Program-made: the position numbers and the translations under genes | Virus record (IMG/VR): IMGVR_UViG_3300032236_001858 | Direction: 5' to 3' (one strand) | DNA from: a virus | Taxonomy: Duplodnaviria > Heunggongvirae > Uroviricota > Caudoviricetes | Length of the DNA: 64,000 nt | Part shown: piece by piece, positions 1 to 64,000 of the stretch | Layout: every line of letters begins with the position of its first letter | Position numbering within the stretch: the stretch's first letter is position 1 | Notes under the pieces: model-generated | The model's database searches: none | What the model saw: the letters and a program-made list of their open reading frames with translations, nothing else | Told to the model about the DNA's origin: nothing

Positions 1-2
1 AT

Positions 3-893
3 TCTTATATTGATGGTAATGTTAATTACAGTAATGGTTATAGATATGGTGGATTATATTTAGATAGTTCATCAATTATAGCTAGTGTTGATTTTAATGA
101 TGTTGGATTCCCTAATTGGAATGATAGTGAAAATGGTATCTACTTACATAACTCATCTTTTACTAATATATCTTGGAATGATGCTTATACTCAAAGAGTT
201 GTAGCTACTTCTTCTAATATTGATTCACTTACGTTATTAAGTAACTCTTATTTGGGATATGTTAATTTAAGTGATTCTAATATATATGCTAGTGAGTTAA
301 AAATATCATCATTGGATACAATATCTCTTAATAATGCTACCTGGTTTGGTTTATTCTTGAAACAATCTACTATATATGATTATAGACCATCGAGTGGGTT
401 AGATATTTACAATCTTGATATGACTGGTTCAGAATTTAACTTAGGTAATACATCAGATACTTATGATTTTAACGAAACATTTGCTCAATATAACACTATA
501 AAACATCAGTTCGAGTTTAATTTTAGTGGTTCAACTGGTAATGGTGCGGTTGGCTTAGTTGATATTCCAAGAGTTCTAGTACCTGGTGATTATTGGTATA
601 TAGAAAAAGTAATATTAGACTCAACTAACTTAACAACTTCTGGCACAGCTTCTTTAAGTTTAGGTATTCAAGATACCGATTCTGATTGTGGAGTTGACCA
701 TGCTCTTGTTAGTGATTTGAATAATAGAGTTAGAGTTTTTGATTTATCAAATGGCTTGGCGAATGGTGCTAAATCTTATTCACATGCTATTGACCAAATA
801 TCAATGAATGTTCACACTGCTAACATAACAGGTGGAAATATTAAGGTAGAAGTTACCCTTAAAAATACAAATTATTATAACAGCAATGACTAA
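3..893 (+). CDS. 3'-part of a tail-fibre-like structural protein (5' end lies upstream of the window)
   Basis: Frame 3 is open from position 3 with no upstream start in the window. The product is rich in Asn/Ser/Thr/Gly, like the other fibre proteins here. Its stop overlaps the next ATG (ATGACTAA), which suggests translational coupling. Confidence 0.5.
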   Translation, partial: SYIDGNVNYSNGYRYGGLYLDSSSIIASVDFNDVGFPNWNDSENGIYLHNSSFTNISWNDAYTQRVVATSSNIDSLTLLSNSYLGYVNLSDSNIYASELKISSLDTISLNNATWFGLFLKQSTIYDYRPSSGLDIYNLDMTGSEFNLGNTSDTYDFNETFAQYNTIKHQFEFNFSGSTGNGAVGLVDIPRVLVPGDYWYIEKVILDSTNLTTSGTASLSLGIQDTDSDCGVDHALVSDLNNRVRVFDLSNGLANGAKSYSHAIDQISMNVHTANITGGNIKVEVTLKNTNYYNSND

Positions 894-1647
894 TAAACAA
901 AACAAAGGTTCAAGAGGAACCCAGAGTATCAGCAAAAATTATAGTTTGACTACATCAGACTCAGCTACATTTAGTTATGAACAAGGTAATAACTTATTTA
1001 GTCAACAATTAGCTAGTAAAGGTATTACATTTAGTTCAATGACTGAATCTGTACCTAGAACACCTAAAGGTAAAACTCAAAGTGATTACAAGGGTTCTAC
1101 ATTCTCATATGATAAGAATTTATATTTGAGAACTAAGGAAAATACACCTCAAACTTTTACTTATAGTTTACAAAAAGGAACTCAAAGTCATGGTGTTACA
1201 CCAAGTCATAATCCTTTAAATTTTACTAAAAATACTTTATCATTTAGTAAGAAAACTACAACTACTGGTTATAGAGCATTCAGAGAAGGAGTGGGTACTC
1301 AAAGTCATTTTGAAGTTAAAACTCAAATGCTTAGAAGTACACCAAGTAACTTTTATGTAGCTGGAACCGTAAGTGCTGCTTTTAGTAGACCAAGTATTAA
1401 GAAGTTTTATATAAAAACTACAGATACAACACCTAAGTTAGATGCTAAATCTCTTGCTGAATTTGTTTCAACTTTATCTAAAACAACAACTGAAGAAGCC
1501 ACTAAATCAATAAAACTAAATAAAGTAACGGTTAATGGGAATTTAGTTACAGATCCTAATCACACGCTTGTTTCGGGTGATGTTGTTAGAGTTGGTTCGG
1601 TAGGACACTATGTAAATAACAATGAAGGGATAGCAATAGTAAAATAA
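886..1647 (+). CDS. Ser/Thr-rich hypothetical structural protein
   Basis: 253-aa ORF, translationally coupled to the upstream fibre-like gene and followed by a rho-independent terminator. Confidence 0.5.
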   Translation: MTNKQNKGSRGTQSISKNYSLTTSDSATFSYEQGNNLFSQQLASKGITFSSMTESVPRTPKGKTQSDYKGSTFSYDKNLYLRTKENTPQTFTYSLQKGTQSHGVTPSHNPLNFTKNTLSFSKKTTTTGYRAFREGVGTQSHFEVKTQMLRSTPSNFYVAGTVSAAFSRPSIKKFYIKTTDTTPKLDAKSLAEFVSTLSKTTTEEATKSIKLNKVTVNGNLVTDPNHTLVSGDVVRVGSVGHYVNNNEGIAIVK

Positions 1648-1650
1648 CAA

Positions 1651-1680
1651 AAAAAGAGAGTTTTTAACTCTCTTTTTTAT
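1651..1680. terminator. bidirectional rho-independent terminator
   Basis: Hairpin GAGAGTTTTTAACTCTC flanked by an A-run and a T-run, lying between convergent genes. Confidence 0.6.
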
Positions 1681-2741
1681 TTTACCAATGAAACAAATTC
1701 TTCAAACTTATAATTTGGAAAATCATTAACATATTTAATACTTACATTAATTTCCACACCAAGTGCCGATTTTATTGTTGATATTAATGACTCTTCTTTT
1801 TCCAATAAAGGTTTTGATATTACTTCTACAATTAAATCTTCAATTGAAGTTTGAGTCATCTTAAACCTTTTTATACCATATTCTTCATGAATATCTCTTG
1901 TTCCAAGTAAAGGCCATTTTTTATCACCATTTGGTAGTACAAACATATTTCTTACTCTACCTTTTATTTCGGTTATTGTTTGTAAAGTTCTACCACAATT
2001 ACATTCACCTAATTCAATATGGTCACCATGTTTATATCTTTTAATATAAGGATTAGTTAAACTGGTTACAATTAATCCGCCATCTTCATCAACCTCACAA
2101 ATTATATTTTCCATAACATGTTTTACATTTGGATTATCTGGGCACTCAATAGCTATTGTACCACATTCTTCAGATGAGTATAAAGACCCACCCATTTCAC
2201 CACTTCCTTTAATATCAATAATATTTAATTTACTTAAATCCAATTGTTTTACAATTGAAGGGTTACAATGTAAGTAATCAGGATTCTTTTCTTCCAACCA
2301 TTTTTGTATAACTGAAATAGGTTCATAACCTATCTTAAATGTTTTGCCTTGTATTGGTTCTATATTTCTTGGTATACCCCAATCATTGGTATCTATTGTT
2401 TTAGAACCAGGTCTTATAATAGCTATGTTTTTAGTAACATCCCATTTACGCCATCTTATTTCTCTTATATTTGTAGCTAAATACCATACATAATCTAAAT
2501 AAGACTTTTGTATAGTAACTGGTTCACCGGTGGACCCAGATGTTTTAGACATGTAATAACCTTTTTCCATTTCAATCTTTCTAAGATCCTGTCTGGATAT
2601 AATAGGCATTTTATTTATTAGAAAAAAGTTTGGTTTATGCCTCCATTGAGTTTTTTCAAAACCGTCTAAAACCCTTTTAACATCAATATCTAACTTAGAA
2701 TTCCCAGACATAGAATGTATATTCGTTGAAGACTTCAACAT
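1677..2741 (-). CDS. adenylate-forming enzyme (ANL superfamily, phenylacetate-CoA ligase / CapK-like)
   Basis: Carries the YMSKTSGSTGEPV AMP-binding P-loop motif typical of the PaaK / coenzyme F390 synthetase family. 354 aa. Confidence 0.5.
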   Translation of the reverse strand: MLKSSTNIHSMSGNSKLDIDVKRVLDGFEKTQWRHKPNFFLINKMPIISRQDLRKIEMEKGYYMSKTSGSTGEPVTIQKSYLDYVWYLATNIREIRWRKWDVTKNIAIIRPGSKTIDTNDWGIPRNIEPIQGKTFKIGYEPISVIQKWLEEKNPDYLHCNPSIVKQLDLSKLNIIDIKGSGEMGGSLYSSEECGTIAIECPDNPNVKHVMENIICEVDEDGGLIVTSLTNPYIKRYKHGDHIELGECNCGRTLQTITEIKGRVRNMFVLPNGDKKWPLLGTRDIHEEYGIKRFKMTQTSIEDLIVEVISKPLLEKEESLISTIKSALGVEINVSIKYVNDFPNYKFEEFVSLVK

Positions 2742-3141
2742 GATTTGGTTTTATTGAGAAGTCTGATTCTTTTGGAAAATTAGCAGCTATTCTCATTTTA
2801 TCTAATTTATAATTAAATGACCTAACTATAAATCTTTTACAATATTTAGAAGCCATTTTTAATAAATTTTCTTGTAGCTCTTTTGTAAAATTAACAACAC
2901 CATCACCTATTATATTATCATAGTAGGTTTTATTATCAGACCAATCACCTATTATCATAGTATCTGATTTATACATAGGGTCTATATCCATCTGATTATC
3001 GGTAAATGGTATAAGTTTTTTGGTATAACCTAATAGTAATGTAGTACCATTAGTCATATACTTTCTATAAGTATTAACATTCTCTTCAGATGGGCCGTAT
3101 GGATAAGGAAATTCTTGAGCCCAATAACTATTTTCTATCAT
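2695..3141 (-). CDS. hypothetical protein (operon partner of the adenylating enzyme)
   Basis: 148-aa ORF whose stop overlaps the downstream gene start. Confidence 0.45.
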   Translation of the reverse strand: MIENSYWAQEFPYPYGPSEENVNTYRKYMTNGTTLLLGYTKKLIPFTDNQMDIDPMYKSDTMIIGDWSDNKTYYDNIIGDGVVNFTKELQENLLKMASKYCKRFIVRSFNYKLDKMRIAANFPKESDFSIKPNHVEVFNEYTFYVWEF

Positions 3142-3171
3142 TAAATTTATAAAACTAAAAGTATTAAAAGT

Positions 3172-3906
3172 TTACTTAAATTTAGATTTGATATCATCAA
3201 GATCTTTCATTCTACTTTCATGTGTAGCACTTAACAAAGTATAACTACTTGAGTAAGTACCAGCTGAATATGTTCCGTGTGTATTACCATAAATATCAAT
3301 AACTTCATAATTATCAATAATAATAGCATAACCACCTCTATCAAGAGTTAATGGCGCACTTAAAGTATTCATTCTATTAAAAGGTCTAGAAGTTGAATCT
3401 GGACTAAACCAATTAGGTAAAACATAATCAGACAAACCAACCTTAATATTACCTGCTAATGTATAAACTATTAAATTACTTTCAACTGGGTCACAAAGTT
3501 CAGCCGCCCAGAAAATACCATTATTATCTAAACACCATTTATTAACTACATTATTACCCATCATCTCTAATAACTCATGACATACACATTGAGCAACGGT
3601 AAATGTTGAATTATCTTTATAAAGAACAGCACCACCATAATTCAATATTGTTTTAGCAAATACTTTAGCATAAGCTCTGCCAGATGTTTCATCATGATAA
3701 CCTAAAGCACCTGGGTAATCAGTAAGATCCATTAAAAATATACTATTGTTTGGATAGTTTCTACCAGTACCTATAACTAATTGTGTAGGTGCCAATCCCC
3801 AATCATTACAAACATTTGTAAGAAATGAATTTATAGCTTTAACCATATTTTGTAGATTAGTTGTATTAACAACCGTGCTTTGATTGAATATTGTATAGTT
3901 TATCAT
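3172..3906 (-). CDS. hypothetical protein
   Basis: 244-aa ORF, first gene of a three-gene minus-strand operon. A TTAATATATACAAT motif lies about 20 nt upstream. Confidence 0.5.
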   Translation of the reverse strand: MINYTIFNQSTVVNTTNLQNMVKAINSFLTNVCNDWGLAPTQLVIGTGRNYPNNSIFLMDLTDYPGALGYHDETSGRAYAKVFAKTILNYGGAVLYKDNSTFTVAQCVCHELLEMMGNNVVNKWCLDNNGIFWAAELCDPVESNLIVYTLAGNIKVGLSDYVLPNWFSPDSTSRPFNRMNTLSAPLTLDRGGYAIIIDNYEVIDIYGNTHGTYSAGTYSSSYTLLSATHESRMKDLDDIKSKFK

Positions 3907-3961
3907 AATAGTTTTTTATTTATTGTATATATTAATAGTAAAAAATTTAATATATACAATT

Positions 3962-4930
3962 ATGATTAAAAGATATTTAGAGTTTATAAAAGAATCAAAT
4001 TATAATGGCTTTAACTCACTTGGTGAGTGGGTTGAAACTCTTATGGATGATGAGTATGTTAGAAACATAATCGCTCGTTATACAAAAGATTCTGATGCTT
4101 CTATTAATTTATCAAATGCTATTAATATCTTAGATGAGAAAGCTCAATCTGAAATTAAATCACAAATTGATAATTATTTACAAAATGGTATTGAAGAAAA
4201 AGAACCTCAGTTTTTAGTTTCAACTGATTTAGAAGAGTTAACAGAAGCACTTGCTGAAGAAATAACAATGGCTGGAAAAGGCATATTTACTTCTTTCTTA
4301 AAGGCTTTAACATCTTTAGGTCAAAAAGAAGTTGGACCAAATTGGTCTAAATGTCCAGATGACTTTTTACTATACTATTATTATCCTAATTTACAATCAG
4401 AACATGTAAAACAAGTATTTTCAAGATTTAAATCTTTAAGTAGATATTTGGACCACGTTGATTATCAAAAGAATGAAGTTGATTTATACTTTGGTATTAA
4501 ATGTGACGGCAATTTTGAATATGGTTTACATTATGATGAACCAACACCAATTGGTCAATTTAAACTAAATCAATCTGTTATTAAATGGATTTGTCAGATT
4601 GAATCTAAATCCGCTCATTCATTAAAGAAGGAATTAGTTAATTTAAGTTTAGCTGATGTAATGACATTGAGTAAGATTAAATTAGATATGAAAGACTTTA
4701 ATCCTGGGTTCCACGAGTCAAAAGATGTTGTGAAAATTCAAGATAAGATAATCTCTTTTGGTTACAAAGGTTTAGGTAAATGGGATAATGGTAAATTTGA
4801 TGAAGGTGAATTTATGAATATTAAAAATAACTTTACAACTTGGTTACTTACGAAGAAATGGGGTAGTAGAGTTTTAATTAGTGTTAAACCAACATCATAC
4901 TATGTTTACATACATATAAAATTAAAATAA
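3962..4930 (+). CDS. hypothetical protein
   Basis: The ORF track starts it at a TTG at 3923, placed inside the promoter-like motif. The first ATG is at 3962 (MIKRYLEF...). Confidence 0.5.
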   Translation: MIKRYLEFIKESNYNGFNSLGEWVETLMDDEYVRNIIARYTKDSDASINLSNAINILDEKAQSEIKSQIDNYLQNGIEEKEPQFLVSTDLEELTEALAEEITMAGKGIFTSFLKALTSLGQKEVGPNWSKCPDDFLLYYYYPNLQSEHVKQVFSRFKSLSRYLDHVDYQKNEVDLYFGIKCDGNFEYGLHYDEPTPIGQFKLNQSVIKWICQIESKSAHSLKKELVNLSLADVMTLSKIKLDMKDFNPGFHESKDVVKIQDKIISFGYKGLGKWDNGKFDEGEFMNIKNNFTTWLLTKKWGSRVLISVKPTSYYVYIHIKLK

Positions 4931-4933
4931 GAT

Positions 4934-5245
4934 ATGAAATACTTAAAGAAATATAACGAGAATGTAGAACAACAAGACCCTGAGTTTGCTATTGCTAAGA
5001 TTAAAGGTAGATATCCTGAAGATATGGCTAAAGAAATGTTAGACAAAGAAGTTAAACAATGGATTCCAGATGATAAGGATCCTGATTTCTACTCCACTTC
5101 AGGAAATGGTGAAGCAGAAGATGTTATTATTGATCAAATGATTGGTTGGTTTGAGAAAAAGTATTATGCTTTATCTGAAGAAAACTTTCAAAAGGTAAAA
5201 GAACTGATTCTAAAAGAGTATGAATTCTTAAACTTCAACTACTAA
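4934..5245 (+). CDS. hypothetical protein
   Basis: 103-aa ORF, tightly packed after the upstream gene. Confidence 0.45.
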   Translation: MKYLKKYNENVEQQDPEFAIAKIKGRYPEDMAKEMLDKEVKQWIPDDKDPDFYSTSGNGEAEDVIIDQMIGWFEKKYYALSEENFQKVKELILKEYEFLNFNY

Positions 5246-5290
5246 ACTAATAAAAAAAAATTTTCTATAACAAGAAAAGTTTTTTTGTTT

Positions 5291-5725
5291 ATGGAAAAAC
5301 CAAGTAAAGAAGATATAATGAAAAAATGGGCTCCTGTTTTAGAGTCTATGGGTATGACTGGATCTCAATTGGATAATTTATCACAACTAACCGAAAATCA
5401 ACCAAATCAAATATTAGAAGAAACTAAAACTGAAGAGTTTCCAAGTTTATTACCAATAGCTATGAGGGTAGCCGCTAGAACAATATCAAATGATTTAATA
5501 TTTGCTTCACAAGAAGAAATTGACCAAGTTAAAAAGAAAGTTCAATCTGAAAATCGTGATGGTAAGATTGAAGCCATTATAGAAGATAAAGAATTTACTG
5601 AGAAGAAATTAGAAGATGATGAAGAGTATAAGGAATTGATGAAAAAAGGTGTTAAACCTATGTCGGCACCTTCAGGAACTTTATTCTATTTAGATTATAA
5701 GTATGGAGGAGACAAAGATGAGTAA
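5291..5725 (+). CDS. hypothetical acidic protein
   Basis: The ORF track starts it at a TTG at 5285. The first ATG is at 5291. Confidence 0.45.
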   Translation: MEKPSKEDIMKKWAPVLESMGMTGSQLDNLSQLTENQPNQILEETKTEEFPSLLPIAMRVAARTISNDLIFASQEEIDQVKKKVQSENRDGKIEAIIEDKEFTEKKLEDDEEYKELMKKGVKPMSAPSGTLFYLDYKYGGDKDE

Positions 5726-5903
5726 ATATGTAAGTCCTGGAGTTTATATTAAAGAAACTGATTGGAGTGGTATTTATCCAGTATTTCAAAGAAATCTTTT
5801 AAGAAAGAATAAAATAGCTAAAATCTTTGGTTTAGATGTTAGATCGCTTATTATAACTTCAACTCCAAAAGGTCCAAATAATTTTCCAATTATTGCTTGG
5901 TGA
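5718..5903 (+). CDS. hypothetical small protein
   Basis: A GGAGGA Shine-Dalgarno-like sequence sits in front of the ATG at 5718. The ORF-track start at 5703 lies inside the upstream gene. Confidence 0.35.
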   Translation: MSKYVSPGVYIKETDWSGIYPVFQRNLLRKNKIAKIFGLDVRSLIITSTPKGPNNFPIIAW

Positions 5904-5932
5904 GGAACATGAGTGTATAATATATACTCATA

Positions 5933-6265
5933 ATGATTACCGTTTATCTTATATGTGCTGAATTTGACGGCACAAGATTATTTAAAATAGGACATACTCG
6001 TAGAAGAGTAGAAGAAAGAATGAAAGAGTTTAGAACGGGAAATGGCTCTGATCTTTATATAGTCAATCAGTTTAAATCTAAATGGGGCACTAAAATAGAA
6101 GCTCAACTTCATAGAAGATTCAATTCAAAAAAAGCTAATGGTGAGTGGTTCGCCTTAGATGATGATGATGTGATGGAATTTAAACCTTATTGTGAACTAG
6201 CACATAATAACTTTGAATTAATAACTACACAAAATAGTTGGTACTTAGAAAGAGGTAAATTCTAA
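5933..6265 (+). CDS. T5orf172 / MUG113 (GIY-YIG-like) domain protein
   Basis: FKIGHTRRRVEERMKEF ... LHRRF ... ANGEWF matches the T5orf172 domain signature. Confidence 0.5.
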   Translation: MITVYLICAEFDGTRLFKIGHTRRRVEERMKEFRTGNGSDLYIVNQFKSKWGTKIEAQLHRRFNSKKANGEWFALDDDDVMEFKPYCELAHNNFELITTQNSWYLERGKF

Positions 6266-6305
6266 ACAATCTAAGTTTTTAATATATAAAAATAAAAACA
6301 TTAAT

Positions 6306-6572
6306 ATGGGTTCAATGAAAGAAATAGCAATTAGAGATTATATTTCTAAAATAGACTTCAAGCACGATGATTGGAAGCTTTCTCAATTAAAAGAAGACAT
6401 GCGTAGATTCTTAGGTGAAGAACCAGGAATTGAAGTTGTTTATAAAAAAGATGTAATGGTGAATGAAGTATCCGGAGAATCTAAAGAATTCTTAGATATT
6501 GATAAAATTCAAATTGTATTCACTGATACAGATGACAGATTTAAAAAAATAGAATTTACATTAGGTGTTTAA
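6306..6572 (+). CDS. hypothetical protein
   Basis: 88-aa ORF with a TTTTTAATATATAAAAAT promoter-like motif at 6276-6293. Confidence 0.45.
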   Translation: MGSMKEIAIRDYISKIDFKHDDWKLSQLKEDMRRFLGEEPGIEVVYKKDVMVNEVSGESKEFLDIDKIQIVFTDTDDRFKKIEFTLGV

Positions 6573-6573
6573 T

Positions 6574-6795
6574 ATGAATTTTGAAAATTACTACTTAGAT
6601 ATACAAAAAATATCTCAAATACCTTCACTTGAAGATAGGGACCAAATACATAGATACTATATGGATATGCTTATTTTTTTTACTGATGGTTCTGGTAGAG
6701 AAAAAGTATCACAATCAATTATGAAAACACTTATCAAATCTGGGTATTTAATTGATTCTCGTGATGAAAAATTAGGTGAATTGTTAAATGGATAA
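6574..6795 (+). CDS. hypothetical protein
   Basis: The ORF track uses a GTG at 6565. The first ATG is at 6574. Confidence 0.4.
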   Translation: MNFENYYLDIQKISQIPSLEDRDQIHRYYMDMLIFFTDGSGREKVSQSIMKTLIKSGYLIDSRDEKLGELLNG

Positions 6796-7141
6796 CCAAA
6801 TAACCGCTGATATTATTGACTATCTAGGTAAATACGAGAATGGTGTTCTTGTTTTACTATCTATAAACTATAAAGATAACTTTACAGAAGGTACTATTTA
6901 TTATTCTGATAAAGCATTGGCTTTAACCGTTGATGAGAGTATAGAAGAAGACTTAGGTATGCGAATTGAATTTTGGCCTGGCTATAGAGATTTACTAATC
7001 TCAATTCTTAGAAGAGTTGTACCTTATAATGAAATTATTAATCGTTTAGATGAGATTGATGTTTCTAAATACTCTGATGTTAATATAGAATCAAAAGAAG
7101 CTGAAGATGTAAACGAAGACGATATTAAGAAGTCAGAATAA
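6788..7141 (+). CDS. hypothetical acidic protein
   Basis: 117-aa ORF. Confidence 0.45.
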   Translation: MDNQITADIIDYLGKYENGVLVLLSINYKDNFTEGTIYYSDKALALTVDESIEEDLGMRIEFWPGYRDLLISILRRVVPYNEIINRLDEIDVSKYSDVNIESKEAEDVNEDDIKKSE

Positions 7142-7186
7142 ACTATTTTTGATTATTTTGATATAAATAAAAAATAATCATTATGA

Positions 7187-8935
7187 ATGTTAATTAGTGA
7201 ATTAGGAATTAGAGGATTCAAGTCTTATGGCAATAACGAACAAGTATTAAAATTAAACACAGAAAAAGGAGAATTAATTCTCCTTGTTGGAAATAATGGA
7301 GCTGGTAAATCATCTCTTTTAGATTCCTTCGATTACACACTTTATGGTAAAGTTAGAGGTCGTAAAAAGAAATGGGCCACTTTATCAACACTTCCAAACA
7401 GAATTAACGGTGAATTACTTAATAGAATTAAATTTAATTCTTTAGGTACCGACGTTGAAATCAAACGTGGTATTTCACCAAGCGTATTAGAACTCATTGA
7501 AAATGGAGTAACCAATGAAAGAGCTGGTAAAGGAAACATTGATGAAAAGATTGAAAAGTATATCGGTATGGATATTGAAACTTTCAAATCATTTATCTCA
7601 ATGTCTATCAATGACTTCAAAAACTTTATCTCTTTATCAAATGAAGAAAAACAACTTCTTTTAGACAAGTTATTTAACTTAGAAGTTATCAATATATTAA
7701 ATGGTATCTTAAAAGATATTGCTAAGAGTAATAAAACCAAAGCCGCTTCTTTTGATGCTGAAATTAGAACTTTAGATGACTCTATAGCTTCTATTCAAAG
7801 GTCTATTGATAAAGCCATTGAAAGACAAAAAGAAGAAGCCAGACTAGCCTTAGAACGTGAAAAAGAAGATATTCAATCAGAGATTGATAGAATCACAAAT
7901 GAGATGAATTCCAGAAAAGATGATTATAAGTCTTTGAAAGAAAAGATGGATAAAATCAAAGAAAAAGATTCTGAACTTTCTGATGAGATGGATAAAGAAA
8001 AAAGACAACTTATCAACTGTCAGAATGATATTAAGAATGTTCAAAAAGAATTAGATTTGTATGATTCTGGTAAATGTCCAACTTGTAAAACAGATTTTGA
8101 TTCAGTTCACTTTGCTAATTTAAGAACGGCTTTAGAAGAAAAGAAATTAGGCTTTGAAAATATCAAAGCTGAAATTGAAGCCAATGTTACTAAAGTAAGA
8201 GAAAGGCAAGCTAAGTTAAAATCTTTATCAGAAACTACAACAACTACTTTTAATGATTTAAGTTATTTATTGAAGAATTATAAATCAGAGATTGATAAAT
8301 TAACTCAAAAGAAAGCTAGTCAAACTGCACCGGTTAATACTACACCTTCTGTCGATATTCAAGAGTTTAAAAATACAATTGATGAACTTGAAGAAAAGAA
8401 AGTCATCAGTACTGATAAAATTACTGAGTGTAAAGAAAAAGATCTTTACTACAAAGAGTTAAATAGAATTTTTGGTGAAGATGGTGTTAAGAAATCTATC
8501 ATTTCTGGTATTATCAAACCAATCAATCACTTTATTGCTGAGAATATCAAAAAGATGGGTTTACCATTTGAAGTTAAGTTAGATGAGACTTTTACAGCTG
8601 AGATTAAACAATTAGGTTCTCAAATTGAACACGATTCTTTATCAACTGGTGAAACTAAAAAAGTAAATATTAGTATCTTAATTGCTTACTTGAAATTGAT
8701 TAGAACTAAACGTCATATCAATATTCTCTTCTTAGACGAGGTTTTCTCATCTATTGATATAGAAGGTATAGATTCTATTTTAGCACTCTTAAAATCGTTT
8801 GCAAACGATTATAACATCAATATCTTTGTTGTTCACCATGCTATTTTGAATCAAGAGATGTTTGATAGAATATTGAAGATTAACAAAGAAGTCTTTTCTT
8901 CAATAGAAGAAGTAAATCTTAACTATGGAAATTAA
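7187..8935 (+). CDS. SbcC/Rad50-like recombination ATPase (T4 gp46-like)
   Basis: N-terminal Walker A motif GNNGAGKSS, a long coiled coil containing a CPTCK zinc hook, and a C-terminal LFLDEVFSS Walker B/D-loop. Confidence 0.7.
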   Translation: MLISELGIRGFKSYGNNEQVLKLNTEKGELILLVGNNGAGKSSLLDSFDYTLYGKVRGRKKKWATLSTLPNRINGELLNRIKFNSLGTDVEIKRGISPSVLELIENGVTNERAGKGNIDEKIEKYIGMDIETFKSFISMSINDFKNFISLSNEEKQLLLDKLFNLEVINILNGILKDIAKSNKTKAASFDAEIRTLDDSIASIQRSIDKAIERQKEEARLALEREKEDIQSEIDRITNEMNSRKDDYKSLKEKMDKIKEKDSELSDEMDKEKRQLINCQNDIKNVQKELDLYDSGKCPTCKTDFDSVHFANLRTALEEKKLGFENIKAEIEANVTKVRERQAKLKSLSETTTTTFNDLSYLLKNYKSEIDKLTQKKASQTAPVNTTPSVDIQEFKNTIDELEEKKVISTDKITECKEKDLYYKELNRIFGEDGVKKSIISGIIKPINHFIAENIKKMGLPFEVKLDETFTAEIKQLGSQIEHDSLSTGETKKVNISILIAYLKLIRTKRHINILFLDEVFSSIDIEGIDSILALLKSFANDYNINIFVVHHAILNQEMFDRILKINKEVFSSIEEVNLNYGN

Positions 8936-9212
8936 TAATCTAATAATTGAATATTTAGAAACAAGATATAATAAAGTTATTAATATCAAGCGTCAAAATT
9001 ATGATATGGCGGCTAATTTTAGAGATCTAGAAAGAGAGTTGTCTATTAAGATATTTAGAATTATTAAAGGTGATTATAATGATTTGAATTATAAACAATC
9101 AGAAGATGAAATTGGTAATTATTGCTTAAAAGAATTTAATTGTAGTATTTATGATTATAATTGTATAAAAGCGATTAAGCGACATATAAAATTAAAGGAT
9201 TTAGGAATATAA
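8925..9212 (+). CDS. hypothetical protein
   Basis: 95-aa ORF that overlaps the stop of the sbcC-like gene. Confidence 0.4.
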   Translation: MEINNLIIEYLETRYNKVINIKRQNYDMAANFRDLERELSIKIFRIIKGDYNDLNYKQSEDEIGNYCLKEFNCSIYDYNCIKAIKRHIKLKDLGI

Positions 9213-9245
9213 AAAAGCCTCTGATTTCTCAGAGGCTTTTCTTTT
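9211..9245. terminator. bidirectional rho-independent terminator
   Basis: Hairpin GCCTCTGATTTCTCAGAGGC flanked by an A-run and a T-run, between convergent genes. Confidence 0.65.
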
Positions 9246-9255
9246 AATATATTTT

Positions 9256-10665
9256 TTAGCAGTCGTAACAATCTACTGTTCCTCTACCACTACAATTATC
9301 ACATTCTACTGTACCATCTCCGTTACATTCTGGACAATCTGTTTCATTTCCCTCTTCATCTTCAATGTGACCTAATCCTTCACAATTTGAACAATCAACA
9401 CTTCCATCTCCACCACAATCGTCACATTCCATTCTACCCGTTCCGCCGCAAGTATCACAAGGTCTAACATAGTCACCACCTGTATCTTCTAAGAAATAAC
9501 AACCACCAGTATCTTCACTTGAAATAGTTTTTTTACGAGGATTGAAATATTTAAGTGTATCTAAGTAAGGGAAATTATCCATACTAGCATCAGTTAAATT
9601 AACCGTTAAATCTAAATTAACTCTACTTCCATCCGGTGCTACAGCTTGATTACTATCTGAACTATTATTATATTCTTTATAATACCAACCATTTTCTTTA
9701 GCATAATCTCTGAATAATTGAACATCTGAATCATTTACCGTATAAACTCTGTCTAAGAATTCTTTACCATCTCTTAACTTCCAAAGTAAAGCTCTACCAA
9801 CAATTTTTTCAGTATCATCCATTGATTTGTAAATAACTAAACCAACTTCTGGATTAGCAGTGTAAACTTCTAACCAACTATCTGGAGCACCAGCCATACA
9901 AGACGAACCTAAAGTCCCACTTCTTTGATAATAATTTGAGTTATGATACCAGTGAGCAATATCAGAACCCCTAACAACTTCAAAGTAAGAGAATTTATCA
10001 TTCATCTTATCAATAGTAGCTTTATATAAATTTACAAATTGTTCAAAATCTCTATCAGCAAATGTAGTAATACCAGCAGCTCTTAAAAGTGCTCTCATAG
10101 CTCTACCTACTTTTACTTCTTGTCTGTTTGTTGACCAAACTTTTTTAATTCTCTCATCAACAGCTCTTATCTTTTCAACATTATAAACACCTTGACCAAC
10201 ATCATTACCTGATTGGTCTTTGAATTTAACCCAAGCATAAGTTTTACCTGATTGTTCAGATGTTACTCTAGCAATAACCTCACCTAAATCTGTAGATTGT
10301 GGTTTATAAGGCTCAGAGCCTTCTTCAAATGTATAACCTAGTTGAGTAAATAATTTTGCATTTGAATCTTTGTGTTTTAACCAACCACCACCAGAACCGA
10401 TAAATCTAACTACTTCTTTAGTATCACCTAAAATCTCTTGAGCTTTTCTATCAGGAGTAAAAGTAATTGTATCGTTTTTTGTGAACTCAATATCAAGGTA
10501 ATTAGCTTGAACATTGTAGTCATTATTTTCAGCATCTAAAATAGCTTTCGCTACAGGGCTGTCAATCTTAGTCATTGCTTTTCTGAAGTTATCGGAATAA
10601 ACAACATTAGATTCTAGAATAAATTCTAGGTTTTCGTTTATAAAATCTGAATATTTTTTAATCAT
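9256..10665 (-). CDS. hypothetical protein with C-terminal DnaJ-type CxxCxGxG zinc-finger repeats
   Basis: The C-terminal 70 aa hold at least six CxxC(x)GxG units. The N-terminal 400 aa have no recognisable motif. The ORF track extends the start to a TTG at 10671. Confidence 0.55.
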   Translation of the reverse strand: MIKKYSDFINENLEFILESNVVYSDNFRKAMTKIDSPVAKAILDAENNDYNVQANYLDIEFTKNDTITFTPDRKAQEILGDTKEVVRFIGSGGGWLKHKDSNAKLFTQLGYTFEEGSEPYKPQSTDLGEVIARVTSEQSGKTYAWVKFKDQSGNDVGQGVYNVEKIRAVDERIKKVWSTNRQEVKVGRAMRALLRAAGITTFADRDFEQFVNLYKATIDKMNDKFSYFEVVRGSDIAHWYHNSNYYQRSGTLGSSCMAGAPDSWLEVYTANPEVGLVIYKSMDDTEKIVGRALLWKLRDGKEFLDRVYTVNDSDVQLFRDYAKENGWYYKEYNNSSDSNQAVAPDGSRVNLDLTVNLTDASMDNFPYLDTLKYFNPRKKTISSEDTGGCYFLEDTGGDYVRPCDTCGGTGRMECDDCGGDGSVDCSNCEGLGHIEDEEGNETDCPECNGDGTVECDNCSGRGTVDCYDC

Positions 10666-10693
10666 TTTCAACTATGTTATATTTTAAGATATA

Positions 10694-10715
10694 AGTATAT
10701 ATTAAATATATAAAC
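10694..10715. promoter_or_regulatory. TATATATTAA-type promoter-like motif in a divergent intergenic region
   Basis: AGTATATATTAAATATATAAAC lies between the divergent genes at 10665(-) and 10736(+). Confidence 0.35.
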
Positions 10716-10735
10716 TACAAAAAACAATTTTTAAT

Positions 10736-10924
10736 ATGCTAGAAATTAAAGTAGAAGGTGTTGGTATTGAAAAAGCCTTAAAAACACTTAAAAGAAAATT
10801 TGACAAAACTAAAACTCTTAGACAATTAAGAGATAGAAAAGAATTTGTTAAAAAATCAGTTAAAAGAAGAGCTGAAATAAACAAAGCTAAATATGTTCAA
10901 GAAAAGTTTGGTAACAACGATTAA
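10736..10924 (+). CDS. rpsU: ribosomal protein bS21 homologue
   Basis: 62 aa and basic. IKVEG..EKALKTLKRKFDKTKTLRQLRDRKEFVKKSVKRRAE aligns with bacterial S21 (IKVREN...ALRRFKR...R.REFYEKP..RKR). Confidence 0.65.
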   Translation: MLEIKVEGVGIEKALKTLKRKFDKTKTLRQLRDRKEFVKKSVKRRAEINKAKYVQEKFGNND

Positions 10925-11204
10925 GAATTTATTCAGTGATAATCAAAGAACATTTGATTTAGGTAAACTACAAAAGGTTGGTTTTATAAAACCTTTAGAA
11001 GATCTATCTGGTTGTCCTAATTGTAAAAGTAAAAACATATCTTGGAAGTTCTTTATACCAGTAGATGGCTCAAAACCTACACAACCATCTTTATCTATCT
11101 GTAAAGATTGTGGATATCAAGATATAAGAGGTGAATTTGAAAAAACAAACAAATCATTACTTAGAGAAAAGAAAATTAATAAGATATTAGATGGGATTCA
11201 ATAA
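10893..11204 (+). CDS. zinc-ribbon hypothetical protein
   Basis: Two CxxC pairs (CPNCKS ... CKDCGY). Confidence 0.4.
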   Translation: MFKKSLVTTIKNLFSDNQRTFDLGKLQKVGFIKPLEDLSGCPNCKSKNISWKFFIPVDGSKPTQPSLSICKDCGYQDIRGEFEKTNKSLLREKKINKILDGIQ

Positions 11205-11406
11205 GAGATATATTAATAAAGATAGTTTATTATCAGCCGCTTCTAATGGCTTAGATTATTTAATTAACTATGTAGTTAAGCCAGATGCTCTTATTATAGA
11301 GTCAGATGGTATATCACATCAAATTTGTGATATTGTTGGTCTTACAAAGGACAAAAGTGAGATGAAGAAAAAATTAAAAGAAATAGGATTCTATGAATTT
11401 GAATAA
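11191..11406 (+). CDS. hypothetical protein
   Basis: 71-aa ORF. Confidence 0.35.
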   Translation: MGFNKRYINKDSLLSAASNGLDYLINYVVKPDALIIESDGISHQICDIVGLTKDKSEMKKKLKEIGFYEFE

Positions 11407-12103
11407 AAATTATTATGCTATTCTTGGAGTTGATAATAACTCTGATGAAAAGACTATTAAAAAAGCTTATTATAAATTATCATTTACACATCACCCTGAT
11501 AAGAATGGCGATCCTATAGTTTTTGGTGAAATGACCGAGGCATATGATGTTCTTTGTTCTGATAAAAGAAAAGATTATGATGTTAAAAGTAGATTTGGTA
11601 ACAACTATAACGAATATTTTGAGTTATTTGATATTAAAATAGACTTTGACTATACTAAGGAAAAATCTAACTATGAAAAATTTAAGAAAAATGAGGTATT
11701 GGATATCTATATTAACATAGATGAGACTTTTGATGGCACCTTAGAATATGAAAGATGGGTTAAATGTAAAACTTGTGATGGTACTGGTAAGGATCTTTCC
11801 GCTAAAATTGTTATTAAAGACAATGATGGTAATATTATAAAAACTTTTGACGCTGATGATGGTTGTGATTTCTGTGAAGGTTCTGGTAAAGACTATAAAG
11901 GAGATGATTGTAATTTCTGTCAGGGTAAGGGTAAAGTAGGTTTAACACCTTGTAAAAAATGTAATGGAGAAAAAAGAATTTTAGGAAAGCAAAAGTTATC
12001 TGGTATTAAATTAACCGGAGATGAAACTAAAATAGAATCCATGGGTAATTGCTCTAAAGATATAGCTGGTATGGTTGGTTATCTTTTATTAAAAAAGAGT
12101 TAA
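11393..12103 (+). CDS. DnaJ-like co-chaperone (J domain plus CxxCxGxG zinc-finger domain)
   Basis: YYAILGV...HHPDKN is a J domain with the HPD motif. Four CxxCxGxG repeats follow. The stop overlaps the stop of the convergent gene. Confidence 0.75.
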   Translation: MNLNKNYYAILGVDNNSDEKTIKKAYYKLSFTHHPDKNGDPIVFGEMTEAYDVLCSDKRKDYDVKSRFGNNYNEYFELFDIKIDFDYTKEKSNYEKFKKNEVLDIYINIDETFDGTLEYERWVKCKTCDGTGKDLSAKIVIKDNDGNIIKTFDADDGCDFCEGSGKDYKGDDCNFCQGKGKVGLTPCKKCNGEKRILGKQKLSGIKLTGDETKIESMGNCSKDIAGMVGYLLLKKS

Positions 12104-15100
12104 AATCCTGAAGAAATTGGTCCAGTTGGAACAGAAATTGGAGTAGTATATATAGTAGTACCACCTGTTGGTGCAGAGCCAATACCAGCTCCAACCCCAC
12201 TAACTACTGTATTAGAATTTTGAGTATTAATACTATCTAATCCAATTGATATATTATCAATAAAATTAAAATTAGCATTTGAATAATCAATAAAAGGTGA
12301 TATCCCTTGGAACGGAATTTGAATACCTTGATTTATATTATCATCAGTAAAATATTGAAAGAAAGGTATCATATCTACTTCATAAAAATGTAAATTATCA
12401 ATTACATATTCCGCTGTATCTGTCAATGCTGGTGATATACCATAAAAGTGCATAGCTAAATTTCTCTTATTATAGAAATATTCTGTTTTCTTCTTTTTTG
12501 GTGTAGTTATATGATTTACATTTTGATACACCGGTAAATATGTAGCATTAACCGTCACTGATGCTGTTGAACCGTATACCGCAGATGAGAGACTAGCACT
12601 TCTATTAACATAGTTTAAATTATTAAAGTGTATAGGTGGTTCCGGTAACAAAGCATTTAATCCAATCAATTTATATGAATAAGGCGAATGTTTAAGTACG
12701 GTAAAAGCATATTTACCACTACCAACCACATCATATCTATATTGACTAATATTATTTGAATAAGTAACTAAATCAAAATCAATTTTAGTATATCTAAATC
12801 TTTGAACATCTTCATATATTTTATTCTCTACAAAAATATCACTAAATGGTGTTATGTCTAATATACCACCATTTCCAATTGATTGTACTTTTAACTCCTC
12901 ACCTATTATTGAGTTAATTCCTATATCCTCAGTTCTTGAGAATGTTAGTGATGAGTCATCCCATCTTGAGAATGTCCAGCCATATTTTACAAAAGTTGAT
13001 TCACTACTTGAACTATATGTTCCGTAGTTTGATGCCCAAGAATCTGTGAAATTACCAGAGTCACCAATAAAGTCACCAAATATTTTGTATTTTGTTCCTA
13101 ATCGGTACTTTCTAACAGTTTTTGAAAAACTATCTCTAAATGTTGAATTACTTTCAAGAACATCATTTGTTATATAACCATATAAGTTATTTTCAGAATA
13201 TGTTCTATTTGATAAATAATTTGTTAATGTTTGTGGTTTACCTATATTAGAAGCATATGAACTATTATATGTAACATCTATCCAAGAATTATAAATAAAA
13301 ACCGCATTACTTTCTAATGAGCTATTTGATGTTACACTTGATATATTGTTAGATCTAAAATCCACTCTTTGTAAAAGACCTTTAGATTTATCTATTGTTA
13401 TTTTTCCAGTTTCTGGTAAAAGATCATTACCATAATCAACATCTATAACTACTTGATAGTTATTAACCACTGATGTAACATAGTGATCCCCATCATATTG
13501 AGGATTTACTAGTTTATTATCTTTATTTACTGTTATTAAATCACCAACCACTAAGCCATGTGGCGATGAGAATGTTAGTCCTAAACTACCAGACTGATAT
13601 AATGTTCCAGAGAAATTAGGAACTGTATATAGTGTTGTATTAAAGTGACCACCATCAAATATACCATCTATCCAATGAGAGTCATACATCTCTGTAATTA
13701 AAGGGTAACCCTTAAATAAACCATAGTTCCAAATTCCGGTAAAGTAACCGTTCAGGAATCCACCAGATAACCAAACATTTTTAGTTACATAAATTCTATG
13801 ATTGTCCGAATCTTTCTCAATTCTTCTAATAGGGAAGTTATTATCAAACTCAACAACAATTGTAGTATCTGTTTTATTAATAATTGTATAATATCCTTTC
13901 AACAATTTTCTTTCCTCATTTATATCAATTGCAACAATATTACCTATTGACACATTGTCACCAATATTAAAATTAGCAACTGAAGATGTCGGACCAGATA
14001 TTTGAACTCTCCATCTCTTATCTTTATTATAACCAAAAAACTGATAAATATTATAGAAGGTGTGCATTTGATTATCAACTCTCCAACCACTATTCCAAAC
14101 ACCATTTTCCCATATACCTGCTTTGAAAGTACCGTTTCCTATTTTTGCATATATCTTACTAATACCTGGATTAATAAGAGAGGATGTCGCATTAACTGTA
14201 TTACCAGCTCCAACAAAAGTTGTATATGTCGCACCAGTTAAGCCAGTTATTGTTGAATATGTTACATAATTAGACATAACATATTGTCTATTATTACCTG
14301 GATGATAACCACCTTCAATTCTAAGATTTCTTAAATATACTGATGAGTATGTTGTTCCTGATGCAGATGCACCCACAAATGGACCAACAATATATAAGTA
14401 TTGATTTCCTCTTAGACTATAAAAAGACTCAGGTATATAATAGTTATATGATGAATATGTTCCTGAAAAACTTTGTGTCAAAGAAGCTATTAATACCGCA
14501 TCAGATGGAGGTGTAAATGTATTAGTTACTATAGTTGCCCAATCAGAAGCAGCATTACTAGGTTGTGTATAAGATGTGTATATTTTTAATGGAAAATTAC
14601 TTATGTTTTGATAATCAAAGTACAAATTAAAATAAGAATAAGGAATAAATTTTATTAAAAAGTTATTTAATCTATACCCTACACTTTGCCCTTTACTATT
14701 GTTCTGACCACCAACTGGTAGATAACCAGCAGATGTTGCATCTGATATTAAAGATGGTGAACCAGTAACTCTATCATACCAGTTATAAACATCAGCCGAC
14801 TTATCATAATACCAACCAAGTGAGTTTGATGTAATTGGTTGTAATTCACTACCGGTTACTTTATAATAAGAAAATCCTTGTAAACCAAAATCTATTTCAT
14901 TTACTGAAATATCTGTTATACCTGGTAAATGTGATGCCGTATTACCGAAATCACCATTAGCCTTATAAGTAACTTGTGCAGTTGAACTTACAGGTGATGT
15001 TGGTGTTGAGTAGTGGAAAAAACTTTGAGTAGTAGAAGGTGCTGTAGAAGAAGCAGTCAAACCATTAGAATAGTTTAACTGATCTGTCCAAGACCCAGGA

Positions 15101-15324
15101 CTAACCGAAAATGAGCCATGTGCTGAATATAAATTCCAAGTATGTGTTACAAATTGATATGTCTTTTTAGTACTATATGAATAATTAGTACCATAGTGTG
15201 TAATTGGATAAATTGATGATACTGCCGCTGCTCCTATTGCTGAAGTATTTACTTGCATTCTGCCTGGAGCAGGTGATGCTGAGTAAATCCAATAATTATA
15301 ACCTGTTGGTATTGGTGCTGGCAT
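12100..15324 (-). CDS. large tail-fibre / baseplate structural protein
   Basis: 1074 aa, rich in Ser/Thr/Asn/Gly/Tyr. A promoter-like motif in gene orientation (TTAATATATAAAAT) lies 15-30 nt upstream. Confidence 0.6.
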   Translation of the reverse strand: MPAPIPTGYNYWIYSASPAPGRMQVNTSAIGAAAVSSIYPITHYGTNYSYSTKKTYQFVTHTWNLYSAHGSFSVSPGSWTDQLNYSNGLTASSTAPSTTQSFFHYSTPTSPVSSTAQVTYKANGDFGNTASHLPGITDISVNEIDFGLQGFSYYKVTGSELQPITSNSLGWYYDKSADVYNWYDRVTGSPSLISDATSAGYLPVGGQNNSKGQSVGYRLNNFLIKFIPYSYFNLYFDYQNISNFPLKIYTSYTQPSNAASDWATIVTNTFTPPSDAVLIASLTQSFSGTYSSYNYYIPESFYSLRGNQYLYIVGPFVGASASGTTYSSVYLRNLRIEGGYHPGNNRQYVMSNYVTYSTITGLTGATYTTFVGAGNTVNATSSLINPGISKIYAKIGNGTFKAGIWENGVWNSGWRVDNQMHTFYNIYQFFGYNKDKRWRVQISGPTSSVANFNIGDNVSIGNIVAIDINEERKLLKGYYTIINKTDTTIVVEFDNNFPIRRIEKDSDNHRIYVTKNVWLSGGFLNGYFTGIWNYGLFKGYPLITEMYDSHWIDGIFDGGHFNTTLYTVPNFSGTLYQSGSLGLTFSSPHGLVVGDLITVNKDNKLVNPQYDGDHYVTSVVNNYQVVIDVDYGNDLLPETGKITIDKSKGLLQRVDFRSNNISSVTSNSSLESNAVFIYNSWIDVTYNSSYASNIGKPQTLTNYLSNRTYSENNLYGYITNDVLESNSTFRDSFSKTVRKYRLGTKYKIFGDFIGDSGNFTDSWASNYGTYSSSSESTFVKYGWTFSRWDDSSLTFSRTEDIGINSIIGEELKVQSIGNGGILDITPFSDIFVENKIYEDVQRFRYTKIDFDLVTYSNNISQYRYDVVGSGKYAFTVLKHSPYSYKLIGLNALLPEPPIHFNNLNYVNRSASLSSAVYGSTASVTVNATYLPVYQNVNHITTPKKKKTEYFYNKRNLAMHFYGISPALTDTAEYVIDNLHFYEVDMIPFFQYFTDDNINQGIQIPFQGISPFIDYSNANFNFIDNISIGLDSINTQNSNTVVSGVGAGIGSAPTGGTTIYTTPISVPTGPISSGF

Positions 15325-15337
15325 ATTTAATTTTTTA

Positions 15338-15353
15338 TTTTATATATTAATTT
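15338..15353 (-). promoter_or_regulatory. putative late promoter (TTAATATATA motif)
   Basis: In gene orientation, AAATTAATATATAAAAT ends about 15 nt before the ATG at 15324. Confidence 0.4.
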
Positions 15354-15368
15354 TTTTAATATAGCTTG

Positions 15369-18300
15369 TTAGAAAGGCGTAAGTAATACCAAGTCATTAG
15401 AATTTCCAAAAACCCAACCACTACTTGTAGAAGCAGTTGCGTTTACTATTGATACTTCCTGACCACTTGAATCTAAGAATATATTCCAAACATGGCAAGA
15501 TGAAGTGCCACTCCAAGACATACCTCTGTGTAATATCTGTAAAACATAGTCATTTGTTACAGAGCCATTAAATTCAAACGATGAACCATACCAGTTACCA
15601 TTTCTCCAATCACCATTTTCCCAGAAGATATTAAAAGCATTCATATAGTTTGCTGTACCATTCTTCCAAATCATACCAGATGCGGTTCCTATATTAAAAG
15701 TACCATTTCTCCATTGTGATATGTAAAACTCACTCTGGTCTAAATAACCATTCTCCCAATAGCAAGTACTATCATTTAGATTAAATGATGATTGAGTTGA
15801 TCCATTTCTTTTAACATAAGGATTAAATGAACTTCCAATGAATTTACCTTTTTCAAAAGCACCATCTAACCAAACCGACCCATTCATTTCACCATTTGGG
15901 TGACTAAACGTACCAGATAACCATAAGCTATTTTTAAATTTAGCTGTTTTAGGCGGCTTATTACTTAATTCTAAGTTTATTGCTCTAACCGGTGTTGTGT
16001 AGAATTTTTGATCTTTAATGAATCTATCTTTTGTATTAGTAAATATACCATTTCTCCAAAGACCCCAATATGATTGACTATATGAATCAACAAAAGCACT
16101 AGCGTTTGAACAAGTTAGACCAGATACTGGACTACTTGTACCACTACCTTGTAATTCACCATAAGAGAAAACACCATTGTTCCAAACTCTACCCTTAAAT
16201 ATACCACCATCAAATTCACCAGTGAACCAAGTTGAATTAGTTAATCCATTTGCATTACCAAATTCACCACCATTAAATGTACCACTTTCCCAACCATAAT
16301 CAGATTGAGTAGCAGAACTACTTTGAGTCCAACCATATGCTGATAGAAACTTGCCACCATTGAAAGTACCATTTTTCCATCTACCCATACTTATAAATTG
16401 ACCTCCGTTAAATGAACCATTGTACCAAATTGCGGAATTTTTAGCTGTTTGTGATATATTAGAACCAAAAACACCATTATTAAACACACCGTTTAACCAG
16501 TTTATATTTTGATTTATATTACCACTATAACTTGTATCAGATGCGTATAAAGTAGCATTATCAACAGTTGTATAACTTACTGTACCGTTATAGATTCTAG
16601 TATCGGTTGTAGATACTTGATTACTTCCTATAACACCACCAATAATATTACCGTTGTAAAAATTAGAATAGTAAAATCTACCACCTGAGAAAGTACCACT
16701 TTCCCAATCGCCTTTATAAAAATCACCGTTTATGAAAATACCATCTTGCCATGAATTTCTATTATTAGGTAATGTACCACTCTTATAATAAGAGTTTATA
16801 TTTTCTGAATAATAATAAGGATTTGAAGTAGTAGCATAACCATTAAATGTTTTTGAGTTATAAAACCAACCATTTAAGAATGTACCATTTACCCATCTTG
16901 AATCTCTAATAACACCATTACTGAATGTACCATTTATCCATATTGAGTTTTGTATAATACCACTATTCCAAATATCTGAACCATTATTTAAGAAGAACGA
17001 GTTTTCATAAGTTGCATTCGATAGTATATTTCCATTATTTGAAAATATAGAATCTGAAACTACCAAACCTCTAATATTATCTAAGTTGGATAAGTCCTTG
17101 TCTAAATAATTCAAATCTAAATTTTGTATTAATGAACCGTTTATATAAGATCTTCTTAAAAATCCAGATTTAATATTTGATTTATCTATTTTTAGTTTTT
17201 TAATATGACCATATCTATTTTGAGCACCATTTGTATAAAAATAACCATTTGAAGCTGATAAGCTAATCAACTGACTAACAGTTCCTATTTCTTTTAATTG
17301 ATAAACACCACTTGTATTTGAAACAACTTTATAAGTATCTGGTATTCTTGATACAGAACCATAATTAAAATCAACTGAGTCTAAGAATACAATATCTCCT
17401 ACACTTATTAAATTAGATTCATAATTAGCTGAATCATATGATGTAGTAGCCACAATATAATTTGAGCTATTAATTGATAAGTTATAAGTGCCTCCTGATA
17501 TTGATGGTATTGTTATATTATTATCATTATTTGATTCTATATGAGACCCGCTATTCCAGTCAGAATTTTCAATTAAACCACTATCAAAATCAGAGTCAAC
17601 AATGTAAGCAGATGTTACATCAATTACATTTCCTATAGTATTAGGACCTTGTAAAGTAGTAGCATCATAAACCGATGTATCGGTGTTAAAGTTTAAGTTT
17701 TCACTTGTTATATTATCATTTATATCAAATCTACTAACCCATAAATCAATTGAGTAGTAACTACTATTCGGATTAACAACATAGTTTATTGTTTGATATT
17801 TAATACCTGAGTATGAAAATGTAGCACTCGTAAACTTATAAGAATTATCTAATGGAGTTGATAAAAAGGCTGAATATTGATAGCCTCTTTTACCACTTGC
17901 TGTTAATCCAGCATACTCTTCTGTATATTCTACCCAAGATCCTATTTTAAACTTTTTATCAAAATAGTTAATTACATTTTTGGTTTTATCATTTATTCTA
18001 AGACCTTTTATGTAAAAAACATCACCTAACTGAAGTCTCTCATATCCATTTTTGTCTATGTAAAATTTATAGACCTTCTGTACAACATCATTTACATTAC
18101 TATATGTTTGACCAACAATACTAGGATGTTCTGAGGCTGTTAATTCATCATAAGCAAATATTTTAATGATATTATCACTATTATAACTTGAGTTCTTTAA
18201 AACAGATTTTGTAAAGTAAGAATTTATTGATTTTGTTTGTTCAAATTTAGAGTTATTAGCTACCGTGTTTTTTAATTCAACATTAATTAAATGAGAGTTA

Positions 18301-19661
18301 TTAAATTCACAATTATTAAAAAATGCTTGTTTAACAATATTTGAAAAAGGCGAATCATATCCTAATAATTCATTTTCTACTATTGAGTATGTAGCGGATT
18401 GTGTACCAAATGTTGTTGTATAAATAGAACCATTAGCAATCGTTGACTGATTCATATTAGAATTTACTACAAAGTTATAACCTCTACCTGCGTTGTTAGG
18501 TGAGTTAGCTTTTTGATAAGGTAAACCATAACTATCAAAGCTAGCAAAATAACTTTGAGATGCTGTATATAGCGAATTTAAAGTACCTTTTTTCCAATTA
18601 GTATTAATAAGTGTTCCTATATTCCAAACAGAACCATTACCATCCCAGTTTATTTTGTTATAATATTGGCCAAATATACCAGAATTCCATTTACCGTTAA
18701 AAACACCTCCTCTAAAGTTACTTTTACTTAAATATGGTGGAAAATAAGTTACATCAACAATCCAACTTGATTGTGTTGGTCCAATATTCCACTTATAAAT
18801 AAATCCTTCTTTGTAATCTACTCCATTATATGTGAAGTCACCATTCATTATTTTTATTCTATTAGTAATAGAAGCGGTTGCATATGAATAAGAGCCTGTT
18901 GTTGTAAAATCTGATGTAATATTTGTCCAACTTGCTGTTGAGCTTCTAACATAAAATCCAGTACCAGAAACACCACTATTTTTACCCCAGTTTTGAGTAG
19001 TTACATAAATGTTATCAACATATATAATATTATTTTGATAATAACTAAACTTATTGTCAAAGTAACCACTTTTTGTTGTTATAGACCTATTGGCATGTAA
19101 AAACTCAGAATTGTTTCTTATGTAGTATATTTTAATAAAATCATCATCAGTATGTGATAAATAAGGTAAAACTCCTTTATAATCTATATCTAGTGTAACC
19201 TTACATTTATCTATAGCTAATACTTTATAACCATCTCTTCCTTTTTTATACTTATTCTTTTGAATTAGTAAATCACTATCATAAGTACCATTTAGTATAA
19301 ATACTTTATCACCTACTTTTAATTCTGAGTTAACCTCTGTATAAAAAGTTGTTTTATATGTGCCGTCGTTATTATCATAAGGTTCTACCCAATTTAATAA
19401 TTTAGGACTAAATGTTTTATTTGAGTTTGAAATAAGACCTGCTAGTGGGTCATAGCCTACAAGATTAATATTATTACCAAGATTATTAAGTTCAGCCTTT
19501 GTTATTAATTGAGGTTTTGAAGATATTACATTAGCAACGGTGTTAATACTTGAGTTTGTTAAAGTAGGAACATTACTAGTAGAATAATTAACACTTATAG
19601 GATCTGCTGGAATATCAAATATTTTTTTTCTAATATTTGGATCTACTGAATATGTTGCCAT
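15369..19661 (-). CDS. giant tail-fibre-like protein with tandem W-x-N-G-x-F beta-helix-type repeats
   Basis: 1430 aa with dozens of degenerate repeats such as WNSGIF, WVNGTFLNGWF and WYNGSFNGGQF. There is an A8 tract near the 5' end. Confidence 0.6.
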   Translation of the reverse strand: MATYSVDPNIRKKIFDIPADPISVNYSTSNVPTLTNSSINTVANVISSKPQLITKAELNNLGNNINLVGYDPLAGLISNSNKTFSPKLLNWVEPYDNNDGTYKTTFYTEVNSELKVGDKVFILNGTYDSDLLIQKNKYKKGRDGYKVLAIDKCKVTLDIDYKGVLPYLSHTDDDFIKIYYIRNNSEFLHANRSITTKSGYFDNKFSYYQNNIIYVDNIYVTTQNWGKNSGVSGTGFYVRSSTASWTNITSDFTTTGSYSYATASITNRIKIMNGDFTYNGVDYKEGFIYKWNIGPTQSSWIVDVTYFPPYLSKSNFRGGVFNGKWNSGIFGQYYNKINWDGNGSVWNIGTLINTNWKKGTLNSLYTASQSYFASFDSYGLPYQKANSPNNAGRGYNFVVNSNMNQSTIANGSIYTTTFGTQSATYSIVENELLGYDSPFSNIVKQAFFNNCEFNNSHLINVELKNTVANNSKFEQTKSINSYFTKSVLKNSSYNSDNIIKIFAYDELTASEHPSIVGQTYSNVNDVVQKVYKFYIDKNGYERLQLGDVFYIKGLRINDKTKNVINYFDKKFKIGSWVEYTEEYAGLTASGKRGYQYSAFLSTPLDNSYKFTSATFSYSGIKYQTINYVVNPNSSYYSIDLWVSRFDINDNITSENLNFNTDTSVYDATTLQGPNTIGNVIDVTSAYIVDSDFDSGLIENSDWNSGSHIESNNDNNITIPSISGGTYNLSINSSNYIVATTSYDSANYESNLISVGDIVFLDSVDFNYGSVSRIPDTYKVVSNTSGVYQLKEIGTVSQLISLSASNGYFYTNGAQNRYGHIKKLKIDKSNIKSGFLRRSYINGSLIQNLDLNYLDKDLSNLDNIRGLVVSDSIFSNNGNILSNATYENSFFLNNGSDIWNSGIIQNSIWINGTFSNGVIRDSRWVNGTFLNGWFYNSKTFNGYATTSNPYYYSENINSYYKSGTLPNNRNSWQDGIFINGDFYKGDWESGTFSGGRFYYSNFYNGNIIGGVIGSNQVSTTDTRIYNGTVSYTTVDNATLYASDTSYSGNINQNINWLNGVFNNGVFGSNISQTAKNSAIWYNGSFNGGQFISMGRWKNGTFNGGKFLSAYGWTQSSSATQSDYGWESGTFNGGEFGNANGLTNSTWFTGEFDGGIFKGRVWNNGVFSYGELQGSGTSSPVSGLTCSNASAFVDSYSQSYWGLWRNGIFTNTKDRFIKDQKFYTTPVRAINLELSNKPPKTAKFKNSLWLSGTFSHPNGEMNGSVWLDGAFEKGKFIGSSFNPYVKRNGSTQSSFNLNDSTCYWENGYLDQSEFYISQWRNGTFNIGTASGMIWKNGTANYMNAFNIFWENGDWRNGNWYGSSFEFNGSVTNDYVLQILHRGMSWSGTSSCHVWNIFLDSSGQEVSIVNATASTSSGWVFGNSNDLVLLTPF

Positions 19662-19681
19662 CTATTTAACAAAAGAATTTT

Positions 19682-19696
19682 ATGTATATATTATTT
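19682..19696 (-). promoter_or_regulatory. putative late promoter (TAATATATACAT)
   Basis: In gene orientation, AAATAATATATACATAAAAT lies about 20-35 nt upstream of the ATG at 19661. Confidence 0.4.
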
Positions 19697-19708
19697 ATTA
19701 AGACTTTC

Positions 19709-19739
19709 TTTGGTATTAAACTTTATTTGATTATATTTG
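19709..19739 (+). promoter_or_regulatory. Bacteroidetes-type sigma-A promoter (TTTG-N19-TATATTTG)
   Basis: TTTG at 19709-12 and TATATTTG at 19732-39 are separated by 19 nt. The ATG of the Sir2 gene is about 10 nt downstream, so the transcript is short-leadered. Confidence 0.45.
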
Positions 19740-19748
19740 TAAAATAAT

Positions 19749-20483
19749 ATGCAAAAGAAAAAGATATTGATTTTTACCGGAGCTGGAGTTTCTGCTGAAA
19801 GTGGCGTTGCTACTTTTAGAACAGGAGATGATGGGCTTTGGTATAATCACAAAGTAGAAGATGTTGCCACACCTGGTGGATGGCGTAGAGATAGAGAAAA
19901 AGTTCTTAATTTCTACAATATGAGACGTGCTCAACTTAAAGATGTTGAGCCAAACATAGCGCATAAAATAATTACCGATTTAGAAAAAGATTATGATGTT
20001 ACTGTTGTAACTCAGAATGTTGATGATTTACATGAAAGAGCTGGTTCAACAAATATAATTCATCTACACGGTGAATTAACAAAAGCAAGAGGTTGTATGT
20101 ATGAACATAAATCATCTGCTTTAGATAGTATTATTGATATAGGTTACGAACCGATTAAAATTGGTGATAAGTGTCCAACAACTGGTTCACAATTAAGACC
20201 TCATATTGTTTGGTTTGGAGAAGGATTAGATCAATCTGATATAGACAGAGCATCAGCAGCTGCTAATGATTGTAATATTTGTATTATTGTTGGTACTTCA
20301 ATGCAAGTAGCACCGGCTAATACTATTCCATTTTTAACAAAAGAATCAACTAACATTTACTATGTAGATCCATCTGATGCTGATTTTTATGTAGCAGAAT
20401 ATAGAAAAGAACTCTTCCACCACTATCAAGAACTAGCATCAACTGGAATGGTAAAAGTTATAGAAGATATAAAAAAATTATAA
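19749..20483 (+). CDS. Sir2-family NAD-dependent deacetylase / ADP-ribosyltransferase
   Basis: GAGVSAESGVATFR, QNVDDLHERAG and LHG motifs are present. 244 aa. Confidence 0.7.
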   Translation: MQKKKILIFTGAGVSAESGVATFRTGDDGLWYNHKVEDVATPGGWRRDREKVLNFYNMRRAQLKDVEPNIAHKIITDLEKDYDVTVVTQNVDDLHERAGSTNIIHLHGELTKARGCMYEHKSSALDSIIDIGYEPIKIGDKCPTTGSQLRPHIVWFGEGLDQSDIDRASAAANDCNICIIVGTSMQVAPANTIPFLTKESTNIYYVDPSDADFYVAEYRKELFHHYQELASTGMVKVIEDIKKL

Positions 20484-20485
20484 TT

Positions 20486-20758
20486 ATGAAAAAGGAATAT
20501 TACAGTTACGATTGTTACAAGTCCGCTTCATCATATGGTGATTTTATTAAGTCATTAGGCACATATACCTATGATGATGAAACTGACTCTATCGAATATA
20601 ATGGTTATATTGATAGTTCTAGTGTTTATTCAGATTTAACAAGTCAAATAATGAAGTACTATAAAGATAGAGAAACACCTGAACAAAAAGCTATCCGTGA
20701 AGCTAAAGAAAAAGCTGAAAAAAGAAATAATACTATTAATCAAATTTTAGGTGAATAA
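20486..20758 (+). CDS. hypothetical protein
   Basis: 90-aa ORF coupled to the Sir2 gene. Confidence 0.4.
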   Translation: MKKEYYSYDCYKSASSYGDFIKSLGTYTYDDETDSIEYNGYIDSSSVYSDLTSQIMKYYKDRETPEQKAIREAKEKAEKRNNTINQILGE

Positions 20759-21321
20759 TGTCACATATATCAATTATTGATTGGATTACGGCTTTACTAA
20801 TAGCATTGCCTTTATTTACTTTGTTTATTTCAATTCCAAGTTTTGTTGCTATGTATAAACTTGGTTTCAAAGCTTATCGTCAACAACTTCGTGTTTTGAA
20901 AATTATGAATCGTAAGATATCAAGTGGTTATAAAGTCATACATAATCAAGTTTATACATATGCTGGAACGGGTTATAATGTGCCAAATACAGTAACTAGA
21001 GTTGAAACTAATCATTTTTTCCCAATTGTTATTGATAAAGACCATTTAATAATCTTAACAAAGAAGGAAGGACCTTTCAATACACTTTATATGCAATATT
21101 GTGAATTTAAAAATAAAGAATGGTCAAATGACAATATTGAAATAAAAACTTCAACTTGTTTATTTACTCAACTTCTTAATGATAGATTTCAAAAAAAAGT
21201 TGATAATCTTATGAAAGAATCTGTTCAAATTGAAGGTGTTGAAAATCTAAACGAGTTATTAAATAGCCAAATAACTTCTATCAAAAGAGAAGAAGTATTA
21301 AATTCTATATTAAATGGATAA
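20758..21321 (+). CDS. hypothetical membrane protein
   Basis: Hydrophobic N-terminal helix (WITALLIALPLFTLFISIPSFVAMY). Confidence 0.45.
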   Translation: MSHISIIDWITALLIALPLFTLFISIPSFVAMYKLGFKAYRQQLRVLKIMNRKISSGYKVIHNQVYTYAGTGYNVPNTVTRVETNHFFPIVIDKDHLIILTKKEGPFNTLYMQYCEFKNKEWSNDNIEIKTSTCLFTQLLNDRFQKKVDNLMKESVQIEGVENLNELLNSQITSIKREEVLNSILNG

Positions 21322-21487
21322 GAAAGATATTGTTATAGTAGATTATTTTACTAAACTAACAACTACTGAGCTTTCTGATGATGGTATTGAGGCATTTCGG
21401 AAATTAAACTTTCGTGTTTTAAATATTCGCAAGTGGAGAGGAAAAATAGAAAGACGAAAAGAAAAAATTAAAAGAATCTATGGATAA
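21314..21487 (+). CDS. small basic hypothetical protein (57 aa, below the ORF-track cutoff)
   Basis: MDKKDIVIVDYF...RKWRGKIERRKEKIKRIYG fills an otherwise empty 160-nt gap. Confidence 0.25.
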   Translation: MDKKDIVIVDYFTKLTTTELSDDGIEAFRKLNFRVLNIRKWRGKIERRKEKIKRIYG

Positions 21488-21668
21488 CAGAGACGTTATT
21501 GAAATCTTTGGTCAATTACTTAATAGTAATAAAGAAATTATGATGTTGAATTCTAGACAAACTGGTAAATCATCATCAGCGGCTCTTGTTAACTGGAGAA
21601 AAACATTTGATAAGTATAATCGTGCTCAAGATAGAAAAGAAACCATAAAACGACTTTTTAATATATAA
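21480..21668 (+). CDS. hypothetical protein
   Basis: 62-aa ORF. Confidence 0.35.
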   Translation: MDNRDVIEIFGQLLNSNKEIMMLNSRQTGKSSSAALVNWRKTFDKYNRAQDRKETIKRLFNI

Positions 21669-21681
21669 TTAATAAAAAGAA

Positions 21682-22248
21682 ATGAATATTATGAATTTAC
21701 AAGAATTATTAAATAAATGGGGTATCAAATGTGATGTTAATACTTTGCTTGCTATGTGGAATGAATCTCATAGATCTTATCACACTTTAACTCACTTAAA
21801 TGATTTAATTGAACAAATTAACGAAAGTAAGTCAAAGTACTCTGAAAAAGAATATGAGAAGTTGATGTTAGCCGCACTTTTTCATGATTGTGTTTACGAT
21901 CCAATGAAAAGTGATAATGAGGAAAAATCAGCTGACTTCTTTATGGAATGTTGCTCTGATAAATCAAATCCAGACGTTTTAGAAGTAAAACAAATGATTC
22001 TTGATACAAAGACTCACGAAGCTACAACAAACCTTTCAGAGTCGTTTAATCATTATGATATGAGTATTGTAGAAAGAGATTTTGACCAATTATTAGATTG
22101 GGAAAATGGTATTCACGAAGAGTATAAAGCTTATGGTGAAGCTTACAAAGAAGGTAGATTGAAATTTTTAGAATCTGTTTTAGATAAATACCCTCATAAT
22201 ACAGAAAACTTACTTAAATTAATTGAGTGGGTAAAAAATAATTATTAA
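21682..22248 (+). CDS. HD-domain-like phosphohydrolase
   Basis: HTLTH ... LAALFHDCVYDP matches the H..H...HD metal-binding pattern. Confidence 0.35.
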   Translation: MNIMNLQELLNKWGIKCDVNTLLAMWNESHRSYHTLTHLNDLIEQINESKSKYSEKEYEKLMLAALFHDCVYDPMKSDNEEKSADFFMECCSDKSNPDVLEVKQMILDTKTHEATTNLSESFNHYDMSIVERDFDQLLDWENGIHEEYKAYGEAYKEGRLKFLESVLDKYPHNTENLLKLIEWVKNNY

Positions 22249-22249
22249 A

Positions 22250-23140
22250 ATGTTTATTAAAAAATTTGAAGATTTTAATCAGTTTAATTTAATTATAGAA
22301 AGACTACATATAAATAAAGAAATTGATGAATATTCTGATAAAATTTATCCTATAATATCCGATTCTGATAAATTTTATTTTGAATTTACCGATATACCCA
22401 GTAAATTAAATATATCTAAACTGGTTATAAATATTAAAGATATGGAACCTGGTTTATCTGGTCAATTAGATTTAAATAAATCTAAAGAGACTAAAAACGG
22501 ATGGATTATCTATGTAGATTTGAAGAAAAAATTTCATTTATATACACTTAAACATGAGTTGAATCATGCTCTTAGACTTACTTTAATTGGTAAGGATAAA
22601 ATGATTAAAAACCTAAACTATATAAAATCTCAAAATATATTCATATCTAAAGATAATGAAATGGAATACTTTTTCTATTTAATATATCTGGCAAATGATG
22701 AGGAAATAAACTCAAAGATTATGGAAACTAATGGGTTTATAAGAGAAGTTATGACTAAATGGGAAGTTAATAAATTAACAAAAGAACAATTTGATTATAT
22801 AATAAAAAGTACTCATGCTTTTAAACAATCTAATGAATTAATTAATTTTAAATGTGATGATTTGTTTAAGAATTATGATGAAAATAAATTAAATAAGTTA
22901 TTTTGTATATTAGAGGAAAATAAATCCGAACTGGACAGAATACAAGATAGTAAATTTTATAAATTAAAATTGATAATTAAGATATTTAAAGATATATTTA
23001 ACAATAAGACCGGTTTTAATCAAGATGATAAAAATATCTATAAACCTAAAAAGGGTAAAAAATTTTATGATACTTGGATACCATCACAAGGAGATAAACT
23101 AAAAAAAAGAATCTATTCATTATATGAACACTACCAATAA
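22250..23140 (+). CDS. hypothetical protein with HExxH motif (possible metallopeptidase)
   Basis: LKHELNHAL motif. 296 aa. Confidence 0.3.
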   Translation: MFIKKFEDFNQFNLIIERLHINKEIDEYSDKIYPIISDSDKFYFEFTDIPSKLNISKLVINIKDMEPGLSGQLDLNKSKETKNGWIIYVDLKKKFHLYTLKHELNHALRLTLIGKDKMIKNLNYIKSQNIFISKDNEMEYFFYLIYLANDEEINSKIMETNGFIREVMTKWEVNKLTKEQFDYIIKSTHAFKQSNELINFKCDDLFKNYDENKLNKLFCILEENKSELDRIQDSKFYKLKLIIKIFKDIFNNKTGFNQDDKNIYKPKKGKKFYDTWIPSQGDKLKKRIYSLYEHYQ

Positions 23141-23573
23141 CATGCAATATGGAGTAATTTATATTAAAATTTGCCCTAAGGGTTCTGGTGCTTGGATAAA
23201 ACATTGTCATATCTTATCAGCAACACCAATGTCATTTCAAAAAAATGTAGTTGATATTAAGAATAATATTAACTCAAAATACTCAGATGATATTGTGATT
23301 AAAATGGATCTTAGTATTCACCCCGGTTGTACTACAACGGCTGAAAGTGTTGAAAAGGTAGCAACTGATATGTATAATCAATTTTGTGAATTAGCCGAAA
23401 GACAAGGTATTCCTAATTCAATTAGATGTGTTTATTCAGTTGGTGAAATTAAAGATGTTAGTGTAGATTCAACACATCATATAATGCCGGTAAATGGTAA
23501 ATATGATGATGTTATGATTAGAGTTGGTCACTTCTTAGACGAATTTGATGAACCTGGATTATTTAAAATATAA
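23124..23573 (+). CDS. hypothetical protein
   Basis: 149-aa ORF followed by a terminator. Confidence 0.45.
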   Translation: MNTTNNMQYGVIYIKICPKGSGAWIKHCHILSATPMSFQKNVVDIKNNINSKYSDDIVIKMDLSIHPGCTTTAESVEKVATDMYNQFCELAERQGIPNSIRCVYSVGEIKDVSVDSTHHIMPVNGKYDDVMIRVGHFLDEFDEPGLFKI

Positions 23574-23602
23574 AAACCTCTCAATTGAGAGGTTTTTTTT
23601 AT
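23572..23602. terminator. bidirectional rho-independent terminator
   Basis: Hairpin ACCTCTCAATTGAGAGGT followed by a T-run, between convergent genes. Confidence 0.65.
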
Positions 23603-23943
23603 TTCTTTCTAATTATCATTTTATAAACTTTATCATTATTGATAAAATATTCACCACTTTTCTGTTCAAATTCTGGTCCTATTGTTTTTGCAATCTCACT
23701 TCCTAAATCTTTGATTTTATCTTTAATTGCAAATGCCCAAATATTAATTGTTAATATACCATCTTTTATAATCAGTGCTGAATTATTAGATTTATCTAAC
23801 TTTACATTATCAGAAAAGTAGTTTGGATTCAAACCGTATTTTTTCAAGATAGAAAATATATTTTTTGATATTGATTTTAATTCTAAATCTGTATTGGCAT
23901 CTTCATTTATCGACCAATTTTCAAATAATTTTAAATATTTCAT
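23599..23943 (-). CDS. hypothetical protein
   Basis: 114-aa ORF. AATTAATATATACATTAAT lies about 30 nt upstream in gene orientation. Confidence 0.45.
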   Translation of the reverse strand: MKYLKLFENWSINEDANTDLELKSISKNIFSILKKYGLNPNYFSDNVKLDKSNNSALIIKDGILTINIWAFAIKDKIKDLGSEIAKTIGPEFEQKSGEYFINNDKVYKMIIRKK

Positions 23944-23961
23944 AATGATTATTTTTTTATT

Positions 23962-23978
23962 AATGTATATATTAATTT
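23962..23978 (-). promoter_or_regulatory. putative promoter (TTAATATATACATT)
   Basis: Recurrent motif in the orientation of the gene at 23599..23943. Confidence 0.35.
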
Positions 23979-24699
23979 AAAAATTCATAATTATTAATTC
24001 TGTACCCATAATTGTTATTTTAGAATCAAATTTACAATTAGGATAAAGCTCTTCTATTCCATCAAAGTAGTAATAGCTTAGTAAAAATCTACCTTTAATA
24101 TTATTTAGAACTTCAGCAAGTTCTTTATGAGTTTCTTTATTGAAATCGTGATTGATGTAATATTCTTCTTTACCAAAATAAGGAGGATCTACATAAAAGA
24201 ATGTTGATTCAGAATCATACATCTCAATTACTTTTTTATAATCGTAGTTGTGTATTTTATTTATTTTATACAAGTGATACTCATAAGCTCGATATTTCAT
24301 TTTAAGTATATTGAACTCACTATTATCTCTCCAAGAGTCTTTTCCTATTTCATATGGTGATGAGCAGCAAAGTACAACTAACCAGTAAAGAGAAAGTAAC
24401 ATTTCATCCTTTTCGGTTATCATGTTTTTCAAGCAACTTCTGTAGTATTCTTCATCTACTTCAGTTTTTTTGAATATCTCAATAAAGTCAGGATTTTTTA
24501 GATTTTTGAATAGTAAATAGTTTAGATTGTTTTTATCATTATAGATAAAATTAACATCCTTAAACTTAGTAAAATCTAGTGCAAAAAAAATACCAAACAT
24601 TCCACCAAATGGTTCCACATAAGTGGAAATATTCGTAGGTATGTTTGGTATTATGAAATTCGCAAATTTAGATTTTTCTCCTAAGTAGGGTATTAGCAT
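23977..24699 (-). CDS. DNA N6-adenine methyltransferase (Dam / D12 class)
   Basis: N-terminal YLGEKSK...FGGMFGI and a DPPY catalytic motif (FFYVDPPYF). Confidence 0.7.
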   Translation of the reverse strand: MLIPYLGEKSKFANFIIPNIPTNISTYVEPFGGMFGIFFALDFTKFKDVNFIYNDKNNLNYLLFKNLKNPDFIEIFKKTEVDEEYYRSCLKNMITEKDEMLLSLYWLVVLCCSSPYEIGKDSWRDNSEFNILKMKYRAYEYHLYKINKIHNYDYKKVIEMYDSESTFFYVDPPYFGKEEYYINHDFNKETHKELAEVLNNIKGRFLLSYYYFDGIEELYPNCKFDSKITIMGTELIIMNF

Positions 24700-24708
24700 C
24701 TAAACTTA

Positions 24709-24942
24709 TTAATTTTTTGACTTCACAGATTTCTTAATTTCTTTGTGAAGTTGCTTGAAGATAGATTTAACTTCTCCAAATTTCATTTCCCCACTAATTG
24801 CTGCCATATAATCAGTTTCTAATTTACTAATTTTTTCATGAACAGGATAAACGGTTATAGCTTTTGTAGCTCTTGGTTTTCTTGTCTTTACATTAGAATT
24901 TGCTTCGGCTTTCATAGAAGGAGTTGTTTTTGAATTTTCCAT
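24709..24942 (-). CDS. hypothetical basic protein
   Basis: 77-aa ORF, 9 nt upstream of the Dam gene in the same operon. Confidence 0.4.
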   Translation of the reverse strand: MENSKTTPSMKAEANSNVKTRKPRATKAITVYPVHEKISKLETDYMAAISGEMKFGEVKSIFKQLHKEIKKSVKSKN

Positions 24943-24987
24943 ATGTTTTTATGTTATAAAAGTTATATTAAAAAAATGTTATTTGTT

Positions 24988-26097
24988 TTATTTTTTAAAT
25001 TCTTTTTTATCATTAGAAACATAAAAGTTATCAAAGTTGTAATATTTTTTATAGACTTCTTTAATCTTTTTCATATTAACATCATCTAGGATATCATAAA
25101 CTGACCAACCTTCTGGATTAATATATTGATTAACATTCTTATATCTAAGAATCTCGTCTTTTTCCATTCTTACTTTATAATAATCTTTAACAAGATTGAA
25201 TCTTTCTTTTGTTAAATACTTATCAGGATTTGTAATTACCTCTTTAACTGAATCAACTACACCATTAAAGTTTTTGTTAGAAGTTTGAGTTGAAATAGTA
25301 TTAATACCTTGATTATTAACTCTTGATAAATAACAATGTACATAATAAACTAAGCCTCTTTTTTCTCTAATTTCTTGATAAAGAGGAGATTTTAATCCTA
25401 ATGATAACATAGCATTAATAAAGTGAACATAAGCAAAATCCTCTTCAATTATTGGAGAAAGAATAGCAATAGATGTTTTATCTTTGAATTCATTACTTAA
25501 TTCCAAATCAACATCATGATTTCCAAATTCTAAAGTTTTCTTAATTTCTCTTTTAGCAAAATCAATAGTGTTGTTTTTATAAGGCTTGTTCTTAGAAACA
25601 TTAATGATTTTTGTTGGCTTAGCATATTGAAGTTCAAAAAAGTTCAAACAATCCATATACTTTAAGTTTTCCAAATCTTCTTTCAATCCAATTGGGTCAA
25701 AGTCACCAAATAATTTACGAGAAAGATTTAACATATGTGTTTGAGTTTGGTCATTAAAACAATCCATATACTCTTCAAGTACGATATTTCTTTCATTCTC
25801 AAATTGTTCCTTAGTAACATTAAATTCACCAAGTAAGTCCATAAACTCACCTTTCCACTTATTTACTTTTTCATCTAAACCTGTTAGATAGAAAACGATT
25901 TCATTTGAACTCGTGTAAGCATTCCAATCAATACCATCTTTATCAAAATCTTCTTGAAGATGATCAAAGTTTTTACACATTAAATGTTCCATTAAATGGC
26001 TAATACCATACCAACCTTTTTTCTCAAGGTTTGTTGAACCTTCATAAACTACATAAAAACCAGAAAGGTCTGTTTGAGATTTTAAATTTATTATCAT
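24988..26097 (-). CDS. M16 (pitrilysin/insulinase)-like zinc peptidase
   Basis: GISHLMEHLMCKNF carries the inverted HxxEH zinc-binding motif of the M16 family. Confidence 0.45.
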   Translation of the reverse strand: MIINLKSQTDLSGFYVVYEGSTNLEKKGWYGISHLMEHLMCKNFDHLQEDFDKDGIDWNAYTSSNEIVFYLTGLDEKVNKWKGEFMDLLGEFNVTKEQFENERNIVLEEYMDCFNDQTQTHMLNLSRKLFGDFDPIGLKEDLENLKYMDCLNFFELQYAKPTKIINVSKNKPYKNNTIDFAKREIKKTLEFGNHDVDLELSNEFKDKTSIAILSPIIEEDFAYVHFINAMLSLGLKSPLYQEIREKRGLVYYVHCYLSRVNNQGINTISTQTSNKNFNGVVDSVKEVITNPDKYLTKERFNLVKDYYKVRMEKDEILRYKNVNQYINPEGWSVYDILDDVNMKKIKEVYKKYYNFDNFYVSNDKKEFKK

Positions 26098-26147
26098 TTA
26101 TACACACTTTTATTTAGTGTTATATATTTAGTAAGTAAGAATGTTTA

Positions 26148-27077
26148 TTATTTATTAATGTCAAATTTAGACCAAATAACAAGGTCACCATCTACATACT
26201 GTACTTCAGTAGGAACCCACTTTAAGTAAACAATAAATCTAGAAGATATTTCTTCACTAGTAATCTTAGTTCCAAATTTTGAATTTATTTTATCAGCAAT
26301 ACCTTGACAGAAAATAATTAATCTATCTTCTTCAACTACTGAAAATTCATTTATTGTTATAAATTGTTCAACATAGCTTTTTACCGATTTATTATAGTTT
26401 GCGGTTGTTGGATTATCTGTTAGGTTTTTAGTAATTATTTTTGACCAGTTTTCTTTTAAGTCATCTTGTAAATAAGTAAGAGCTACTTCATGGTATTTTT
26501 CCATTAAACCAGGAATTTCGTTAATATAAAGCTGACCATAAGGTGTTTGATGATATCCATATTTATATCTAATTATGATTTCATCAACACCATTAAATAA
26601 AGCCCAACCATCACCACCAAGAAAAATTTTATTTTTATCAAGTCCTAATTTATCGGCTGTAAAGTAAAGATAAACATCACAAAAACCATTTGTGCTATCT
26701 AATCTTGTTGACTTATACCACTCAAAGAAATCCCTACCTGTTATTTTATTTGCTTCCTCTGAGAAGATAAGTTTAATAATTTCAAAAGTCCAACCTTTTT
26801 TCTCAAGTTCTGATTGTAGATATTGATAATCTTCTTCTGGTTTTGCATTTTCTCTTTTACAAAGGTCAGAAAAAGACAAAGTACTAAAATTTTCAGTTAC
26901 TCCAATAATATCATCAGAAAAAGTATCTCTTAATTCTATAAGTTCCTGTCTTTTATTATCAGCAATCATTTTTTTAACATCTGATTCTGATATAACAATT
27001 TGTTTTCCATTAACATCATAAACTACAATGTCTTCCTTAATGAATTCATTATACTTCTTCAACAACTTCTTCTTCAT
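26148..27077 (-). CDS. hypothetical protein
   Basis: 309-aa ORF. Confidence 0.5.
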   Translation of the reverse strand: MKKKLLKKYNEFIKEDIVVYDVNGKQIVISESDVKKMIADNKRQELIELRDTFSDDIIGVTENFSTLSFSDLCKRENAKPEEDYQYLQSELEKKGWTFEIIKLIFSEEANKITGRDFFEWYKSTRLDSTNGFCDVYLYFTADKLGLDKNKIFLGGDGWALFNGVDEIIIRYKYGYHQTPYGQLYINEIPGLMEKYHEVALTYLQDDLKENWSKIITKNLTDNPTTANYNKSVKSYVEQFITINEFSVVEEDRLIIFCQGIADKINSKFGTKITSEEISSRFIVYLKWVPTEVQYVDGDLVIWSKFDINK

Positions 27078-27206
27078 GTAAAATTTGTTCTTTTTCTAAT
27101 TCTTTTTTTGCAACTTCAGCAACATAATTAGCCCACTCTTCATCCATATAGCCGATGTCGCTATTGTTATAAAATGATATTGGTTCTTTTTTCATAAGAG
27201 TATATA

Positions 27207-28190
27207 TTAAGAAATTTTTCTGTTTTTTAAGTAATTTAAAAAATCAAAAGAGTTATCTTGATAAGTATTTAATATTTCTTTATTGATATTTATTTCTAAA
27301 ATATCATCTAAATATTGGTTCTTTTGGAAGTAGTGTTCAGCCGGATCTTTAGCGACTTTACTGATAACAGTTTTAGTTTTAATATTATTGAGTTCAAAAA
27401 AATCTTTTAGAATAGCTGATGATCTTAACCCTACTTCATCTTTATCGGAAAAGATAACAATTGAAGAAGGTTTCTTTTTTATTACTTGATAAAGTTGAAT
27501 ACCTGACCACATTGCACTTGAACAAGTAATCGCATTTTTACTTAAATTGACTAATGCCATTGTGTCAAAAATACCTTCTGTAATCCATATTTCTTTATCT
27601 TGTCCAAACCTATCAAGACCCCAAACTGAAATATCAGGACAAGCTAATGAATATTTTAATGTTCTTGTAAAACCATTACTCTCGATTCCAATTTTTCTAA
27701 TGGCGCAATTTATTAATCTATCATTTTCATCAAATAAAGGTATTAATATACCACCTTGTTCAATAGCATCTTGTAAAATTGGACTTAATATAGGATGTAT
27801 AGTAGCTCCTAAAATCTCAAGATGTCTTTTGTCATTAAAAGCAGACAAACCAACAATATCCCAATCAAGTATTGTTTTTTCGCCAAGACCTCTATTTTCT
27901 AAATAGTTATATTCATCTGCACTTAGTAATCCACAATTTTCTCTAACAATCTCAGTTAAACTATATAAATCTTCTTTAGTAATAATAACATCTTCAGCTT
28001 TGGTGTTTAACTCTTTTGAATTCACTTCAACCATTCTGTTATCATCTTGCCAGATAGATTTACATTCTTTTAATTGGTTTTCAATCCTTACTAAAGTAAC
28101 TGGATTAAGCTCAGGTAGGAAATTTGAGACAACACCCTTAACCGATCGATTATTATAAAGGATATAACCGAGTTCTTCATTTGTGTACAT
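27207..28190 (-). CDS. TOPRIM-domain protein (DnaG-like primase candidate)
   Basis: IWITEGIFDTMAL ... IVIFSDKDEVGLRSS matches the TOPRIM E..D and DxD pattern. No N-terminal zinc finger is seen. Confidence 0.45.
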   Translation of the reverse strand: MYTNEELGYILYNNRSVKGVVSNFLPELNPVTLVRIENQLKECKSIWQDDNRMVEVNSKELNTKAEDVIITKEDLYSLTEIVRENCGLLSADEYNYLENRGLGEKTILDWDIVGLSAFNDKRHLEILGATIHPILSPILQDAIEQGGILIPLFDENDRLINCAIRKIGIESNGFTRTLKYSLACPDISVWGLDRFGQDKEIWITEGIFDTMALVNLSKNAITCSSAMWSGIQLYQVIKKKPSSIVIFSDKDEVGLRSSAILKDFFELNNIKTKTVISKVAKDPAEHYFQKNQYLDDILEININKEILNTYQDNSFDFLNYLKNRKIS

Positions 28191-28265
28191 AAAATATTAT
28201 AATTTAAAATAGTTGTCTCGTTTGAATATATTTACTATATTTGTAGAAATTATATATTAAAACAA

Positions 28266-28883
28266 ATGATAAAAGTTGGACTTTCTGGTAATAGATATTC
28301 AGGTACTGATGAAATATGTAGTATATTTAGGCAGTATTCAATTCCTGTTTTTGAAGTCGATACTATATTGAAATTTATCATAAACCATGATATAACGGTT
28401 AGTTCTGATATTCGTTCAAAATTAAAATCTATTCATAATGGCGCTGGTTATATTGACCCAAGGTTGATAAGAACAAAGACAGAGGCTGAGGCTGTTATTA
28501 ACTCTGCTAAACATGAATTGATGTCAGCTTATAATAAATTTTCTGAAAAACATAGACAATCAATTTATACAATATTTCATTCATCTATACTATTTGAAAC
28601 AGGTTGGCAAAAAGAAATGAATTTTAATATAAATGTTTTTTGTCCAAAATCAACAAGAATAGAAAGGTGTAAACAAAATTTAAAAATTCCTATTTCAAGT
28701 GCAGCTGATTTGCTAAGAAATGAAATTGATGATTTGGATAAAAATAAAATGGCTAACTTTGTAATTCATAATTACAAAGGAAATAAAAGCCATTTAGATC
28801 AAGTTAATAAAATTGACCAGTATATAATTGATGAGTATTTAGATAGAAAACATAAAAATACTATTATTGAAACACACTTTTAA
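28266..28883 (+). CDS. hypothetical protein (degenerate dephospho-CoA-kinase-like N-terminus)
   Basis: MIKVGLSGNRYSGTDE resembles the start of a P-loop kinase, but the GK[ST] residues are missing. Confidence 0.35.
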   Translation: MIKVGLSGNRYSGTDEICSIFRQYSIPVFEVDTILKFIINHDITVSSDIRSKLKSIHNGAGYIDPRLIRTKTEAEAVINSAKHELMSAYNKFSEKHRQSIYTIFHSSILFETGWQKEMNFNINVFCPKSTRIERCKQNLKIPISSAADLLRNEIDDLDKNKMANFVIHNYKGNKSHLDQVNKIDQYIIDEYLDRKHKNTIIETHF

Positions 28884-28887
28884 ACTT

Positions 28888-29370
28888 ATGGTCCTAAGCA
28901 AAGCGTTGAAAACTATTAAAATAAAGTTAGTCGAACCAACTCCAAATAAGTTAGCTTTTGTCAAATTGATAAAAGATTGCAGTGGCCTTGGTTTAAGAGA
29001 GGCAAAAGATTTATGTGATAATATACATGGTAATCCTGAAAAAGTACATGAGATGCCTATTCGTGACTGGGAAAGCATGGATTATAATACCGGTAAAACA
29101 ACACCTGCAATTACTGATTTTAGAAAAAAGTTCAACACTGAGATTAAAAATGTTGGTGGTAGATTTATTGTTAATGGTGGTGTTCAATGGGATAGAAATG
29201 TAAAAATGTTGACACTTGGGATAGCTGAAAAATCTGATTATATCGAATTTATGAAAGATTATATTTTAAATAAATTTGGTAATTCAGAAGATTTACTTAC
29301 CTTTGTACTCGATAAAATTTCTAAAGAAGATTTACAAGAAATTTTTAATAAAACTAATATAGAATTATAA
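28888..29370 (+). CDS. protein with ribosomal bL12 (L7/L12) C-terminal-domain-like N-terminus
   Basis: KTIKIKLVEPTPNKLAFVKLIKDCSGLGLREAKDL matches the bL12 C-terminal-domain core ([23 protein letters not shown]). The ORF-track start is a TTG at 28867, and the first ATG is at 28888. Confidence 0.5.
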   Translation: MVLSKALKTIKIKLVEPTPNKLAFVKLIKDCSGLGLREAKDLCDNIHGNPEKVHEMPIRDWESMDYNTGKTTPAITDFRKKFNTEIKNVGGRFIVNGGVQWDRNVKMLTLGIAEKSDYIEFMKDYILNKFGNSEDLLTFVLDKISKEDLQEIFNKTNIEL

Positions 29371-29766
29371 ATGGCTAACGCTTATATTCACTCAAAGTCC
29401 TCTGCTCGAAAGTTTGGAGGCGAACCAGAAGATTATCTTTCAATCCACATGAAGATGGATTGTTCTAAAGCTTATGTTGCTGATAATAGACACAGAGCAC
29501 TAACACATACTAACTTTTGGATTCATGAAGTAATGATACCAATTTTTGGTTATACAATGACTAATTCGGCTGGTAAAGTTGTTTCTGTTAAAGATGTTTG
29601 TGAACAACACATACTTGAAGATTTTGGTATGAGATTTATTCCAACAGCTCAAGATTATCTTGAAAACATGGAATTTAAAGATTGGATGCAAAATGGAATA
29701 AAAGGTCATCCATCTTCTTTTGAGAAAATTTCACAAAAAGGAAATATTAAAGTTAATCTCGACTAA
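29371..29766 (+). CDS. hypothetical protein
   Basis: 131-aa ORF. Confidence 0.45.
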   Translation: MANAYIHSKSSARKFGGEPEDYLSIHMKMDCSKAYVADNRHRALTHTNFWIHEVMIPIFGYTMTNSAGKVVSVKDVCEQHILEDFGMRFIPTAQDYLENMEFKDWMQNGIKGHPSSFEKISQKGNIKVNLD

Positions 29767-29767
29767 T

Positions 29768-30493
29768 ATGATAGTAATTTGCAAAAGAGCAACAAAAAGA
29801 ATTGTTAAAGGAGTTCGCTACGAGACGGGTAACCTATGGAACTCTGGAAACAATGCAAAATGGAGAGAAGGCAAAGTGGAAATTTTAGGAATTGGTATAT
29901 TTGTAGTTGATAACTTCACTGATACTAATGGTAATCCATTACCTAAAATTGACATTAGTGTACCTCGTCAAGTATCTGAAATATTAAAATATGAAGATGT
30001 AAAAAAAGGTGATATCTTAGTTTGTACATCTGATATGTATAAAACCTTAGGTAAAGGTTGTATGTACCAAGTTGAATTACTAAATCAAACATCTGAACAA
30101 TTAATGGGTTGGAATAAACAACCTTATACACGAGTTGAACAAACAGTAAAGTTTGTTGGTATACCTCGCACACTTAAATTTAGTGGTTGGAGATTTAGAA
30201 AATTAACTCCACAAGAAGCTCGTGAGATTTCTCTAAATTCTGTTCTTCATGGTGAAGAACCAAAAATCACAAAGACAAAAGACATCCGTAAGATTGAAAT
30301 GGCGGCTAACAAAGATTTAGAATTAATGTCTGCCATTTCAAAGTCAATAATTGACAATAATAGACACCATTTATCTATTTTAGATTGGGCTTGTCAAAAA
30401 TCTAGTCAAAATCTAGGTATAACACCTGATGATTATGTCACTCTTTTAAATATGCCTTTAAAAGATATTCTTGAAAAAATTGAAACAAAGTAA
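29768..30493 (+). CDS. hypothetical protein
   Basis: The internal ATG at 29768 follows directly after the upstream stop. The ORF-track start at 29720 overlaps the upstream gene by 47 nt. Confidence 0.45.
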   Translation: MIVICKRATKRIVKGVRYETGNLWNSGNNAKWREGKVEILGIGIFVVDNFTDTNGNPLPKIDISVPRQVSEILKYEDVKKGDILVCTSDMYKTLGKGCMYQVELLNQTSEQLMGWNKQPYTRVEQTVKFVGIPRTLKFSGWRFRKLTPQEAREISLNSVLHGEEPKITKTKDIRKIEMAANKDLELMSAISKSIIDNNRHHLSILDWACQKSSQNLGITPDDYVTLLNMPLKDILEKIETK

Positions 30494-30513
30494 AAATTAA
30501 ATATACGATAACT

Positions 30514-31002
30514 ATGTCAAACGAAAAGTTCGCAATTCTAAAAGAAAAGCAAGCAGAGATTCAGAAATTAAAAAAAGAAATGTTAGAAGCATCTAACAAA
30601 ATCTTCACTGATTGTACAAAAACTATCTTTGAAGACCATCCAAAAGTAAAATCATTCTCTTGGACACAATATACACCTTACTTCAATGATGGTGATACTT
30701 GTACATTCTCAGCTGATACAAATTACATCACTGTAAATGATGAAAGAGTAGATGAAGCTGACTGGATGAGCCCAACAATCATCACTAAGTATGGTACTTG
30801 GAACCGTGAGAAAAGAGTGTATGAAGACCGTGAAGAGGAATTAAACCCTAAATATGATCCAGAAATGGTAAAAGCGGTTGATGAAATTAGAGATTTTCTT
30901 TCACACTTTGATGATGATTTTTTCCTAAGTCAATTTGGCGACCACGCTGAAATCACAATAACATCAGAAGGTGTTAGTATTGATGAATACGAACACGAAT
31001 AA
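30514..31002 (+). CDS. hypothetical acidic protein
   Basis: 162-aa ORF. Confidence 0.45.
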   Translation: MSNEKFAILKEKQAEIQKLKKEMLEASNKIFTDCTKTIFEDHPKVKSFSWTQYTPYFNDGDTCTFSADTNYITVNDERVDEADWMSPTIITKYGTWNREKRVYEDREEELNPKYDPEMVKAVDEIRDFLSHFDDDFFLSQFGDHAEITITSEGVSIDEYEHE

Positions 31003-31048
31003 ATTAAATAAAAAACAAATATAAATTAACAATTAAAAAAAGTAAAAA

Positions 31049-32959
31049 ATGGTAAATTTCATTAGTAATTATTGGTGGATAGGTGTTATCCTTCTTTGTG
31101 TAGTGATGTATAAATTCATCCTACGAATGTTCTTCGGGTTAGTTATTGTACCTGAAAGTAAAATTGGTCTTGTAACAAAAAAGTTTGTTCTATTTGGACC
31201 TAATAAACAGCTAAGCGGTGATCGTATTATTGCGGTTAACGGTGAAGCGGGTTTACAAGCTGAAATGCTTATGCCAGGTTTGCACTGGATGATGTGGCCT
31301 TGGCAGTATAACATTGATATGCAAGGATTCGTTGTAATCCCTGAAGGTCATATCGGTCTTGTATCATCTAAAGATGGTGCTGTTCCACAAACAGGTCGAA
31401 TCTTAGGTCGTAGAGTTGAGTGTGAAAACTTCCAAGATGCTGTTGCATTCTTAAAAAATGGTGGTCAAAAAGGTCGTCAAGCCGCCTTTATCCCAAATGG
31501 TGTTTATAAAATCAATACACACTTATTTGAAGTATCAACTGTTAAACAATCTACTATTCAAGAGAATATGGTAGGTGTTGTTACTACATTAGACGGTGAA
31601 CCATTAAGTACAGACCAGATTGCTGGTAAAAGTGTAGAAGGTCATAATAATTTCCAAGACTTTGATAAGTTCTTAGAATTAGGTGGTAATCGTGGTCTTC
31701 AACAACAAGTTATCTTAGCTGGTTCTTATAACTTAAATCCTTGGGCTGTTCAAGTTGAAGAAGTTCAAATGACAGAAATTCCTATTGGTCACGTTGGTGT
31801 TGTTATTTCCTTTGTTGGTGATGATGGTGTAGACGTTACTGGTTCTGATTTCAAACATGGTAACTTAGTTAGTAAAGGACAAAAAGGTGTTTGGGCTGAG
31901 CCATTTGGACCAGGTAAGTATCCAATCAACAAATATACTAATCGTATTGAGTTGGTACCTACAACTAACCTTGTTCTTAACTGGGCAACTGCTCGTACTG
32001 AGTCTCACAACTTAGATAAGAACTTGTCTACAATCACTGTTCGTTCTAAAGATGGTTTCCCATTCAATTTGGACGTATCTCAAATCATTCATATTCCTAT
32101 GAATGAAGCGCCAAAAGTAATTGCTCGTTTCGGTTCAATGCAAAACCTTGTATCACAAGTGTTAGAGCCAACAATTGGTAACTACTTCCGTAATAGTGCT
32201 CAAGATAGTGATGTAATTGCTTTCTTATCAACACGTCAATCTCGTCAAGATGCTGCTAAGAGTGCTATCTCTAAAGTATTGGATGAATATAACGTTCACG
32301 CTGTTGATACTTTGATTGGTGATATTACTCCACCAGAGTCTTTGATGAAAACCTTGACAGATCGTAAGATTGCTCAAGAACAAGAGGTGACTTTTGAAAC
32401 TCAAAAGAAAGCCGCTATCTCTCGTCAAACTTATGAGAAAGAAACTGCGATTGCTGACATGCAAGCAGAAGTTGTAAAAGCTGACCAAGGTGTTCAAATC
32501 TCTGAAAGACTTGCTGATGCTTCTGTTAAGAAAGCAACAGGTGAGGCTCGTTCAATCAAGATTACTGCTGAAGCTAATGCTGAATCAACTAAGTTGAAAG
32601 CAGAAGCAGATGCTACAAGAACATCACTTATTGGTAACGCTGAAGCTGAGGCCATCCTTGCAAAAGGTAAATCTACTGCTGAGGCATATAAATTAGCCGT
32701 TGAGGCGATGGGTAAAGAAAACTTTACTACATTTAAGGTCACTGAAGAGATTGGTAAAAATGGTGTGAAAATCATGCCTGACTTGTTAATCAACGGAGGT
32801 GGACAAAGCGGGAACGGTGCGATAGATGGATTATTGGGAGTTCAAATTCTTAATATGATGGGTAACCAAGTTAAGAACTTGAATGACACAACAGTGAAGT
32901 CAACTACAACTGATGCGCCTGTTGAAGACATTTCGGTCCAAACGAAAGGTAAGAAGTAA
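31049..32959 (+). CDS. SPFH/band-7 flotillin-like membrane protein (YqiK-like)
   Basis: N-terminal transmembrane helix, an SPFH core, and a long Ala/Glu-rich coiled coil (AQEQE...AEANAESTKLKAEADA...). Confidence 0.65.
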   Translation: MVNFISNYWWIGVILLCVVMYKFILRMFFGLVIVPESKIGLVTKKFVLFGPNKQLSGDRIIAVNGEAGLQAEMLMPGLHWMMWPWQYNIDMQGFVVIPEGHIGLVSSKDGAVPQTGRILGRRVECENFQDAVAFLKNGGQKGRQAAFIPNGVYKINTHLFEVSTVKQSTIQENMVGVVTTLDGEPLSTDQIAGKSVEGHNNFQDFDKFLELGGNRGLQQQVILAGSYNLNPWAVQVEEVQMTEIPIGHVGVVISFVGDDGVDVTGSDFKHGNLVSKGQKGVWAEPFGPGKYPINKYTNRIELVPTTNLVLNWATARTESHNLDKNLSTITVRSKDGFPFNLDVSQIIHIPMNEAPKVIARFGSMQNLVSQVLEPTIGNYFRNSAQDSDVIAFLSTRQSRQDAAKSAISKVLDEYNVHAVDTLIGDITPPESLMKTLTDRKIAQEQEVTFETQKKAAISRQTYEKETAIADMQAEVVKADQGVQISERLADASVKKATGEARSIKITAEANAESTKLKAEADATRTSLIGNAEAEAILAKGKSTAEAYKLAVEAMGKENFTTFKVTEEIGKNGVKIMPDLLINGGGQSGNGAIDGLLGVQILNMMGNQVKNLNDTTVKSTTTDAPVEDISVQTKGKK

Positions 32960-32975
32960 TCACTTCTATTAATAA

Positions 32976-33012
32976 GAAACCCTTTGATTAATTTCAAAGG
33001 GTTTTTTTATTT
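32976..33012 (+). terminator. rho-independent terminator
   Basis: Hairpin AACCCTTTGATTAATTTCAAAGGGTT followed by T7. Confidence 0.65.
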
Positions 33013-33038
33013 TAAAATATTTGTGTATATTTGCTTTA

Positions 33039-33277
33039 TGCCAAGATATAAAAAAGGTGATATACTAGTTTGCGTAACCGATAAAATGTATGGAATGTCA
33101 TACTCATTAAAAGTTGGTGAACAATACCAAGTTGATGATTTTATTGAAATGGCTGAAAAGAATTTAGTAAGTGTAAGTGATGTTAAAACTGGAGAACCGG
33201 TTAGTATATTTGATGATAAACACTTTATGCCATTAGATATTTGGCGTGAATTTCAACTAAGAAAGATATTAGAATAA
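33039..33277 (+). CDS. hypothetical protein
   Basis: The ORF-track start at 32984 lies inside the terminator hairpin. The ATG at 33039 (MPRYKKGD) is more plausible. Confidence 0.4.
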
Positions 33278-33813
33278 TGTTAAAAGGTAAAGACATATAC
33301 ACATTTGTAAGATTCGGTGGTCTTGATTTGAAAAATCAAAAAGGTTTCTCTCAAGTTCCTGAAACTTATCATCAACCACCAGCTTCTCGTGGTTTTTATG
33401 CTATGCCTAAAATTGCCCAAGAGTTCTTTCTTATTGGCTCATTGGATTCTACTCAACCAGGTGTTTTTGCTAAATCTGGTGAAAATGTAATCAACAAAAA
33501 ATCACAAGATCCTAACTATTGGAGAAATAAACTCCGTCAAATCCGTAAAGAGTTCAAAAAAACTGATGGTGAAATCTGGCATCATCTTGAAGAATATACT
33601 GATATCAAAGATATTCTTCAAAGACACGGCTCTTGGGTTAAAACTGATATCAAAGTTTGGGCTAAAGCTTTCTCTAAAATGTCTACTATTATGAGATATG
33701 GTCGTGCTAAATATGATTTAGATAATGGTATGAATCAACATGGTGATGGTAAAGGTGTTGTTGGTTGGTATTCTAAAGACCACTGTGAAGTTTTTTTTGA
33801 TGAAAAAGTATAA
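33277..33813 (+). CDS. hypothetical protein
   Basis: 178-aa ORF. Confidence 0.45.
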   Translation: MLKGKDIYTFVRFGGLDLKNQKGFSQVPETYHQPPASRGFYAMPKIAQEFFLIGSLDSTQPGVFAKSGENVINKKSQDPNYWRNKLRQIRKEFKKTDGEIWHHLEEYTDIKDILQRHGSWVKTDIKVWAKAFSKMSTIMRYGRAKYDLDNGMNQHGDGKGVVGWYSKDHCEVFFDEKV

Positions 33814-33815
33814 TT

Positions 33816-34526
33816 ATGTATAACAAGATATATGACTTTTGTAAGGTAAGAAATCTTGGTAGTGTTTACTCAAATGGAGATGAACCTACACCAAGAGTTA
33901 AGTTCATTACTGGTTTACTAGAATCAGAAGGAATTGACTATGAATTAGATATATTTAAGTCAAGAAATCTTTCTTGTTATAATGTTATTATGAAGGGCAA
34001 TTCAACTAAAATGGTTGTTGCTCATCATGATATTAGCAACCCTAATATTGATAATGCTAATGATAACTCAGCATCTGTTATCAATGCTATTATGATTAAG
34101 AAGTTAATGCCTCATATGAACGTAGTTCTTTTAGATGGTGAAGAATGTGGCGGTTTAGGATCTCAAAGAGTCTCAGATCAAATCAATGAAGGTTACTTTG
34201 GCAAAATTGACTGGGTTCTTAATTTAGAATTGACTGGTCGTGGTGGTGATACCTTTTTCATCGGTGATTATAGAGGTGTATTATTTGACCATATTAAATC
34301 AATGTTTGATTGTGTAGTTTACAAAACTCCATTTAATGATTCTGTAGTATTCAGAAAAAATGGAATAGATTCATGTGTGATTAATCCTTTACCGACTTTA
34401 ACTAACGGAAATATGGATTATTCTATGTTATATAATTGTCATAATCAAAAGGATACATTATCAACAATCGATGTTAATGATATGCGTATTTTTGTTGAAA
34501 AAGTTTTATGTAAAATACTACAATAA
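33816..34526 (+). CDS. M28/M20-like zinc-exopeptidase-fold protein
   Basis: VVAHHD ... NDNSAS ... LLDGEECGGLGS resembles the HxD...DD...EE metal-ligand order, with the Asp-Asp pair substituted. Confidence 0.35.
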   Translation: MYNKIYDFCKVRNLGSVYSNGDEPTPRVKFITGLLESEGIDYELDIFKSRNLSCYNVIMKGNSTKMVVAHHDISNPNIDNANDNSASVINAIMIKKLMPHMNVVLLDGEECGGLGSQRVSDQINEGYFGKIDWVLNLELTGRGGDTFFIGDYRGVLFDHIKSMFDCVVYKTPFNDSVVFRKNGIDSCVINPLPTLTNGNMDYSMLYNCHNQKDTLSTIDVNDMRIFVEKVLCKILQ

Positions 34527-35198
34527 CTTCCAACTCCAAAAATATCCATAACTTTTTTTAATATCACCATTACAACATTTTCTTATACATGCCCTATTGA
34601 ATCCTAATTCTCTTTCAATACTACCAGTTGATATCCACTCTTTAATTAGGTTTTTATTAATATCATATTGATAAACACTTTTTTTATTTTGTTGAGACAA
34701 TGATAGTTTTATTTTAGTTTCATCACTTCTTTTTACTCTAAGTTTATTTTTAGTCTCTTCAGTTTGTTTTTTTCTACTAAATTTTTCTTTAAGATGTCCT
34801 TGTAGAATATCTTTTTCATCTTTGTATTTCCAAACATATCCTCCAGATGTTTTATATTTACCACTAGCAGCATTGCCTATGTTGATAATACCAGTTGATG
34901 AAATAGCCTCTTTTATCGAATTAAACTCACATATTAAAATATTATCCTTAAATTGCATGACAGGCTTAGACATTAGTTCGATTCTTTCTTTACTCTTATC
35001 TTTTCTACCCTCACCACCATCTGTTAAATTAACTAATGGACCAAGTTTCATATCTCTTCTACCTATTTCATTTATTACGAGAGATTCTAATTCAAAAGCT
35101 TTTTTCTCATCTAGCTTCTCATAAACTTTTATTATAATTGGATATTTTAATTTAAAATATGATGGATATGATGAAGGTGACGTGCCTGATAGATTCAA
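34518..35198 (-). mobile_element. freestanding GIY-YIG homing endonuclease with NUMOD3 repeats
   Basis: The ...NLTDGGEG end of a GIY-YIG domain is followed by repeated ETKNKL / ETKIKLS NUMOD3-type DNA-binding motifs. Confidence 0.55.
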
Positions 35199-35221
35199 TA
35201 TAGTACTAAGTTTATATAAAT

Positions 35222-35256
35222 AAAAAAAACCTCAGATTTCTCTGAGGTTTTTTCTT
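35222..35256. terminator. bidirectional rho-independent terminator
   Basis: Hairpin AACCTCAGATTTCTCTGAGGTT between an A8 run and a T6 run. Confidence 0.6.
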
Positions 35257-35270
35257 TCTGTAAAAATCTA

Positions 35271-36368
35271 TTAACCAATAGTTAAGAAGATTTTACGAGA
35301 CATTCTATCCACTGATAAAACTTTCACTTTAATTGCTTGACCAGCACTGAATTTTCTACCAAGTTTCTCCATTTCTGAAGTGTGGATAAGACCAACTGTC
35401 TCATCATCAAGGTTTACTAAAGTACCAAATGCTTTGGTGTCTTTAACGGTACCTTCAATGATTTGACCGTTTTTGATGTTGTCCCAAAGAGTTTCTCTCA
35501 AGATTTGAGTCAAGATAATTTTATCTTTAATCACTTCTTTGATATAGAACTCAATTTGGAATCCTGGTTGGATTTGAGTTAATTTCTCAGCCCATTCTGG
35601 ATTAACGTTTGCCTTGTGAATCATTCCTGTAAGACATTCGTTGAACTCTACGAACACACCAAATGGTGTAGTTCCTGTAACGTGACCGTTATAGATTTTG
35701 TTGTATTCCAGTTGTTTAACAGCATCTGGGATAAGTGTTTGAAGATACTTACGTCTTGAAACGATATAAGTTCCTTCACTCTTTGAGTAAGATTCAATCA
35801 TTACATTGAATGTTTCACCTACTATTGACATAGGGTCGTGAAGTTTGTTGATTCCGGCTAAAGTATTTGGCATAAATCCTGGAAGTGTAACACCACCGTG
35901 ATTTAATTCAACATCATAACCAGCTGGGTTAAGACTCTTAACAGTAACCATAACTGATTCACCTTCAACAAGAGATTTAAGGTTAGCGTGAGCTCTTGAT
36001 TCATAAAGAGAAGCAACGCTTCCTTTAATCATAAAAGCGTCTTGGTTTACTTCAGTTATCAAAACATCAATAGCATCACCAATGTTTAAGTTTTTGAAGT
36101 ATTTAGATTCACTAACTCGGTTATCCACTCTAACGTCATCTTTGTATCCTACTACACTGAATACATATTGGTCTGCTGACATGCCAATATATTTAGCGGA
36201 TACTACTTGATTTTCCTCAGGGATATTGATTACATCAAGGTTATAAAGTTTAATCATTTCTTGATACTCTTTTGTGCTTCTATTGCGAGTACCTTTTCGA
36301 GTAAATACTGATTCATCAAAGATGTCCAATAATTCCTCATTTCCAATTGTGTTGTTATTCATATTCAT
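35271..36368 (-). CDS. multi-S1-domain RNA-binding protein (ribosomal bS1-like)
   Basis: At least three S1-like OB-fold modules, for example GHVTGTTPFGVFVEF...GMIHKANV and IEGTVKDTKAFGTLVNL...GLIHTSEM...AIKVKVLSVDRMSRKIFLT. Confidence 0.55.
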   Translation of the reverse strand: MNMNNNTIGNEELLDIFDESVFTRKGTRNRSTKEYQEMIKLYNLDVINIPEENQVVSAKYIGMSADQYVFSVVGYKDDVRVDNRVSESKYFKNLNIGDAIDVLITEVNQDAFMIKGSVASLYESRAHANLKSLVEGESVMVTVKSLNPAGYDVELNHGGVTLPGFMPNTLAGINKLHDPMSIVGETFNVMIESYSKSEGTYIVSRRKYLQTLIPDAVKQLEYNKIYNGHVTGTTPFGVFVEFNECLTGMIHKANVNPEWAEKLTQIQPGFQIEFYIKEVIKDKIILTQILRETLWDNIKNGQIIEGTVKDTKAFGTLVNLDDETVGLIHTSEMEKLGRKFSAGQAIKVKVLSVDRMSRKIFLTIG

Positions 36369-36426
36369 ATTTTTTAGAGTTACAAAGTAATATATTCAAA
36401 TCGACTTTAATAGTTTAGAAAAAAAA

Positions 36427-36834
36427 TTAATATCTTTTAATATTATTTCTATTCATATAGTCACGAACTCTTGCCGCTTCTTCATACTTCTCTTTTCTGA
36501 TTAAGTCGTCAAGCTTTTTGTTTAATTCCTTAGTGACTTCTTCTATTCCTTTTTGCTTAGAAAGTTGTTGAATATCATCAATAAAAGAATTATAAAAATT
36601 TTCCATTTGAGAGATGTCTACAAAGTAGACAGGTACTGGAACAGGTAAGAGTTTTTGTTCAGAAGATTTTTCATCTTCATTTAACTCTTTTAATCTATCA
36701 CTGTTTTTAATTTTTCTAATAAACTCATCAGTAAGTGCTGAATTTTCAACCAGATACTTAGCTAAGTGATAAGGTCTATTTTTGAACATTTTGAGTAGAA
36801 TAACTAAACTACGATATAATTCCTCATTTTCCAT
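36427..36834 (-). CDS. small protein with C-terminal UVR-like motif
   Basis: KYEEAARVRDYMNR resembles the UvrB/UvrC/McsA UVR motif. Confidence 0.3.
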   Translation of the reverse strand: MENEELYRSLVILLKMFKNRPYHLAKYLVENSALTDEFIRKIKNSDRLKELNEDEKSSEQKLLPVPVPVYFVDISQMENFYNSFIDDIQQLSKQKGIEEVTKELNKKLDDLIRKEKYEEAARVRDYMNRNNIKRY

Positions 36835-36864
36835 ACAACTTTTATGTAGGAAATGGTAACTTGT

Positions 36865-37554
36865 TTAGATCCTTTCGAAGAAAATATTAAAGTAATAATC
36901 AAAGTTATATTGAGATGATGACTTCTCTTGACTGAAGTAAACTTTTATTTGAGAATCATCATATGCCAAATCCTTTTGAATTTTTGTTAGTAAGTTAGAA
37001 TTTGATATGATATTTGGATTCCAAGTATTTACATATCTTAATACATTTTGATTCATTAAGTCTTTATAAGAAAGATATAAATCTATTCTACTAAACTTAT
37101 ATTTATTTAACACATTATTAGATATGTATTCTTTTAAAGCAGTATTTACATCATTATTCTTTGTTATTGAGTTACTAACTCCTTCAAAACTTCTATATCT
37201 TTTCATAATAGCAAATAAGTAATCGGATAAAATCGATTTTAAGTCAATATTTAATATCCATTTAGTATTGCCATCTTTTTGGTAGGATAATTGAGACGGA
37301 TCAATCGTGATTGTTTGATGACTTTTCATATTATCCGATGCAGAATAAACTTGTGTTGGTAAAGATGACTCAATTGATAAATCTAATTGCTCACCTGTAG
37401 CTTTTTGATAATAGATAATATTTTGATTTGAAATATAAATACTATCTTCAATATACAACATTTTAGCACTAAAGAAGTTACTTTCTTCAACCATGTTATA
37501 AGTTCCGTATATTGACGAATTAATGAATTCTGGTGATATGTAATTTCTTCTCAT
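36865..37554 (-). CDS. hypothetical structural-module protein
   Basis: 229-aa ORF upstream of the large structural genes. Confidence 0.45.
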   Translation of the reverse strand: MRRNYISPEFINSSIYGTYNMVEESNFFSAKMLYIEDSIYISNQNIIYYQKATGEQLDLSIESSLPTQVYSASDNMKSHQTITIDPSQLSYQKDGNTKWILNIDLKSILSDYLFAIMKRYRSFEGVSNSITKNNDVNTALKEYISNNVLNKYKFSRIDLYLSYKDLMNQNVLRYVNTWNPNIISNSNLLTKIQKDLAYDDSQIKVYFSQEKSSSQYNFDYYFNIFFERI

Positions 37555-37555
37555 G

Positions 37556-40500
37556 TTATAAACTTATATTTTTAATTGGTGTTTGAATACCTCTTAAACC
37601 AACATCTTGTATAAGTGTTGATTTAGATTCTAATGATGTGGCAACAGAAGGGTTATTAGCTGTTAAATAATGATAGTTCAAATCCCAAGTTGACTTAAAT
37701 ATAAATGAGTCTAATATAGTATAACCAAACTCATCAAGCATAGGATAAATTGACTTTTCACTAGTTACATTATTTAATTTAAGAACTGAGTTAACATGAT
37801 TTATTTTTCTTACCTTTCTTTCCTTTACAATACCGAATTCAGTTAAAGTTGTATCAAATTTATAATTGCTTAAAACCTGATATTGTGTTGATGTTGGTTC
37901 TTTAGGTGATTCAAATAATTGTATATCATAAAAAATAGGCATATAAAAACCACTAAATCTATAAATAACATCTTGTGTTATGTTAACATTGCCATTATAA
38001 TTAGCAATTGGCTCTGGAACATCATTATTAGGTATTATCTCAGCCGCAACAGATACATTGTTATAATAATTTAAATTACTCAAATCAGCCGCAATGGATG
38101 TTAAAACTTTAGAAGCTTTAAGTTGTTTAGGTGTGTCTATAGCATTTGTTGTAATAGAATTGTGTTTCATCATAACTTCATCCGGTGTTTCACAAATTAT
38201 ATAGTGAGGCAATCCTTGAATATTGTCATAATTATATCTTTTAATACTACCATCTTCTCCTATTATTATATAATTGATAAAATCAGTAAATCCATACTTA
38301 TTTGATAAATCATTTATACTTTGAATAAAATTATGAGCTGTTAGCTTTTTATTTAATTCATTGTATAAGGTATCTCTATCAACATTGCTTAAATTTGGAA
38401 CCGTATTGTCAGATATATTTACATTGATAAGAATATTCTTCCACATTTTATTTATGTAGATATTAATACCGTTTTCCAATGTTGAGTTAGATGTATTACT
38501 ATTTATCATATAGTATGAGTTATTCATCTCAATTATTGGATTTGTTGTTGAGTTATAGACAATAGAAGTATCTGGTAGTAAACTATATTGTCTTGTCCAA
38601 TCTTTTGAAACGCCTGGTTCGTTACCCGCCATTGAAGATGTACAATAGTAAACTACTTCGTTATGAACAATATATGTATTTGTGTATGAAACACTAGGAT
38701 TCCAAATACTTATAGTTGACCATTTTGGACTATTTGATTGAGTTGCTACCCAGTAGTAACTACCTGTGTTGTCATATACAACTGTGCCTTCTAATTGACT
38801 TCTAAGTGGGTTATAAGATGTTGTTATATTATAAGGTTGTTGATAATCTGGTCTATGATGGTTTGATGAAGTCATAGACATATAATATTGACCTTTGAAT
38901 AAAACAGTTGAACCATAAGAATATCCGGGTGTATCAGATTGTGTTGGACTCCAGAAATCATCCGTACCACCAACATAGTAATAATAATCACCATGATTAT
39001 AAACTATATCATTGTTAAAACCAACTCCAGATCCTGGGTAAGTACCTATTGGACTCCAAAAAACTGACTTACCACTTACTGTTGTGTATGGTAACCAACC
39101 AACTTGATTATATGGTGCAGATATTACTCTTTTCATTGATGTGTAATCCTTACTAGGAACTGTAACAATATTATTGATTATCGTAGATTGATATAAAATA
39201 TCATCTTTAACTACAATGTCTCCAAGATTGTATGTTTTGTCCATTTTCCAGTTATCAAAAATAGTCCAACTCATTTGGTTTTGTGATTGAGTTAAAGCAC
39301 CAATGTTGTTACCAAGTGGTGAATCAATAACTGACCAGTCATTATCTGATAATAATATAGAAAACTTATACCCATCAAATGTATTTGATGTTTTTAGGTT
39401 CAACATACTTATTTTACCAGTTTGGTCTTTTTTAATATCATCAATATCATAGATTAAAAACTTAATACCTTTGAAAACCGACATATTTGGTATAGAAGTA
39501 TCTCCTGTGTTGAATAAAGAATACTTTTTAACATTTTTAGATACTTTATAGTTATCAAAATTAGCTGTTCTATTAAAGAAATAAGAAAAATAATCAAAAC
39601 TATAAGTAGCAGAAGATCCAGTTGCTGTTGTATAAGTAGTTAAATTCAAATACTTATCAAGTTCAAAGTTAAATGATGTGTCTATACCAGACGATGTTTG
39701 ATTCTCAACATGTAAAGTATGATGTATATAAGATGATGTTGAAGAATTAATAGTATAGAAATAGTCTAAATTTCTTTCAATTCTTCGTGTGTCGGGATCG
39801 AAAGGATTAGCCGTTCTATTGTAATCTTCAAACATCAAAGAGTTATTCAATAAATAAGGAACATCATTTGCTGATAGTGAATTTTGAAATCCCCATCTAC
39901 AATAAGTAGCATTTTTTCTCCATATCTCAGAAAGACTACCGTTATCTATCTTAAATGTTTCATAATTAGCCGTATATTCAGATGATACAGGTATATTAAC
40001 TACTTCTGAGTTATATACAAAGTCATCATAATGCTTTGGAAAAGTGTTGCTATTTAAATTTGTAAGATACATCTTAGTCTCATCTGTGTTAGTTAAGCTG
40101 AACTTATTTTCATATTCATATTTAGAATATTCAGTATCAATAATTTTATCATCAAAGTCTTTAATATCCGTAAATTTAAGTTTATAAATATTAAACTTTT
40201 TAGGTGGATTATTAGCATCAACAACAAAGCTTACTTTTTTAGTATAGCTAGGATCATTTTTATTAATCCAATATTGATAATCATTTTGATTAACCTTAAA
40301 AGAATAATCTGTATTGATTCTAATTCTTGTTGTAACGGTTTTAACCCCATTAACTAATTCTGGACCAGTTTCTCTAACTAAATTATGTAAAACGCCATCA
40401 ATTTCAATTAACCAAATATCAGCAGAATCCCACTCATCAAATAAGTAGTTACTATTATCATAGTTTAATAATCTATTAGGATATATTGAGTCATCAGCAC

Positions 40501-41668
40501 CTATAGTACCAAAACCTTTGTTTAACATAGATTGTTTACCAGATAAATCAATATCCGATATAATTCTATACTTATTAGTTACTTTATCTGTATATTGTTG
40601 AGTAACAACATTTCCAGTTTTAACTGGTTGTAAAACATTTGGTGTTGTTTGAGTGAACATTTCTACCTTATAATATTCTCCATTATATTCTACATAATAA
40701 ATCTTATTATCTAAGAATCCTTCTACAAATGGGTCACCTGATGGTGAATATAATATATTACCTGGTTGAATAACAGCATCTGATTTAATAAATGGTGTGA
40801 TATAAGGTGAAATAGCTTTTACCTTAACCATATCTTCTAAATAAAAACCATAATATCTATTAATAGACCATTTTCTAATAGAATCAGAATCAGCAGGCAT
40901 GTCGTTAAAAAGAAAAGACATATTGATTATATTAGGGAAAACAACTTTGTGGTTTTTATAACCATCAAAAACGAATTTTTCAAATTCGTATATTTCTTTT
41001 TCGTTTTCATAAACTGACTCTAAAAATTGAGACTTACTTATATAACCACCTGTTTCATAATCTATACCATTCCATTTAGTAAACTCTAAGTTTTGAAAAC
41101 TCATTTCAAATGGAGTTAAAGGAAAAAAAGAATTATTATTGAAATTTAAATCCAACCATTCACCTAACACGCTATTTTTAGTTAAATCAAATACCTTAAC
41201 CGTTTTGAATTTATTAAGTATGTTAGATTTAAAATTATCTTTAGTAACTGATTCAATGCCTGTTCCATCTACTCTAAAAATAATAAACTTCTTAGGTAAA
41301 TTATTTGGTGAAATATAAAGTGGAGAAAAATATTCAAATTCTTCTTGATAGTTTTTATTATCAGATATATTTCTAGCACCATACTGATAAAGTTCATCAT
41401 ATTGAGCAGAATAATCTTTACTCATAGAATCAACATCATTATCATACTTTATGTAAAAAGCTGTATCAGCTGGTAAGCCATCATAAAAATAAGTTACTAA
41501 TTCATCATAGTAATTCTTTTTAATAAAATCAACTTTTTTGAATTTAGTATTTGACAGCTCTTCTTTTGATTCAATACTATCAAGTGATAAATTATAGCTA
41601 CTATCCACCATTATTTTGATGTTAGTAGTTAATCCGACATTAGTTCTTAATATAGCAAAGCTCTTCAA
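37556..41668 (-). CDS. very large structural protein (baseplate or tail-fibre)
   Basis: 1370 aa, Asn/Ser/Tyr-rich, located in the minus-strand structural operon. Confidence 0.6.
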   Translation of the reverse strand: MKSFAILRTNVGLTTNIKIMVDSSYNLSLDSIESKEELSNTKFKKVDFIKKNYYDELVTYFYDGLPADTAFYIKYDNDVDSMSKDYSAQYDELYQYGARNISDNKNYQEEFEYFSPLYISPNNLPKKFIIFRVDGTGIESVTKDNFKSNILNKFKTVKVFDLTKNSVLGEWLDLNFNNNSFFPLTPFEMSFQNLEFTKWNGIDYETGGYISKSQFLESVYENEKEIYEFEKFVFDGYKNHKVVFPNIINMSFLFNDMPADSDSIRKWSINRYYGFYLEDMVKVKAISPYITPFIKSDAVIQPGNILYSPSGDPFVEGFLDNKIYYVEYNGEYYKVEMFTQTTPNVLQPVKTGNVVTQQYTDKVTNKYRIISDIDLSGKQSMLNKGFGTIGADDSIYPNRLLNYDNSNYLFDEWDSADIWLIEIDGVLHNLVRETGPELVNGVKTVTTRIRINTDYSFKVNQNDYQYWINKNDPSYTKKVSFVVDANNPPKKFNIYKLKFTDIKDFDDKIIDTEYSKYEYENKFSLTNTDETKMYLTNLNSNTFPKHYDDFVYNSEVVNIPVSSEYTANYETFKIDNGSLSEIWRKNATYCRWGFQNSLSANDVPYLLNNSLMFEDYNRTANPFDPDTRRIERNLDYFYTINSSTSSYIHHTLHVENQTSSGIDTSFNFELDKYLNLTTYTTATGSSATYSFDYFSYFFNRTANFDNYKVSKNVKKYSLFNTGDTSIPNMSVFKGIKFLIYDIDDIKKDQTGKISMLNLKTSNTFDGYKFSILLSDNDWSVIDSPLGNNIGALTQSQNQMSWTIFDNWKMDKTYNLGDIVVKDDILYQSTIINNIVTVPSKDYTSMKRVISAPYNQVGWLPYTTVSGKSVFWSPIGTYPGSGVGFNNDIVYNHGDYYYYVGGTDDFWSPTQSDTPGYSYGSTVLFKGQYYMSMTSSNHHRPDYQQPYNITTSYNPLRSQLEGTVVYDNTGSYYWVATQSNSPKWSTISIWNPSVSYTNTYIVHNEVVYYCTSSMAGNEPGVSKDWTRQYSLLPDTSIVYNSTTNPIIEMNNSYYMINSNTSNSTLENGINIYINKMWKNILINVNISDNTVPNLSNVDRDTLYNELNKKLTAHNFIQSINDLSNKYGFTDFINYIIIGEDGSIKRYNYDNIQGLPHYIICETPDEVMMKHNSITTNAIDTPKQLKASKVLTSIAADLSNLNYYNNVSVAAEIIPNNDVPEPIANYNGNVNITQDVIYRFSGFYMPIFYDIQLFESPKEPTSTQYQVLSNYKFDTTLTEFGIVKERKVRKINHVNSVLKLNNVTSEKSIYPMLDEFGYTILDSFIFKSTWDLNYHYLTANNPSVATSLESKSTLIQDVGLRGIQTPIKNISL

Positions 41669-41683
41669 TTTTTAAAAATTATT

Positions 41684-44600
41684 TTATCTGATAGAAGTGT
41701 TAATTGCATTAGTTACTTTTCTAACGATTACTTTACTTCTATTTATATTAAACTTGATACTGAATACAAATGGTCTGTTTTCTGCCTCATTTTCTAAGAA
41801 GAATTTAACCTTCTTAACATGTTGTACCGTCTGTCTAGATGAATTTAGATTAATGTATTTATAGTTTAATCCACTTTGATTATTGTCTAAAGAATTCATT
41901 TTGAAGTAAATATTCAAAGGAATAACGGTAGAATTAGCATCACCAGTATCAATTGTTTTTATTTTATCTGAGTTTGTTTCTACAATTGTTTCTAAGTTAT
42001 GAACAACTGGATGTATAGTTGTTAATAATTTAGCCGTAGATGATACAGAAACATTCGTATCTATCCACTTTGAAGGATCTAATAAAGATTTATTATTACC
42101 AACAAATGATAAAATAGCTGTTTCATTAAATCCTACATTATATTCATTAGAAGATAAAACATTAGTAATAGAGTTTGATGCGTTTGTTGTAAATAAATTT
42201 CCTACATTTTCTGTTAACTTAGTAACAGATGTGTCTAAAACAGAATCATAATTTATCATCCAAACATATTGGTTATCTAATTGTGTTCTGGTTTGACCTG
42301 AAATATCTGAAGTTATTAACTCATCGTGGTCATTAACCCAGAATGTTTGAGGAACACCTGTGTTATAAACACTTGGGTTTTGTAAATAAGTTCTATTAGA
42401 AAGTAATCCTAATGGAGAACTTGTTGACTTATTTCTAATCTTAACAACATAGTCTTTAATAACATAGATATTATTAGCATAAACTCTACCAGTTGGTATT
42501 CCAGAACCAGTATATGGATCAAGATAATCTTCACACTCAACATTAAATGTTGTTTCACTTCCATTAGCAACTGCAAACTCTTGGTTATTTCTAAGAATAA
42601 CAACTTCAAGTTCACCTTTAACCATTTTAATTTTCTCTTCAAGAGTAGCAATTCTATCTTGTAAGGATTTTAAGTAAGTAAATAAGTCTAAAGCAACACC
42701 ATTGGCATCCTTAAATCCAGATAATATCTTAGTTGCATCATGATGAAAAGTAACATTATTTACAACAATAGTATCTGATAAGTGATCATCTAAACCTTTA
42801 GCTGATAACTCTTGATTTACCTTAACTTTTAAGTCTTCAGATGTTGCTGCTTGTAATATAAAGTCATTTTCATTTAAAACATTATTTAAATCATTTGGAA
42901 ACTCAATAGTTAAAATATCAGACCAATCTGATTCTACTGGAGACTCAGGCCAACCTACTTCAGATATAGATTTAATTCTAACATCTATTTTTTCATTAGC
43001 TTGAATATCTAAGTCTAATTGGTTAATATTAGGAGTATCAGCACTTTCAATATTTTGGATCTCCCAAGTATATTCACCAGTACCTTGATTATAAACTCTT
43101 TTTCTAGCATCTGTTTTAAATTCATTCCAGTTAGAGAATGCTGCTTTTGTTTGAGTATTATCAACTGCAAATGTTTCAACTGGTGGTTCAGTACCATCTT
43201 TACTTAAATATCTATATTGAACTCTAAATTGAACAATCTCTTGTGGTCTTGTACCTCTTGTAACAACAGCAGACGGTATAGTCCAGAAACCTCTAATTCT
43301 AAACTTAGGTTGTACCTTTGTTTGAGGACTATTTGATAACTGAATAATTTCTTGAGTTGTAGTAGCAAGTAATTTAGACTTACTATCTTTTTTTCTTGTA
43401 AGCTCTTCAATTTCAAGATTTGCTTGTTTTTTATCAGATTCAGATTTGAATTTGACAAATTTAGCTTTAGCATTTTTATCAACAATAGCATCAGAAATTT
43501 GTTGTATCTCAGATTGTAACGTAAGATGATAATTATGCTTTTGTTTAATTAAATTAGAATCAGGAGTATCTGTTAAGTGTTTATTAATTTGAACAACTTT
43601 AAAGTTAGCCGAATTCAATGTTGGTGCAACTGGTGTGCCAGCTAAAGAATTAGGAGTCTTTTTGGCAACCAAGTCTTTCAATACCGTACCATAGTCATAT
43701 ACATAGTCTGTATAGAATTGCTCCATTGTAAGACCATTTTGAGGTGATGTTGAATCTAATGTTAAATCATTAGTCCAATATCCTGTACCTAAGCTCCAAT
43801 TTCTTGCCAATAGATTAACATCGGCATTTAATGGTTTAATAAAAACTACATTTCTCTCGTTATAACCAACACTTACTTTTACTGTTTTAGTGTAAAGAAC
43901 TGGTGAGTAAATTTTAAGAGTTCCAATTCCAACAGGAATTGCTTCAACACCTTCAACTCTTTCAAATCTAACTCTTGGGCTAGATTCTGCAGTAGATACT
44001 TCAATTACTTTATATCTTGTTGAAGTTTGAGCTGAATTAATAATAACTTCACTACCAACAGATAATTGAGCTGTTTGATTGGATGCTCTAACTAAATATG
44101 TTAAAGTATCTAAAACATACCAAAGTTTTCTATTAATTCTATCTTCTTGAATTCTAAGAACTGAAAACTGACCATCATATAACAAATCTTGAGGGTCTAA
44201 ATCAAATACTTGCTCATCAAATTGAGGATTAGTAGGATAAAGAACACCTGGTGTTGTACTATGCCAGTTTTCAAAATCAGTTATAACAATTGAAGAATTA
44301 CCTCTAAATAAAGTATTAAAGCTATTCAAAGCTGATTGTCCAAGTGCTGTTAAGTTACCTGAAGCATCAGTTGCAAAATCTACAATGTATCTTCTACTTA
44401 AAACCTTTCTTACATTATCTTCTACTTTTCCAGTTAGATCTAATTCAATAGAAACAATTGGACTCATAAGTCCATCAAAAAACCAATTATTAACCGCCTT
44501 AAATTTAGTAAGTGTACCAAGTGTTCCGACAGCATTTGGTTCTCTATTTAAGTCAACTGTAATTATTTTTTTATATTTATTCTGGCTTGATGTTGATATC

Positions 44601-44851
44601 ATCGAACCAGCAGTATCAATACTATAAAGTGAATTGATGTTGTTATTCAATCTATCTATATCAGCTTTTAATGAACTGAAAGAAGGAACTGCAAAATTTC
44701 TTAAAACTCCATTTTCATCATAAATTTGAATATTTACAGATGGGTCTTGCGTTGTTGTTAAAGTATTAATCTGACCTAGTATTTCTATAATATTTTTATT
44801 AGAGGAAATGACCTGGTCAGCTACCGTCGGAAATGAACTTTGAATTGGCAT
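41684..44851 (-). CDS. large structural protein (baseplate or tail-fibre)
   Basis: 1055 aa. A TTAATATATAAG motif lies about 17-34 nt upstream. Confidence 0.6.
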   Translation of the reverse strand: MPIQSSFPTVADQVISSNKNIIEILGQINTLTTTQDPSVNIQIYDENGVLRNFAVPSFSSLKADIDRLNNNINSLYSIDTAGSMISTSSQNKYKKIITVDLNREPNAVGTLGTLTKFKAVNNWFFDGLMSPIVSIELDLTGKVEDNVRKVLSRRYIVDFATDASGNLTALGQSALNSFNTLFRGNSSIVITDFENWHSTTPGVLYPTNPQFDEQVFDLDPQDLLYDGQFSVLRIQEDRINRKLWYVLDTLTYLVRASNQTAQLSVGSEVIINSAQTSTRYKVIEVSTAESSPRVRFERVEGVEAIPVGIGTLKIYSPVLYTKTVKVSVGYNERNVVFIKPLNADVNLLARNWSLGTGYWTNDLTLDSTSPQNGLTMEQFYTDYVYDYGTVLKDLVAKKTPNSLAGTPVAPTLNSANFKVVQINKHLTDTPDSNLIKQKHNYHLTLQSEIQQISDAIVDKNAKAKFVKFKSESDKKQANLEIEELTRKKDSKSKLLATTTQEIIQLSNSPQTKVQPKFRIRGFWTIPSAVVTRGTRPQEIVQFRVQYRYLSKDGTEPPVETFAVDNTQTKAAFSNWNEFKTDARKRVYNQGTGEYTWEIQNIESADTPNINQLDLDIQANEKIDVRIKSISEVGWPESPVESDWSDILTIEFPNDLNNVLNENDFILQAATSEDLKVKVNQELSAKGLDDHLSDTIVVNNVTFHHDATKILSGFKDANGVALDLFTYLKSLQDRIATLEEKIKMVKGELEVVILRNNQEFAVANGSETTFNVECEDYLDPYTGSGIPTGRVYANNIYVIKDYVVKIRNKSTSSPLGLLSNRTYLQNPSVYNTGVPQTFWVNDHDELITSDISGQTRTQLDNQYVWMINYDSVLDTSVTKLTENVGNLFTTNASNSITNVLSSNEYNVGFNETAILSFVGNNKSLLDPSKWIDTNVSVSSTAKLLTTIHPVVHNLETIVETNSDKIKTIDTGDANSTVIPLNIYFKMNSLDNNQSGLNYKYINLNSSRQTVQHVKKVKFFLENEAENRPFVFSIKFNINRSKVIVRKVTNAINTSIR

Positions 44852-44871
44852 TTTTTAATCTATTGATTTTT

Positions 44872-44887
44872 CTTATATATTAAATTC
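44872..44887 (-). promoter_or_regulatory. putative late promoter (TTAATATATAAG)
   Basis: Recurrent motif oriented toward the ATG at 44851. Confidence 0.4.
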
Positions 44888-44904
44888 TACTCATTTCTTT
44901 AATA

Positions 44905-44936
44905 TTTGTTTTTGTTAAATTATTTCCTTAATTTTG
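44905..44936 (+). promoter_or_regulatory. Bacteroidetes-type promoter (TTTG-N20-TAATTTTG)
   Basis: TTTG at 44905-08 and TAATTTTG at 44929-36 with a 20-nt spacer, just upstream of the ATG at 44940. Confidence 0.45.
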
Positions 44937-44939
44937 TTT

Positions 44940-45179
44940 ATGATGAAGATTTACAAAGTAACATTTAATGATGGTGGTTGGCATAGTGGACCACTACCTA
45001 GTACAACAATAGTTGCTGAATCTGGTGATGATGCAAAGGAAAAGGCACTATTATTAAACCCAATGTATAAAAATAGGTATGATGTTTGGGTCTCTGAATT
45101 CAAAATAGAAGGCTATGTAATAGAGGTTTATGATGAAAAAACATATAACCGTGAAAAGAATCTTAACAAAATTCTTTAA
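44940..45179 (+). CDS. hypothetical protein
   Basis: The ORF track starts it at a TTG at 44934. The first ATG is at 44940. Confidence 0.4.
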   Translation: MMKIYKVTFNDGGWHSGPLPSTTIVAESGDDAKEKALLLNPMYKNRYDVWVSEFKIEGYVIEVYDEKTYNREKNLNKIL

Positions 45180-45208
45180 TTAATAAAAAAATTAACTATC
45201 TTTGTAAA

Positions 45209-47038
45209 ATGATTGAACAATTAAAAGCGCAAATTATTAAGGCTAATGATGCCTATAGATTGGGTAAGCCAATCATATCCGATGCTAAATACGACCAATT
45301 AGTTGAGGAACTTCAAATGTTATCACCATCTGATGAAATACTTTCTAAAGTAGGTCATACAGTTGCTGATGAATCCCGCAAATCTCGTCTTCCTATAGAA
45401 ATGGCTTCAATGAATAAAATCAAGTCAATGGAAGATATCGAAGATTGGTCACGTCTTAAAGGTATTTCAAAATACGAATATGTTATTATTACTCCTAAGT
45501 TTGATGGTCTTTCATTATGTGTTAATGAAACAACATCCGAAGCTTGGACTCGTGGTGATGGTGTATTCGGCCAAAAATCAAATGAACACTACTCATTAAT
45601 TCAAAATCATCTTAACCTACAAGAAGATTCATTTAGCTTTACCTATGGTGAAGTTATGATGCCTAAACAAGTATTTGTTGATAAATACTCAGCAGACTTT
45701 GCTAATCCTCGTAATCTTGTTGCTGGTCTTTTAAATTCAAAAGATCCAAGTAATATTCTTAAAGATTGTCAGTATATTAAGTACGGTGCTATTTGTAAAA
45801 GAAACTTCTTTACTAAACAAAATGTTATTAATGAACTTAATAAAGGACAAGCATCAAAAGTACAATATCATATTTGTCAACTATCTGACTTATCAGAAGA
45901 CTTACTAATTGAACTATTCCATAAATTCTCTACTGAATATGAAATCGATGGTTTGATTATAGAATTAAACCGTCTTGAATTACAAGATCAGTTAGGTCGT
46001 GAAACATCTTCAAACAATCCTGTTTGGGCTCGTGCTTTCAAGCATCCAAGTTTTGAACAATCTGCTGAAACTGATGTTATTGGTATTTCTTGGAATATAT
46101 CTAAACAAGGCTTATTAAAGCCAATTCTACATATTAATCCTGTTAAACTAGATGGTGTAACCGTGTCTAATGTTACTGGTAACAACGCCAGATTCGTAAA
46201 AGACTTAGGACTTGGTATTGGTGCTAAAGTAGTCGTAAAACGCTCCGGAATGGTTATTCCAATCATTGCTGATGTTATCACCCCAGTTGAATTTGTTCAA
46301 CCTACAATTGAAGGTGTTGAAGTAGATTGGAATGAAGCTGGTATTGAGTTAATTACTTTAACTGAAACTGACGATCAAAAATTAAAAAAGATTGTTGCTT
46401 TCTTTGAAATCTTAGAAGCTGACAATGTGTCAGAAGGAGTTATCACTCAATTATGGGAAGCTGGTTACAAAACAATTAAAGATGTTCTTAATCTTAAAAA
46501 AGAAGATTTAGAGAAAATTGACCGTTTTGGTAAGAGAAAAGCTGAGATTGTTTTTAACTCTATTCAAAAGTCTGTTAGTGGTGTTCAGTTGTCTAAACTA
46601 CAACACGCAACAGGTATCTTCAAAGGATTAGGTTCTAAGAAATTAGTTCTTTTAGAAGATTTCAAAACTAAACCAACATTAGACCAAGTAATGTCAATTG
46701 AAGGATTTGCTGAAGTATCAGCTCAATCTTATATTGATTCATATGACACGTTCTTTGATTTCATTAAAGATTTACCTGTCACAATTATAGAAAAAGTAGA
46801 GGCGGTTAAAGTTGGCACAGACCTTGAAGGTAAATCATTTGTCTTTACCGGAGTTCGTAGACCAGATTTAGAATCTGTGATTGAATCTCGTGGTGGTAAA
46901 ATTGGTTCTGGTGTGTCTAAAACAACTACTCACCTTGTGATGAAGGCGATTGGTAGTGGCTCTTCTAAAGAAAAGAAAGCTATTGAGTTAGGTGTTGAAG
47001 TGATTACAATTGAACAATTAGAAAAAATGTTATCATAA
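45209..47038 (+). CDS. ligA: NAD-dependent DNA ligase (LigA-like)
   Basis: KxDG adenylation motif (ITPKFDGLSL), OB/HhH region, and a C-terminal BRCT (GKSFVFTGVRRPDLE...). Confidence 0.85.
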   Translation: MIEQLKAQIIKANDAYRLGKPIISDAKYDQLVEELQMLSPSDEILSKVGHTVADESRKSRLPIEMASMNKIKSMEDIEDWSRLKGISKYEYVIITPKFDGLSLCVNETTSEAWTRGDGVFGQKSNEHYSLIQNHLNLQEDSFSFTYGEVMMPKQVFVDKYSADFANPRNLVAGLLNSKDPSNILKDCQYIKYGAICKRNFFTKQNVINELNKGQASKVQYHICQLSDLSEDLLIELFHKFSTEYEIDGLIIELNRLELQDQLGRETSSNNPVWARAFKHPSFEQSAETDVIGISWNISKQGLLKPILHINPVKLDGVTVSNVTGNNARFVKDLGLGIGAKVVVKRSGMVIPIIADVITPVEFVQPTIEGVEVDWNEAGIELITLTETDDQKLKKIVAFFEILEADNVSEGVITQLWEAGYKTIKDVLNLKKEDLEKIDRFGKRKAEIVFNSIQKSVSGVQLSKLQHATGIFKGLGSKKLVLLEDFKTKPTLDQVMSIEGFAEVSAQSYIDSYDTFFDFIKDLPVTIIEKVEAVKVGTDLEGKSFVFTGVRRPDLESVIESRGGKIGSGVSKTTTHLVMKAIGSGSSKEKKAIELGVEVITIEQLEKMLS

Positions 47039-47039
47039 T

Positions 47040-47387
47040 ATGTCACTAATATACCATTTAGGAAAAGCTGAGACTTCTCAAGAAGGGGTAAAGGATTTAG
47101 TAAAAGATTTAGAAACTTGTGTACAAACACTTGAGAATATTAATAGTATTCTAAAAGGTTCAAAATATGGAAGGTCATATGCGGAAACCGAAGTCAATAA
47201 AAAGATTGAAGATGGTATTTTAGATTCAATTCACAATGCTAATAATCACCAATTAAGTGTTATATTAAATGGTGGATATAGATTCAGATTCTATACTGAA
47301 TTGAACGATAAAGAATTATTAAGAAACGAAATACAAAAAAGATTAAGACATAACAAATTAAAAGAATTACTAAATGACAGAATTTAA
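47040..47387 (+). CDS. hypothetical protein
   Basis: 115-aa ORF. Confidence 0.45.
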   Translation: MSLIYHLGKAETSQEGVKDLVKDLETCVQTLENINSILKGSKYGRSYAETEVNKKIEDGILDSIHNANNHQLSVILNGGYRFRFYTELNDKELLRNEIQKRLRHNKLKELLNDRI

Positions 47388-47784
47388 TTATAACCCAACA
47401 ATAACTGATAGAGTTATTAAGACAAAAGAAGAACAATTTGATAAGTTTTTTTATCAAGGGCATCCTAAGTTTTTAATTCCGGATTTTAATCAAAATCCTG
47501 AGGATATTTGGTTATCATATATGGACTTCTTGGAAAATAATCATTCTTGTGAGATATATGATCAAGATGGTGGTGAAGTTCACTCAATTGAAATCATTGA
47601 TGAAGATTCTGGTTTGACAAAATGTATCTATACTGCTTGTGGTATAACGCTTGATGAAAGTGATGAACCGCAAGATGTAGATGTCGAGATAGAAGGTTAT
47701 GTTGTTGAAATTCCAGAAAATGGATTTAATGACTATGTATTTGTTGCTAAAAAAGTTTTTGAAAATTATAAAATGTCAATTTAA
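47374..47784 (+). CDS. hypothetical acidic protein
   Basis: 136-aa ORF. Confidence 0.45.
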   Translation: MTEFNYNPTITDRVIKTKEEQFDKFFYQGHPKFLIPDFNQNPEDIWLSYMDFLENNHSCEIYDQDGGEVHSIEIIDEDSGLTKCIYTACGITLDESDEPQDVDVEIEGYVVEIPENGFNDYVFVAKKVFENYKMSI

Positions 47785-47786
47785 TT

Positions 47787-48164
47787 ATGATTTGGTTAGG
47801 AATTTTAATAGGATTTATATTAGGTCTTCCAATTGGATTTATCAAGTGGAAGAAAAAGCCTGTTGTTGAAAAGTATTCAAGAAGAGGTTTATTAAAAAAG
47901 AACTTTTCTGTTACTGACAATCTTTCTAATAGAAAAAGTTCAGTTGATGTTATGTATGAGATTGGTGAGTTAGAATCAACTGATAAGTTATCAAAGATTG
48001 AAGTTATTGATCTTAAATCTGACCAATCTGAATACAATACAGATTATAATAAAAAGAGATTAACCGATATGGTTAATAAAACCTGGCTTGGATCTGATGA
48101 AATTACTTGGATTACAACTGCTGCTGATGTGAGAAATAAAAAAATCGACAAAATATTAAATTAA
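47787..48164 (+). CDS. hypothetical membrane-anchored protein
   Basis: N-terminal hydrophobic helix MIWLGILIGFILGLPIGFI. Confidence 0.45.
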   Translation: MIWLGILIGFILGLPIGFIKWKKKPVVEKYSRRGLLKKNFSVTDNLSNRKSSVDVMYEIGELESTDKLSKIEVIDLKSDQSEYNTDYNKKRLTDMVNKTWLGSDEITWITTAADVRNKKIDKILN

Positions 48165-48165
48165 T

Positions 48166-48618
48166 ATGGATAATCAAAAACTAGAGAAGATATTTAGTTA
48201 TCTACCACCTTCACTTGATAAAGTTAAAAATAACTTGAGTGAGAATGGTCAGAAAATTGGTCTAAAAACAGGATATGAACCTTACATTCAACACATTCCA
48301 GAAATGATTGAAGAAGCTCAAAGTGTTTTCATTGAGCTATGTGTTCAAGAAGGTATTTTAGACAAAAAGTTTTTAAGTGGTAAAGTTCATCGTCAAGGTA
48401 TTATTGGTAGATATTTAGATGATTCTGGTTCTGGTATTTATAAGTATTGGAATAGATTTATGTGTATTGATGAAAAATATCGTGAGTGGGAACAACCATA
48501 TTACGCAATCAACTTTGAAAAAGAAGGTAAAGATTTTCATGGCTGTTGTATAAACACTATGTCTCCAGAATTGATTTCTTTTTTTAGAGACCAAAAAATT
48601 AATGAAGTATTATCATGA
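48166..48618 (+). CDS. hypothetical protein
   Basis: 150-aa ORF. Confidence 0.45.
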   Translation: MDNQKLEKIFSYLPPSLDKVKNNLSENGQKIGLKTGYEPYIQHIPEMIEEAQSVFIELCVQEGILDKKFLSGKVHRQGIIGRYLDDSGSGIYKYWNRFMCIDEKYREWEQPYYAINFEKEGKDFHGCCINTMSPELISFFRDQKINEVLS

Positions 48619-48923
48619 ACGGATTTGAAAGTTTAAGAATACCACATATAAAGTATATTTCTGAAACTCAATCAAAGAGTAAAGGAGAAAGAACTTTATA
48701 TTATTTAGGTGGAGAACCAGAAGAAAATCATTCAAGATTAACCATAGGTAAACAATATGTAGTTAGAACTGCTTCTTACTCACCAAGTGCTGATATTGAG
48801 CGAGTTAGTGTATGGTTATGTTCTGATGATGAAAATAAAGGTAGATTATGTAGGGTAAATCTAAATAATTTCGGTACCTTTGCAGATGTGCGTGATAGAA
48901 AAATAGACCAGATAATTAAGTAA
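48615..48923 (+). CDS. hypothetical protein
   Basis: 102-aa ORF. Confidence 0.4.
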   Translation: MNGFESLRIPHIKYISETQSKSKGERTLYYLGGEPEENHSRLTIGKQYVVRTASYSPSADIERVSVWLCSDDENKGRLCRVNLNNFGTFADVRDRKIDQIIK

Positions 48924-48938
48924 AAACAAACCAAATAT

Positions 48939-49727
48939 ATGACTATTGAACCCCATGAAGAATTAAAAATTTCCCAAAATTATGATGAAAAAAATCTCTC
49001 AGGAGAGCCAACTTTTGCTGATATATATAATATAAATTTAGGTGAGCAATCACCATTAACGGCAGAAAAAGGCAATACCATTGAGGATGAATTAATGACT
49101 CCTCAAACAAAAAATGAACGGCAAATTATGGAATCGAAGGCGATTTTATTCAGTGATCAAGAAAAACTATTTAGAGAAAGAACGGGTAAAGATTTCTCTA
49201 CACTCTACACAAAGTATTACCCAAAATTAGTATATTTTACATCTAAAATATGCAATGACCCTCAAAAGGCAGAAGATATCTCAACAGATTCATTCATGGC
49301 AGCTTTTGAGAAGATTGAGAAATATGAAAAGGAAAAATCTCAATTCTCTACATGGCTATTCACAATAGCAAAAAACTTAGCACTTCAAGACCTTAAAAGC
49401 AACAAAAAAACAATGTCTTTAGATATTGAGTTTGATGATGAAGGTACAACAATGAAAGACTTTATTCAAGAAGAAGATGGTGATAATCTTATTCATGAAA
49501 TTCATGCCAAAAAAGCTGAAATTATGAAGAAGCACATTCAAAACTTGAAAAATCCTTATCGTGATGTAATTGAAATGCGTGAGTTAAAAAGAATGTCTTA
49601 TAAAGATATTTCTGACCAACTTAATCTTAACCTATCAACGGTTAAGTCACAAATTCGTAATGGAAGAGCTATCTTAGTTCGTGAAACTAAGAAAGAGTTT
49701 GATGCGATTGATGAAATGTTAATGTAA
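48939..49727 (+). CDS. ECF-type sigma-70 family RNA polymerase sigma factor
   Basis: Region 2 (YYPKLVYFTSKI...AEDISTDSFMAAFEKI...FSTWLFTIAKNLALQ) and a region-4 helix-turn-helix (MSYKDISDQLNLNLSTVKSQIRNGR). Confidence 0.65.
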   Translation: MTIEPHEELKISQNYDEKNLSGEPTFADIYNINLGEQSPLTAEKGNTIEDELMTPQTKNERQIMESKAILFSDQEKLFRERTGKDFSTLYTKYYPKLVYFTSKICNDPQKAEDISTDSFMAAFEKIEKYEKEKSQFSTWLFTIAKNLALQDLKSNKKTMSLDIEFDDEGTTMKDFIQEEDGDNLIHEIHAKKAEIMKKHIQNLKNPYRDVIEMRELKRMSYKDISDQLNLNLSTVKSQIRNGRAILVRETKKEFDAIDEMLM

Positions 49728-49731
49728 TTAT

Positions 49732-51027
49732 ATGAACATAGAATCTCTAGGAAGACAGGCTATAGATAGAATCAAGTCTGAATGGGGCTTGCCCTTACAC
49801 GGATTTGTCGCTGGAGGTGCCATCGCAAACATTGTTTGGGAATTGGTATCAGGCAACAAAGCAGTGGTCAATGATATTGACATCTTTGTTTTTGATGGTA
49901 TTGAAAAAGAAATAGATTCAAATAAAAATTCTCTTTTCAATTACCAAGAAAAAGAAACAAAGTATTATGAAGACTATAATGGTATGAATTTTAATAATTA
50001 TACCAAGGATTTCTATTCTATAGTTGAGTCTGAGAGAGACGATATGTTTAATACTATTAAATATAAATCAAACACATCAGATCCTTCTTTAATTATTAAA
50101 TCATTTGATATTAATGCCACCCGCATCGGTTACGATATTGATAATGATAAAATCTATTGGACTTCTGAGTTTGAAGACTTCTTAAAAACTGGTGAACTAA
50201 AGATTACAAATCTTATGACACCTTCTCACACCGCAATTCGCATTGCTAAAAAGAATAAAGAGTTAAATGCTAAACTTGATGAATTTGAATTCAAATTAAT
50301 TCAATATGCTCTTTCTTATAGATTTATAGATAGAATCAAACTAAGATTTAGAGAAAGATATTTAGAAATGTGTAGAGAGTATAAAGATGTACTAACTAAG
50401 TATTTTCAAATGTCAAGAGATTTAGAATCTGAGGAATGGGTTTTAAGAGAAAAAGGCGAAAAAGTAGAACTTTATTATCTAGTAGCTAGAGATTATGAAC
50501 TGGAGAAAATTACTGATGAGTTTGAAAAAATTGTTTACAGTAGTTTACCTAAAATCTTTGATGATGAGAATATTAATAAGATATTCAAGTCAACCGACTT
50601 CTTATTCTATATGAGAAATATCTATAATAAAGAACAAAATATTAAAGATATGTGGTCTAAGCTATACTACTTCTTTAATGATGTTCACTATATAGATAGA
50701 GAAATTAACCAAGAAGATATGCAACTCTTAGAAAGATTTGCTAAATACGCTCCAGATTCTATTGAAAATCTTAAAGGTCTAAAAATCTCTGAGCAAATAG
50801 AAATTATTAAAAAGTTTTTAGATACATTTAAGGAAGATCCATTAATAGCAATTTCAATTTTAGAAAATACTAGAGTTGATAAGAACATTGTTTTAGATGA
50901 GCAAACTATGTTACTTTTAGAACTTTCTGTAAGAAAAAAAATTATTAATGATACTCGTGGTAAAGTCAATAAAATCTTGAATATTGAGGAAGCTGTTGAA
51001 AGTAAACCAGGTGATATCATCTGGTAA
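49732..51027 (+). CDS. Pol-beta-superfamily nucleotidyltransferase, CCA-adding / poly(A)-polymerase-like
   Basis: GFVAGGAIANIVW...NDIDIFV matches the GGxVRDxLLG...DxD head motif. FDINATRIGYD resembles RDFTINA motif B. 431 aa. Confidence 0.4.
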   Translation: MNIESLGRQAIDRIKSEWGLPLHGFVAGGAIANIVWELVSGNKAVVNDIDIFVFDGIEKEIDSNKNSLFNYQEKETKYYEDYNGMNFNNYTKDFYSIVESERDDMFNTIKYKSNTSDPSLIIKSFDINATRIGYDIDNDKIYWTSEFEDFLKTGELKITNLMTPSHTAIRIAKKNKELNAKLDEFEFKLIQYALSYRFIDRIKLRFRERYLEMCREYKDVLTKYFQMSRDLESEEWVLREKGEKVELYYLVARDYELEKITDEFEKIVYSSLPKIFDDENINKIFKSTDFLFYMRNIYNKEQNIKDMWSKLYYFFNDVHYIDREINQEDMQLLERFAKYAPDSIENLKGLKISEQIEIIKKFLDTFKEDPLIAISILENTRVDKNIVLDEQTMLLLELSVRKKIINDTRGKVNKILNIEEAVESKPGDIIW

Positions 51028-51077
51028 TTCTAAACTTTCTTGATATATAAAATATAAAATAAAAAATAATAAGAAAT

Positions 51078-51401
51078 ATGGTAGCATATATAACAGAATT
51101 AAATGCAGATAACTATGACAACTTTGTTAAAGAAGGATTAGTACTTGTTGACATTTGGGCGGCTTGGTGCGGTCCTTGTAAAATGATTTCACCTATTGTA
51201 GATGAAATCTCATCAGACTATGTTGATAGACTTAAAGTTGGTAAATGTGACGCTGATGCAAATAGAGATAAAGTTATGGAACTTGGTGTTAGAAATATTC
51301 CTACACTTTTCCTTTACAAAGATGGCCAAATTGTTGAAACTACAAAAGGTGCTATAACAAAAAAGGCAATAACTGAACTCATTGATAAACACTTATCATA
51401 A
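51078..51401 (+). CDS. trxA: thioredoxin
   Basis: WAAWCGPCK active site. 107 aa. Confidence 0.85.
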   Translation: MVAYITELNADNYDNFVKEGLVLVDIWAAWCGPCKMISPIVDEISSDYVDRLKVGKCDADANRDKVMELGVRNIPTLFLYKDGQIVETTKGAITKKAITELIDKHLS

Positions 51402-51976
51402 TGAAAGATATTGGTTACCTTTTTGACCTATTGAAAAAATCTAACATATCTCTATTGGGATATAAATTTAATCAAGAAAGGCTTAAAGATGAGATTATTT
51501 CAAAACTACCTCACTTGGTGGTTCATGAAATAAACTCGTCTTTTTCTTTTAAATCTTTTTTAAGAGATTTGAAACTTCAATCAATTTTAGAAACTAGTGA
51601 GACTATAAAAAATCCAGAGTATCTTGTTTTAGATTTGAATGATATTAGATTTAAATCAGATGATTTAGGTGATAGACAAAGACAAATATCTAATATTCTA
51701 AATAGGCTTAGAGAAGATATGTACTCTGGTTCTGATGTGCCTTATAAACTTTTGATACTCACCTCACTATACAGTAGTGGAAAGAACGTCGATGATGTTA
51801 ATATTACAAATTTTTCTGGCGGTAGCAAACCAATCTTTATGAGTGACGTAGTATTTGTAATGCAAGAAGAATCAATGAAAGTAATAAAGAATAGATTTGA
51901 TGAAAACAACATTGATATTTCTTACAATAAATTAAAAGATTATAACTATATTTGCAACTATGAAAATAACAACTAA
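51401..51976 (+). CDS. hypothetical protein
   Basis: 191-aa ORF between trx and smpB. Confidence 0.45.
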   Translation: MKDIGYLFDLLKKSNISLLGYKFNQERLKDEIISKLPHLVVHEINSSFSFKSFLRDLKLQSILETSETIKNPEYLVLDLNDIRFKSDDLGDRQRQISNILNRLREDMYSGSDVPYKLLILTSLYSSGKNVDDVNITNFSGGSKPIFMSDVVFVMQEESMKVIKNRFDENNIDISYNKLKDYNYICNYENNN

Positions 51977-52406
51977 CAAAAAAGCTTATTACGAATACTT
52001 TGTCATTGAAGACTTTGATGCTGGTATTATGCTTTTAGGAAGTGAAGTAAAGTCAATCAGAGAAGGTAACTTGAGTTTAATTGATTGTTTTGCTTACATT
52101 TCAGATGGTGAACTTTGGTTAAAAAATATGAAAGTGGCTCGATATAAACAAGTCCATGTTGCTGAAAAACATGAAGAAAATCGAGACAAAAAATTACTTC
52201 TCAATAGAAAAGAAATAAATAAAATTGAAAAGTTACTTCAAGATAATGGAACAACTATGGTTCCTTTAGAAGTATTCACAGCACATAATCGAATTAAAGT
52301 TAAGATTGGTGTTGTTAAAGGTAAGAAGCTATATGATAAAAGATCCACTATTAAAGAGAGAGATATAAAAAGAGAGATAAACAGAGAAAGTAATTTTAAT
52401 ATATAA
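51960..52406 (+). CDS. smpB: SsrA-binding protein SmpB
   Basis: KKAYYEYFVIEDFDAGIMLLGSEVKSIREG ... RDKKLLLNRKEI ... KIGVVKGKKLYDKRSTIKERD aligns along the full length with bacterial SmpB. Confidence 0.8.
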   Translation: MKITTNKKAYYEYFVIEDFDAGIMLLGSEVKSIREGNLSLIDCFAYISDGELWLKNMKVARYKQVHVAEKHEENRDKKLLLNRKEINKIEKLLQDNGTTMVPLEVFTAHNRIKVKIGVVKGKKLYDKRSTIKERDIKREINRESNFNI

Positions 52407-52425
52407 GTAAATATATTTATGTATT

Positions 52426-53298
52426 ATGTTAAACAATAAAGAAAAATCAATAAAATATTTATTGGAGAATTACTCAGTTAAATCAAAGGTTGAAATACAA
52501 AATGATTTAAATTTATCTTGGTCTTATATACAAAAATTAGCATGTCTTAATGGTATTAAAAGAACATCAAATGAGTCACCAAATGATTGGAGATATAAAA
52601 AGTTAATAAACTATAATGATAATATCTCTATGTATTGGATAGGATTTATGATAGCAGACGGTCATATTTCTAAAAAGAAGAATATACAGATTAATATATC
52701 TATAAAAGATAAACTACATCTGTTAAAAATAACAGAACATATTGGTAATATTTCTATAAATCTAACTGATAGTCAAATAAGAGCTACTATAAACGATAGA
52801 AGAACTACGAGTGTTTTATCAAATGATTTTAAATGGCTTTCTAATAAGACAAAAAATCCAATAGAAATACCAAAAATTATTTCTGAGGATTCTTTATTTA
52901 GTTTAATTATTGGATTTATAGATGGTGATGGTACCATAAATAAAAAAGGACATATTTTTGTTAAGTGTGATGGTTCTTGGAAGAATAATTTGGAATATTT
53001 TTATTATATATTAACAGGTGAAAAAAAAGTATTTAATCTAACAAGTGATGGTTTATCCATAATCTATATTCTTAAATTTAAGAATTTAATTCAAATTAAA
53101 GAAAGAGCTAAATTATTAAATTTACCAATAATGAGTAGAAAGTGGGATAGAATAGAAAATAAAGTTTTCAAGAGTGATAAATATGAGATTGTTAAAACTC
53201 TACTTAAAGAAGGTAATTCTATTAAAGAGACAATTGATAAAACAAACTTTGGACAAACTCTTGTTTATAAAGTTTATAAAGAAATTAATAAAATTTAA
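52426..53298 (+). mobile_element. freestanding LAGLIDADG homing endonuclease
   Basis: Two LAGLIDADG motifs, WIGFMIADGHI and LIIGFIDGDGTI. Confidence 0.65.
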
Positions 53299-53299
53299 A

Positions 53300-53662
53300 A
53301 TGGCTCGTAAACCTAAAGATATAAATCCTCTTTTGGACAAACTCAGTAAATCACTTACTGAAGAAGAAATTCTTAAACATCTTGTTAAATTGGTAAAATC
53401 ATTTGATCCTTACCAGTATAAAGAAGTCATATATAATAACCCTTATTACAAGTCTTTAATTCCAGATATTCAAGTTGATATAATCAAAGATTTAGAAAAT
53501 GTTAAAGATTCTTTAGTAAAAGAAATTGAAAAGATAGAGTCAGATCTTAAAAAGATTGGAAATAAAGACTCTGCGGAACAATTAAAAAATCTTAAAAGAG
53601 ATTGTTTGGCTTTAATCTATGAAATTGATGAACGTAAAAGAGAGATAGATAGTTTATCTTAA
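53300..53662 (+). CDS. hypothetical coiled-coil protein
   Basis: The ORF-track start at 53174 overlaps the endonuclease gene. The ATG at 53300 (MARKPKD) follows its stop. Confidence 0.4.
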   Translation: MARKPKDINPLLDKLSKSLTEEEILKHLVKLVKSFDPYQYKEVIYNNPYYKSLIPDIQVDIIKDLENVKDSLVKEIEKIESDLKKIGNKDSAEQLKNLKRDCLALIYEIDERKREIDSLS

Positions 53663-55300
53663 TAAAGAGTCAACATATCTTTCAATGTGTTTAGCTTTCT
53701 TAATGTCTTCTATAATTTCTTCTTCCCTTCTTTTATCAATTCTATCAATATAATACTCAGTATCACCAGAATACTGAAATTCATTTAAAATATTTCTGGT
53801 ATAAAAAAACGTAAGTCCTCTTTCATTAGATAAACTTTTAATAGATTTTAATTTAGCTATAACCATTGATAAATCTTCAATAGTTTGAATATTCTGAGAA
53901 AGTAAATAATTTTTGATCTTTTTACCAATTTCCATAAATATTTTAAATATTTCCTTAATTGCCTCATTATTAGAATTATTAACTATGTTAAGAGACTTAA
54001 TATATAGCTTTATATAGTCCTCATTATAAGAATTTAGTGATTTGAAACTACTAACAATATTTGATAAGTAATAATGTCTATCTGATTCATCAGCTTTCAT
54101 TATTTCATAAATATTATTAGACATACTATCTAAAGTGTCAAATCCTGGTCTACTTTTATAAATTGAAATAAAAGCAAAATCACTACAAACTGATTTTATA
54201 ACTAATTTTTGAAGATTTTTAAGTTCAGTAATATCTTGTTTAATACCCATTTTACCAACTAATGCAGACATGTATCTTTCAATGTTAGCCTTTTTTATTT
54301 CAGAATCACTTACTAATCTAGTAGCACCTTCTCTTGATTCAGTTCTACTTTTTCTTACATCACTAACTTTAGTTCCAACAGATTTAAGTACATCACCAAT
54401 CATTAAAACAATAGCAAAGTCTGATCTATCAACTGATTTATAATCATATATTGACCAATCTGTTTCACCCCACTCTCTTAAATTATAATTTTTATTTACT
54501 GGAAGATTGAAATCAAATGGATTTGATTCTTTTTTCTTTTCTTCTTCTTTTATTTTTCCTACTACATGTATAGGTTCATCTGATGGTGTATAAATATGTA
54601 GTTTACCATGGTCACTAGCTGGTGAATCCACATCACCCATTGTCCAAGAATCTATAAATCTTGAATCTTGATTTCTCCATTCTCTCCAATTTACTCCATC
54701 TACCGCACGGTCAGGTGTTCCACCATTAGCAACATTTTGAATGGCGTTAAGATGATCATTGTCATCTCTCCATATTTTAGCTAACGACAATCTATTTAAA
54801 TCTTCATAATCTTCAGACCAAACACCAATAACTAATTGGCCATGTTGTAATTCATTATAATCTTTAACCGGTGTTAATTTACCTGTTTTTATATCTAATG
54901 TGTTTTTTATGTAATCTAATTCTTCATTACTAAATGGTTCATTCTGATTTGTTTTTGCATAACCTTTAAGATACTTATTAAAATCCATTGTAAGATCACC
55001 TGTACCTGTGAATCCTAAATATCCCTCATCCATTGAGAACCAGAATTTCAAACAGTATAGACCTCTTTCATCTTCCTCAGTTGATTTTATTTTAAGTGCT
55101 TGATTTTTATTAAGATACTTAACATTATCATCTTTGATTTTATCAATAGGAATATCTAATTTAGCTATCATAGTTTTTAATTTATCACGGAATCTTTCTT
55201 TGGAATTATTATCTACTTTACTTTTCAAAAATTTCATCATTTTTGACAAAGCATTAGATTCAAAAGCCTCAAATAACATTAGATATTTCATGTCTGACAT
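53654..55300 (-). CDS. hypothetical protein (548 aa)
   Basis: Long ORF with no recognisable motif. Confidence 0.55.
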   Translation of the reverse strand: MSDMKYLMLFEAFESNALSKMMKFLKSKVDNNSKERFRDKLKTMIAKLDIPIDKIKDDNVKYLNKNQALKIKSTEEDERGLYCLKFWFSMDEGYLGFTGTGDLTMDFNKYLKGYAKTNQNEPFSNEELDYIKNTLDIKTGKLTPVKDYNELQHGQLVIGVWSEDYEDLNRLSLAKIWRDDNDHLNAIQNVANGGTPDRAVDGVNWREWRNQDSRFIDSWTMGDVDSPASDHGKLHIYTPSDEPIHVVGKIKEEEKKKESNPFDFNLPVNKNYNLREWGETDWSIYDYKSVDRSDFAIVLMIGDVLKSVGTKVSDVRKSRTESREGATRLVSDSEIKKANIERYMSALVGKMGIKQDITELKNLQKLVIKSVCSDFAFISIYKSRPGFDTLDSMSNNIYEIMKADESDRHYYLSNIVSSFKSLNSYNEDYIKLYIKSLNIVNNSNNEAIKEIFKIFMEIGKKIKNYLLSQNIQTIEDLSMVIAKLKSIKSLSNERGLTFFYTRNILNEFQYSGDTEYYIDRIDKRREEEIIEDIKKAKHIERYVDSLLR

Positions 55301-55320
55301 ACTCTATATATTAAAAAATA

Positions 55321-55352
55321 TTTGGTAAAATAAAACTTTATTCTTAATTTTG
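55321..55352 (+). promoter_or_regulatory. Bacteroidetes-type promoter P1 (TTTG-N20-TAATTTTG)
   Basis: TTTGGTAAAATAAAACTTTATTCTTAATTTTG is about 80% identical over 40 nt to the promoter at 57882. Confidence 0.5.
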
Positions 55353-55787
55353 TATAACAAACAAAGAGTCGTTAAGACAAAAGTTAAGAAATTAACAAGT
55401 TGAAAGACTTCACATTATAAACAATTTAGAAGATAAGTGTGAGTCTTAACGAAATTATGGTAGTAAGTAGCTGTTAAATATGTTAACACCCTTGTTAAAG
55501 CCAGTGAACTACCTTGTATTATATTATATGATAATAGTAAGGGTGTAGATATCAAAGTCGTGTTGGTGATAGATGTCTCAAATATAACTAAATGAATAAA
55601 CCCAACTCAAAGAAGATTAAACCGAGCAGAATGGTAACACTGCTCAACCGAGGCGAAAGCATATTAAAAGGTAATCCTAAGTGATGAGGTCACTAAAAGT
55701 TAAGGTAAGGTTCTCGGATTTCGACCATACTTAGCAGGCGTTCCAAACATCTTCTTTTTTTATTAAAAATTATTAAAAACAAAGTAT
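55353..55787 (+). ncRNA. candidate structured non-coding RNA or long structured leader
   Basis: A 435-nt ORF-free stretch downstream of promoter P1. GC content is locally raised, with several hairpins (GAGCAG..CTGCTC, GTGATGAGGTCAC) and a tmRNA-5'-like TTCTCGGATTTCGAC element. Confidence 0.3.
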
Positions 55788-56195
55788 ATGACACTGAAAG
55801 AAAAAATTAACGCAGACTTCATTACAGCTTTTAAATCTAAAAACGCTGTTGCTAAAAGTATTTTATCCGTAGTAAAGGGTGAAATTCAAAATATTGAAAA
55901 GAACGTAGGCTCTGATAATCTTTCAGATGTTGAAGTAACTAAGATTTTAACAAAGACTGTTAAATCTCTTAAAGAAACTATTGCATTAAGCAATGACGAA
56001 AAATCTAAGCTTGAATTAGCTATTGTTGAAGTTTATCTTCCAAAGCAAATGTCTAAAGAAGAAGTTACTGCTAAAGTAACAGAACTTGTAAATTCTGGTA
56101 TCACTCAAATTGGTGCCATCATGAAAGAATTTGCAACTCTTCCAGCTGACAAGAAAATGGTCTCTGAATCAATCAAAGAAGTTACTAAACAGTAA
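55788..56195 (+). CDS. GatB/YqeY-domain protein
   Basis: VYLPKQMSKEEVTAKVTELVNSGITQIGAIMKEF aligns with YqeY (YLPEQLSEEEL...GA.S..DMGKVMG). Confidence 0.6.
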   Translation: MTLKEKINADFITAFKSKNAVAKSILSVVKGEIQNIEKNVGSDNLSDVEVTKILTKTVKSLKETIALSNDEKSKLELAIVEVYLPKQMSKEEVTAKVTELVNSGITQIGAIMKEFATLPADKKMVSESIKEVTKQ

Positions 56196-57084
56196 TTTTT
56201 GTTGTAGATGATGATGCACCAGCAACATTAACTGCATTCAAGGTAATAGTATATGTGTGACCGGTGTAAGCATAATTATAGTTATAGCTTCCACCGTTCA
56301 CTACTGTTGTAGTTATTTGACTTGGGTTAAAATTCTGATTGTTATAAAGTTGGGTTCCTAATTCTGAGTATATTATACCACCTTCTGAAATAATCACTTG
56401 ATAAGCATCAACACCCGATAATTGATTCCAAGAGATATTTAATATTACATTATTATTCATTGGATTTATAGAACTACAAGTAAGACCTAAAGAGCCGGAA
56501 GGAATAGCAAAAGAGGCAGCTCTTTCACTCCACTTTGATATATTTCCATAAGAGCCATTAGCCCATTTAACAGTTTCAACTGTTCCAGAGACTGTAACTT
56601 TTTTAATAGACCAAGTATTATCAGTATCAGCAGCATTCATATCATATGAATATCCATAATAAGTAACTGGTGGATTAATATCTCTTCTTATCCAATTTAT
56701 AGCATTATAAGAACTAATAACTTTTTCTTCAACAATCATATATAATTGACCTGACTCGCTATATCTAGCTGACATACCACTACTACGAACTATTTTAACA
56801 GAATATGTATATGTACCTGCAACTGGTGTATCAATAACCGACATAGCAACTGTCATATTTAATCCACCTGTTGGAGTTTCAATGTGTAAAACCTCACCAA
56901 TAGCTGTTGAATCTCTAAATATTTGCAATTCATGCCATCCAGATCCACCTGGCTCAGCATCACCTGTAACAGTTACTTGAACTGGAAATCCACTCGTTGT
57001 TATAGAAGCGGTTTGTATAGTACTACCCGTAGCACTTAACGTTACTTGTCCATTGTTACCAATTGTATAATTTAAATCTATCAT
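56185..57084 (-). CDS. structural protein with Ig/FN3-like repeats
   Basis: 299-aa beta-rich Thr/Ser/Val ORF. TTTTAATATATACAAT lies about 18-32 nt upstream. Confidence 0.5.
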   Translation of the reverse strand: MIDLNYTIGNNGQVTLSATGSTIQTASITTSGFPVQVTVTGDAEPGGSGWHELQIFRDSTAIGEVLHIETPTGGLNMTVAMSVIDTPVAGTYTYSVKIVRSSGMSARYSESGQLYMIVEEKVISSYNAINWIRRDINPPVTYYGYSYDMNAADTDNTWSIKKVTVSGTVETVKWANGSYGNISKWSERAASFAIPSGSLGLTCSSINPMNNNVILNISWNQLSGVDAYQVIISEGGIIYSELGTQLYNNQNFNPSQITTTVVNGGSYNYNYAYTGHTYTITLNAVNVAGASSSTTKITV

Positions 57085-57102
57085 TTTGAAGTTTTATAGT
57101 TT

Positions 57103-57119
57103 ATTGTATATATTAAAAG
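57103..57119 (-). promoter_or_regulatory. putative late promoter (TTAATATATACAAT)
   Basis: Recurrent motif oriented toward the ATG at 57084. Confidence 0.4.
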
Positions 57120-57185
57120 TTTTTGTTTTAATTTCAGAAAAAACAAATTAATAAGTTTTCTATATAAAAAATAAAAATAAAAATT

Positions 57186-57398
57186 ATGGCTTATTTAAGA
57201 GATGGTGGAATTATCACTGAAAGAGATTATGTTGGGAAAACATTAGAAGAAGCAACACAATATGCTGAAAGTGGTGGGTTTGAAGTAAGAGTTGTTGAGG
57301 TTGATGGTCAATCTAAAATGCTTACTATGGATACTAAATCAAATAGAATTAATTTCAGAGTTCGTGGTGGTTATGTAACTGCGGCTTTTGGAGGATAA
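57186..57398 (+). CDS. hypothetical protein
   Basis: 70-aa ORF. Confidence 0.35.
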   Translation: MAYLRDGGIITERDYVGKTLEEATQYAESGGFEVRVVEVDGQSKMLTMDTKSNRINFRVRGGYVTAAFGG

Positions 57399-57412
57399 AA
57401 ATTTAAAATAAT

Positions 57413-57444
57413 TTGGTGAATTAAAAATGTCACCGTATATTTGT
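57413..57444 (+). promoter_or_regulatory. Bacteroidetes-type promoter P2 (TTTG-N20-TATATTTG)
   Basis: TTTGGTGAATTAAAAATGTCACCGTATATTTG, about 95 nt upstream of the gene at 57538. Confidence 0.45.
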
Positions 57445-57537
57445 ATTCACAAAACAGAACTGATAACTGTAAATAATCAGTGGAGCCGTTATTGAAATTC
57501 ACGTTAGAAATTTCCTTAAAATTAAAAAGGAAAATCT

Positions 57538-57879
57538 ATGAAGTCATTATGGCAATGGGAAAAACACGATGTTGTTAATTACCTAAGAGCAAATTTTTTA
57601 GAGACAGATGTTGAGTTTACAACAGAATCTCTAATTAAAAAGATTAACAAATCAAAATCAAAATCTTACGGTTTTGGTTATATTGATAAGATAATATCAA
57701 AGCACTTATCTGATTTGGCAACAGACGGATATCTAACAGTTAGATATGTTTCTGTTAAAATGGAACCAAATGAAGAATACTGGTATTCTGAAAAATGTAA
57801 AAAAAGATTTGGTTCAAAGACAGTATCAGTCTATAAAATGGTAGGAAGAGAGGAAAAAATAAAAAAAATATTGAAATAA
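57538..57879 (+). CDS. hypothetical protein
   Basis: 113-aa ORF. Confidence 0.45.
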   Translation: MKSLWQWEKHDVVNYLRANFLETDVEFTTESLIKKINKSKSKSYGFGYIDKIISKHLSDLATDGYLTVRYVSVKMEPNEEYWYSEKCKKRFGSKTVSVYKMVGREEKIKKILK

Positions 57880-57881
57880 AT

Positions 57882-57913
57882 TTGGTAGAATTAAAACTTT
57901 TTACTAATTTTGT
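57882..57913 (+). promoter_or_regulatory. Bacteroidetes-type promoter P3 (TTTG-N20-TAATTTTG), candidate tRNA-island promoter
   Basis: TTTGGTAGAATTAAAACTTTTTACTAATTTTG, a paralogue of P1. Confidence 0.45.
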
Positions 57914-58097
57914 ATAAAATAAGAACAAAAATAACAAAAGAGACAATAACTTTTTAATATATAAAGAAATGAGAACAAATAATACACATAAACATTTTAG
58001 TAAATCGAATAAGTGGTTTAGCAACCAGTTCGGTACTGAAAGTGTATTGCTCTCAAATAAGATGTTAAAAGTCTAATTTTAGATAAACAATATTCAA

Positions 58098-58131
58098 AAG
58101 TCCGAACTTCAAAAAAGTTCGGACTTTTTTG
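58098..58131 (+). terminator. rho-independent terminator-like hairpin
   Basis: AGTCCGAACTTCAAAAAAGTTCGGACT followed by T6, immediately 5' of the first tRNA-like gene. Confidence 0.5.
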
Positions 58132-58139
58132 TTTTATAT

Positions 58140-58225
58140 GGTGTCGTTATTGTTAACGGAGAGTCGAAAGACGAGCATCTGGCTCTGTGAAAGCCAGGGT
58201 ACGGGTTCAAATCCCGTACGACACC
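58140..58225 (+). tRNA. tRNA-like, His anticodon GTG with a G-1:C73 pair, atypical (about 10 extra nt in the D region)
   Basis: Acceptor GTGTCGT/ACGACAC, anticodon stem TGGCT/AGCCA with loop CTGTGAA, T arm ACGGG-TTCAAAT-CCCGT. The D region runs 58150-58178. Confidence 0.35.
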
Positions 58226-58231
58226 CAAGAA

Positions 58232-58304
58232 GGAACCTAAGCTAATCAGGTGAAAGCACTGGACTGAAAATCCAGGGAGCCCGGATCGTTACCGGGAGGT
58301 TCCA
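58232..58304 (+). tRNA. tRNA-Phe(GAA) variant with a non-canonical T-loop (ATCGTTA), encoded CCA
   Basis: Acceptor GGAACCT/AGGTTCC, anticodon stem CTGGA/TCCAG with loop CTGAAAA, T arm CCCGG-ATCGTTA-CCGGG, then A-CCA. Confidence 0.45.
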
Positions 58305-58315
58305 CCAAAATAAAT

Positions 58316-58389
58316 GGTGTATGTAGCTCAATCGGTAGAGCGTCGGTTTGTGGAGCCGAAGGTAGCGGGATCGTAACCCGTCATTCACC
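58316..58389 (+). tRNA. tRNA-His(GTG) with G-1:C73, non-canonical T-loop (ATCGTAA)
   Basis: G-1 precedes acceptor GTGTATG/CATTCAC (one mismatch). D arm GCTC-AATCGGTA-GAGC. Anticodon stem TCGGT/GCCGA with loop TTGTGGA. Confidence 0.5.
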
Positions 58390-58394
58390 CAAAA

Positions 58395-58466
58395 GGAGAC
58401 TTAGCTGAGACGGTTTAGCGTTTGGTTGAAGCCCAAAAGAGGTCGGTTCGATTCCGGCAGTCTCCA
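58395..58466 (+). tRNA. tRNA-Phe(GAA), canonical
   Basis: Acceptor GGAGACT/AGTCTCC, D arm GCTG..TAGC, anticodon stem TTTGG/CCAAA with loop TTGAAGC, T arm GTCGG-TTCGATT-CCGGC. Confidence 0.6.
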
Positions 58467-58472
58467 CAACAT

Positions 58473-58543
58473 ACGTCATACAGACAAGGTGTCGGTCAGG
58501 TCTCCAAAACCTCGACGGTGGGGTTCGATTCCTCAATGGCGTG
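58473..58543 (+). tRNA. tRNA-like, Trp anticodon CCA, atypical short D arm (71 nt)
   Basis: Acceptor ACGTCAT/ATGGCGT (one G-U pair). Anticodon stem CAGGT/ACCTC (one mismatch) with loop CTCCAAA. T arm TGGGG-TTCGATT-CCTCA. Confidence 0.35.
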
Positions 58544-58549
58544 CTAAAT

Positions 58550-63783: not shown

Positions 63784-64000
63784 AAATAAAATTAATCCTA
63801 GCAATACCAATGCTTCTTTTAGCTACTCTAATATTTAATGAGGTTATCAACAAAGATTATGATATTTGGTATAAAATAATAATTTCAATATTTGGTGCAT
63901 TTTTTATCTATGAACCAATTAGAATTCTTTTACATAAAACAAAGTAAATTAGTAATATGAAAATAAACGAGCAGTTTTTAGAGAGCTATCTTAATAGCAA

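Follow-up and report, generated by a model that had tools for sequence, protein, structure and literature searches.

The window, a 64-kb stretch of DNA (64,000 nucleotides), carries a 62-aa ORF for a homologue of bS21, the commonest virus-encoded ribosomal protein. This gene leads a run of four overlapping ORFs on the plus strand and is separated by a short spacer from a divergent gene for a Cys-rich protein. The features of the locus are collected in Table 1.

Table 1. Features of the bS21 locus (positions are those of the window)
Feature	Position	Strand	Remarks
Cys-rich protein, 469/471 aa	9256..10671	-	Start ATG 10665 or TTG 10671; divergent from S21
Divergent spacer separating S21 from the Cys-rich gene	10666..10735	.	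70 bp
Spacer palindrome TATATATT-A-AATATATA	10696..10712		Unique in the window
Phage bS21 gene (rpsU homologue)	10736..10924	+	62 aa plus stop; ATG 10736, TAA 10922-10924 (ORF list); PF01165, TIGR00030, 7JIL alignment
Zinc-ribbon ORF, 103 aa, CxxC...CxxC	10893..11204	+	32-nt overlap with the end of S21
71-aa ORF (MGFNKRYI...)	11191..11406	+	14-nt overlap with each neighbour
J-domain protein, 236 aa	11393..12103	+	Last gene of the S21-led four-gene run

The product of the 62-aa ORF is basic, with 20 Lys or Arg and 9 Asp or Glu residues by direct count. It matched the Pfam profile Ribosomal_S21 (PF01165) with 44.5 bits (E 1.3e-11; gathering score 27) over profile positions 6-53 of 55, and the NCBIfam equivalog TIGR00030 (S21p) with 37.2 bits (cut-off 28.95) over positions 7-57 of 58. 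Because the ORF passed two curated S21 profiles over its whole length, the match is far beyond chance, and the description in the first-pass annotation of a basic 62-aa ORF that aligns to S21 along its length was borne out by a significant Ribosomal_S21 hit. The best relative of solved structure was F. johnsoniae bS21 in the 70S ribosome (7JIL chain z; 52.9 bits, E 1.9e-13), with residues 7-56 of the phage protein pairing with residues 8-57 of chain z without a single gap. A second bS21 chain (9I5V) and then Lactococcus-type S21 came next. An AlphaFold model contained helices at residues 11-25, 27-32 and 40-61 (pLDDT 76.5). Comparison of this model with the PDB by Foldseek gave nothing significant, an outcome expected for a short extended protein, and a PHROGs search with the ORF returned no families. 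The profile matches confirm the predicted product as a real, full-length phage-encoded ribosomal protein bS21.

Three ORFs follow in the same run. The 103-aa ORF matched zinc-ribbon profiles, all of them at sub-threshold scores; it is conserved from residue 1 and at the same offset in the IMG/VR contigs L086, L087 and L098 (69-76% identity) and is called as a gene on a Logan contig. The 71-aa ORF had no family match in Pfam or PHROGs and is the counterpart of the N-terminal part of 144-151 aa proteins that LR756502 and LR745206 encode in the corresponding place. The only terminator-like hairpin that we found (11235-11251) lies inside this ORF and was discarded as probably spurious. The 236-aa protein matched Pfam DnaJ (PF00226) with 63.4 bits against a gathering score of 27.8, with the HPD motif at residue 34. 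Its CxxCxGxG region consists of three strict motifs and one variant, and scored 25.9 bits with DnaJ_CXXCXGXG (PF00684), under the gathering score of 32.7. We rejected its designation as a DnaJ orthologue because no match to the DnaJ C-terminal domain (DnaJ_C) was found in it and its TIGR02349 score of 77.9 bits was far under the cut-off of 377; its predicted domains place it among J-domain proteins but not with the DnaJ orthologues. It is 69-91% identical, and at the same position, in LR756502, LR745206, L086 and L087. The overlapping, tightly packed arrangement suggests that the S21, 103-aa, 71-aa and 236-aa genes are co-transcribed.

On the other side of the spacer, the 471-aa protein has a conserved N-terminal region of ~390 aa that matches no known function and five exact CxxCxGxG motifs at residues 405-464, for which the PF00684 score was only 12.7 bits (E 0.16). 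It has no J domain, and its family comprises 1,034 'hypothetical' proteins. The 471-aa and 236-aa proteins are the only two ORFs in the 64 kb with at least two CxxCxGxG motifs, and they bracket S21. The initial description of S21 as flanked by DnaJ-type zinc-finger proteins was therefore correct in substance, at the level of motifs, with two amendments: only the 236-aa protein, the one J-domain ORF of the window, has a J domain, and the two small ORFs separate it from S21.

Phage origin and the viral bS21 lineage

An identical bS21 protein is present on a 481,145-bp contig and, with the same neighbours, on the Logan contig. By tblastn, the nearest relatives in the annotated collection were five unannotated 'uncultured phage' records of 634-735 kb. 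They correspond to the Mahaphage genomes of >634 kb, for which replication in Bacteroidetes was predicted and rpS21 was used as a host marker (Al-Shayeb 2020, PMC7162821). A common gene order, consisting of an SbcC-like ATPase, S21, an MGFxKRYI protein, a J-domain/zinc-finger protein and a large minus-strand gene, was found in LR756502, LR745206 and the IMG/VR contigs L086, L087, L088, L097 and L098; in the closest relatives a small ORF and the Cys-rich minus-strand protein lie between SbcC and S21. Amino acid identity to the window proteins was 36-96% across the syntenic relatives and 43-80% for SbcC, S21, DnaJ and the large minus-strand gene of LR756502 and LR745206. Since megablast of the 4-kb region against phages matched the DnaJ gene alone (74-76%), protein-level searches were needed.

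The window has a G+C content of 29.7% and contains 12 tRNA genes in three arrays, which were the only Rfam matches; no leader or regulatory RNA was detected near S21 in that scan. PHROG matches in the window included a phage-type SbcC, an NAD-ligase and a collagen-like tail-fibre, and most of the large ORFs scanned had no Pfam family. The 64 kb yielded no terminase or capsid gene, so the putative placement in the Mahaphage clade rests on synteny, with indirect support from the identical S21 on the 481-kb contig.

A scan of 185,579 species-representative genomes yielded 256 bS21 relatives, the best 80 of which formed our bacterial comparison set. All 80 belonged to Flavobacteriaceae or other Bacteroidota (Aureibaculum, Tenacibaculum, Dokdonia, Lutimonas and others) and were at most 64% identical to the phage protein over residues 1-55. 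In a neighbor-joining tree with bacterial rpsU products (110 unique sequences, ~62 columns, no support values), the window bS21 fell inside a 33-sequence clade that was entirely viral, and the bacterial sequences formed a separate group, joined by three IMG/VR and two huge-phage sequences. The ranking of protein-database matches agreed with this tree: the top ~75 end in K(F/Y)(G/R)NND, the tail typical of the phage proteins, and a named bacterial protein first appears at 64% identity. These comparisons show that the predicted protein belongs to a bS21 lineage circulating in viruses. Against L086 and L087 the bS21 dN/dS was 0.06-0.11, with synonymous sites near saturation; the phage bS21 is under strong purifying selection. 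Close database relatives of the protein are already labelled S21.

An alternative is that the gene is not viral, but either the rpsU of a host, on a contig that is cellular or chimeric, or a functionless passenger captured recently. Cellular contamination of metagenomic 'viral' contigs is possible, a caveat raised by Mizuno 2019 (PMC6375957). However, the same gene order occurs in complete phage genomes of 635-642 kb as well as in IMG/VR contigs, and the window ORFs scanned included no further gene for a ribosomal protein. The protein clusters with viral sequences, dN/dS is about 0.1 across the viral relatives with synonymous sites near saturation, and the gene lacks the Shine-Dalgarno (SD) sequence of 78 of the 80 closest bacterial rpsU genes. 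We therefore rejected contamination or a host rpsU, and give the non-viral reading a negligible probability; synteny with the published genomes and the two profile matches together uphold the annotation of the gene as a phage-encoded bS21. The source is most likely a huge phage with a Flavobacteriaceae-like host within the Bacteroidota, an assignment made with a best bacterial bS21 identity of only 64%.

Because the alignment to 7JIL chain z is gapless, Tyr53 and Val54 of the phage protein are the equivalents of F. johnsoniae Tyr54 and Ile55. These two residues contact A1534 and the 16S 3' tail; Tyr54 stacks on A1534 and steers the tail into the bS18/bS6 pocket, which leaves the anti-SD occluded, and its conservation is unique to Bacteroidia (Jha 2020, PMC7797042; McNutt 2023, PMC9976891). 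We found Tyr at this position in 100% of the 80 bacterial sequences and in 93-100% of the sequences in the viral groups. The phage protein also keeps the invariant core, both in its first half (I11, A14, L15, K16, K19-K21, F22, D23, T25 and L31) and in its second (R32, R34, K35, F37, K39, S41, R45, K50, A51 and Q55), and in the core of its N-terminal helix it reads KRKFDKT, exactly as in F. johnsoniae. At two sites where each of the 80 cellular relatives has a proline, Pro5 and the Pro of KPSV, the phage protein has Lys; it departs from all 80 at positions 7, 9, 10 and 17 as well and ends in KFGNND where the cellular sequences have (L/I)R(D/T)xEE. The 62-aa protein is not extended at its N terminus in the manner that Al-Shayeb 2020 highlighted. 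By its Tyr plus hydrophobic residue, the phage bS21 falls into the Bacteroidia type, the predicted anti-SD-sequestering class; given the two Pro-to-Lys changes and the distinct tail, its binding geometry could differ.

These residues also bear on a role outside the ribosome, in which a small basic RNA-binding protein would act on phage or host RNA, as has been proposed for bS21 in the OLE RNP complex. A non-ribosomal association of bS21 has been reported (PMC12054373), and the tail and two prolines do differ from cellular bS21. Yet the viral lineage has kept the rRNA-contacting residues as well as the Bacteroidia-specific Tyr, as ribosome binding predicts, and no structured RNA family besides tRNAs was found in the window, so that we consider an extraribosomal role highly improbable.

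Initiation signals and the upstream spacer

Flavobacteriales rpsU has an exceptionally strong SD, and the strong-SD mRNA is preferentially translated by bS21-free ribosomes with a free anti-SD, resulting in autoregulation (Jha 2020, PMC7797042; McNutt 2023, PMC9976891). We calculated the energy of pairing between the 25 nt upstream of the start codon and the 16S 3' tail, and scored values of -13 kcal/mol or lower as an extended SD. Such an SD was present at 78 of 80 bacterial rpsU loci (median -18.6 kcal/mol; best 80 of the 256 relatives) and at none of the 79 IMG/VR viral copies. For the S21 gene of the window the pairing energy was +1.3 kcal/mol, that is, no SD pairing. The comparison of this value with the bacterial loci indicates that the phage gene is not regulated like cellular rpsU. 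A partial exception is the bacterial-like bS21 gene of the huge phage LR756501 (L004), which has AAAGGAGG upstream (-12.1 kcal/mol); since this copy retains an SD, loss of the SD is not universal among phage bS21 genes.

The absence of SD pairing extends to the other genes of the window. Energies of -6 kcal/mol or lower were obtained for 2% of its 62 long genes, compared with 3% of random positions. In the leaders of the window genes A makes up 50-65% of most positions from -10 to -20 (background, 36%), and this A-rich, G-poor composition is in the style of Bacteroidota. In the literature searched, the SD contrast between cellular and phage rpsU was not reported for phage copies; it is a modest extension of known biology.

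Directly 5' of the S21 ATG lies an A-rich, SD-less leader. The spacer as a whole is 87-89% identical to those of L086 and L087, compared with 69-87% for the adjacent coding segments. The first-pass annotation had credited S21 with a promoter-like motif of its own; although the spacer itself is conserved, scans for sigma-70-like sites and for the Bacteroidota -7 box TAnnTTTG both failed to find a plus-strand match in it and so gave that claim no support. The 16 sigma-70-like sites in the region were not above the 11.2 +/- 2.7 found in shuffles, and the spacer has a one-mismatch TAnnTTTT at 10678. Upstream of the window genes TAnnTTTG was modestly enriched (8 versus 3.7 +/- 1.8), and the T4-late-like motif TATAAATA was not enriched there. 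The leaders of the window genes yielded no motif specific to the phage. The spacer motif GTATATATTAAATATATAAA is conserved but does not recur in the window, and was therefore rejected as a general phage promoter. As S21 is the first gene after the divergent spacer, its promoter would have to lie there, and the spacer presumably carries it, though without a recognisable consensus. In LR756502 and LR745206, by contrast, S21 comes after genes of its own orientation, and stop and start codons overlap, so the promoter-proximal position is not conserved in the clade.

Linkage between viral bS21 and J-domain genes

A J-domain profile search identified a same-strand J-domain gene within 1.5 kb of S21 at 46 of 83 viral loci, and no J-domain genes elsewhere in the +/-5 kb flanks of these loci. 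Near bacterial rpsU, where the flank searched was +/-1.5 kb only, there was none at 80 loci. When the viral loci were clustered at 70% S21 identity, the linkage was seen in 18 of 29 clusters; the loci are phylogenetically related, and the counts are not independent. Eight of the 18 linked clusters have the arrangement of the window, with a J-domain plus zinc-finger protein downstream of S21. The other 10 have the order Hsp20, a 268-aa J-domain plus DnaJ_C protein ~1 kb upstream, S21, PhoH and RNase HII. The linkage is missing in 11 of the 29, including the huge phages LR756504 and LR756501. No report of a link between S21 and J-domain genes in phages was found in the literature searched: the main texts of Al-Shayeb 2020 (PMC7162821) and Chen 2022 (PMC9723584) do not mention DnaJ, the supplement of Chen 2022 contains a dnaJ gene in one of its phage genomes, and Hsp20 and Clp were described near phage bS21 in the same study.

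One explanation of this linkage is a module in which the J-protein would draw in host DnaK, either at the 30S platform or on free bS21, and thereby serve exchange, late assembly or the coupling of translation to folding. The difference between viral and bacterial loci fits this explanation, as do the two different J-protein architectures and positions and the intact HPD of the window's single J-domain ORF, which lies in the overlapping gene run of S21; moreover, McNutt 2023 (PMC9976891) speculated that phages encode aids to bS21 exchange. All of this is linkage evidence, however, drawn from related loci, and the S21-J-protein link is absent from the literature searched. The 11 viral clusters that lack a nearby J domain also speak against the module, and a generic host-takeover or proteostasis cluster could explain the linkage, since Hsp20 and Clp are found near phage bS21 too. 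We regard a chaperone-coupled function as unlikely.

An extended form of this idea is a two-part takeover, in which the J-protein would recruit DnaK, evict host bS21 and load the phage copy and the SD-less phage rpsU would silence the host feedback; we consider this combination rather improbable. The observation cited for it is that a J-protein lies beside bS21 in most of the sampled viral bS21 lineages, in two independent architectures. The J-domain co-chaperone is a concrete candidate for the 'exchange factor' on which McNutt 2023 speculated.

Predicted role and comparison with known systems

The reading that we favor, and consider probable, is that the ORF encodes a functional Bacteroidia-type bS21 of a huge phage that most likely infects a member of the Bacteroidota, and that the protein joins the host 30S subunit and sustains SD-independent initiation. 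During infection the phage bS21 would sit where bS21 normally binds on the 30S platform of the host, bS21 being a late-binding and readily exchanged protein. It would keep the ribosomes 'replete', with the anti-SD occluded, so that phage mRNAs, which have no SD, continue to be initiated efficiently; on SD-less mRNAs, ribosomes without bS21 are poor at initiation (McNutt 2023, PMC9976891). Precedents are the incorporation of a phage bS21 into E. coli ribosomes (Mizuno 2019) and the expression of phage bS21 alongside late genes at the transcript level (Chen 2022). Since the viral copies have dropped the extended SD, they should be made regardless of ribosome status. Synthesis of the phage protein would then be independent of bS21-free ribosomes and would escape the host autoregulatory loop, while the filling of bS21-free ribosomes would damp translation of host rpsU and lead to progressive replacement of host bS21. 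Its gene would share a transcript with those of the two small proteins and the J-domain co-chaperone. That the protein is incorporated, that it is exchanged and that it affects translation in any of these ways is what we infer; to our knowledge, no phage bS21 has yet been shown to affect translation in a natural host. The SD comparison sharpens a testable model for Bacteroidota, in which SD-less viral rpsU is made regardless of ribosome status and host rpsU is shut off.

A different outcome of incorporation would be specialised ribosomes, in which the divergent surface of the phage bS21 (the N-terminal strand, the two lost prolines and the KFGNND tail) favors phage over host transcripts. This role was proposed for phage bS21 by Al-Shayeb 2020 and Chen 2022, and paralogues of bS21 in Francisella alter which mRNAs are translated (PMC9578407). 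It is also consistent with lineage-specific substitutions at positions that are invariant in the 80 cellular relatives and with conservation of the phage-type tail across many homologues. Against it, the KRKFDKT helix core is host-like, whereas in the clades of Chen 2022 this helix is the divergent part, and the protein has no N-terminal extension of the Al-Shayeb 2020 kind. Host and phage mRNAs would both be SD-less with A-rich leaders, and the window yielded no leader motif peculiar to the phage. Ribosome specialisation is thus a tentative possibility, which we doubt, and we retain replacement of host bS21 with SD-independent initiation as the preferred reading.

Virus-encoded bS21 was established earlier (Mizuno 2019, PMC6375957), including in huge Bacteroidetes phages (Al-Shayeb 2020, PMC7162821), and a detailed analysis is available (Chen 2022, PMC9723584). 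The statement in the first-pass annotation that virus-encoded S21 is known from a few phages is too narrow, as Chen 2022 profiled 900 such genomes and Trautmann & Ramsey 2022 (PMC9578407) give thousands. The locus itself is nothing categorically new; only the SD contrast and the J-domain linkage go beyond the literature searched.

The closest known counterparts are the Mahaphage bS21 genes of LR756502, LR745206 and LR756504, which, like that of the window, belong to huge phages with a predicted Bacteroidetes host and lack an SD. Their products are 62-65 aa long and 50-59% identical to the window protein, and the three records are unannotated. LR756502 and LR745206 have the same S21 neighbourhood, into which the window has the extra 103-aa zinc-ribbon ORF inserted; LR756504, unlike the window, has no J-domain gene near S21. 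The freshwater Bacteroidetes phages of Chen 2022 (PMC9723584) also encode a Bacteroidetes-type bS21 with an aromatic residue kept at Tyr54, which clusters apart from bacterial bS21 and has a tail conserved within phage clades. Their genes, however, are located in the structural module (TerL, MCP and prohead protease) of phages of up to 331 kb, whereas the window gene sits between SbcC-type and J-domain genes and its product has the host-like KRKFDKT core. Cellular bS21 of F. johnsoniae and other Flavobacteriaceae is of the same length class and shares the Tyr54/Ile55 equivalents, KRKFDKT and the basic core; the window gene differs from it in having no extended SD, two Pro-to-Lys changes, the KFGNND tail and a linked J-domain gene.

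Two further systems have been studied experimentally. The bS21 of Pelagibacter phage HTVC008M is phage-encoded and was incorporated into 70S ribosomes in E. coli, the only such demonstration for a phage bS21 in the literature searched (Mizuno 2019, PMC6375957). It differs from the window protein in coming from a phage of an alphaproteobacterium, a type of host in which SD usage is different, and was not detected by tblastn with the window query at E <= 1e-3. The bS21 paralogues of Francisella tularensis (PMC9578407) are chromosomal genes of a gammaproteobacterium, not viral ones, and have no anti-SD sequestration mechanism, but they are alike in that an alternative bS21 gives rise to heterogeneous ribosomes with altered mRNA choice. 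They are the nearest experimentally studied functional analogue of the phage bS21.

J-domain genes beside viral bS21

A J-domain gene was linked to bS21 in 46 of 83 viral loci, corresponding to 18 of the 29 clusters obtained by grouping these loci at 70% S21 identity. This linkage was scored within 1.5 kb on either side of S21 in the IMG/VR viral loci L086-L165 and the huge-phage loci L001-L004, and it was found in two architectures and positions. No J-domain linkage was observed in the 80 closest bacterial rpsU loci (0/80), and no report of the viral linkage was found in the literature searched.

Overlapping and divergent neighbours of S21

The start of the zinc-ribbon ORF (103 aa) lies within the S21 gene. 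Three other viral loci (L086, L087 and L098) retain this overlap as well as the N-terminus encoded in it, an arrangement that suggests translational coupling of the two genes. The conserved divergent spacer carries a palindrome that occurs only once in the window and may act as an operator or as an element of a bidirectional promoter. The family of the Cys-rich protein yielded 1,034 matches, every one annotated as hypothetical, on contigs of up to 635 kb. Its members share many invariant residues and vary in the number of C-terminal CxxCxGxG repeats. Fold comparison of the protein in the window gave only weak SH3-like and GNAT-like matches.

Features of the window and of the L004 locus
Feature	Position	Strand	Detail
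S4-domain protein	886-1647	+	253 aa; S4 RNA-binding domain at the C-terminus (PF01479; score 25 bits vs gathering score 22.8)
Cys-rich protein	9256-10671	-	member of large family
Palindrome TATATATT-A-AATATATA	10696-10712		perfect 8-1-8
S21/zinc-ribbon ORF overlap	10893-10924		32 nt
Sir2-family protein	19749-20483	+	155 bits
M16 peptidase	24988-26097	-	both halves present
SPFH/Band-7 protein	31049-32959	+	
NAD-dependent DNA ligase	45209-47038	+	
tRNA-Lys	59303-59376		normal, 74 nt
Three tRNAs, Lys anticodons UUU, UUU, CUU	59383-59649	+	84-88 nt each
bS21 of L004 (LR756501)	3977-4177 of locus		bacterial-like

Shine-Dalgarno exceptions

The S21 gene of L004, from a 735-kb phage, retains a Shine-Dalgarno sequence (AAAGGAGG; −12.1 kcal/mol for pairing of the 25 nt upstream of the start with the 16S 3′ tail), which sets it apart from the remaining viral copies. 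The C-terminal tail of its product, GLRKEEEDDK, is also bacterial-like, and this gene may have been captured from a host more recently. Among the 80 nominally bacterial rpsU loci, only L061 and L062 lacked a Shine-Dalgarno sequence. L062 (CALODM010000026.1) is assigned to a 'Bacteroidota MAG'; since its bS21 has a phage-like tail (…KKYGAE) and its contig is 243 kb long, it may be a huge-phage contig that was binned into the MAG.

Other genes and the lysine tRNA array

The Sir2-family, M16 peptidase, SPFH/Band-7 and DNA ligase genes are huge-phage auxiliary genes. Separately, the S4-domain protein adds a further translation- or RNA-related domain to this S21-bearing phage. Four adjacent tRNA genes have Lys anticodons, and in three of them the variable region folds with a stem-loop, giving a class II-like form. 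A Lys anticodon together with a long variable arm is an unusual combination for a tRNA; these molecules might function in recoding, or act as decoys that withstand anticodon nucleases.

Follow-up and report, generated by a model that had tools for sequence, protein, structure and literature searches.

It has been known since 2019 that phages encode copies of the domain with which the ribosomal stalk recruits factors: Mizuno et al. (Nat Commun 10:752; PMC6375957) described phage bL12-domain proteins that are either stand-alone, at approximately 100 aa, or embedded in longer proteins of up to 724 aa, with examples from Ralstonia phage RSB3 (98 aa), Dinoroseobacter phage DFL12phi1 (106 aa) and two phages of Salmonella, FSL SP-058 and SP-076 (418 aa). 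These proteins keep the residues that contact uL11, EF-G and EF-Tu, and several independent acquisitions were recognised; in that study, bL12 was found only in cultivated phages of less than 80 kb. One of the phage bL12-domain proteins was seen in 70S fractions by mass spectrometry through a single peptide, whilst attempts to co-purify it with ribosomes in tagged form did not succeed (PMC6375957). Phage bL12 proteins restricted to the C-terminal domain (CTD) are hence known as a class, and no mechanism for them was found in the later literature that we searched. L7/L12 is also among the translation genes of huge phages listed by Al-Shayeb et al. in 2020 (PMC7162821). In the 200 of 257 files of their supplement that were covered, one L7/L12 annotation was located, on the SR-VP_4-6 scaffold, and this encodes a full-length bL12 of 127 aa with its N-terminal domain (NTD). 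A homologue of this protein, likewise full-length, is encoded by the 735-kb phage LR756501 and is absent from the huge-phage genomes LR745206 and LR756502.

The family described here resembles the proteins of Mizuno et al. in being phage-encoded, in joining a PF00542 CTD without an NTD to unrelated sequence, in keeping the factor-contact residues (by alignment) and in being under purifying selection. It is unlike them in forming a separate family whose CTD comes first in the chain and contains an inserted hairpin, in possessing a four-helix domain of its own, and in occurring on contigs of up to 481 kb as opposed to phages of below 80 kb. With the full-length bL12 of huge phages it shares that it is a bL12-derived huge-phage gene, whereas the NTD and hinge that are kept there are missing here; the two forms were never found in one genome of the collection searched. 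As the class of phage bL12-CTD proteins has already been described, the discovery is an incremental one; what is distinct is the architecture, with the CTD first, then a hairpin insertion within it, and finally an orphan four-helix domain. Conserved in many huge phages of Bacteroidota type, the family offers a clean example of small size and only two domains, with an apparently intact GTPase-contact surface beside a well-folded orphan partner domain, and would be a tractable test case: the partner of the C-terminal domain would tell whether the phage adds an arm to the ribosome, redirects factors elsewhere or puts the fold to an unrelated use.

The gene is located in a 64-kb window (the whole stretch of viral DNA that was analysed, 64,000 nucleotides), within which no second bL12-like gene was found:

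28888..29370, plus strand: bL12-CTD-like gene encoding 160 aa, stop codon included (open reading frame list and sequence; metagenome gene call)

The open reading frame runs from an ATG start to a TAA stop, and an independent gene caller predicted the identical gene on a metagenome contig of identical sequence; open reading frames overlapping it on the opposite strand showed no conservation. Homologues of the 160-aa protein fall into 73 or more clusters at 90% identity; when grouped at 50% identity, 307 representatives matched (E-values up to 0.001). Nei-Gojobori dN/dS values against three relatives were 0.14, 0.16 and 0.39. The gene is real and under purifying selection.

The resemblance of its product to bL12 is well past chance level. 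Pfam PF00542 (Ribosomal_L12, the L7/L12 C-terminal domain) matches residues 11-46 with 28.5 bits (E=2e-6) against a gathering cut-off of 25.9 bits, and bL12 chains account for eight of the ten best phmmer matches among all PDB sequences (best E=0.0017). A profile built from 108 diverse family members aligned residues 63-126 of the 128 residues of Thermotoga maritima bL12 (E=8.5e-7) and also residues 57-117 of the 120 residues of E. coli bL12, the matches to the two proteins ranging from E=8.5e-7 to 4.5e-5; the span so aligned is the entire bL12 CTD including its last helix and strand. Comparison with E. coli bL12 using hhalign gave a probability of 94% (residues 59-117). An AlphaFold2 model with a mean pLDDT of 75, rising above 90 for residues 21-50, consists of a first strand (9-16), helices 21-32 and 36-48, a strand (53-57), a helix (78-88) and a final strand (92-95), and thereby reproduces the element order known from the bL12 CTD, beta-alpha-alpha-beta-alpha-beta. 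When predicted viral structures were searched with Foldseek, phage proteins annotated as bL12 C-terminal domain came first, albeit at weak E-values of at least 0.006. In possessing a PF00542-type CTD with this fold, the protein agrees with bL12. The features of the N-terminal domain of the protein are as follows:

28912..29172, plus strand: complete bL12 C-terminal-domain fold, residues 9-95 (AlphaFold model and profile alignment)
28948..29031, plus strand: equivalents of bL12 helices 4 and 5, residues 21-48, the best-conserved segment of the CTD, containing SGLGLREAKDL
29065..29118, plus strand: lineage-specific beta-hairpin, residues 60-77, inserted between CTD strand 2 and helix 6

These results bear out the homology to the bL12 CTD that the initial annotation had proposed from the SGLGLREAKDL motif (residues 32-42, nt 28981-29013), and extend it beyond the GLGLxEAK core over the whole CTD by profile and structural comparison. 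They also correct its extent: the likeness had been confined to residues 8-50, whilst the complete fold spans residues ~9-95 together with the inserted hairpin, and the view that the other 110 aa bear no relation to bL12 is unsupported because the protein does contain the CTD's helix 6 and strand 3, leaving only some 60 C-terminal residues without relationship. The hairpin itself (strands 61-65 and 70-73 in the AlphaFold2 model) is a variable element: it is full-length in only 38 of 152 members and cut to 1-4 residues in 49 of the 152; its columns are gapped in a family alignment, and most relatives display a deletion there. The N-domain has the same fold as ClpS, which raises the idea of an adaptor that would feed substrates to the Clp protease. 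This idea has very little to recommend it given that there is no sequence relationship (7% identity and no match to Pfam ClpS), and membership of this family of N-degron adaptors was rejected.

Beyond the CTD, the protein continues with two further features:

29173..29181, plus strand: N-G-G junction, residues 96-98, a probable hinge between strand 92-95 and helix 99-110
29182..29355, plus strand: four-helix domain, residues 99-156, family-specific, no relative detected

The junction, which is probably the hinge between the two domains, is conserved to 60% (N), 76% (G) and 75% (G). Modelled alone using 94 sequences, the C-domain attains a pLDDT of 92.4, with helices at 99-110, 115-128, 133-143 and 146-156. 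Neither a sequence nor a fold relative of it was detected: none of the 94 members gave a significant Pfam match in this domain, including to PF16320 (the bL12 NTD), and its profile retrieved nothing below E=0.25 from the PDB sequences. A 2-bit alignment that related the two final helices to the NTD of bL12 was unsupported on follow-up. PF16320 did not match the whole 160-aa protein either, and the NCBIfam bL12 equivalog TIGR00855 scored 26.2 bits against a cut-off of 84.4 bits, over profile positions 59-95 only. The dimerisation and uL10-binding domain is accordingly missing, just as had been noted initially, and the protein is not a bona fide bL12: it combines a complete CTD with an orphan C-terminal domain and lacks the NTD. 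A conserved and confidently folded C-domain with an invariant R103 argues for a second binding function.

This composition also bears on whether the protein could enter the host ribosomal stalk and there replace bL12 or act beside it. Such a role has been put forward for viral bL12 in general terms, and a substitute would fit with the host-like character of the CTD, with the phage bL12-domain protein encountered in 70S fractions (PMC6375957) and with the listing of L7/L12 among the translation genes of huge phages (PMC7162821). The absence of the uL10-binding domain makes stalk incorporation the weaker reading, however, since no NTD can be recognised by sequence or fold, the domain order is reversed when compared to bL12, a tagged phage bL12 did not co-purify with ribosomes (PMC6375957), and the huge-phage bL12 proteins that were located, one in the part of the supplement covered and one in the 735-kb phage, are full-length and of the ordinary kind, NTD included; we thus regard a stalk substitute as quite improbable.

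The distribution of conserved residues across the 152 full-length family members gives an indication of what the N-domain might bind. L36, K40 and R103 are invariant, and L22, V25, K26, K29, G35, D44, L108, G111 and Y118 are each conserved in at least 93% of the members. By profile alignment (hhalign), the positions within the CTD correspond to E. coli bL12 as follows:

phage L22: E. coli bL12 V66
phage V25: E. coli bL12 I69
phage K26: E. coli bL12 K70
phage K29: E. coli bL12 R73
phage G35: E. coli bL12 G79
phage L36: E. coli bL12 L80
phage K40: E. coli bL12 K84
phage D44: E. coli bL12 E88

The equivalents of V66, I69, K70, R73, G79, L80 and K84 are, according to this alignment, conserved to 93-100%. 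For bL12 itself, mutagenesis by Kothe et al. in 2004 and NMR by Helgstrand et al. in 2007 reportedly implicated K65, V66, I69, K70 and R73. EF-G and EF4 shift the NMR peaks of CTD residues 66-70 and 80-85 (Zhang et al. 2012, PMC3505967), the same regions having been found earlier for IF2, EF-Tu, EF-G and RF3 (PMC3505967). In the phage family, the mean frequency of the top residue is 0.79-0.82 in the equivalents of 66-70 and 80-85 versus 0.38-0.45 in the remaining CTD: conservation in the family peaks in the helices that contact the factors. As judged by alignment, the nearly invariant residues are those with which bL12 touches translational GTPases, although fold stability could account for part of the conservation seen in helices 4 and 5. 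The region equivalent to the uL11-contacting K95 is poorly conserved, with an uncertain alignment there.

The reading that we prefer, and to which we would assign a probability of about one half, is that the protein is a huge-phage paralogue of bL12 in which the CTD has been kept and the NTD replaced by the four-helix domain, giving a GTPase-binding adaptor that is tethered via its C-domain. The N-domain would bind host translational GTPases (the EF-Tu ternary complex, EF-G, IF2 and others) in the manner of the stalk CTD, via the helix 4/5 face; beyond the short glycine hinge, the C-domain would anchor the protein to a further partner, which could be the ribosome or a protein of the phage. An adaptor of this kind could bias factor recruitment during infection, and would be neither a canonical ribosomal protein nor a free decoy. 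Both GTPase binding and tethering are steps that we infer, and the effect of a single monomeric CTD is uncertain given that an affinity of 0.1-0.4 mM is weak.

The same data can be viewed differently if the fold has been exapted, with the CTD scaffold binding a target other than a translational GTPase (for example a host immune protein, uL11, RNA or a phage partner) or, in a variant of this idea, serving as an anti-defence decoy. bL12 CTD repeats do occur in non-ribosomal TIR, LRR/LRV and PASTA proteins, and one cyanobacterial orthocaspase carries a Ribosomal_L12 domain (PMC8283722). The phage N-domain is basic (pI 9.4) unlike bL12, with the E. coli CTD at pI 5.1, which means that the surface electrostatics differ; the phage C-domain is acidic (pI 4.6). 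The gene also outpaces most of its neighbours in divergence (44% versus 75-85% identity), as is often so for genes engaged in host interaction. Set against this is the finding that the invariant positions are exactly the GTPase-contact positions of bL12, and exaptation therefore appears unlikely to us, if a serious contender.

Only two uncultured phages, LR745206 and LR756502 (634 and 642 kb), matched the window at the nucleotide or protein level among 50,697 phage records, and tblastn against the same records found the 160-aa family in these two alone. We take both to be genomes from the study of Al-Shayeb et al. All genomes of more than 634 kb were assigned in that work to the 'Mahaphage' clade, with predicted Bacteroidetes hosts (PMC7162821). 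The identical 160-aa protein is encoded on a 481-kb contig, and a scan of IMG/VR made with a 30-sequence family alignment returned relatives on contigs of 45-385 kb. In a pattern scan of 185,579 bacterial and archaeal species (one genome each) no full-length member was found, only cellular bL12 CTDs. The family occurs only on huge-phage contigs, and there in a conserved operon-like cluster. As for the source of the CTD, bL12 of Bacteroidales received 47-50 bits from the N-domain HMM, with almost all of the CTD aligned, as against 35-37 bits for bL12 of spirochaetes, CPR and chlamydiae and 29 bits for that of E. coli; the panel had been picked by family-derived patterns and is biased in that respect, whilst the comparison within it is fair. 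When the phage helix 4/5 sequence KLAFVKLIKDCSGLGLREAKDLCD was compared with bL12 from Segatella bryantii, a likeness was seen in the CTD fold and in the KxxVK-type sequence of these helices, and the KDLCD end of helix 5 is common to Bacteroidales bL12 and the phage family (window 28948-29022). Compared to bacterial bL12, the phage protein is without the NTD, the Ala-rich hinge and the rplJ-rplL context, and has a basic N-domain and an extra C-terminal domain. These sequence affinities hint at a Bacteroidales host or donor, and would fit with a CTD captured from a Bacteroidales host or adapted to the factors of that host. Any GTPase partner would be host-encoded, since tblastn found no EF-Tu-like GTPase in the two complete related phage genomes.

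The IMG/VR scan also returned bL12 CTDs in other settings (loci L015-L038): a viral family of ~125 aa in which a conserved helical N-domain (consensus GLxFMKSITEAYG...LWDTIASTLDPD) precedes the CTD, viral proteins of ~710 aa with an embedded bL12 CTD, and a genuine bL12 of full length, NTD included, in locus L038 (viral contig of 363 kb). A partner domain common to the ~125-aa family and the present C-domain was considered and rejected (hhalign probability 0.1%). Outside the window, nine proteins retrieved from a public protein library by similarity to the 160-aa protein (P0092, P0095, P0121, P0129, P0133, P0157, P0183, P0192 and P0211) display 3-7 tandem complete bL12 CTD repeats, fused to TIR, LRV/HEAT, LRR or PASTA domains in bacterial, non-ribosomal proteins. 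It would seem that the stalk CTD recurs as a module away from the ribosome, and possibly in conflict systems.

The genes on either side of the bL12-CTD-like gene are unlike the rplJ-adjacent setting (rplKAJL-rpoBC) of bL12:

28266..28883, plus strand: CoaE-like gene (dephospho-CoA-kinase family; Pfam CoaE 52 bits), directly 5' of the bL12-CTD-like gene
29371..29766, plus strand: DUF6915 gene (Pfam DUF6915 125 bits), its start abutting the stop codon of the bL12-CTD-like gene

For comparison, directly upstream of bL12 in the Bacteroidales loci L042 and L044 there is an open reading frame of ~172 aa that we take, by its location and length, to be uL10. The CoaE-like gene directly precedes the bL12-CTD-like gene in all 12 related loci examined, and the gap from its stop to the following start is -1 to +9 nt in eight of the nine loci measured. 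The DUF6915 gene follows directly 3' in most relatives, the usual order downstream being DUF6915, two genes of unknown function, then an SPFH/Band-7 protein and lastly an M28 peptidase, whilst the opposite strand carries a Toprim primase and an M16 peptidase upstream. Mean pairwise identity is only 44-49% for the fast-diverging bL12-like (44%), CoaE-like and 241-aa genes as against 75-85% for the M16, DUF6915, Band-7 and S1 genes. A specific co-evolution of the bL12-like and CoaE-like genes was not borne out (mirror-tree r=0.63, no higher than with unrelated neighbours). The P-loop of the CoaE-like protein is degenerate: the window copy and that of locus L007 have GNRYSGTD, in which Thr takes the place of the Walker-A lysine, and other relatives have GNRYSGK with D, N, T or K after it; judging by this motif, the copy in the window may be no active kinase. 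The DUF6915 protein, at 80-92% identity among relatives, bears a sub-threshold resemblance to part of the catalytic core of cysteinyl-tRNA synthetase (PF01406, E=8.7e-4; TIGR00435, E=5e-4).

If the adaptor is anchored to a phage protein, the product of the adjacent and tightly spaced CoaE-like gene would be one candidate. A more pronounced form of diversion is also conceivable, in which the protein acts as the targeting subunit of a phage device that takes host translational GTPases off the stalk pathway, the bL12-type domain seizing EF-Tu, EF-G or IF2 and the four-helix domain docking them onto a phage partner or a non-stalk site of the ribosome. With the CoaE-like P-loop protein as docking partner, the captured factors might be modified; docking at a non-stalk ribosome site might instead create a phage-specific recruitment arm for phage mRNAs. 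We consider such a device improbable.

Two further features in the window concern translation, and bear on the suggestion in the initial annotation that a free CTD mimic could sequester elongation or initiation factors:

35271-36368, minus strand: 365-aa protein with two S1 RNA-binding domains, syntenic in relatives (67-85% identity)
58232-61388, plus strand: 12 tRNA genes in three arrays (Phe x2, His, Trp, Lys x4, Arg, Ser x3)

An unattached protein that titrates EF-Tu, EF-G or IF2 and so shuts down host translation would account for a CTD that retains a conserved surface for factor binding in a protein with no NTD to anchor it to the ribosome. EF-Tu is amongst the most abundant proteins of the cell, though, which counts against a decoy. 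The phage itself depends on translation, with tRNAs and an S1-domain protein encoded in the same region, and a decoy would leave the conserved second domain without a role; the presence of this domain suggests tethering instead. Stoichiometric sequestration of EF-Tu or EF-G by the 160-aa protein is unlikely in view of the weak factor binding reported for the bL12 CTD, with a Kd of only 0.1-0.4 mM (Zhang et al. 2012, PMC3505967). The free decoy is hence weaker than the tethered adaptor as an explanation, and in our estimation has a low probability.

The two-S1-domain protein is another translation-related gene near the bL12-CTD-like cluster. Amongst the tRNA genes, three of the four tRNA-Lys calls are 84-88 nt, unusually long for tRNA-Lys, and could represent introns, extra arms or mis-calls. 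Four open reading frames of 1055-1430 aa in the window gave no Pfam match above threshold, and three other genes in the window could be assigned:

7187-8935, plus strand: SbcC/Rad50-like ATPase
45209-47038, plus strand: NAD-dependent DNA ligase with a BRCT domain
61804-63312, minus strand: collagen-triple-helix-repeat protein

Follow-up and report, generated by a model that had tools for sequence, protein, structure and literature searches.

A truncated four-domain homologue of ribosomal protein bS1 encoded by a huge phage

In bacteria, ribosomal protein S1 is responsible for loading mRNA onto the ribosome. The fold of its domains is common and occurs in many unrelated proteins, hence the identity of a protein as bS1 must be judged from the arrangement of its domains. 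For the same reason S1 has been a doubtful case among the ribosomal proteins ascribed to viruses, and Mizuno et al. (2019) left S1-domain matches aside, the domain being common in unrelated proteins. Al-Shayeb et al. (2020, PMC7162821) linked possible rpS1 genes of huge phages to missing Shine-Dalgarno sequences and stated that a true rpS1 is hard to confirm in these phages; the gene described here belongs to the identical gene family. [quoted passage not shown] Unlike these, the S1 gene studied here is a member of an old family that has diversified on viral contigs, and it does not lie beside ribosomal protein genes.

Among cellular proteins the closest is bS1 itself (E. coli RpsA, 557 aa; Bacteroidales RpsA, ~600 aa), with which the phage protein is colinear through domains D1 to D4. 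The phage protein has equivalents of Lys43, Phe130 and Phe120 of E. coli bS1 and a candidate acidic/aromatic N-terminal helix motif, but it is without D5–D6 and the C-terminal tail, is only 23–27% identical and has Leu at the Phe5 position. Its D1–D4 architecture is identical to that of an E. coli rpsA lacking domains 5–6 (Duval et al. 2013), which is viable, slow-growing and cold-sensitive and whose product binds RNA and the 30S subunit (PMC3858243). Deletion of domains 5–6 barely alters RNA binding, and domains 1–3 are the minimal functional unit of E. coli S1 (PMC3858243). That allele is an engineered truncation of a host gene, whereas the phage protein represents a natural and highly divergent lineage. 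The short S1 of Firmicutes and Cyanobacteria (for example PRK06676, 391 positions) is similar in length and domain count, and phage residues 48–364 are colinear with positions 14–347 of its model (91 bits vs a cutoff of 368); in contrast to it, the phage protein retains the D1 lysine and a candidate N-terminal helix motif. CvfB/SP_0946 likewise has several tandem S1 domains and was recovered by Foldseek (3go5, E=4.8e-11), with bS1 chains scoring far better.

The S1 gene is located at 35271..36368 on the minus strand of the window, the 64,000-nucleotide stretch of DNA analysed here. The reading frame is open without interruption, begins with ATG and encodes 365 amino acids; either M1 or M3 may be the start, and the methionine conserved in relatives is residue 3. 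The original prediction had placed here a minus-strand protein with at least three S1 modules and had suggested Pfam annotation as a check. The Pfam search matched the S1 family (PF00575) with E=6.6e-22 and 78 bits (cutoff 22), and just two stretches, D3 and D4, were individually significant, the best being residues 299–364. In genuine bS1, D1 and D2 are degenerate, so Pfam significance is typically confined to the later domains. All Pfam domains detected in the 365-aa protein were of the S1 type, with no catalytic or accessory domain among them, and the protein matched no PHROGs family. An AlphaFold2 model built from 23 relatives (mean pLDDT 77) contains four five-stranded OB barrels (residues 55–117, 138–204, 225–287 and 303–364) connected via helical linkers. 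A Foldseek comparison with the PDB gave bS1 in all four top matches, with ribosome-bound bS1 matching best; 9gut_B ranked first, with E=8.6e-22 over 365 alignment columns. The reading frame, Pfam and Foldseek thus bear out a multi-S1 protein, and the modelled number of modules comes to four. From the ORF together with Pfam, NCBIfam, AlphaFold2 and Foldseek, we denote the product a four-domain bS1 homologue (mini-bS1).

All four domains are encoded on the minus strand. D1 (36003..36218, residues 51–122) is predicted to be an OB fold of the bS1 D1 type and carries an invariant G74-Y75-K76, and D2 (35733..35978, residues 131–212) is of the predicted bS1 D2 type, with an invariant motif LPGFMPNTLAGINKL and a 4-residue insertion relative to bS1. 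D3 (35490..35714, residues 219–293) and D4 (35274..35483, residues 296–365) are predicted canonical RNA-binding S1 domains. F236, F239 and H251 of D3 and F314, H329, D354 and R358 of D4, which we take to be the canonical S1 RNA-binding residues, are all invariant among 23 close relatives. The protein ends where D4 ends, which in every alignment is the D4/D5 boundary of bS1; D5 and D6 of the six-domain form found in Gram-negative bS1 are absent.

In a pairwise BLASTP comparison, the phage protein could be aligned with E. coli bS1 in two nearly equal ways, either in register or with a shift of one domain. The register from BLASTP being ambiguous, we used profile comparisons in its place. One profile per phage domain was made from 114 family members and compared with each of the six domains, taken singly, of the RpsA proteins of E. 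coli and Parabacteroides. The D1 profile scored best on bS1 D1 (24.8 bits for E. coli and 38.0 for Parabacteroides, others at most 16.5), and the D2 profile scored best on bS1 D2 (50.3 and 54.8 bits, others at most 21.9). The D3 profile was best on D4 of E. coli (44.0 bits) and D5 of Parabacteroides (38.9 bits), with 22.1 and 25.7 bits on D3 itself, and the D4 profile was best on D3–D5 (50–62 bits), with 37–38 bits on D6. D1 and D2 thus match, in the correct order, the bS1-specific pair of the ribosome-docking type, and D3 and D4 behave as generic RNA-binding S1 domains.

The full-length family profile, positions 31–371, is colinear with residues 13–349 of E. coli bS1 and also with the corresponding part of eight further cellular bS1 proteins (160–186 bits over all). 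Bacteroidia bS1 scored 172–186 bits vs 160–175 for proteobacterial bS1, ranges that do not separate the origins. Eleven NCBIfam bS1 models matched the phage protein, nine of them as a single colinear stretch starting from model positions 12–27; positions 27–373 of PRK06299.1-2 (580 positions) aligned to phage residues 29–364. When the N-terminal 212 residues were searched against the PDB with phmmer, bS1 chains were returned, the lone other row being a glycoside hydrolase with E=0.38; phage residues 92–210 corresponded to E. coli bS1 58–175, that is, the end of D1 and D2. The equivalog cutoffs of NCBIfam were missed by far, with a best score of 116 bits vs 624 (bS1 cutoffs span 368–918) and 95.7 bits vs 577 for TIGR00717. 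Together, the alignments indicate that the phage protein is a truncated homologue of bS1 domains 1–4 and not a full bS1, and by NCBI criteria it is not an rpsA equivalog.

The resemblance to bS1 had originally been set against S1 domains of the cold-shock, PNPase or RNase E type. That alternative fails, the D1 and D2 profiles being best on D1 and D2 of bS1. PNPase (55 bits vs a cutoff of 471), RNase R (33 vs 598) and GSP13 (71 vs 148) each matched through a single S1 domain, and the match to IF2-alpha models was restricted to one domain. The catalytic or accessory domains that mark RNase E/G, Tex and NusA-type proteins are absent. For CvfB, the CvfB_2nd Pfam score of 21.4 lies below the cutoff of 27 and the winged-helix domain is absent.

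E. coli bS1 is held on the ribosome chiefly by an N-terminal helix in which Phe5 and Phe9 are stacked on Phe32 of uS2, and Lys43, in the beta2-beta3 loop of D1, inserts into the zinc pocket of uS2 (PMC4288201, PMC10123108). The F5A substitution abolishes binding (PMC4288201). Phe120 and Phe130 of D2 form part of the OB2 mRNA pocket (PMC10123108). In the phage protein, K76 corresponds to K43 by MAFFT and profile alignment, and F165 and Y151 correspond to F130 and F120 by profile alignment. All three are invariant in 23 close relatives, a set with 67–89% identity to the window protein. The profile alignment also places S71 at E. coli D39 and A111, adjoined by F112, at F79, which counts against reading the protein as a ribosome-binding mini-bS1. 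The contact residues were judged on E. coli bS1 and uS2, which may not be those of the host.

A candidate uS2-docking helix, acidic and aromatic, is encoded at 36303..36344 on the minus strand (residues 9–22, GNEELLDIFDESVF). The AlphaFold2 model has a helix at residues 11–17, within a stretch (residues 1–28) of pLDDT below 50. By inspection only, GNEELLDIFDES is similar to TESFAQLFEES of E. coli, with IFDES in the phage vs LFEES; the correspondence of E. coli Phe9 to phage F17 is likewise by inspection only, the profile alignment leaving this segment unaligned. F17 is invariant in close relatives and L13 at least 90% conserved. By the same inspection the E. coli Phe5 position is occupied by Leu13, which is non-aromatic and counts against the mini-bS1 reading.

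An F-[DNS]-W-[DE] signature near the N-terminus was found in 17 of 113 full-length representatives of clusters at 50% identity. The same signature, as EDFNWDAFE and close variants, is present in 108 of 110 sampled Bacteroidales bS1 proteins. Of seven genomic rpsA loci of Bacteroidia, four also show it, the other three having no readable N-terminus. Since the chance expectation among distant members is ~0.3 carriers by a rough estimate vs the 17 observed, the signature points to descent of the S1 family from a Bacteroidota-type bS1. Another 33 of the 113 members have a looser, E. coli-like pattern (a hydrophobic residue, 2–3 residues, Phe, acidics), some of which may be due to chance.

Searching complete uncultured phage genomes with tblastn detected relatives in LR756502 (642 kb, 67.5% identity) and LR745206 (634 kb, 65%), and more distant ones in LR756501/3 (735 kb, 44%) and LR756504 (636 kb, 41%). 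Lak megaphages matched at 30–33% identity over part of the protein only. A relative on an IMG/VR contig is 88% identical. The LR genomes belong to the Mahaphage clade, and all five genomes above 634 kb are predicted to replicate in Bacteroidetes, according to Al-Shayeb et al. (2020, PMC7162821). Judged by these relatives, the window derives from a huge phage of the Mahaphage type. The LR756502 orthologue already bears the deposited annotation 'RNA binding S1 domain protein', at coordinates identical to the tblastn match.

We scanned IMG/VR viral contigs on the basis of an alignment of the closer relatives. A relative was present on 129 contigs, the largest of 597 kb, and the family comprises 129 clusters at 50% identity (E<1e-30), with nearly all full-length members at 340–450 aa. 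Among 185,579 species, each represented by one genome, there were two close matches only, on MAG contigs of 1.8 kb and 43 kb; the remaining full-length matches were cellular bS1 at 23–27% identity. The S1 family is almost confined to viral contigs. In length, identity and block synteny the window protein falls within this huge-phage four-domain S1 family. With dN/dS of 0.12–0.15 vs two relatives for which dS is unsaturated, the family is under purifying selection. Mean identity across relatives is 23–26% in the N-terminal tail, 47% in D1, 67% in D2, 72% in D3 and 63% in D4.

The S1 gene is the last of a same-strand block of five genes, the other four extending over 36427..44851. The first is p1055 (41684–44851), followed by p1370 (37556–41668), p229 (36865–37554) and, directly upstream of S1, a gene for a UVR-motif protein of 135 aa (36427–36834), all on the minus strand. 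Among 78 related viral loci, ~47 conserve the order p1055-p1370-p229-UVR-S1, with S1 identities as low as 40%. For the four upstream genes, searches of Pfam, PHROGs and PDB sequences returned no recognisable function, hence the 'structural operon' label formerly given to them was a guess. A strong intrinsic terminator, a hairpin with a T-run (35222..35255, minus strand), lies 16 nt past the S1 stop codon; it is bidirectional, and the terminator scan gave a stem of 15 pairs on the minus strand and 13 on the plus strand. The motif TTAATATATA, found before many genes, occurs at 44881 ahead of p1055; before S1 it is not conserved in relatives. The terminator after S1 and the motif before p1055 suggest that the block from p1055 to S1 may be a single transcription unit. 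Matches to sigma-70-type promoters were not enriched in the window (60 found vs 73.5 expected), and by eye the region upstream of S1 holds only an imperfect TAcTTTG in place of the Bacteroidetes-type TAnnTTTG.

Downstream, 72 nt from the S1 stop codon, an ORF at 34518–35198 matches NUMOD1 and homing-nuclease families of PHROGs. It had been described as a GIY-YIG endonuclease; a GIY-YIG domain was not detected in it by Pfam or PHROGs. This ORF is present in none of the 78 related loci, and it therefore looks like a recent insertion.

Two of the 60 ATG-started genes in the window have, between -20 and -4, a Shine-Dalgarno core of four bases, vs 5.6% of random windows, and the gene leaders (-20 to -9) are 45–68% A and ~5% G. 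The S1 leader itself, 58 nt long (36369..36426, minus strand), is A/T-rich and without a Shine-Dalgarno sequence; it reads aactctaaaaaat before the ATG and contains TTGTAACT at 36378–36385. Among 45 distinct upstream regions of relatives, 12 contain TTGTAACT at -14 to -24, and neither TTGTAACT nor TAAACTTT is enriched within the window. Ribosomes of Bacteroidia sequester their anti-Shine-Dalgarno and ignore Shine-Dalgarno sequences, and supplemental bS1 doubled initiation on an mRNA lacking a Shine-Dalgarno sequence (PMC9976891). The scarcity of Shine-Dalgarno cores in the window is consistent with both the link drawn by Al-Shayeb et al. and the behaviour of Bacteroidia ribosomes.

Elsewhere in the window, a bS21 homologue of 62 aa is encoded at 10736..10924 on the plus strand (PF01165, 44.5 bits); on the E. 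coli 30S platform, bS21 contacts OB1 of bS1 (PMC10123108). A gene for SmpB (176 bits) is located at 51960–52406, and the window also encodes a YqeY-like protein and 12 tRNAs. Rfam detected tRNAs only and gave no match to a tmRNA, an intron or a leader element. The phage had been credited with three ribosome-derived modules. S1 and S21 are firm, and bL12 is weak: the bL12-like ORF (28867–29370) is marginal, with a partial match to the C-terminal domain of L7/L12 (28.4 bits vs a cutoff of 25.9) that covers profile positions 2–37 of 67.

We favour, at a probability of roughly 55%, the reading that the S1 homologue binds the ribosome as a mini-bS1 to the advantage of phage mRNAs, competing with or supplementing host bS1. 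The predicted N-terminal helix and D1, through Lys76, would attach to uS2 on the side of the host 30S subunit where mRNA exits, and the phage protein would there replace or compete with the six-domain bS1 of the host. D2 would then be positioned beside the mRNA exit channel, and D3 and D4 would capture the A-rich phage leaders lacking Shine-Dalgarno sequences and pass these on towards the decoding site. Initiation would thereby be biased to phage messages, possibly jointly with the phage bS21. Such an architecture is known to work, since E. coli rpsA lacking domains 5–6 is viable. Two further observations count against this reading: the protein scores far under all NCBIfam bS1 cutoffs, and its gene does not lie among genes for translation but is the last of a block encoding large proteins with no recognisable function, a setting that a non-ribosomal partner fits equally well. 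A more far-reaching version, which we consider rather unlikely, is that the protein was not borrowed from a host but is an old ribosomal protein paralogue of the phage lineage that, together with bS21, rebuilds the mRNA-exit platform of Bacteroidota ribosomes and is perhaps delivered with the virion. S1 being the last gene in a block of very large, maybe virion, proteins, it may be made late and carried in the virion, so that translation could be taken over at once. If this were true, there would be phage-specialised ribosomes that select phage leaders.

The protein may instead act off the ribosome, as an RNA-binding subunit or chaperone in which D1–D2 serve as an adaptor for a phage partner and D3–D4 bind RNA that is to be processed, protected, packaged or regulated. 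Precedents exist for bS1 in such a role: T4 RegB employs bS1 as a cofactor, and Q-beta replicase grips the same D1–D2 surface that is used by uS2, including D39 and K43 (PMC4288201). The position of S1 at the end of a five-gene block with a UVR-motif protein in ~47 of 78 loci, together with the non-aromatic Phe5 equivalent, also suits an off-ribosome role. However, the residues that have been kept (K76, F165 and Y151) are those that contact uS2 and mRNA in the exit channel, the exact N-terminal signature of Bacteroidales bS1 in distant members is hard to reconcile with a phage partner, and Pfam, PHROGs and PDB searches of the block genes identified no candidate for one. We regard a function off the ribosome as unlikely, though it is a rival to be taken seriously.

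Less probable still is that the protein is a dominant-negative blocker, occupying the uS2 site and evicting host bS1 so that the main outcome is host shut-off, with only a subset of mRNAs supported in the absence of domains 5–6. The retention of ribosome-docking determinants and the loss of those domains agree with a blocker, as does the finding that truncation of S1 in E. coli disturbs the recruitment of mRNA but leaves the protein able to bind the ribosome (PMC3858243). A mere plug, however, would not require D3 and D4, which are highly conserved and have canonical RNA-binding residues, and the E. coli D1–D4 allele supports growth, which argues that the architecture is functional and not inhibitory (PMC3858243). 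As for a decaying or incidental fragment of host rpsA that has no function, the protein is indeed shorter than cellular bS1 and below curated cutoffs. Such a relic is nevertheless effectively refuted by the conservation data and is extremely improbable: dN/dS is 0.12–0.15, a length of 340–450 aa is kept across full-length members in more than 100 divergent clusters, synteny is conserved, and an identity of 23–27% to any cellular bS1 found rules against recent capture.

S1-like proteins of phages have been reported before, in huge phages (2020) and in PhiMa05 (2026), and an orthologue of the present gene was already annotated; the phenomenon having been published, the gain is incremental. In the literature examined, we did not find the D1–D4 register against bS1, the conserved uS2-contact residues, the near-confinement to viral contigs or the conserved gene block. 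Genuine ribosomal proteins of viruses bear on the extent to which viruses reprogram translation, and the bS1-specific docking domains with the uS2-contact lysine give what was a vague annotation the form of a hypothesis that can be tested. If the mini-bS1 reading is true, huge phages of bacteria that do not recognise Shine-Dalgarno sequences would swap the host protein that loads mRNA onto the ribosome.

The S1 gene (35271-36368, minus strand), which encodes the four-domain bS1 homologue, lies downstream of a same-strand block encoding p1055 (41684-44851), p1370 (37556-41668), p229 (36865-37554) and a UVR-motif protein (36427-36834). This block (36427-44851) precedes the S1 gene in about 47 of the 78 related viral loci. 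p1055 belongs to phrog_29329, a family of unknown function, and is more conserved than the S1 protein, with 52-56% identity in distant relatives versus 40-43% for S1. Pfam, PHROGs and PDB sequence searches gave no recognisable function for any of the four proteins.

Inspection by eye of the S1 upstream region (36369-36426, minus strand) and its counterparts in relatives (L006-L057) detected a common TAAACTTT-like sequence ~45-60 nt before the ATG. In addition, GTAAC[TC] followed by an A-run is present at -14 to -24 in 12 of 45 distinct S1 upstream regions. Since both lack enrichment in the rest of the window, they may constitute a gene-specific promoter or operator. Another motif, TTAATATATA, occurs at 23 sites in the window, mostly on the coding strand 10-35 nt 5' of ATG start codons, for example at 3933(-), 6281(+), 15348(-), 23973(-), 44881(-), 57114(-) and 58659(+). 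The AATATATA core totals 26 occurrences versus 17.4 +/- 4.8 expected, a modest excess with a striking placement. A phage promoter element yielding very short leaders is the probable role of TTAATATATA. In the relatives, TTAATATATA is not conserved ahead of the S1 gene.

Beyond the S1 terminator (35222-35255) is a homing-endonuclease-like ORF (34518-35198, minus strand) flanked on its other side by an M28 peptidase gene. The original prediction named a GIY-YIG endonuclease next to the S1 gene; this ORF matches NUMOD1 and the PHROG families "HNH endonuclease" and "intron encoded nuclease", and no GIY-YIG catalytic half was detectable in it. None of the 78 related viral loci carries an equivalent, indicating that the ORF is probably a recent insertion, possibly a degenerate one.

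Three tRNA genes with lysine anticodons and a long variable arm are arranged in tandem on the plus strand, two with UUU (59383-59470 and 59478-59562) and one with CUU (59566-59649), just downstream of a normal 74-nt tRNA-Lys(UUU) at 59303-59376. A long variable arm is the body type usual for leucine, serine and tyrosine tRNAs. The three genes, 84-88 nt in length and with the anticodon loop cTTTTAa, are recognised as tRNAs by both ARAGORN and Rfam (53-65 bits). The surrounding region is richer in G+C, and two mechanically called plus-strand ORFs within it (58426-58689 and 61259-61705) overlap with tRNA genes and are probably spurious. The window also encodes a full-length SmpB homologue (51960-52406, plus strand; PF01668, 176 bits), yet neither ARAGORN nor Rfam found a tmRNA gene in the 64 kb.

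The bL12-like ORF (28867-29370, plus strand) scores 28.4 bits against the L7/L12 C-terminal domain profile (cutoff 25.9). The case for a ribosomal-protein derivative is weak here: the match, just over the cutoff, is limited to profile positions 2-37 of 67, roughly the N-terminal half, and the TTG start of the ORF overlaps the preceding gene. The 62-aa phage bS21 (10736-10924, plus strand) carries Tyr53 in its C-terminal part (KAKYVQ). In Bacteroidia bS21, the uniquely conserved Tyr54 holds the anti-Shine-Dalgarno tail (McNutt et al., PMC9976891); Tyr53 is one position off this residue when the numbering is compared without alignment. If the two tyrosines are equivalent, phage bS21 would support a Bacteroidia host.

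What the first reader, a model, noticed from the sequence alone, without database searches (positions are those of the whole stretch)
51960..52406. Phage-encoded SmpB with no recognisable tmRNA in the window
A full-length SmpB is encoded right after thioredoxin and a hypothetical gene. SmpB is the obligate partner of tmRNA, yet no canonical tmRNA (tRNA-like ends plus a tag reading frame) could be found by eye in the 64 kb. Either the phage uses host tmRNA and supplies or replaces SmpB, possibly to hijack or block trans-translation, or the tmRNA is elsewhere or highly divergent. A LAGLIDADG homing endonuclease is inserted directly downstream.
Basis: partly seen in the sequence, partly recalled or inferred. 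Interest (0 to 1): 0.6.

Follow-up and report, generated by a model that had tools for sequence, protein, structure and literature searches.

The report
Huge-phage SmpB without a tmRNA gene
A giant bacteriophage carries an intact, selected copy of the ribosome-rescue protein SmpB but no gene for its RNA partner tmRNA, so it most likely works with the host's tmRNA; a previously undescribed structured RNA gene sits next to it.

Summary
ORF 51960..52406 (+) is a full-length SmpB: it scores above the curated Pfam and NCBIfam cut-offs and keeps the C-terminal GKK-x-Y-DKR tail. dN/dS among orthologues is about 0.1-0.2. ARAGORN and Rfam find no tmRNA in the 64 kb. The one sub-threshold tmRNA hit (60586..60716) is a tRNA-like gene with an insertion.

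The window comes from a Mahaphage-type huge phage. Its two closest complete relatives (642 kb and 634 kb) carry the same SmpB operon and no detectable tmRNA anywhere. The most likely reading is that phage SmpB works with host tmRNA.

SmpB and tmRNA in huge phages were already reported (Al-Shayeb 2020), so SmpB itself is not new. The LAGLIDADG gene downstream is a sporadic mobile insertion.

Unexpected: a covariation-supported, pseudoknotted RNA of about 400 nt (about 55360..55760, +) is single-copy and SmpB-linked. In 11 of 12 SmpB-selected loci of this clade it lies within a few kb downstream. In a sister subclade it starts roughly 60 nt after the SmpB stop where read. It matches no Rfam family and has no acceptor stem or T arm. 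Whether it partners SmpB is open and, on present evidence, unlikely.

The parts
51960..52406 (+). SmpB (SsrA-binding protein), 148 aa, full length with C-terminal tail
   Evidence: Pfam 176 bits. NCBIfam equivalogs above their cut-offs. PDB SmpB matches. Tail motif K120-G-K-K-L-Y-D-K-R128 aligns to E. coli K131..R139. dN/dS 0.10-0.19 in unsaturated pairs.
51401..51976 (+). 191-aa protein of unknown function; its end overlaps the SmpB start by 17 nt, suggesting translational coupling
   Evidence: ORF list. No Pfam, NCBIfam or PHROG match. An orthologue sits directly upstream of SmpB in most relatives. A methyltransferase gene intervenes in L033, and no such gene is called in L171.
51078..51401 (+). 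Thioredoxin, first gene of the conserved Trx-hyp191-SmpB block
   Evidence: PF00085, 99 bits. Conserved position in relatives.
52426..53298 (+). Free-standing double-motif LAGLIDADG homing endonuclease inserted in the spacer between SmpB and orf120
   Evidence: PF14528, 28.3 bits against a cut-off of 22.5. phrog_4645 endonuclease, 45.5 bits. Two motifs are visible in the translation, IGFMIADG and IGFIDGDG. Absent at this site in LR756502, LR745206, L030, L032, L033, L034, L170, L171, L172 and L174. A 69%-identical copy sits at the same site in L173.
55360..55760 (+). Conserved structured non-coding RNA (about 400 nt; ends not mapped) in the gap between the 548-aa gene (minus strand) and YqeY. 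Covarying helices: 55459-55464:55508-55513, 55470-55473:55502-55505, and pseudoknot 55487-55492:55540-55545. The 3' domain (55601-55758) is closed by a covarying 8-12 bp helix and contains an AAUCC/GGAUU loop-loop pseudoknot.
   Evidence: Strong DNA conservation. Covariation. Formal pair count: 96.4% paired, 11 pairs with changes on both sides against 3.9 in shuffles, 0 of 500 shuffles as high, slid controls 22-38% paired. The covariance model finds one copy per genome. No ORF longer than 46 aa. No Rfam hit at E <= 1.
55788..56195 (+). YqeY/GatB-type domain protein directly downstream of the RNA
   Evidence: PF09424 in the precomputed annotation. phrog_1460, 72 bits.
60586..60716 (+). tRNA-like gene with an insertion of about 45-58 nt; source of the only sub-threshold Rfam tmRNA hit; not a tmRNA
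   Evidence: RF00023 at 31 bits against a gathering score of 47, with about 300 model positions skipped. The sequence shows a normal D arm (GCTCAGTGGTAGAGA) and G3:C70. ARAGORN -i calls it tRNA-Glu(ttc) with a 44-nt intron.
58232..61388 (+). tRNA array (12 standard calls plus interrupted tRNA-like genes) about 6 kb downstream of SmpB; part of a translation-gene neighbourhood
   Evidence: The same arrangement is present in LR756502 and LR745206.

Best explanation
The gene encodes a functional, canonical SmpB belonging to a Mahaphage-type huge phage predicted to infect Bacteroidetes. The phage has no tmRNA gene of its own. During infection the phage SmpB most likely binds the host's tmRNA, loads it onto ribosomes stalled on truncated or non-stop mRNAs, and so maintains or raises trans-translation capacity. 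This would matter while the host's own gene expression is shut down or while host nucleases cut mRNAs and tRNAs. Shown: the protein's identity, its intact motifs, purifying selection, and the absence of tmRNA in the window and in complete relatives. Inferred: the pairing with host tmRNA and the benefit to the phage.
For: SmpB identity and full length. The tail residues equivalent to E. coli K131, G132, K133, K134, D137, K138, R139, K143 and R145 are conserved, with an aromatic residue at position 136. The E. coli reference sequence was checked against PDB 6q98. dN/dS is 0.10-0.19 for unsaturated orthologue pairs. More than 100 protein clusters at 65-87% identity lie on contigs of up to 630 kb. 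No tmRNA in the window. None by ARAGORN in the complete 642-kb and 634-kb relatives, with an E. coli ssrA positive control detected. None by Rfam in 590 kb of LR756502, and the remaining 52 kb has no stretch of 250 nt or more without a long open frame. None in any of the 169 loci held at that point (2.3 Mb). The neighbourhood is rich in translation genes: tRNA arrays, a HisRS-like core and YqeY, IF3 next to SmpB in L037, and ClpP nearby in L173 and L174. The relatives are Mahaphages with predicted Bacteroidetes hosts.
Against: Only 64 kb of this phage's contig of at least 481 kb was readable, so a tmRNA elsewhere in this particular genome is excluded only by analogy with relatives. LR745206 was scanned with ARAGORN only. 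No binding or activity data exist, and the host and its tmRNA are unknown. Annotations in the supplement of Al-Shayeb 2020 give the best UniRef matches of this clade's SmpB as Mycoplasma/Clostridium 'CAG' bins, not Bacteroidetes, so compatibility with the host tmRNA is assumed. A conserved SmpB-linked RNA of unknown function exists.
Confidence: 0.6

Rival explanations
1. Phage SmpB works with a phage-encoded, non-canonical RNA: the pseudoknotted RNA of about 400 nt at about 55360..55760. In a sister subclade this RNA sits directly after the SmpB gene, where ssrA sits after smpB in E. coli. It would replace or modify tmRNA function.
For: The RNA is real and structured. It is on the same strand as SmpB, because conserved G-U pairs fit only the + strand. 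It is single-copy per genome. It is present in 11 of 12 SmpB-selected loci of the clade. The invariant motif lies 279-450 nt after the SmpB end in L037, L046, L067, L078, L085, L104, L105, L106 and L115, so the RNA follows SmpB directly; read out in L037, the conserved core starts about 60 nt after the stop. Its size and tandem H-type pseudoknots recall tmRNA. In the sister subclade the invariant GUUCC is followed by ACCA or ACCG.
Against: No strand complementary to the putative acceptor 3' strand lies within -700 to +400 nt in any of 29 sequences. There is no T arm. No tRNA- or tmRNA-clan hit appears at E <= 1. ARAGORN finds nothing there. No conserved tag reading frame exists, because indels shift the frame. 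In L032 (SmpB 82% identical) the RNA is replaced by a 183-aa ORF. It is absent within 20 kb of SmpB in Lak-C1 and the 735-kb phage. It is at least as tightly linked to the downstream YqeY gene, so it could be a YqeY leader or an unrelated RNA.
Confidence: 0.13
2. Phage SmpB is a decoy or inhibitor. It would sequester host tmRNA or occupy stalled ribosomes without supporting tagging, protecting phage proteins from ssrA-mediated degradation or blocking a host stress signal.
For: No direct evidence. The idea is compatible with the absence of a phage tmRNA.
Against: The tail motif needed for productive A-site engagement (GKK..DKR) is conserved across the clade, and the whole protein is under purifying selection like a working SmpB. 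An inhibitor would be expected to lose or alter the tail.
Confidence: 0.08
3. A canonical tmRNA gene exists elsewhere in this phage's genome, outside the 64-kb window, so SmpB has its normal partner.
For: Al-Shayeb 2020 states that huge phages carry both tmRNAs and SmpB. The window covers at most about 13% of a contig of at least 481 kb.
Against: Both closest complete genomes lack one. No tmRNA was found in any SmpB neighbourhood fetched or within 20 kb of SmpB in Lak-C1 and the 735-kb phage.
Confidence: 0.08
4. SmpB has a tmRNA-independent role in the phage, for example modulating RNase R or acting on phage tRNA-like RNAs.
For: tmRNA-independent roles of SmpB are discussed in the literature (title and abstract of PMC11722516, listed; the paper was not read). 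The phage encodes many unusual long tRNA-like genes.
Against: Nothing here tests it. Conservation of the ribosome-engaging tail argues for the canonical activity.
Confidence: 0.08

Closest known systems
Bacterial SmpB of the SmpB-tmRNA trans-translation system (PF01668 / TIGR00086)
   Same: Same family by curated thresholds, same length, same beta-barrel core coverage, and the same C-terminal GKK-x-[H/Y/W]-DKR tail.
   Different: It is encoded by a phage. No tmRNA gene is detectable in the window or in complete relatives. E. coli W147, I154 and M155 are not conserved.
SmpB and tmRNA genes reported in huge phages (Al-Shayeb et al. 2020, PMC7162821)
   Same: The window's closest public relatives, LR756502 and LR745206, are genomes from that study and carry the orthologous 'SsrA-binding protein'. 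The paper lists SmpB and tmRNAs among huge-phage translation genes.
   Different: The paper does not say that this Mahaphage subclade has SmpB without tmRNA. It also does not describe the adjacent structured RNA.
Phage-encoded tmRNA without SmpB (for example some mycobacteriophages; own knowledge, not tested here)
   Same: A phage carries only one half of the two-component rescue system and must rely on the host for the other half.
   Different: This is the reverse case: the protein is present and the RNA is absent.
smpB-ssrA gene adjacency in E. coli and other bacteria (own knowledge)
   Same: In the sister subclade an RNA gene of about 350-400 nt follows SmpB directly on the same strand.
   Different: The RNA has no acceptor stem, G3:U70, T arm, tag frame or Rfam tmRNA score.
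Free-standing LAGLIDADG homing endonucleases of phages
   Same: Two LAGLIDADG motifs, an intergenic insertion, and a sporadic distribution at one site in related genomes.
   Different: Nothing unusual noted.

Membership tests
SmpB (PF01668 / TIGR00086 / NF003843) | Profile match above the curated whole-protein cut-off, over the full domain | tested here: met
   176.3 bits against 27; 178.5 against 130; 171.2 against 119.1; profile positions 1-140 of 143.
SmpB (PF01668 / TIGR00086 / NF003843) | Basic C-terminal tail with the GKK...DKR motif required for ribosome engagement (residue roles from own knowledge of the E. coli literature) | tested here: met
   K120, G121, K122, K123, Y125, D126, K127, R128, K132 and R134 align to E. 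coli 131-145. The motif is conserved across 118 clade members. One relative, L032, has NKK instead of DKR.
SmpB (PF01668 / TIGR00086 / NF003843) | Cognate tmRNA gene in the same genome | tested here: not met
   None in the window. None in the complete relatives LR756502 and LR745206. The rest of this phage's own contig was not available.
SmpB (PF01668 / TIGR00086 / NF003843) | Binds the tRNA-like domain of tmRNA and supports tagging | not testable with these tools
   Needs biochemistry or genetic complementation.
tmRNA (Rfam RF00023 and the permuted tmRNA families), applied to the RNA at 55360..55760 | Score at or above the Rfam gathering threshold, or an ARAGORN call | tested here: not met
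   No hit of any family at E <= 1 there. No ARAGORN call at the default threshold, and none at this site at 80% thresholds.
tmRNA (Rfam RF00023 and the permuted tmRNA families), applied to the RNA at 55360..55760 | Acceptor stem (5' and 3' ends paired, G3:U70) and T arm | tested here: not met
   No 7-nt partner for the strand ending in GUUCC in 29 sequences. No T stem around the TTCGA motif (inspection).
tmRNA (Rfam RF00023 and the permuted tmRNA families), applied to the RNA at 55360..55760 | Conserved tag reading frame ending in a stop codon | tested here: inconclusive
   An invariant UAA lies in a hairpin loop, but 1-nt indels and in-frame stops upstream break any common frame.
tmRNA, applied to the 131-nt element at 60586..60716 | G3:U70, no canonical D stem, mRNA-like domain | tested here: not met
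   G3:C70, a standard D arm, and only a 44-58 nt insert; 31 bits against a gathering score of 47.
LAGLIDADG homing endonuclease (PF14528) | LAGLIDADG motifs and a profile match above the cut-off | tested here: met
   28.3 bits against 22.5. Two motifs are present in the translation. PHROG endonuclease families match.
LAGLIDADG homing endonuclease (PF14528) | Sporadic presence at a fixed site among related genomes | tested here: met
   Present in the window and in L173 (69% identical, same site). Absent at that site in ten other relatives.

The most novel reading that the evidence does not exclude
The conserved, pseudoknotted, phage-specific RNA next to SmpB (about 55360..55760) is SmpB's dedicated RNA partner. 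It would be a radically remodelled tmRNA replacement, or an SmpB-dependent RNA, lacking a canonical tRNA-like domain. That would give this clade of 0.5-0.64 Mb phages its own variant ribosome-rescue or ribosome-targeting particle.
Probability: 0.12. Interest if true: 0.85.

Novelty: new member of a known kind. Interest (0 to 1): 0.45.

Why it matters
Phage-encoded SmpB is already on record for huge phages, so the gene alone adds little. The new point is that a whole Mahaphage subclade keeps SmpB under purifying selection with no tmRNA gene in complete genomes. That makes 'phage protein plus host RNA' a concrete, testable hybrid rescue complex, and it suggests that ribosome rescue is limiting during giant-phage infection. 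Separately, the linked pseudoknotted RNA is an unclassified, covariation-supported RNA family that occurs once per genome beside translation genes. Determining its function, whether as an SmpB partner, a YqeY leader or something else, would be a worthwhile RNA-biology question.

Tried and rejected
1. The sub-threshold Rfam tmRNA hit at 60586..60716 was rejected as an interrupted tRNA-like gene.
2. ARAGORN at 80% thresholds gave 7 permuted 'tmRNAp' calls. None recurs at the default threshold, and I treated them as noise without checking each one.
3. My own scan for a T arm plus acceptor-stem partner in the window and LR756502 was too noisy and gave no tmRNA-like candidate.
4. A search of the Al-Shayeb supplementary files for 'tmRNA' was uninformative. 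Only the first 200 of 257 files were searched, the files with matches were truncated when stored, and only SsrA-binding protein annotations were recovered.
5. AcrIIIA1 (PMC11662646) mentions tmRNA and SmpB but is unrelated to phage SmpB.
6. Single-sequence folding of the RNA region was not significant (z = -1.4 on the + strand, -1.0 on the - strand). Structure emerged only from comparison.
7. A first all-against-all column covariation scan was swamped by one-sided G-U/A-U variation and was replaced by a stricter helix-level filter.
8. The idea that GUUCC-ACCA is a tRNA-like 3' end was not upheld: no partner strand exists, and the nucleotides that follow pair in the closing helix.
9. A resemblance to RNase P CR-I (GAGGUAAGUCC in some members) was considered from memory only. 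No RNase P model hit the region at E <= 1 and the order of elements differs.
10. The 18-mer scan of GTDB genomes gave only 3 chance matches inside coding regions.
11. About 60 of the 80 metagenome loci fetched with the 16-mer carried none of three checked 3'-domain motifs and are presumably chance matches.
12. Lak-C1 and the 735-kb phage have neither a tmRNA nor the RNA near SmpB.

Full report
**1. The observation**

The ORF at 51960..52406 (+) encodes 148 aa. It matches Pfam SmpB at 176.3 bits over profile positions 1-140 of 143. It also matches both NCBIfam SmpB equivalogs well above their curated cut-offs and solved SmpB structures at E = 1e-35 to 1e-18.

It is preceded by a thioredoxin (51078..51401) and a 191-aa ORF without any family match (51401..51976). 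The end of that ORF overlaps the SmpB start by 17 nt. SmpB is followed by a LAGLIDADG_3 ORF (52426..53298).

No tmRNA was found in the window:
- ARAGORN finds 12 tRNAs (58232..61388) and no tmRNA. At lowered thresholds it gives only scattered 'permuted' calls.
- Rfam at gathering thresholds finds only tRNAs.
- Rfam E-value scans covering the whole window give a single tmRNA-family match, 31 bits against a gathering score of 47, at 60586..60716. That match skips about 300 model positions.
- The matched sequence has a normal tRNA D arm and G3:C70 instead of the G3:U70 alanine identity pair. ARAGORN in intron mode reads it as an interrupted tRNA. It is not a tmRNA.

**2. What the window is**

The region is about 24-38% G+C. 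The best phage-database matches to the SmpB are two 'uncultured phage' genomes, LR756502 (642 kb, 65% identity) and LR745206 (634 kb, 63%). Lak megaphages (about 47%) and the 735-kb phage (about 44%) follow.

LR756502 and LR745206 are two of the four largest curated genomes of Al-Shayeb et al. 2020. They belong to the Mahaphage clade and are predicted to infect Bacteroidetes. The paper's supplementary files annotate their orthologues as SsrA-binding protein.

The exact window protein is on record on a 481-kb contig. More than 100 protein clusters at 65-87% identity sit on contigs of up to 630 kb.

Gene order is conserved in every relative fetched: DNA ligase, sigma factor, Gad2-like nucleotidyltransferase, thioredoxin, hyp191, SmpB, orf120, a gene of about 550 aa on the opposite strand, YqeY, then tRNA arrays. 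There are small variations; in L033 a methyltransferase gene sits between hyp191 and SmpB, and in L171 no hyp191 gene is called.

**3. Is the SmpB functional?**

I aligned it to E. coli SmpB, having checked my recalled E. coli sequence as 100% identical to PDB 6q98. The phage protein keeps the equivalents of K131, G132, K133, K134, D137, K138, R139, K143 and R145. It has an aromatic residue (Y) at position 136. W147, I154 and M155 are not kept.

Across 118 full-length clade members, 49 of 148 positions are at least 98% invariant, including GKK. Pairwise dN/dS is 0.10-0.19 for pairs whose dS is below 1. This is a working gene, not a relic.

The roles of the tail residues are from my knowledge of the E. 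coli literature and were not tested here.

**4. Is there a tmRNA elsewhere?**

I could not read the rest of this phage's contig, so I fetched both closest complete genomes in full.
- LR756502: ARAGORN finds 46 tRNAs and no tmRNA.
- LR745206: ARAGORN finds 59 tRNAs and no tmRNA. An E. coli ssrA control embedded in filler sequence was detected.
- Rfam at gathering thresholds on LR756502 positions 1-590,000 finds tRNAs, a GOLLD RNA and two small motifs, but no tmRNA family.
- The unscanned last 52 kb of LR756502 has no stretch of 250 nt or more that lacks an open frame of at least 70 codons, so a tmRNA gene of about 350 nt has no room there.
- ARAGORN over all 169 loci held at that point (2.3 Mb), including the SmpB neighbourhoods fetched up to then, the Lak-C1 region and the 735-kb phage region, finds none. 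The five loci fetched afterwards (L170-L174) were not scanned for tmRNA.

'SmpB without tmRNA' is therefore a property of the clade, not an artefact of the window edge.

**5. Most likely mechanism**

tmRNA is universal in bacteria (established knowledge). A phage that brings SmpB but not tmRNA most simply uses the host's tmRNA.

The gene sits among translation genes:
- tRNA arrays;
- a 210-aa HisRS/HisZ-like catalytic core;
- YqeY;
- IF3 next to SmpB in L037;
- ClpP a few genes upstream in L173 and L174.

I infer that the phage sustains or boosts ribosome rescue. This would help while host expression is shut off, or while defence nucleases cut mRNA and tRNA. A Gad2-like anti-defence-type gene lies two genes upstream.

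A decoy or inhibitor role is disfavoured by the conserved tail and by purifying selection. None of this is shown experimentally.

**6. The homing endonuclease**

The 290-aa ORF has two LAGLIDADG motifs. It fills the SmpB-orf120 spacer, which is only about 2-60 nt long in relatives. It is absent at this site from ten related genomes. In L173, whose SmpB is 71% identical, a 69%-identical copy occupies the same site. This is the sporadic distribution expected of a mobile homing endonuclease gene. It does not interrupt SmpB.

**7. An unexpected linked RNA**

*Conservation.* The 490-bp gap between the 548-aa gene and YqeY (55301..55787) is far better conserved than a spacer should be. An invariant 18-mer (GCAGAATGGTAACACTGC) retrieved 10 viral contigs. 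A 16-mer retrieved metagenome contigs, of which 19 carried at least one of three further 3'-domain motifs I checked. Together these gave 28 distinct sequences.

*Structure.* Comparison shows a structured RNA on the + strand.
- Helices 55459-55464:55508-55513 and 55470-55473:55502-55505 both covary.
- An H-type pseudoknot, 55487-55492:55540-55545, also covaries.
- A probable second pseudoknot follows; this rests on inspection only.
- A 3' domain (55601-55758) is closed by an 8-12 bp helix. The helix sequence differs between lineages while pairing is kept, for example AAGAAGAU, AAUGAAAAAU, AAAGAGA and UGGAG.
- The 3' domain contains a loop-loop pseudoknot, AAUCC/GGAUU.

*Formal test.* On alignment A3, 96.4% of cells are paired. 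Eleven of 27 pairs show changes on both sides, against 3.9 in shuffles, and 0 of 500 shuffles reach any observed measure. Slid controls give 22-38% paired.

*Other properties.* There is no ORF longer than 46 aa and no Rfam hit at E <= 1. The three 18-mer matches in 185,579 species genomes are chance hits inside coding regions.

**8. Is that RNA SmpB's partner?**

For:
- Covariance model R1 finds exactly one copy in the window, in LR756502 and in LR745206, always at this locus.
- It is present in 11 of 12 SmpB-selected loci of the clade.
- In a sister subclade (SmpB 52-58% identical: L037, L046, L067, L078, L085, L104, L105, L106, L115) orf120 and the 550-aa gene are missing. There the invariant motif lies 279-450 nt after the SmpB end on the same strand, so the RNA follows SmpB directly; read out in L037, the conserved core starts about 60 nt after the stop. 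This is where ssrA lies after smpB in E. coli (own knowledge).
- In L037 the gene downstream of the RNA is IF3, not YqeY.
- In that subclade the invariant GUUCC is followed by ACCA or ACCG.

Against:
- No strand complementary to the would-be acceptor strand was found in any of 29 sequences.
- There is no T arm and no common tag frame.
- The nucleotides after GUUCC pair in the closing helix.
- In L032, whose SmpB is 82% identical, the RNA is replaced by a 183-aa ORF while SmpB and YqeY stay.
- Lak-C1 and the 735-kb phage have SmpB but no such RNA within 20 kb.
- In most genomes the RNA ends about 40-60 nt before the YqeY start, so it may be a leader of that gene.

I rate the partner hypothesis at about 0.12. 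The RNA is nonetheless a solid, unclassified RNA family.

**9. Comparison with what is known, and verdict**

The protein is a member of the SmpB family; all testable defining features are met except a cognate tmRNA gene. Huge-phage SmpB and tmRNA were reported in 2020. PHROGs already has a family for it, phrog_6791, labelled 'unknown function'. The finding is therefore a new member of a known kind.

Two things are added here. First, complete genomes of this subclade have SmpB but no tmRNA. Second, there is an adjacent novel structured RNA.

Overall interest is moderate (0.45). It would be high only if the RNA proves to be an SmpB partner.

Noticed in passing
window 55360..55760 (+); also L001 31870-32051, L002 25742-25911, L030 12742-12904, L037 about 9230-9597: Unclassified structured RNA of about 400 nt with covariation-supported helices and pseudoknots. 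It is single-copy per genome, lies between SmpB and YqeY, and has an invariant hairpin loop AGAAUGGUAACAC. There is no Rfam match.
   Followed up: yes
window 59383..59470, 59478..59562, 59566..59649 (+): Three tRNA-Lys genes (anticodons ttt, ttt, ctt) of 84-88 nt carry a long, paired variable arm like class II tRNAs. Similar long tRNA-Lys genes occur in LR756502 and LR745206. This is unusual for lysine tRNAs.
   Followed up: partly
window 59657..59762, 59773..59916, 60586..60716 (+); L105, between SmpB and the RNA: tRNA-like genes of 106-143 nt have good acceptor stems, D arms and T arms but carry 30-75 nt insertions. ARAGORN in intron mode calls two of them as Leu(taa) with a 50-nt intron and Glu(ttc) with a 44-nt intron. 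The inserts are too short for group I introns. One such gene lies directly after SmpB in L105.
   Followed up: partly
window 59944..60576 (+): A 210-aa protein matches only the N-terminal catalytic core of histidine-tRNA ligase / HisZ (158 bits, below the equivalog cut-off of 286.75). It sits inside the tRNA array and is 86% identical in both complete relatives.
   Followed up: partly
window 49732..51027 (+): A 431-aa protein two genes upstream of SmpB is listed as PF26128 Gad2 in the precomputed annotation. My own Pfam scan gave only a weak nucleotidyltransferase hit. Gad2 is known to me as an anti-Gabija protein; this was not tested here.
   Followed up: no
L010 44685-45091 (LR756502 434685-435091): A GOLLD RNA (275 bits) lies next to a tRNA-like gene in the 642-kb relative. 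None was found in the window.
   Followed up: no
L173 2903-3469; L174 1012-1578: Some relatives carry a ClpP protease gene a few genes upstream of SmpB. ClpP degrades ssrA-tagged proteins in bacteria (own knowledge). The window has no such gene in that position.
   Followed up: no
window about 55305..55360 and the equivalent positions in relatives, including L032: A conserved AT-rich motif (TATATATTAAA..TTTGGTAAA.TAAAACTTT..N..TTTGTATAA) lies upstream of the RNA. It is kept in L032, where the RNA is replaced by a protein gene, so it may be a phage promoter.
   Followed up: no
window 58686..59228 (+): An HNH endonuclease ORF (PF13395 in the precomputed annotation) lies inside the tRNA array. 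It is a second mobile-type nuclease near the translation genes.
   Followed up: no
L001 48571-48910 (LR756502): ARAGORN in intron mode calls a tRNA-Ser(cga) with a 265-nt insert, possibly a group I intron in a tRNA gene. Rfam sees a tRNA at 48572-48674.
   Followed up: no

Follow-up and report, generated by a model that had tools for sequence, protein, structure and literature searches.

The three TTTG-N20-TAnnTTTG sites noticed earlier in this phage DNA, together with at least four more copies in the window (the whole stretch of 64,000 nt analysed in this study), are probably functional promoters of the type read by the Bacteroidota primary sigma factor, and the phage itself is a megaphage related to LR745206 and LR756502. 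We put the probability of this reading at roughly three in four. It is built on motifs, enrichment, conservation and geometry that were all observed directly, and from these we infer recognition by the sigma-A of the host.

Occurrence of the promoter motif

The whole window was scanned exactly for TTTG-N18-21-TAnnTTTG, spacers of 18–21 nt being allowed. All three sites reported in the initial annotation (P1, P2 and P3; Table 1) were recovered with a spacer of 20 nt each, the positions 57413 and 57882 given there for P2 and P3 being one base too high (57412 and 57881 are correct). Two additional matches named there, at the Sir2 gene and at 44905-44936, were likewise found as described, and the scan added sense copies at 60723-60754 and 63347-63377; these four have spacers of 19–20 nt. 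Over the whole window, 11 matches were counted with 3.3 expected, a number that was reached in 1 of 100 shuffles. Non-coding DNA holds eight matches with 0.23 expected, which corresponds to a ~35-fold enrichment over composition-matched shuffles (the highest count among 2000 dinucleotide-preserving shuffles was 3), and a repeat run agreed. Seven of these eight are oriented toward a downstream gene or RNA, with all sense sites located on the + strand. G occupies none of the variable positions of the TAnnTTTG boxes in non-coding DNA, which hence conform to the refined form TAHHTTTG, and the spacers of 19–20 nt between TTTG and the -7 box in the seven sense sites fall within the ~17–23 nt that separate the -33 TTTG (or TTG) from the -7 element in promoters of this type. 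In the region 53000-64000, a scan for -35/-10 promoters of the E. coli type gave no enrichment (59 found, 53.3 ± 6.7 expected).

The matches within coding sequence at 8798, 29275 and 32112 were taken as chance, as was an antisense match (55579-55611) that lies inside the ~400-nt RNA described below and is not conserved in the related genome L005. The match at 29275 begins with TTTGGTA and is located 65 nt ahead of a gene start; its chance status is uncertain.

Table 1. Predicted promoters and associated features in the window.
Feature	Position	Strand	Remarks
Sigma-A-type promoter of the Sir2 gene	19709..19739	+	ATG 9 nt past the -7 box
Sigma-A-type promoter of a leaderless 79-aa ORF (44940-45179)	44905..44936	+	First promoter of the + strand gene block 44940-52406; also conserved in L002 and L003
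-7 box (TATCTTTG)	45197..45204	+	ATG of NAD-dependent DNA ligase (45209-47038) 4 nt on; conserved in L002 and L003
Phage ECF-type sigma-70 family factor	48939..49727	+	Pfam regions 2 and 4_2 (Sigma70_r4_2)
-7 box (TATATTTG)	51947..51954	+	ATG of SmpB (51960-52406) 5 nt on; gap also 5 nt in L002 and L003
Class-2 motif TTAATATATA of the divergent 548-aa gene (53654-55300)	55305..55314	-	Back to back with P1; in all 8 genomes
P1, sigma-A-type promoter TTTG-N20-TAATTTTG	55321..55352	+	Exact scan and conservation; predicted start ~55357
Conserved structured non-coding RNA, ~400 nt	55357..55760	+	Predicted to be transcribed from P1; YqeY-like gene (55788-56195) next
P2, sigma-A-type promoter TTTG-N20-TATATTTG	57412..57443	+	Exact scan; 113-aa ORF (57538-57879) begins 94 nt downstream
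P3, sigma-A-type promoter TTTG-N20-TAATTTTG	57881..57912	+	Exact scan; predicted start ~57917
Class-2 motif TTAATATATA	57954..57963	+	Tandem, downstream of P3
Conserved small ORF, 35 aa (MRTNNTHKHFSKSNKWFSNQ...)	57969..58076	+	Peptide N-terminus kept in 5 genomes; sixth copy in L002
Terminator-like hairpin and T-run	58096..58134	+	Between the 35-aa ORF and the tRNA array
Fourth sigma-A-type promoter	60723..60754	+	Exact scan; ortholog in L008 at 10495
Sigma-A-type promoter of a leaderless 133-aa ORF (63382-63783)	63347..63377	+	Conserved in L003

Conservation in related megaphages

Relatives in IMG/VR were reached via the RNA core GCAGAATGGTAACACTGC and are given here by their labels (L002, L003, L004, L005, L008, L010 etc.). 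One match to this core, L011, was a chance match within a coding region and was set aside; a search of IMG/VR for close relatives with the 548-aa and 113-aa proteins returned none. The -7 box of P1 is invariant across eight distinct related megaphage genomes, while the majority fraction in the transcribed flank behind it drops to 0.52, and most of the eight also retain the -33 element and the spacer element AAAACTTT. The 32-mer of P3 is identical in L008, and its module is also kept in L010, L004, L003 and L002 (six genomes in all). Sites resembling P2 follow the ortholog of a 70-aa gene in L002 (42122) and L003 (37851). The -7 box of the Sir2 promoter is conserved in L002, where the gap to the ATG is 10 nt. 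The exact TTTG of the -33 element is missing from some orthologs, namely from the P3 copy in L002 (TTAG) and from P1 in L004 (TTCG), and neither the P1 ortholog in L003 nor the Sir2 promoter copy in L002 has a TTTG at the correct spacing; this loss is in line with F. johnsoniae, in which the -33 signal is reported to be weak (PMC6847099).

The initial annotation had described the first and third site as ~80% identical over 40 nt and as paralogous. The former is accurate, P1 and P3 sharing 32 of 40 positions without gaps, which makes them the top pair among the seven sites (remaining pairs: 18–28 of 40). The latter is not required, since each of the two is conserved in its own orthologous series and an extended consensus with AAAACTTT in the spacer is common to both and to the Sir2 promoter.

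Position relative to start codons and to the ~400-nt RNA

The distance from the TAnnTTTG box to the ATG is 3–6 nt for the ligase, SmpB and the 79-aa ORF in the window, L002 and L003, and for the 133-aa ORF in the window and L003; gaps of 0–2 nt were not found among these four gene families. In published host promoters the consensus TAHHTTTG occupies -12 to -5, and transcription starts 4–5 nt past the box (PMC6847099; PMC9723704). The observed spacing fits with this start-site geometry and with predicted leaderless mRNAs.

The RNA behind P1 offers a second point of reference. Measured from its predicted start to a 3′ GTTCC, it is 394–402 nt long in seven genomes, and RNAalifold predicted 60 pairs, of which 14 exhibit compensatory changes. 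The covarying 5′ helix begins ~12 nt downstream of the predicted start. A search of Rfam at E<=1 over 55250-58260 yielded no family for this RNA. By-eye comparison with tmRNA (considered as SmpB is encoded nearby), RNase P RNA, a group I intron and a T-box leader did not reveal the defining features of any of them. The assignment of the sites as sigma-A-type (-33/-7) promoters in the initial annotation thus gains from their conservation at orthologous positions in related megaphages and from the constant distances that they keep to start codons and to the RNA's 5′ helix.

Less direct is the relationship of P3 to the tRNA island, for which it had been proposed as promoter. P3 does lie upstream of the tRNAs, but TTAATATATA, the 35-aa ORF and the terminator hairpin intervene, and this hairpin is retained in relatives despite sequence changes. 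The 60723 promoter is arranged similarly, with TTAATATATA (60775-60784) and a hairpin (60893-60923) coming before tRNA-Arg, so that a strong hairpin with T-run stands between the tRNAs and both promoters.

A second motif class and a phage sigma factor

Of 78 genes, 17 have the motif AATATATA in the 80 nt ahead of them, where it is enriched 13-fold. Around TTAATATATA the consensus reads tTTAATATATA[A/C], positions further upstream carry no information, 4–7 nt or 14–25 nt separate the motif from the ATG, and a search for a -35-like partner element found none. TTAATATATA thus presents itself as a single TA-rich element without a -35, upstream of many phage genes. Among these are a collagen-repeat gene and a 1055-aa gene whose homolog in phage PTm1 adjoins head-completion and neck genes. 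TTAATATATA constitutes a second, phage-specific motif ahead of most other genes, likely structural ones among them.

No AATATATA is present between 44881 and 52398, which places the gene of the phage sigma factor in a block with host-type promoters only. This factor has its best NCBIfam match, below the cut-off, in TIGR02985 (Bacteroides-type subfamily), its closest solved structure is SigW, and it matches phrog_1740; homologs occur in >634-kb phage genomes, Lak phages and crAss-like phages. It is the sole sigma factor in the window and contains region 4, so that a sigma factor without region 4 as reader of TTAATATATA was not found there. Both the host-type and the single-element class recur in the relatives, and this putative two-class promoter system is conserved across related giant phages.

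Evidence on the host

The initial annotation had argued for a Bacteroidetes host, and two further lines of evidence support Bacteroidota as the probable host phylum: the absence of Shine-Dalgarno use and the hosts of the relatives. An SD-like tetramer precedes two of 55 genes in the window, compared to a background of 4.9%. For the >634-kb phages, to which the closest genomes LR745206 and LR756502 belong, Bacteroidetes hosts have been predicted (PMC7162821). Two window proteins have more distant relatives in phages of Prevotella, Tenacibaculum, Chryseobacterium and Flavobacterium and in crAss-like phages, and the homologs of the phage sigma factor in Lak and crAss-like phages also point to this phylum. 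Against it, phage PAU, likewise a distant relative, has Sphingomonas as its recorded host. Bacterial relatives of SmpB were uninformative as a clue to the host phylum, their top matches (44–50% identity) being a mixture of Treponema, Clostridia, Bacilli, Kapaibacterium and Bacteroidota. Equally uninformative were 50-kb samples of Tenacibaculum phage PTm1 (Bacteroidota host), taken as a positive control, and of Sphingomonas phage PAU, taken as a negative one, with neither motif being enriched in either of them, probably because the sampled regions contain mostly structural and replication genes.

Alternative explanations

Functionless chance matches might be suspected in DNA of 30% G + C, and indeed four of the 11 matches (the three in coding sequence and the antisense one in the RNA) look like chance. 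For the sites as a whole this explanation is hardly credible, given that non-coding DNA holds eight matches where 0.23 are expected, that none of the 2000 shuffles exceeded three and that orthologous positions are conserved over six to eight genomes. Genuinely conserved DNA elements could also have a non-promoter task, for example as operators of a phage regulator or as replication or packaging signals, and owe their likeness to promoters only to AT-rich DNA. The spacer element AAAACTTT, which is conserved as strongly as the -7 box and is unexplained by the published consensus, would speak for this. We nevertheless consider such a task very improbable, as all sense copies aim at a gene or RNA, the ~35-fold enrichment was obtained over composition-matched shuffles and the geometry is specific for promoters, with the box 3–6 nt ahead of the ATG in four gene families and three genomes and at a fixed distance to a covarying RNA helix.

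If the sites are promoters, they might still be read by a phage sigma factor, either the ECF-type factor or another one encoded elsewhere, instead of the host sigma-A, and the motif would then be less telling with regard to the host. The window does encode a phage sigma factor that has regions 2 and 4 and is conserved in relatives, a two-part promoter is the expected target for a sigma factor with both regions, and the positions ATTTGGTA and AAAACTTT are conserved beyond the host consensus. Yet the sigma gene itself sits behind these same promoters with no other motif upstream, so another factor must read them first, unless virions already contain the sigma factor. Moreover, the published host sigma-A consensus is matched exactly in the two boxes, in their spacing and in the start geometry. 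Reading by a phage sigma factor thus appears unlikely, and promoters of the Bacteroidota primary-sigma type remain the preferred explanation.

Proposed expression programme

According to this preferred explanation, the host RNA polymerase, equipped with the sigma-A of the host, would bind the sites on phage entry and initiate ~4–5 nt past the final G. P1 would then give rise to the ~400-nt structured RNA and probably also serve the YqeY-like gene behind it, P2 would serve the 113-aa ORF, and transcripts from P3 would cover the 35-aa ORF and end at the terminator hairpin, with read-through feeding the tRNA array. Copies located on start codons may produce leaderless mRNAs for the 79-aa ORF, DNA ligase, SmpB and the 133-aa ORF. 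The phage ECF-type sigma gene is carried in one of the operons with host-type promoters, and TTAATATATA is probably read later by a phage-directed form of the polymerase. That the host-type set is early we infer from its host-type consensus and from the genes that it serves (sigma, ligase, Sir2 and SmpB, compared to likely virion genes behind TTAATATATA).

A more specific two-tier programme is conceivable, which we regard as doubtful and put forward tentatively: host-type promoters placed exactly on start codons might yield leaderless early mRNAs, after which the ECF-type sigma factor, despite its region 4, might read the single-element TTAATATATA, with AAAACTTT as operator or enhancer marking a subclass of high output (400-nt RNA, 35-aa peptide and Sir2). 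If true, an ECF sigma factor reading the single-element TTAATATATA would represent an unusual mode of recognition.

This group of megaphages has not been cultured, and knowledge of its hosts and expression programmes comes from inference only. A promoter grammar of the kind described here would provide sequence-only evidence on the host phylum, help to sort hundreds of genes without annotation into a likely early and a likely late set and define where non-coding products, the 400-nt RNA among them, begin. Bacteroidota genetics may also gain from it candidates for strong promoters and signals for leaderless expression. Host-type early promoters in a phage are expected biology and do not overturn current views.

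Comparison with known promoter systems

Late promoters of phage T4 consist of TATAAATA, which is read with gp55, and its early promoters are strong host-type promoters with extra conserved positions. The window resembles T4 in both respects, as it contains a TA-rich single element near the predicted start as well as host-type promoters with extra conserved bases. It differs from T4 in that the sequence of the element is not TATAAATA and in that no gp55-like protein was found among the scanned window proteins.

Phage phiEco32 employs early promoters of the host sigma-70 type and then its own sigma factor gp36 on the single-element tAATGTAtA (PMC8948821). Similarly, the window combines a host-type two-box class, a phage-specific single TA-rich element without a -35 and a phage sigma gene, and the distance from the motif to the ATG permits a start a few bases downstream. 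In contrast to the window sigma factor, gp36 has no region 4, and this lack accounts for its single-element promoters; as the window factor has region 4, its assignment to TTAATATATA is uncertain. The two phages are also unrelated in host phylum and phage family. Searches for TAnnTTTG or TAATATATA as a phage promoter motif found no phage promoter study in the literature library that was covered.

The Bacteroidota sigma-ABfr promoters of B. fragilis, B. thetaiotaomicron, Flavobacterium johnsoniae and F. psychrophilum have two boxes (-33 TTTG and -7 TAnnTTTG) that are both present in the window sites. Like these primary-sigma promoters, the window sites precede genes and share their orientation, and the predicted start 4–5 nt past the box fits. 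Unlike them, they are phage sites with a -33 region extended to ATTTGGTA, and a subclass deviates from the host consensus by carrying AAAACTTT at ~-25 to -18. Finally, an unusually large share of the window sites lies directly on a start codon, whereas leaderless mRNAs or very short leaders account for only ~4–13% of host mRNAs (PMC6847099, PMC7366714, PMC9723704).

Results

An exact scan of the window (G+C 29.7%, coding 93%) for TTTG-N18-21-TAnnTTTG recovered the three sites which the initial annotation had taken for Bacteroidota-type sigma-A promoters (-33 TTTG, -7 TAnnTTTG), here termed P1, P2 and P3 (55321, 57412 and 57881 on the + strand; spacer 20 nt each). Its additional sites at 19709 and 44905 were found as well, together with two that it did not contain, at 60723 and 63347. 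Over the whole window 11 matches were obtained vs. 3.3 expected. Non-coding DNA contained eight matches vs. 0.23 expected, with no more than three in any of 2000 dinucleotide-preserving shuffles. Seven of these eight are oriented to a downstream gene or RNA, all seven on the + strand, and P1 and P3 share 32 of 40 positions (80%), the top value of all site pairs. By these results the observation is real and not explained by chance. No enrichment of the E. coli-type -35/-10 consensus was observed in 53000-64000.

In published start-site maps of Bacteroidota, TAnnTTTG lies at -12 to -5 with the start 4-5 nt past the box, G is absent from both variable box positions and -33 gives a weak signal (PMC9723704; PMC7366714; PMC6847099). 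In the window and in L002 and L003, two related genomes, the box is located 3-6 nt 5′ of the ATG of the ligase, SmpB and a 79-aa ORF, as it is for a 133-aa ORF in the window and L003. Transcription beginning at the A of the ATG would call for just this spacing. For Sir2 the gap is 9-10 nt, and gaps of 0-2 nt were found neither in the window nor in its relatives. The conservation of P1, that of P3 and the leaderless spacing fit the published start geometry, which gives promoter-specific though indirect support; the proposed Bacteroidota-type promoters, like the host inference, are backed by independent comparative evidence.

Homologs of the RNA downstream of P1 are present in IMG/VR contigs. 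The same block precedes this RNA in eight distinct genomes with an invariant -7 box, most of them also retaining the -33 TTTG and a spacer element, AAAACTTT; in the transcribed flank the majority fraction drops to 0.52. Measured from the predicted P1 start, the conserved RNA reaches its 3′ end after 394-402 nt in seven aligned genomes, and about 12 nt past that start is the beginning of a helix whose pairs show compensatory changes. RNAalifold predicts 60 pairs, 14 with compensatory changes; Rfam yielded no match for this RNA. P1 would produce an RNA of about 400 nt with secondary structure, and a YqeY-like gene comes next. This gene lies 3′ of the RNA in eight of the nine genomes in which the RNA was found, and in L006 the RNA comes after a gene end instead.

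P1 and P3 had been described as paralogous. Their 80% identity holds, and a recent duplication is not required to account for it: each site has an orthologous series of its own in which it is conserved, and ATTTGGnA plus AAAACTTT occurs in both, in the Sir2 promoter and at several sites in relatives. The identity is explained by a shared extended consensus. Promoters of F. johnsoniae carry AT-rich signals at -18 and -28 (PMC6847099), to which AAAACTTT may be related.

A second, phage-specific promoter-like motif (AATATATA / TTAATATATA; consensus tTTAATATATA[A/C]) was found within 80 nt 5′ of 17 of 78 genes (13-fold enriched). Non-coding DNA is enriched in it, both in the window and in the megaphage genomes LR745206 and LR756502; the distance from its end to the ATG is 4-7 nt or 14-25 nt, and no -35-like partner was found. 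Copies are present on either strand, and hardly any minus-strand unit lacks the motif or a close variant of it. At the divergent junctions at 19.7, 28.2, 44.9, 55.3 and 63.3 kb this motif faces the minus-strand gene and a host-type promoter the plus-strand gene. It also precedes the genes for a collagen-repeat protein, an M16 peptidase, homing endonucleases and a 1055-aa protein, whose homolog in the Tenacibaculum phage PTm1 adjoins head-completion and neck genes. The block 44940-52406, encoding an NAD-dependent DNA ligase, an ECF-type sigma factor, thioredoxin and SmpB, contains host-type promoters only.

P2 lies 94 nt 5′ of a 113-aa ORF for which no family match was found. The P3 module is common to six genomes (the window, L008, L010, L004, L003 and L002) in the order promoter, TTAATATATA, small ORF (conserved N-terminus MRTxNxHKHFSKSxKWFS), hairpin with T-run, tRNA; the L008 copy of the 32-nt promoter is identical to that of the window. 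The 60723 site is laid out similarly (TTAATATATA at 60775, hairpin 60893-60923, tRNA-Arg at 60938). As no promoter-like motif was found between hairpins and tRNAs at these two loci, the tRNAs are presumably products of read-through that starts at the tandem promoters of the two classes, and would have no host-type promoter of their own. The suggested link of P3 to the tRNAs needs this qualification, with TTAATATATA, the 35-aa ORF and the hairpin intervening. Three tRNAs of this region are called as Lys with 84-88 nt each, a size typical of tRNAs with a long variable arm and unusual for lysine. No tmRNA was found anywhere in the window (ARAGORN, Rfam).

Selected features of the window
Feature	Position	Strand	Remarks
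TTAATATATA examples	3933, 6281, 15348, 19692, 44881, 55312, 57114, 63344	-, +, -, -, -, -, -, -	
Homing-endonuclease-like genes (NUMOD1, LAGLIDADG, HNH)	34518-35198, 52426-53298, 58686-59228	-, +, +	TTAATATATA directly 5′ of the latter two; HNH gene within tRNA region
ECF-type sigma-70 family factor	48939-49727	+	N-terminal extension of ~80 aa; has region 4
SmpB gene	51960-52406	+	NCBIfam equivalog, 178 bits
Structured RNA, ~400 nt	~55357-55760	+	Predicted P1 transcript; homologs in L002, L003, L004, L005, L006, L007, L008, L010
TTAATATATA downstream of P3	57954-57963		
35-aa basic ORF, MRTNNTHKHFSKSNKWFSNQ...	57969-58076	+	Conserved, six genomes; tandem promoters of both classes, own terminator hairpin
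Strong hairpin with T-run	58096-58134		Between 35-aa ORF and first tRNA-like sequence
TTTTTTGTTTTATAT	58125-58139, 60918-60934	+	3′ of both terminator hairpins, just ahead of each array's first tRNA
tRNA-like sequence	58140-58227	+	First after P3; homolog in L002 ~42553-42630; 8-bp acceptor stem, normal T-arm, GTG anticodon loop, over-long D region; uncalled by ARAGORN; partial Rfam tmRNA T-arm match at 58201-58217
tRNA-Lys (ttt, ttt, ctt)	59383-59649	+	
tRNA-Leu(taa)	59773-59916	+	50-nt insert in anticodon loop; ARAGORN call only with intron option
tRNA-Glu(ttc)	60586-60714	+	44-nt insert in anticodon loop; ARAGORN call only with intron option

Discussion

The suggested Bacteroidota host is well supported but not proven. 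Apart from the motif itself, genes lack a Shine-Dalgarno signal. GGAG, GAGG or AGGA occurs at -20 to -5 in two of 55 genes vs. 4.9% of random 16-mers, the upstream regions being A-rich and G-poor; Bacteroidota are known for this pattern (PMC6847099). Homologs of the phage sigma factor were found in every phage genome above 634 kb in the collection, and further ones in Lak phages and in crAss-like phages of human faeces; its best NCBIfam match, below the cut-off, is the Bacteroides-type ECF subfamily. At the DNA level the window matches two genomes only, LR745206 (635 kb) and LR756502 (642 kb), both of uncultured phages. They are syntenic with it (protein identities mostly about 35%-86%) and belong to those genomes above 634 kb for which Al-Shayeb et al. 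predicted replication in Bacteroidetes, as in Lak phages (PMC7162821). The 1055-aa protein has more distant relatives in Lak phages of Prevotella and phages of Tenacibaculum, Chryseobacterium and Flavobacterium, with the Sphingomonas phage PAU as sole exception. Bacterial relatives of SmpB belonged to mixed phyla in a scan and are uninformative on the host. In green sulfur bacteria, a related group, the -7 consensus differs (preprint on Chlorobaculum).

The host-type sites belong to an already known kind of promoter. They are useful for the leaderless arrangement and for a promoter grammar of two classes that is conserved: through these, the expression programme of megaphages without a culture can be put to the test. 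The promoter layout suggests a cascade, in which host sigma-A would read the host-type promoters first and a phage-directed form of the polymerase would read TTAATATATA next. The label 'early' that had been given to functions behind the host-type sites is likewise to be qualified, as a presumed timing. The closest studied scheme is that of phiEco32: its early promoters depend on host sigma-70, and a single element, tAATGTAtA, is recognized by the phage's own sigma gp36, transcription starting 6-8 bp downstream (PMC8948821). Region 4 is present in the sigma factor of the window but missing from gp36; we can hence only hypothesize that the former reads TTAATATATA in the way gp36 reads its element in phiEco32.
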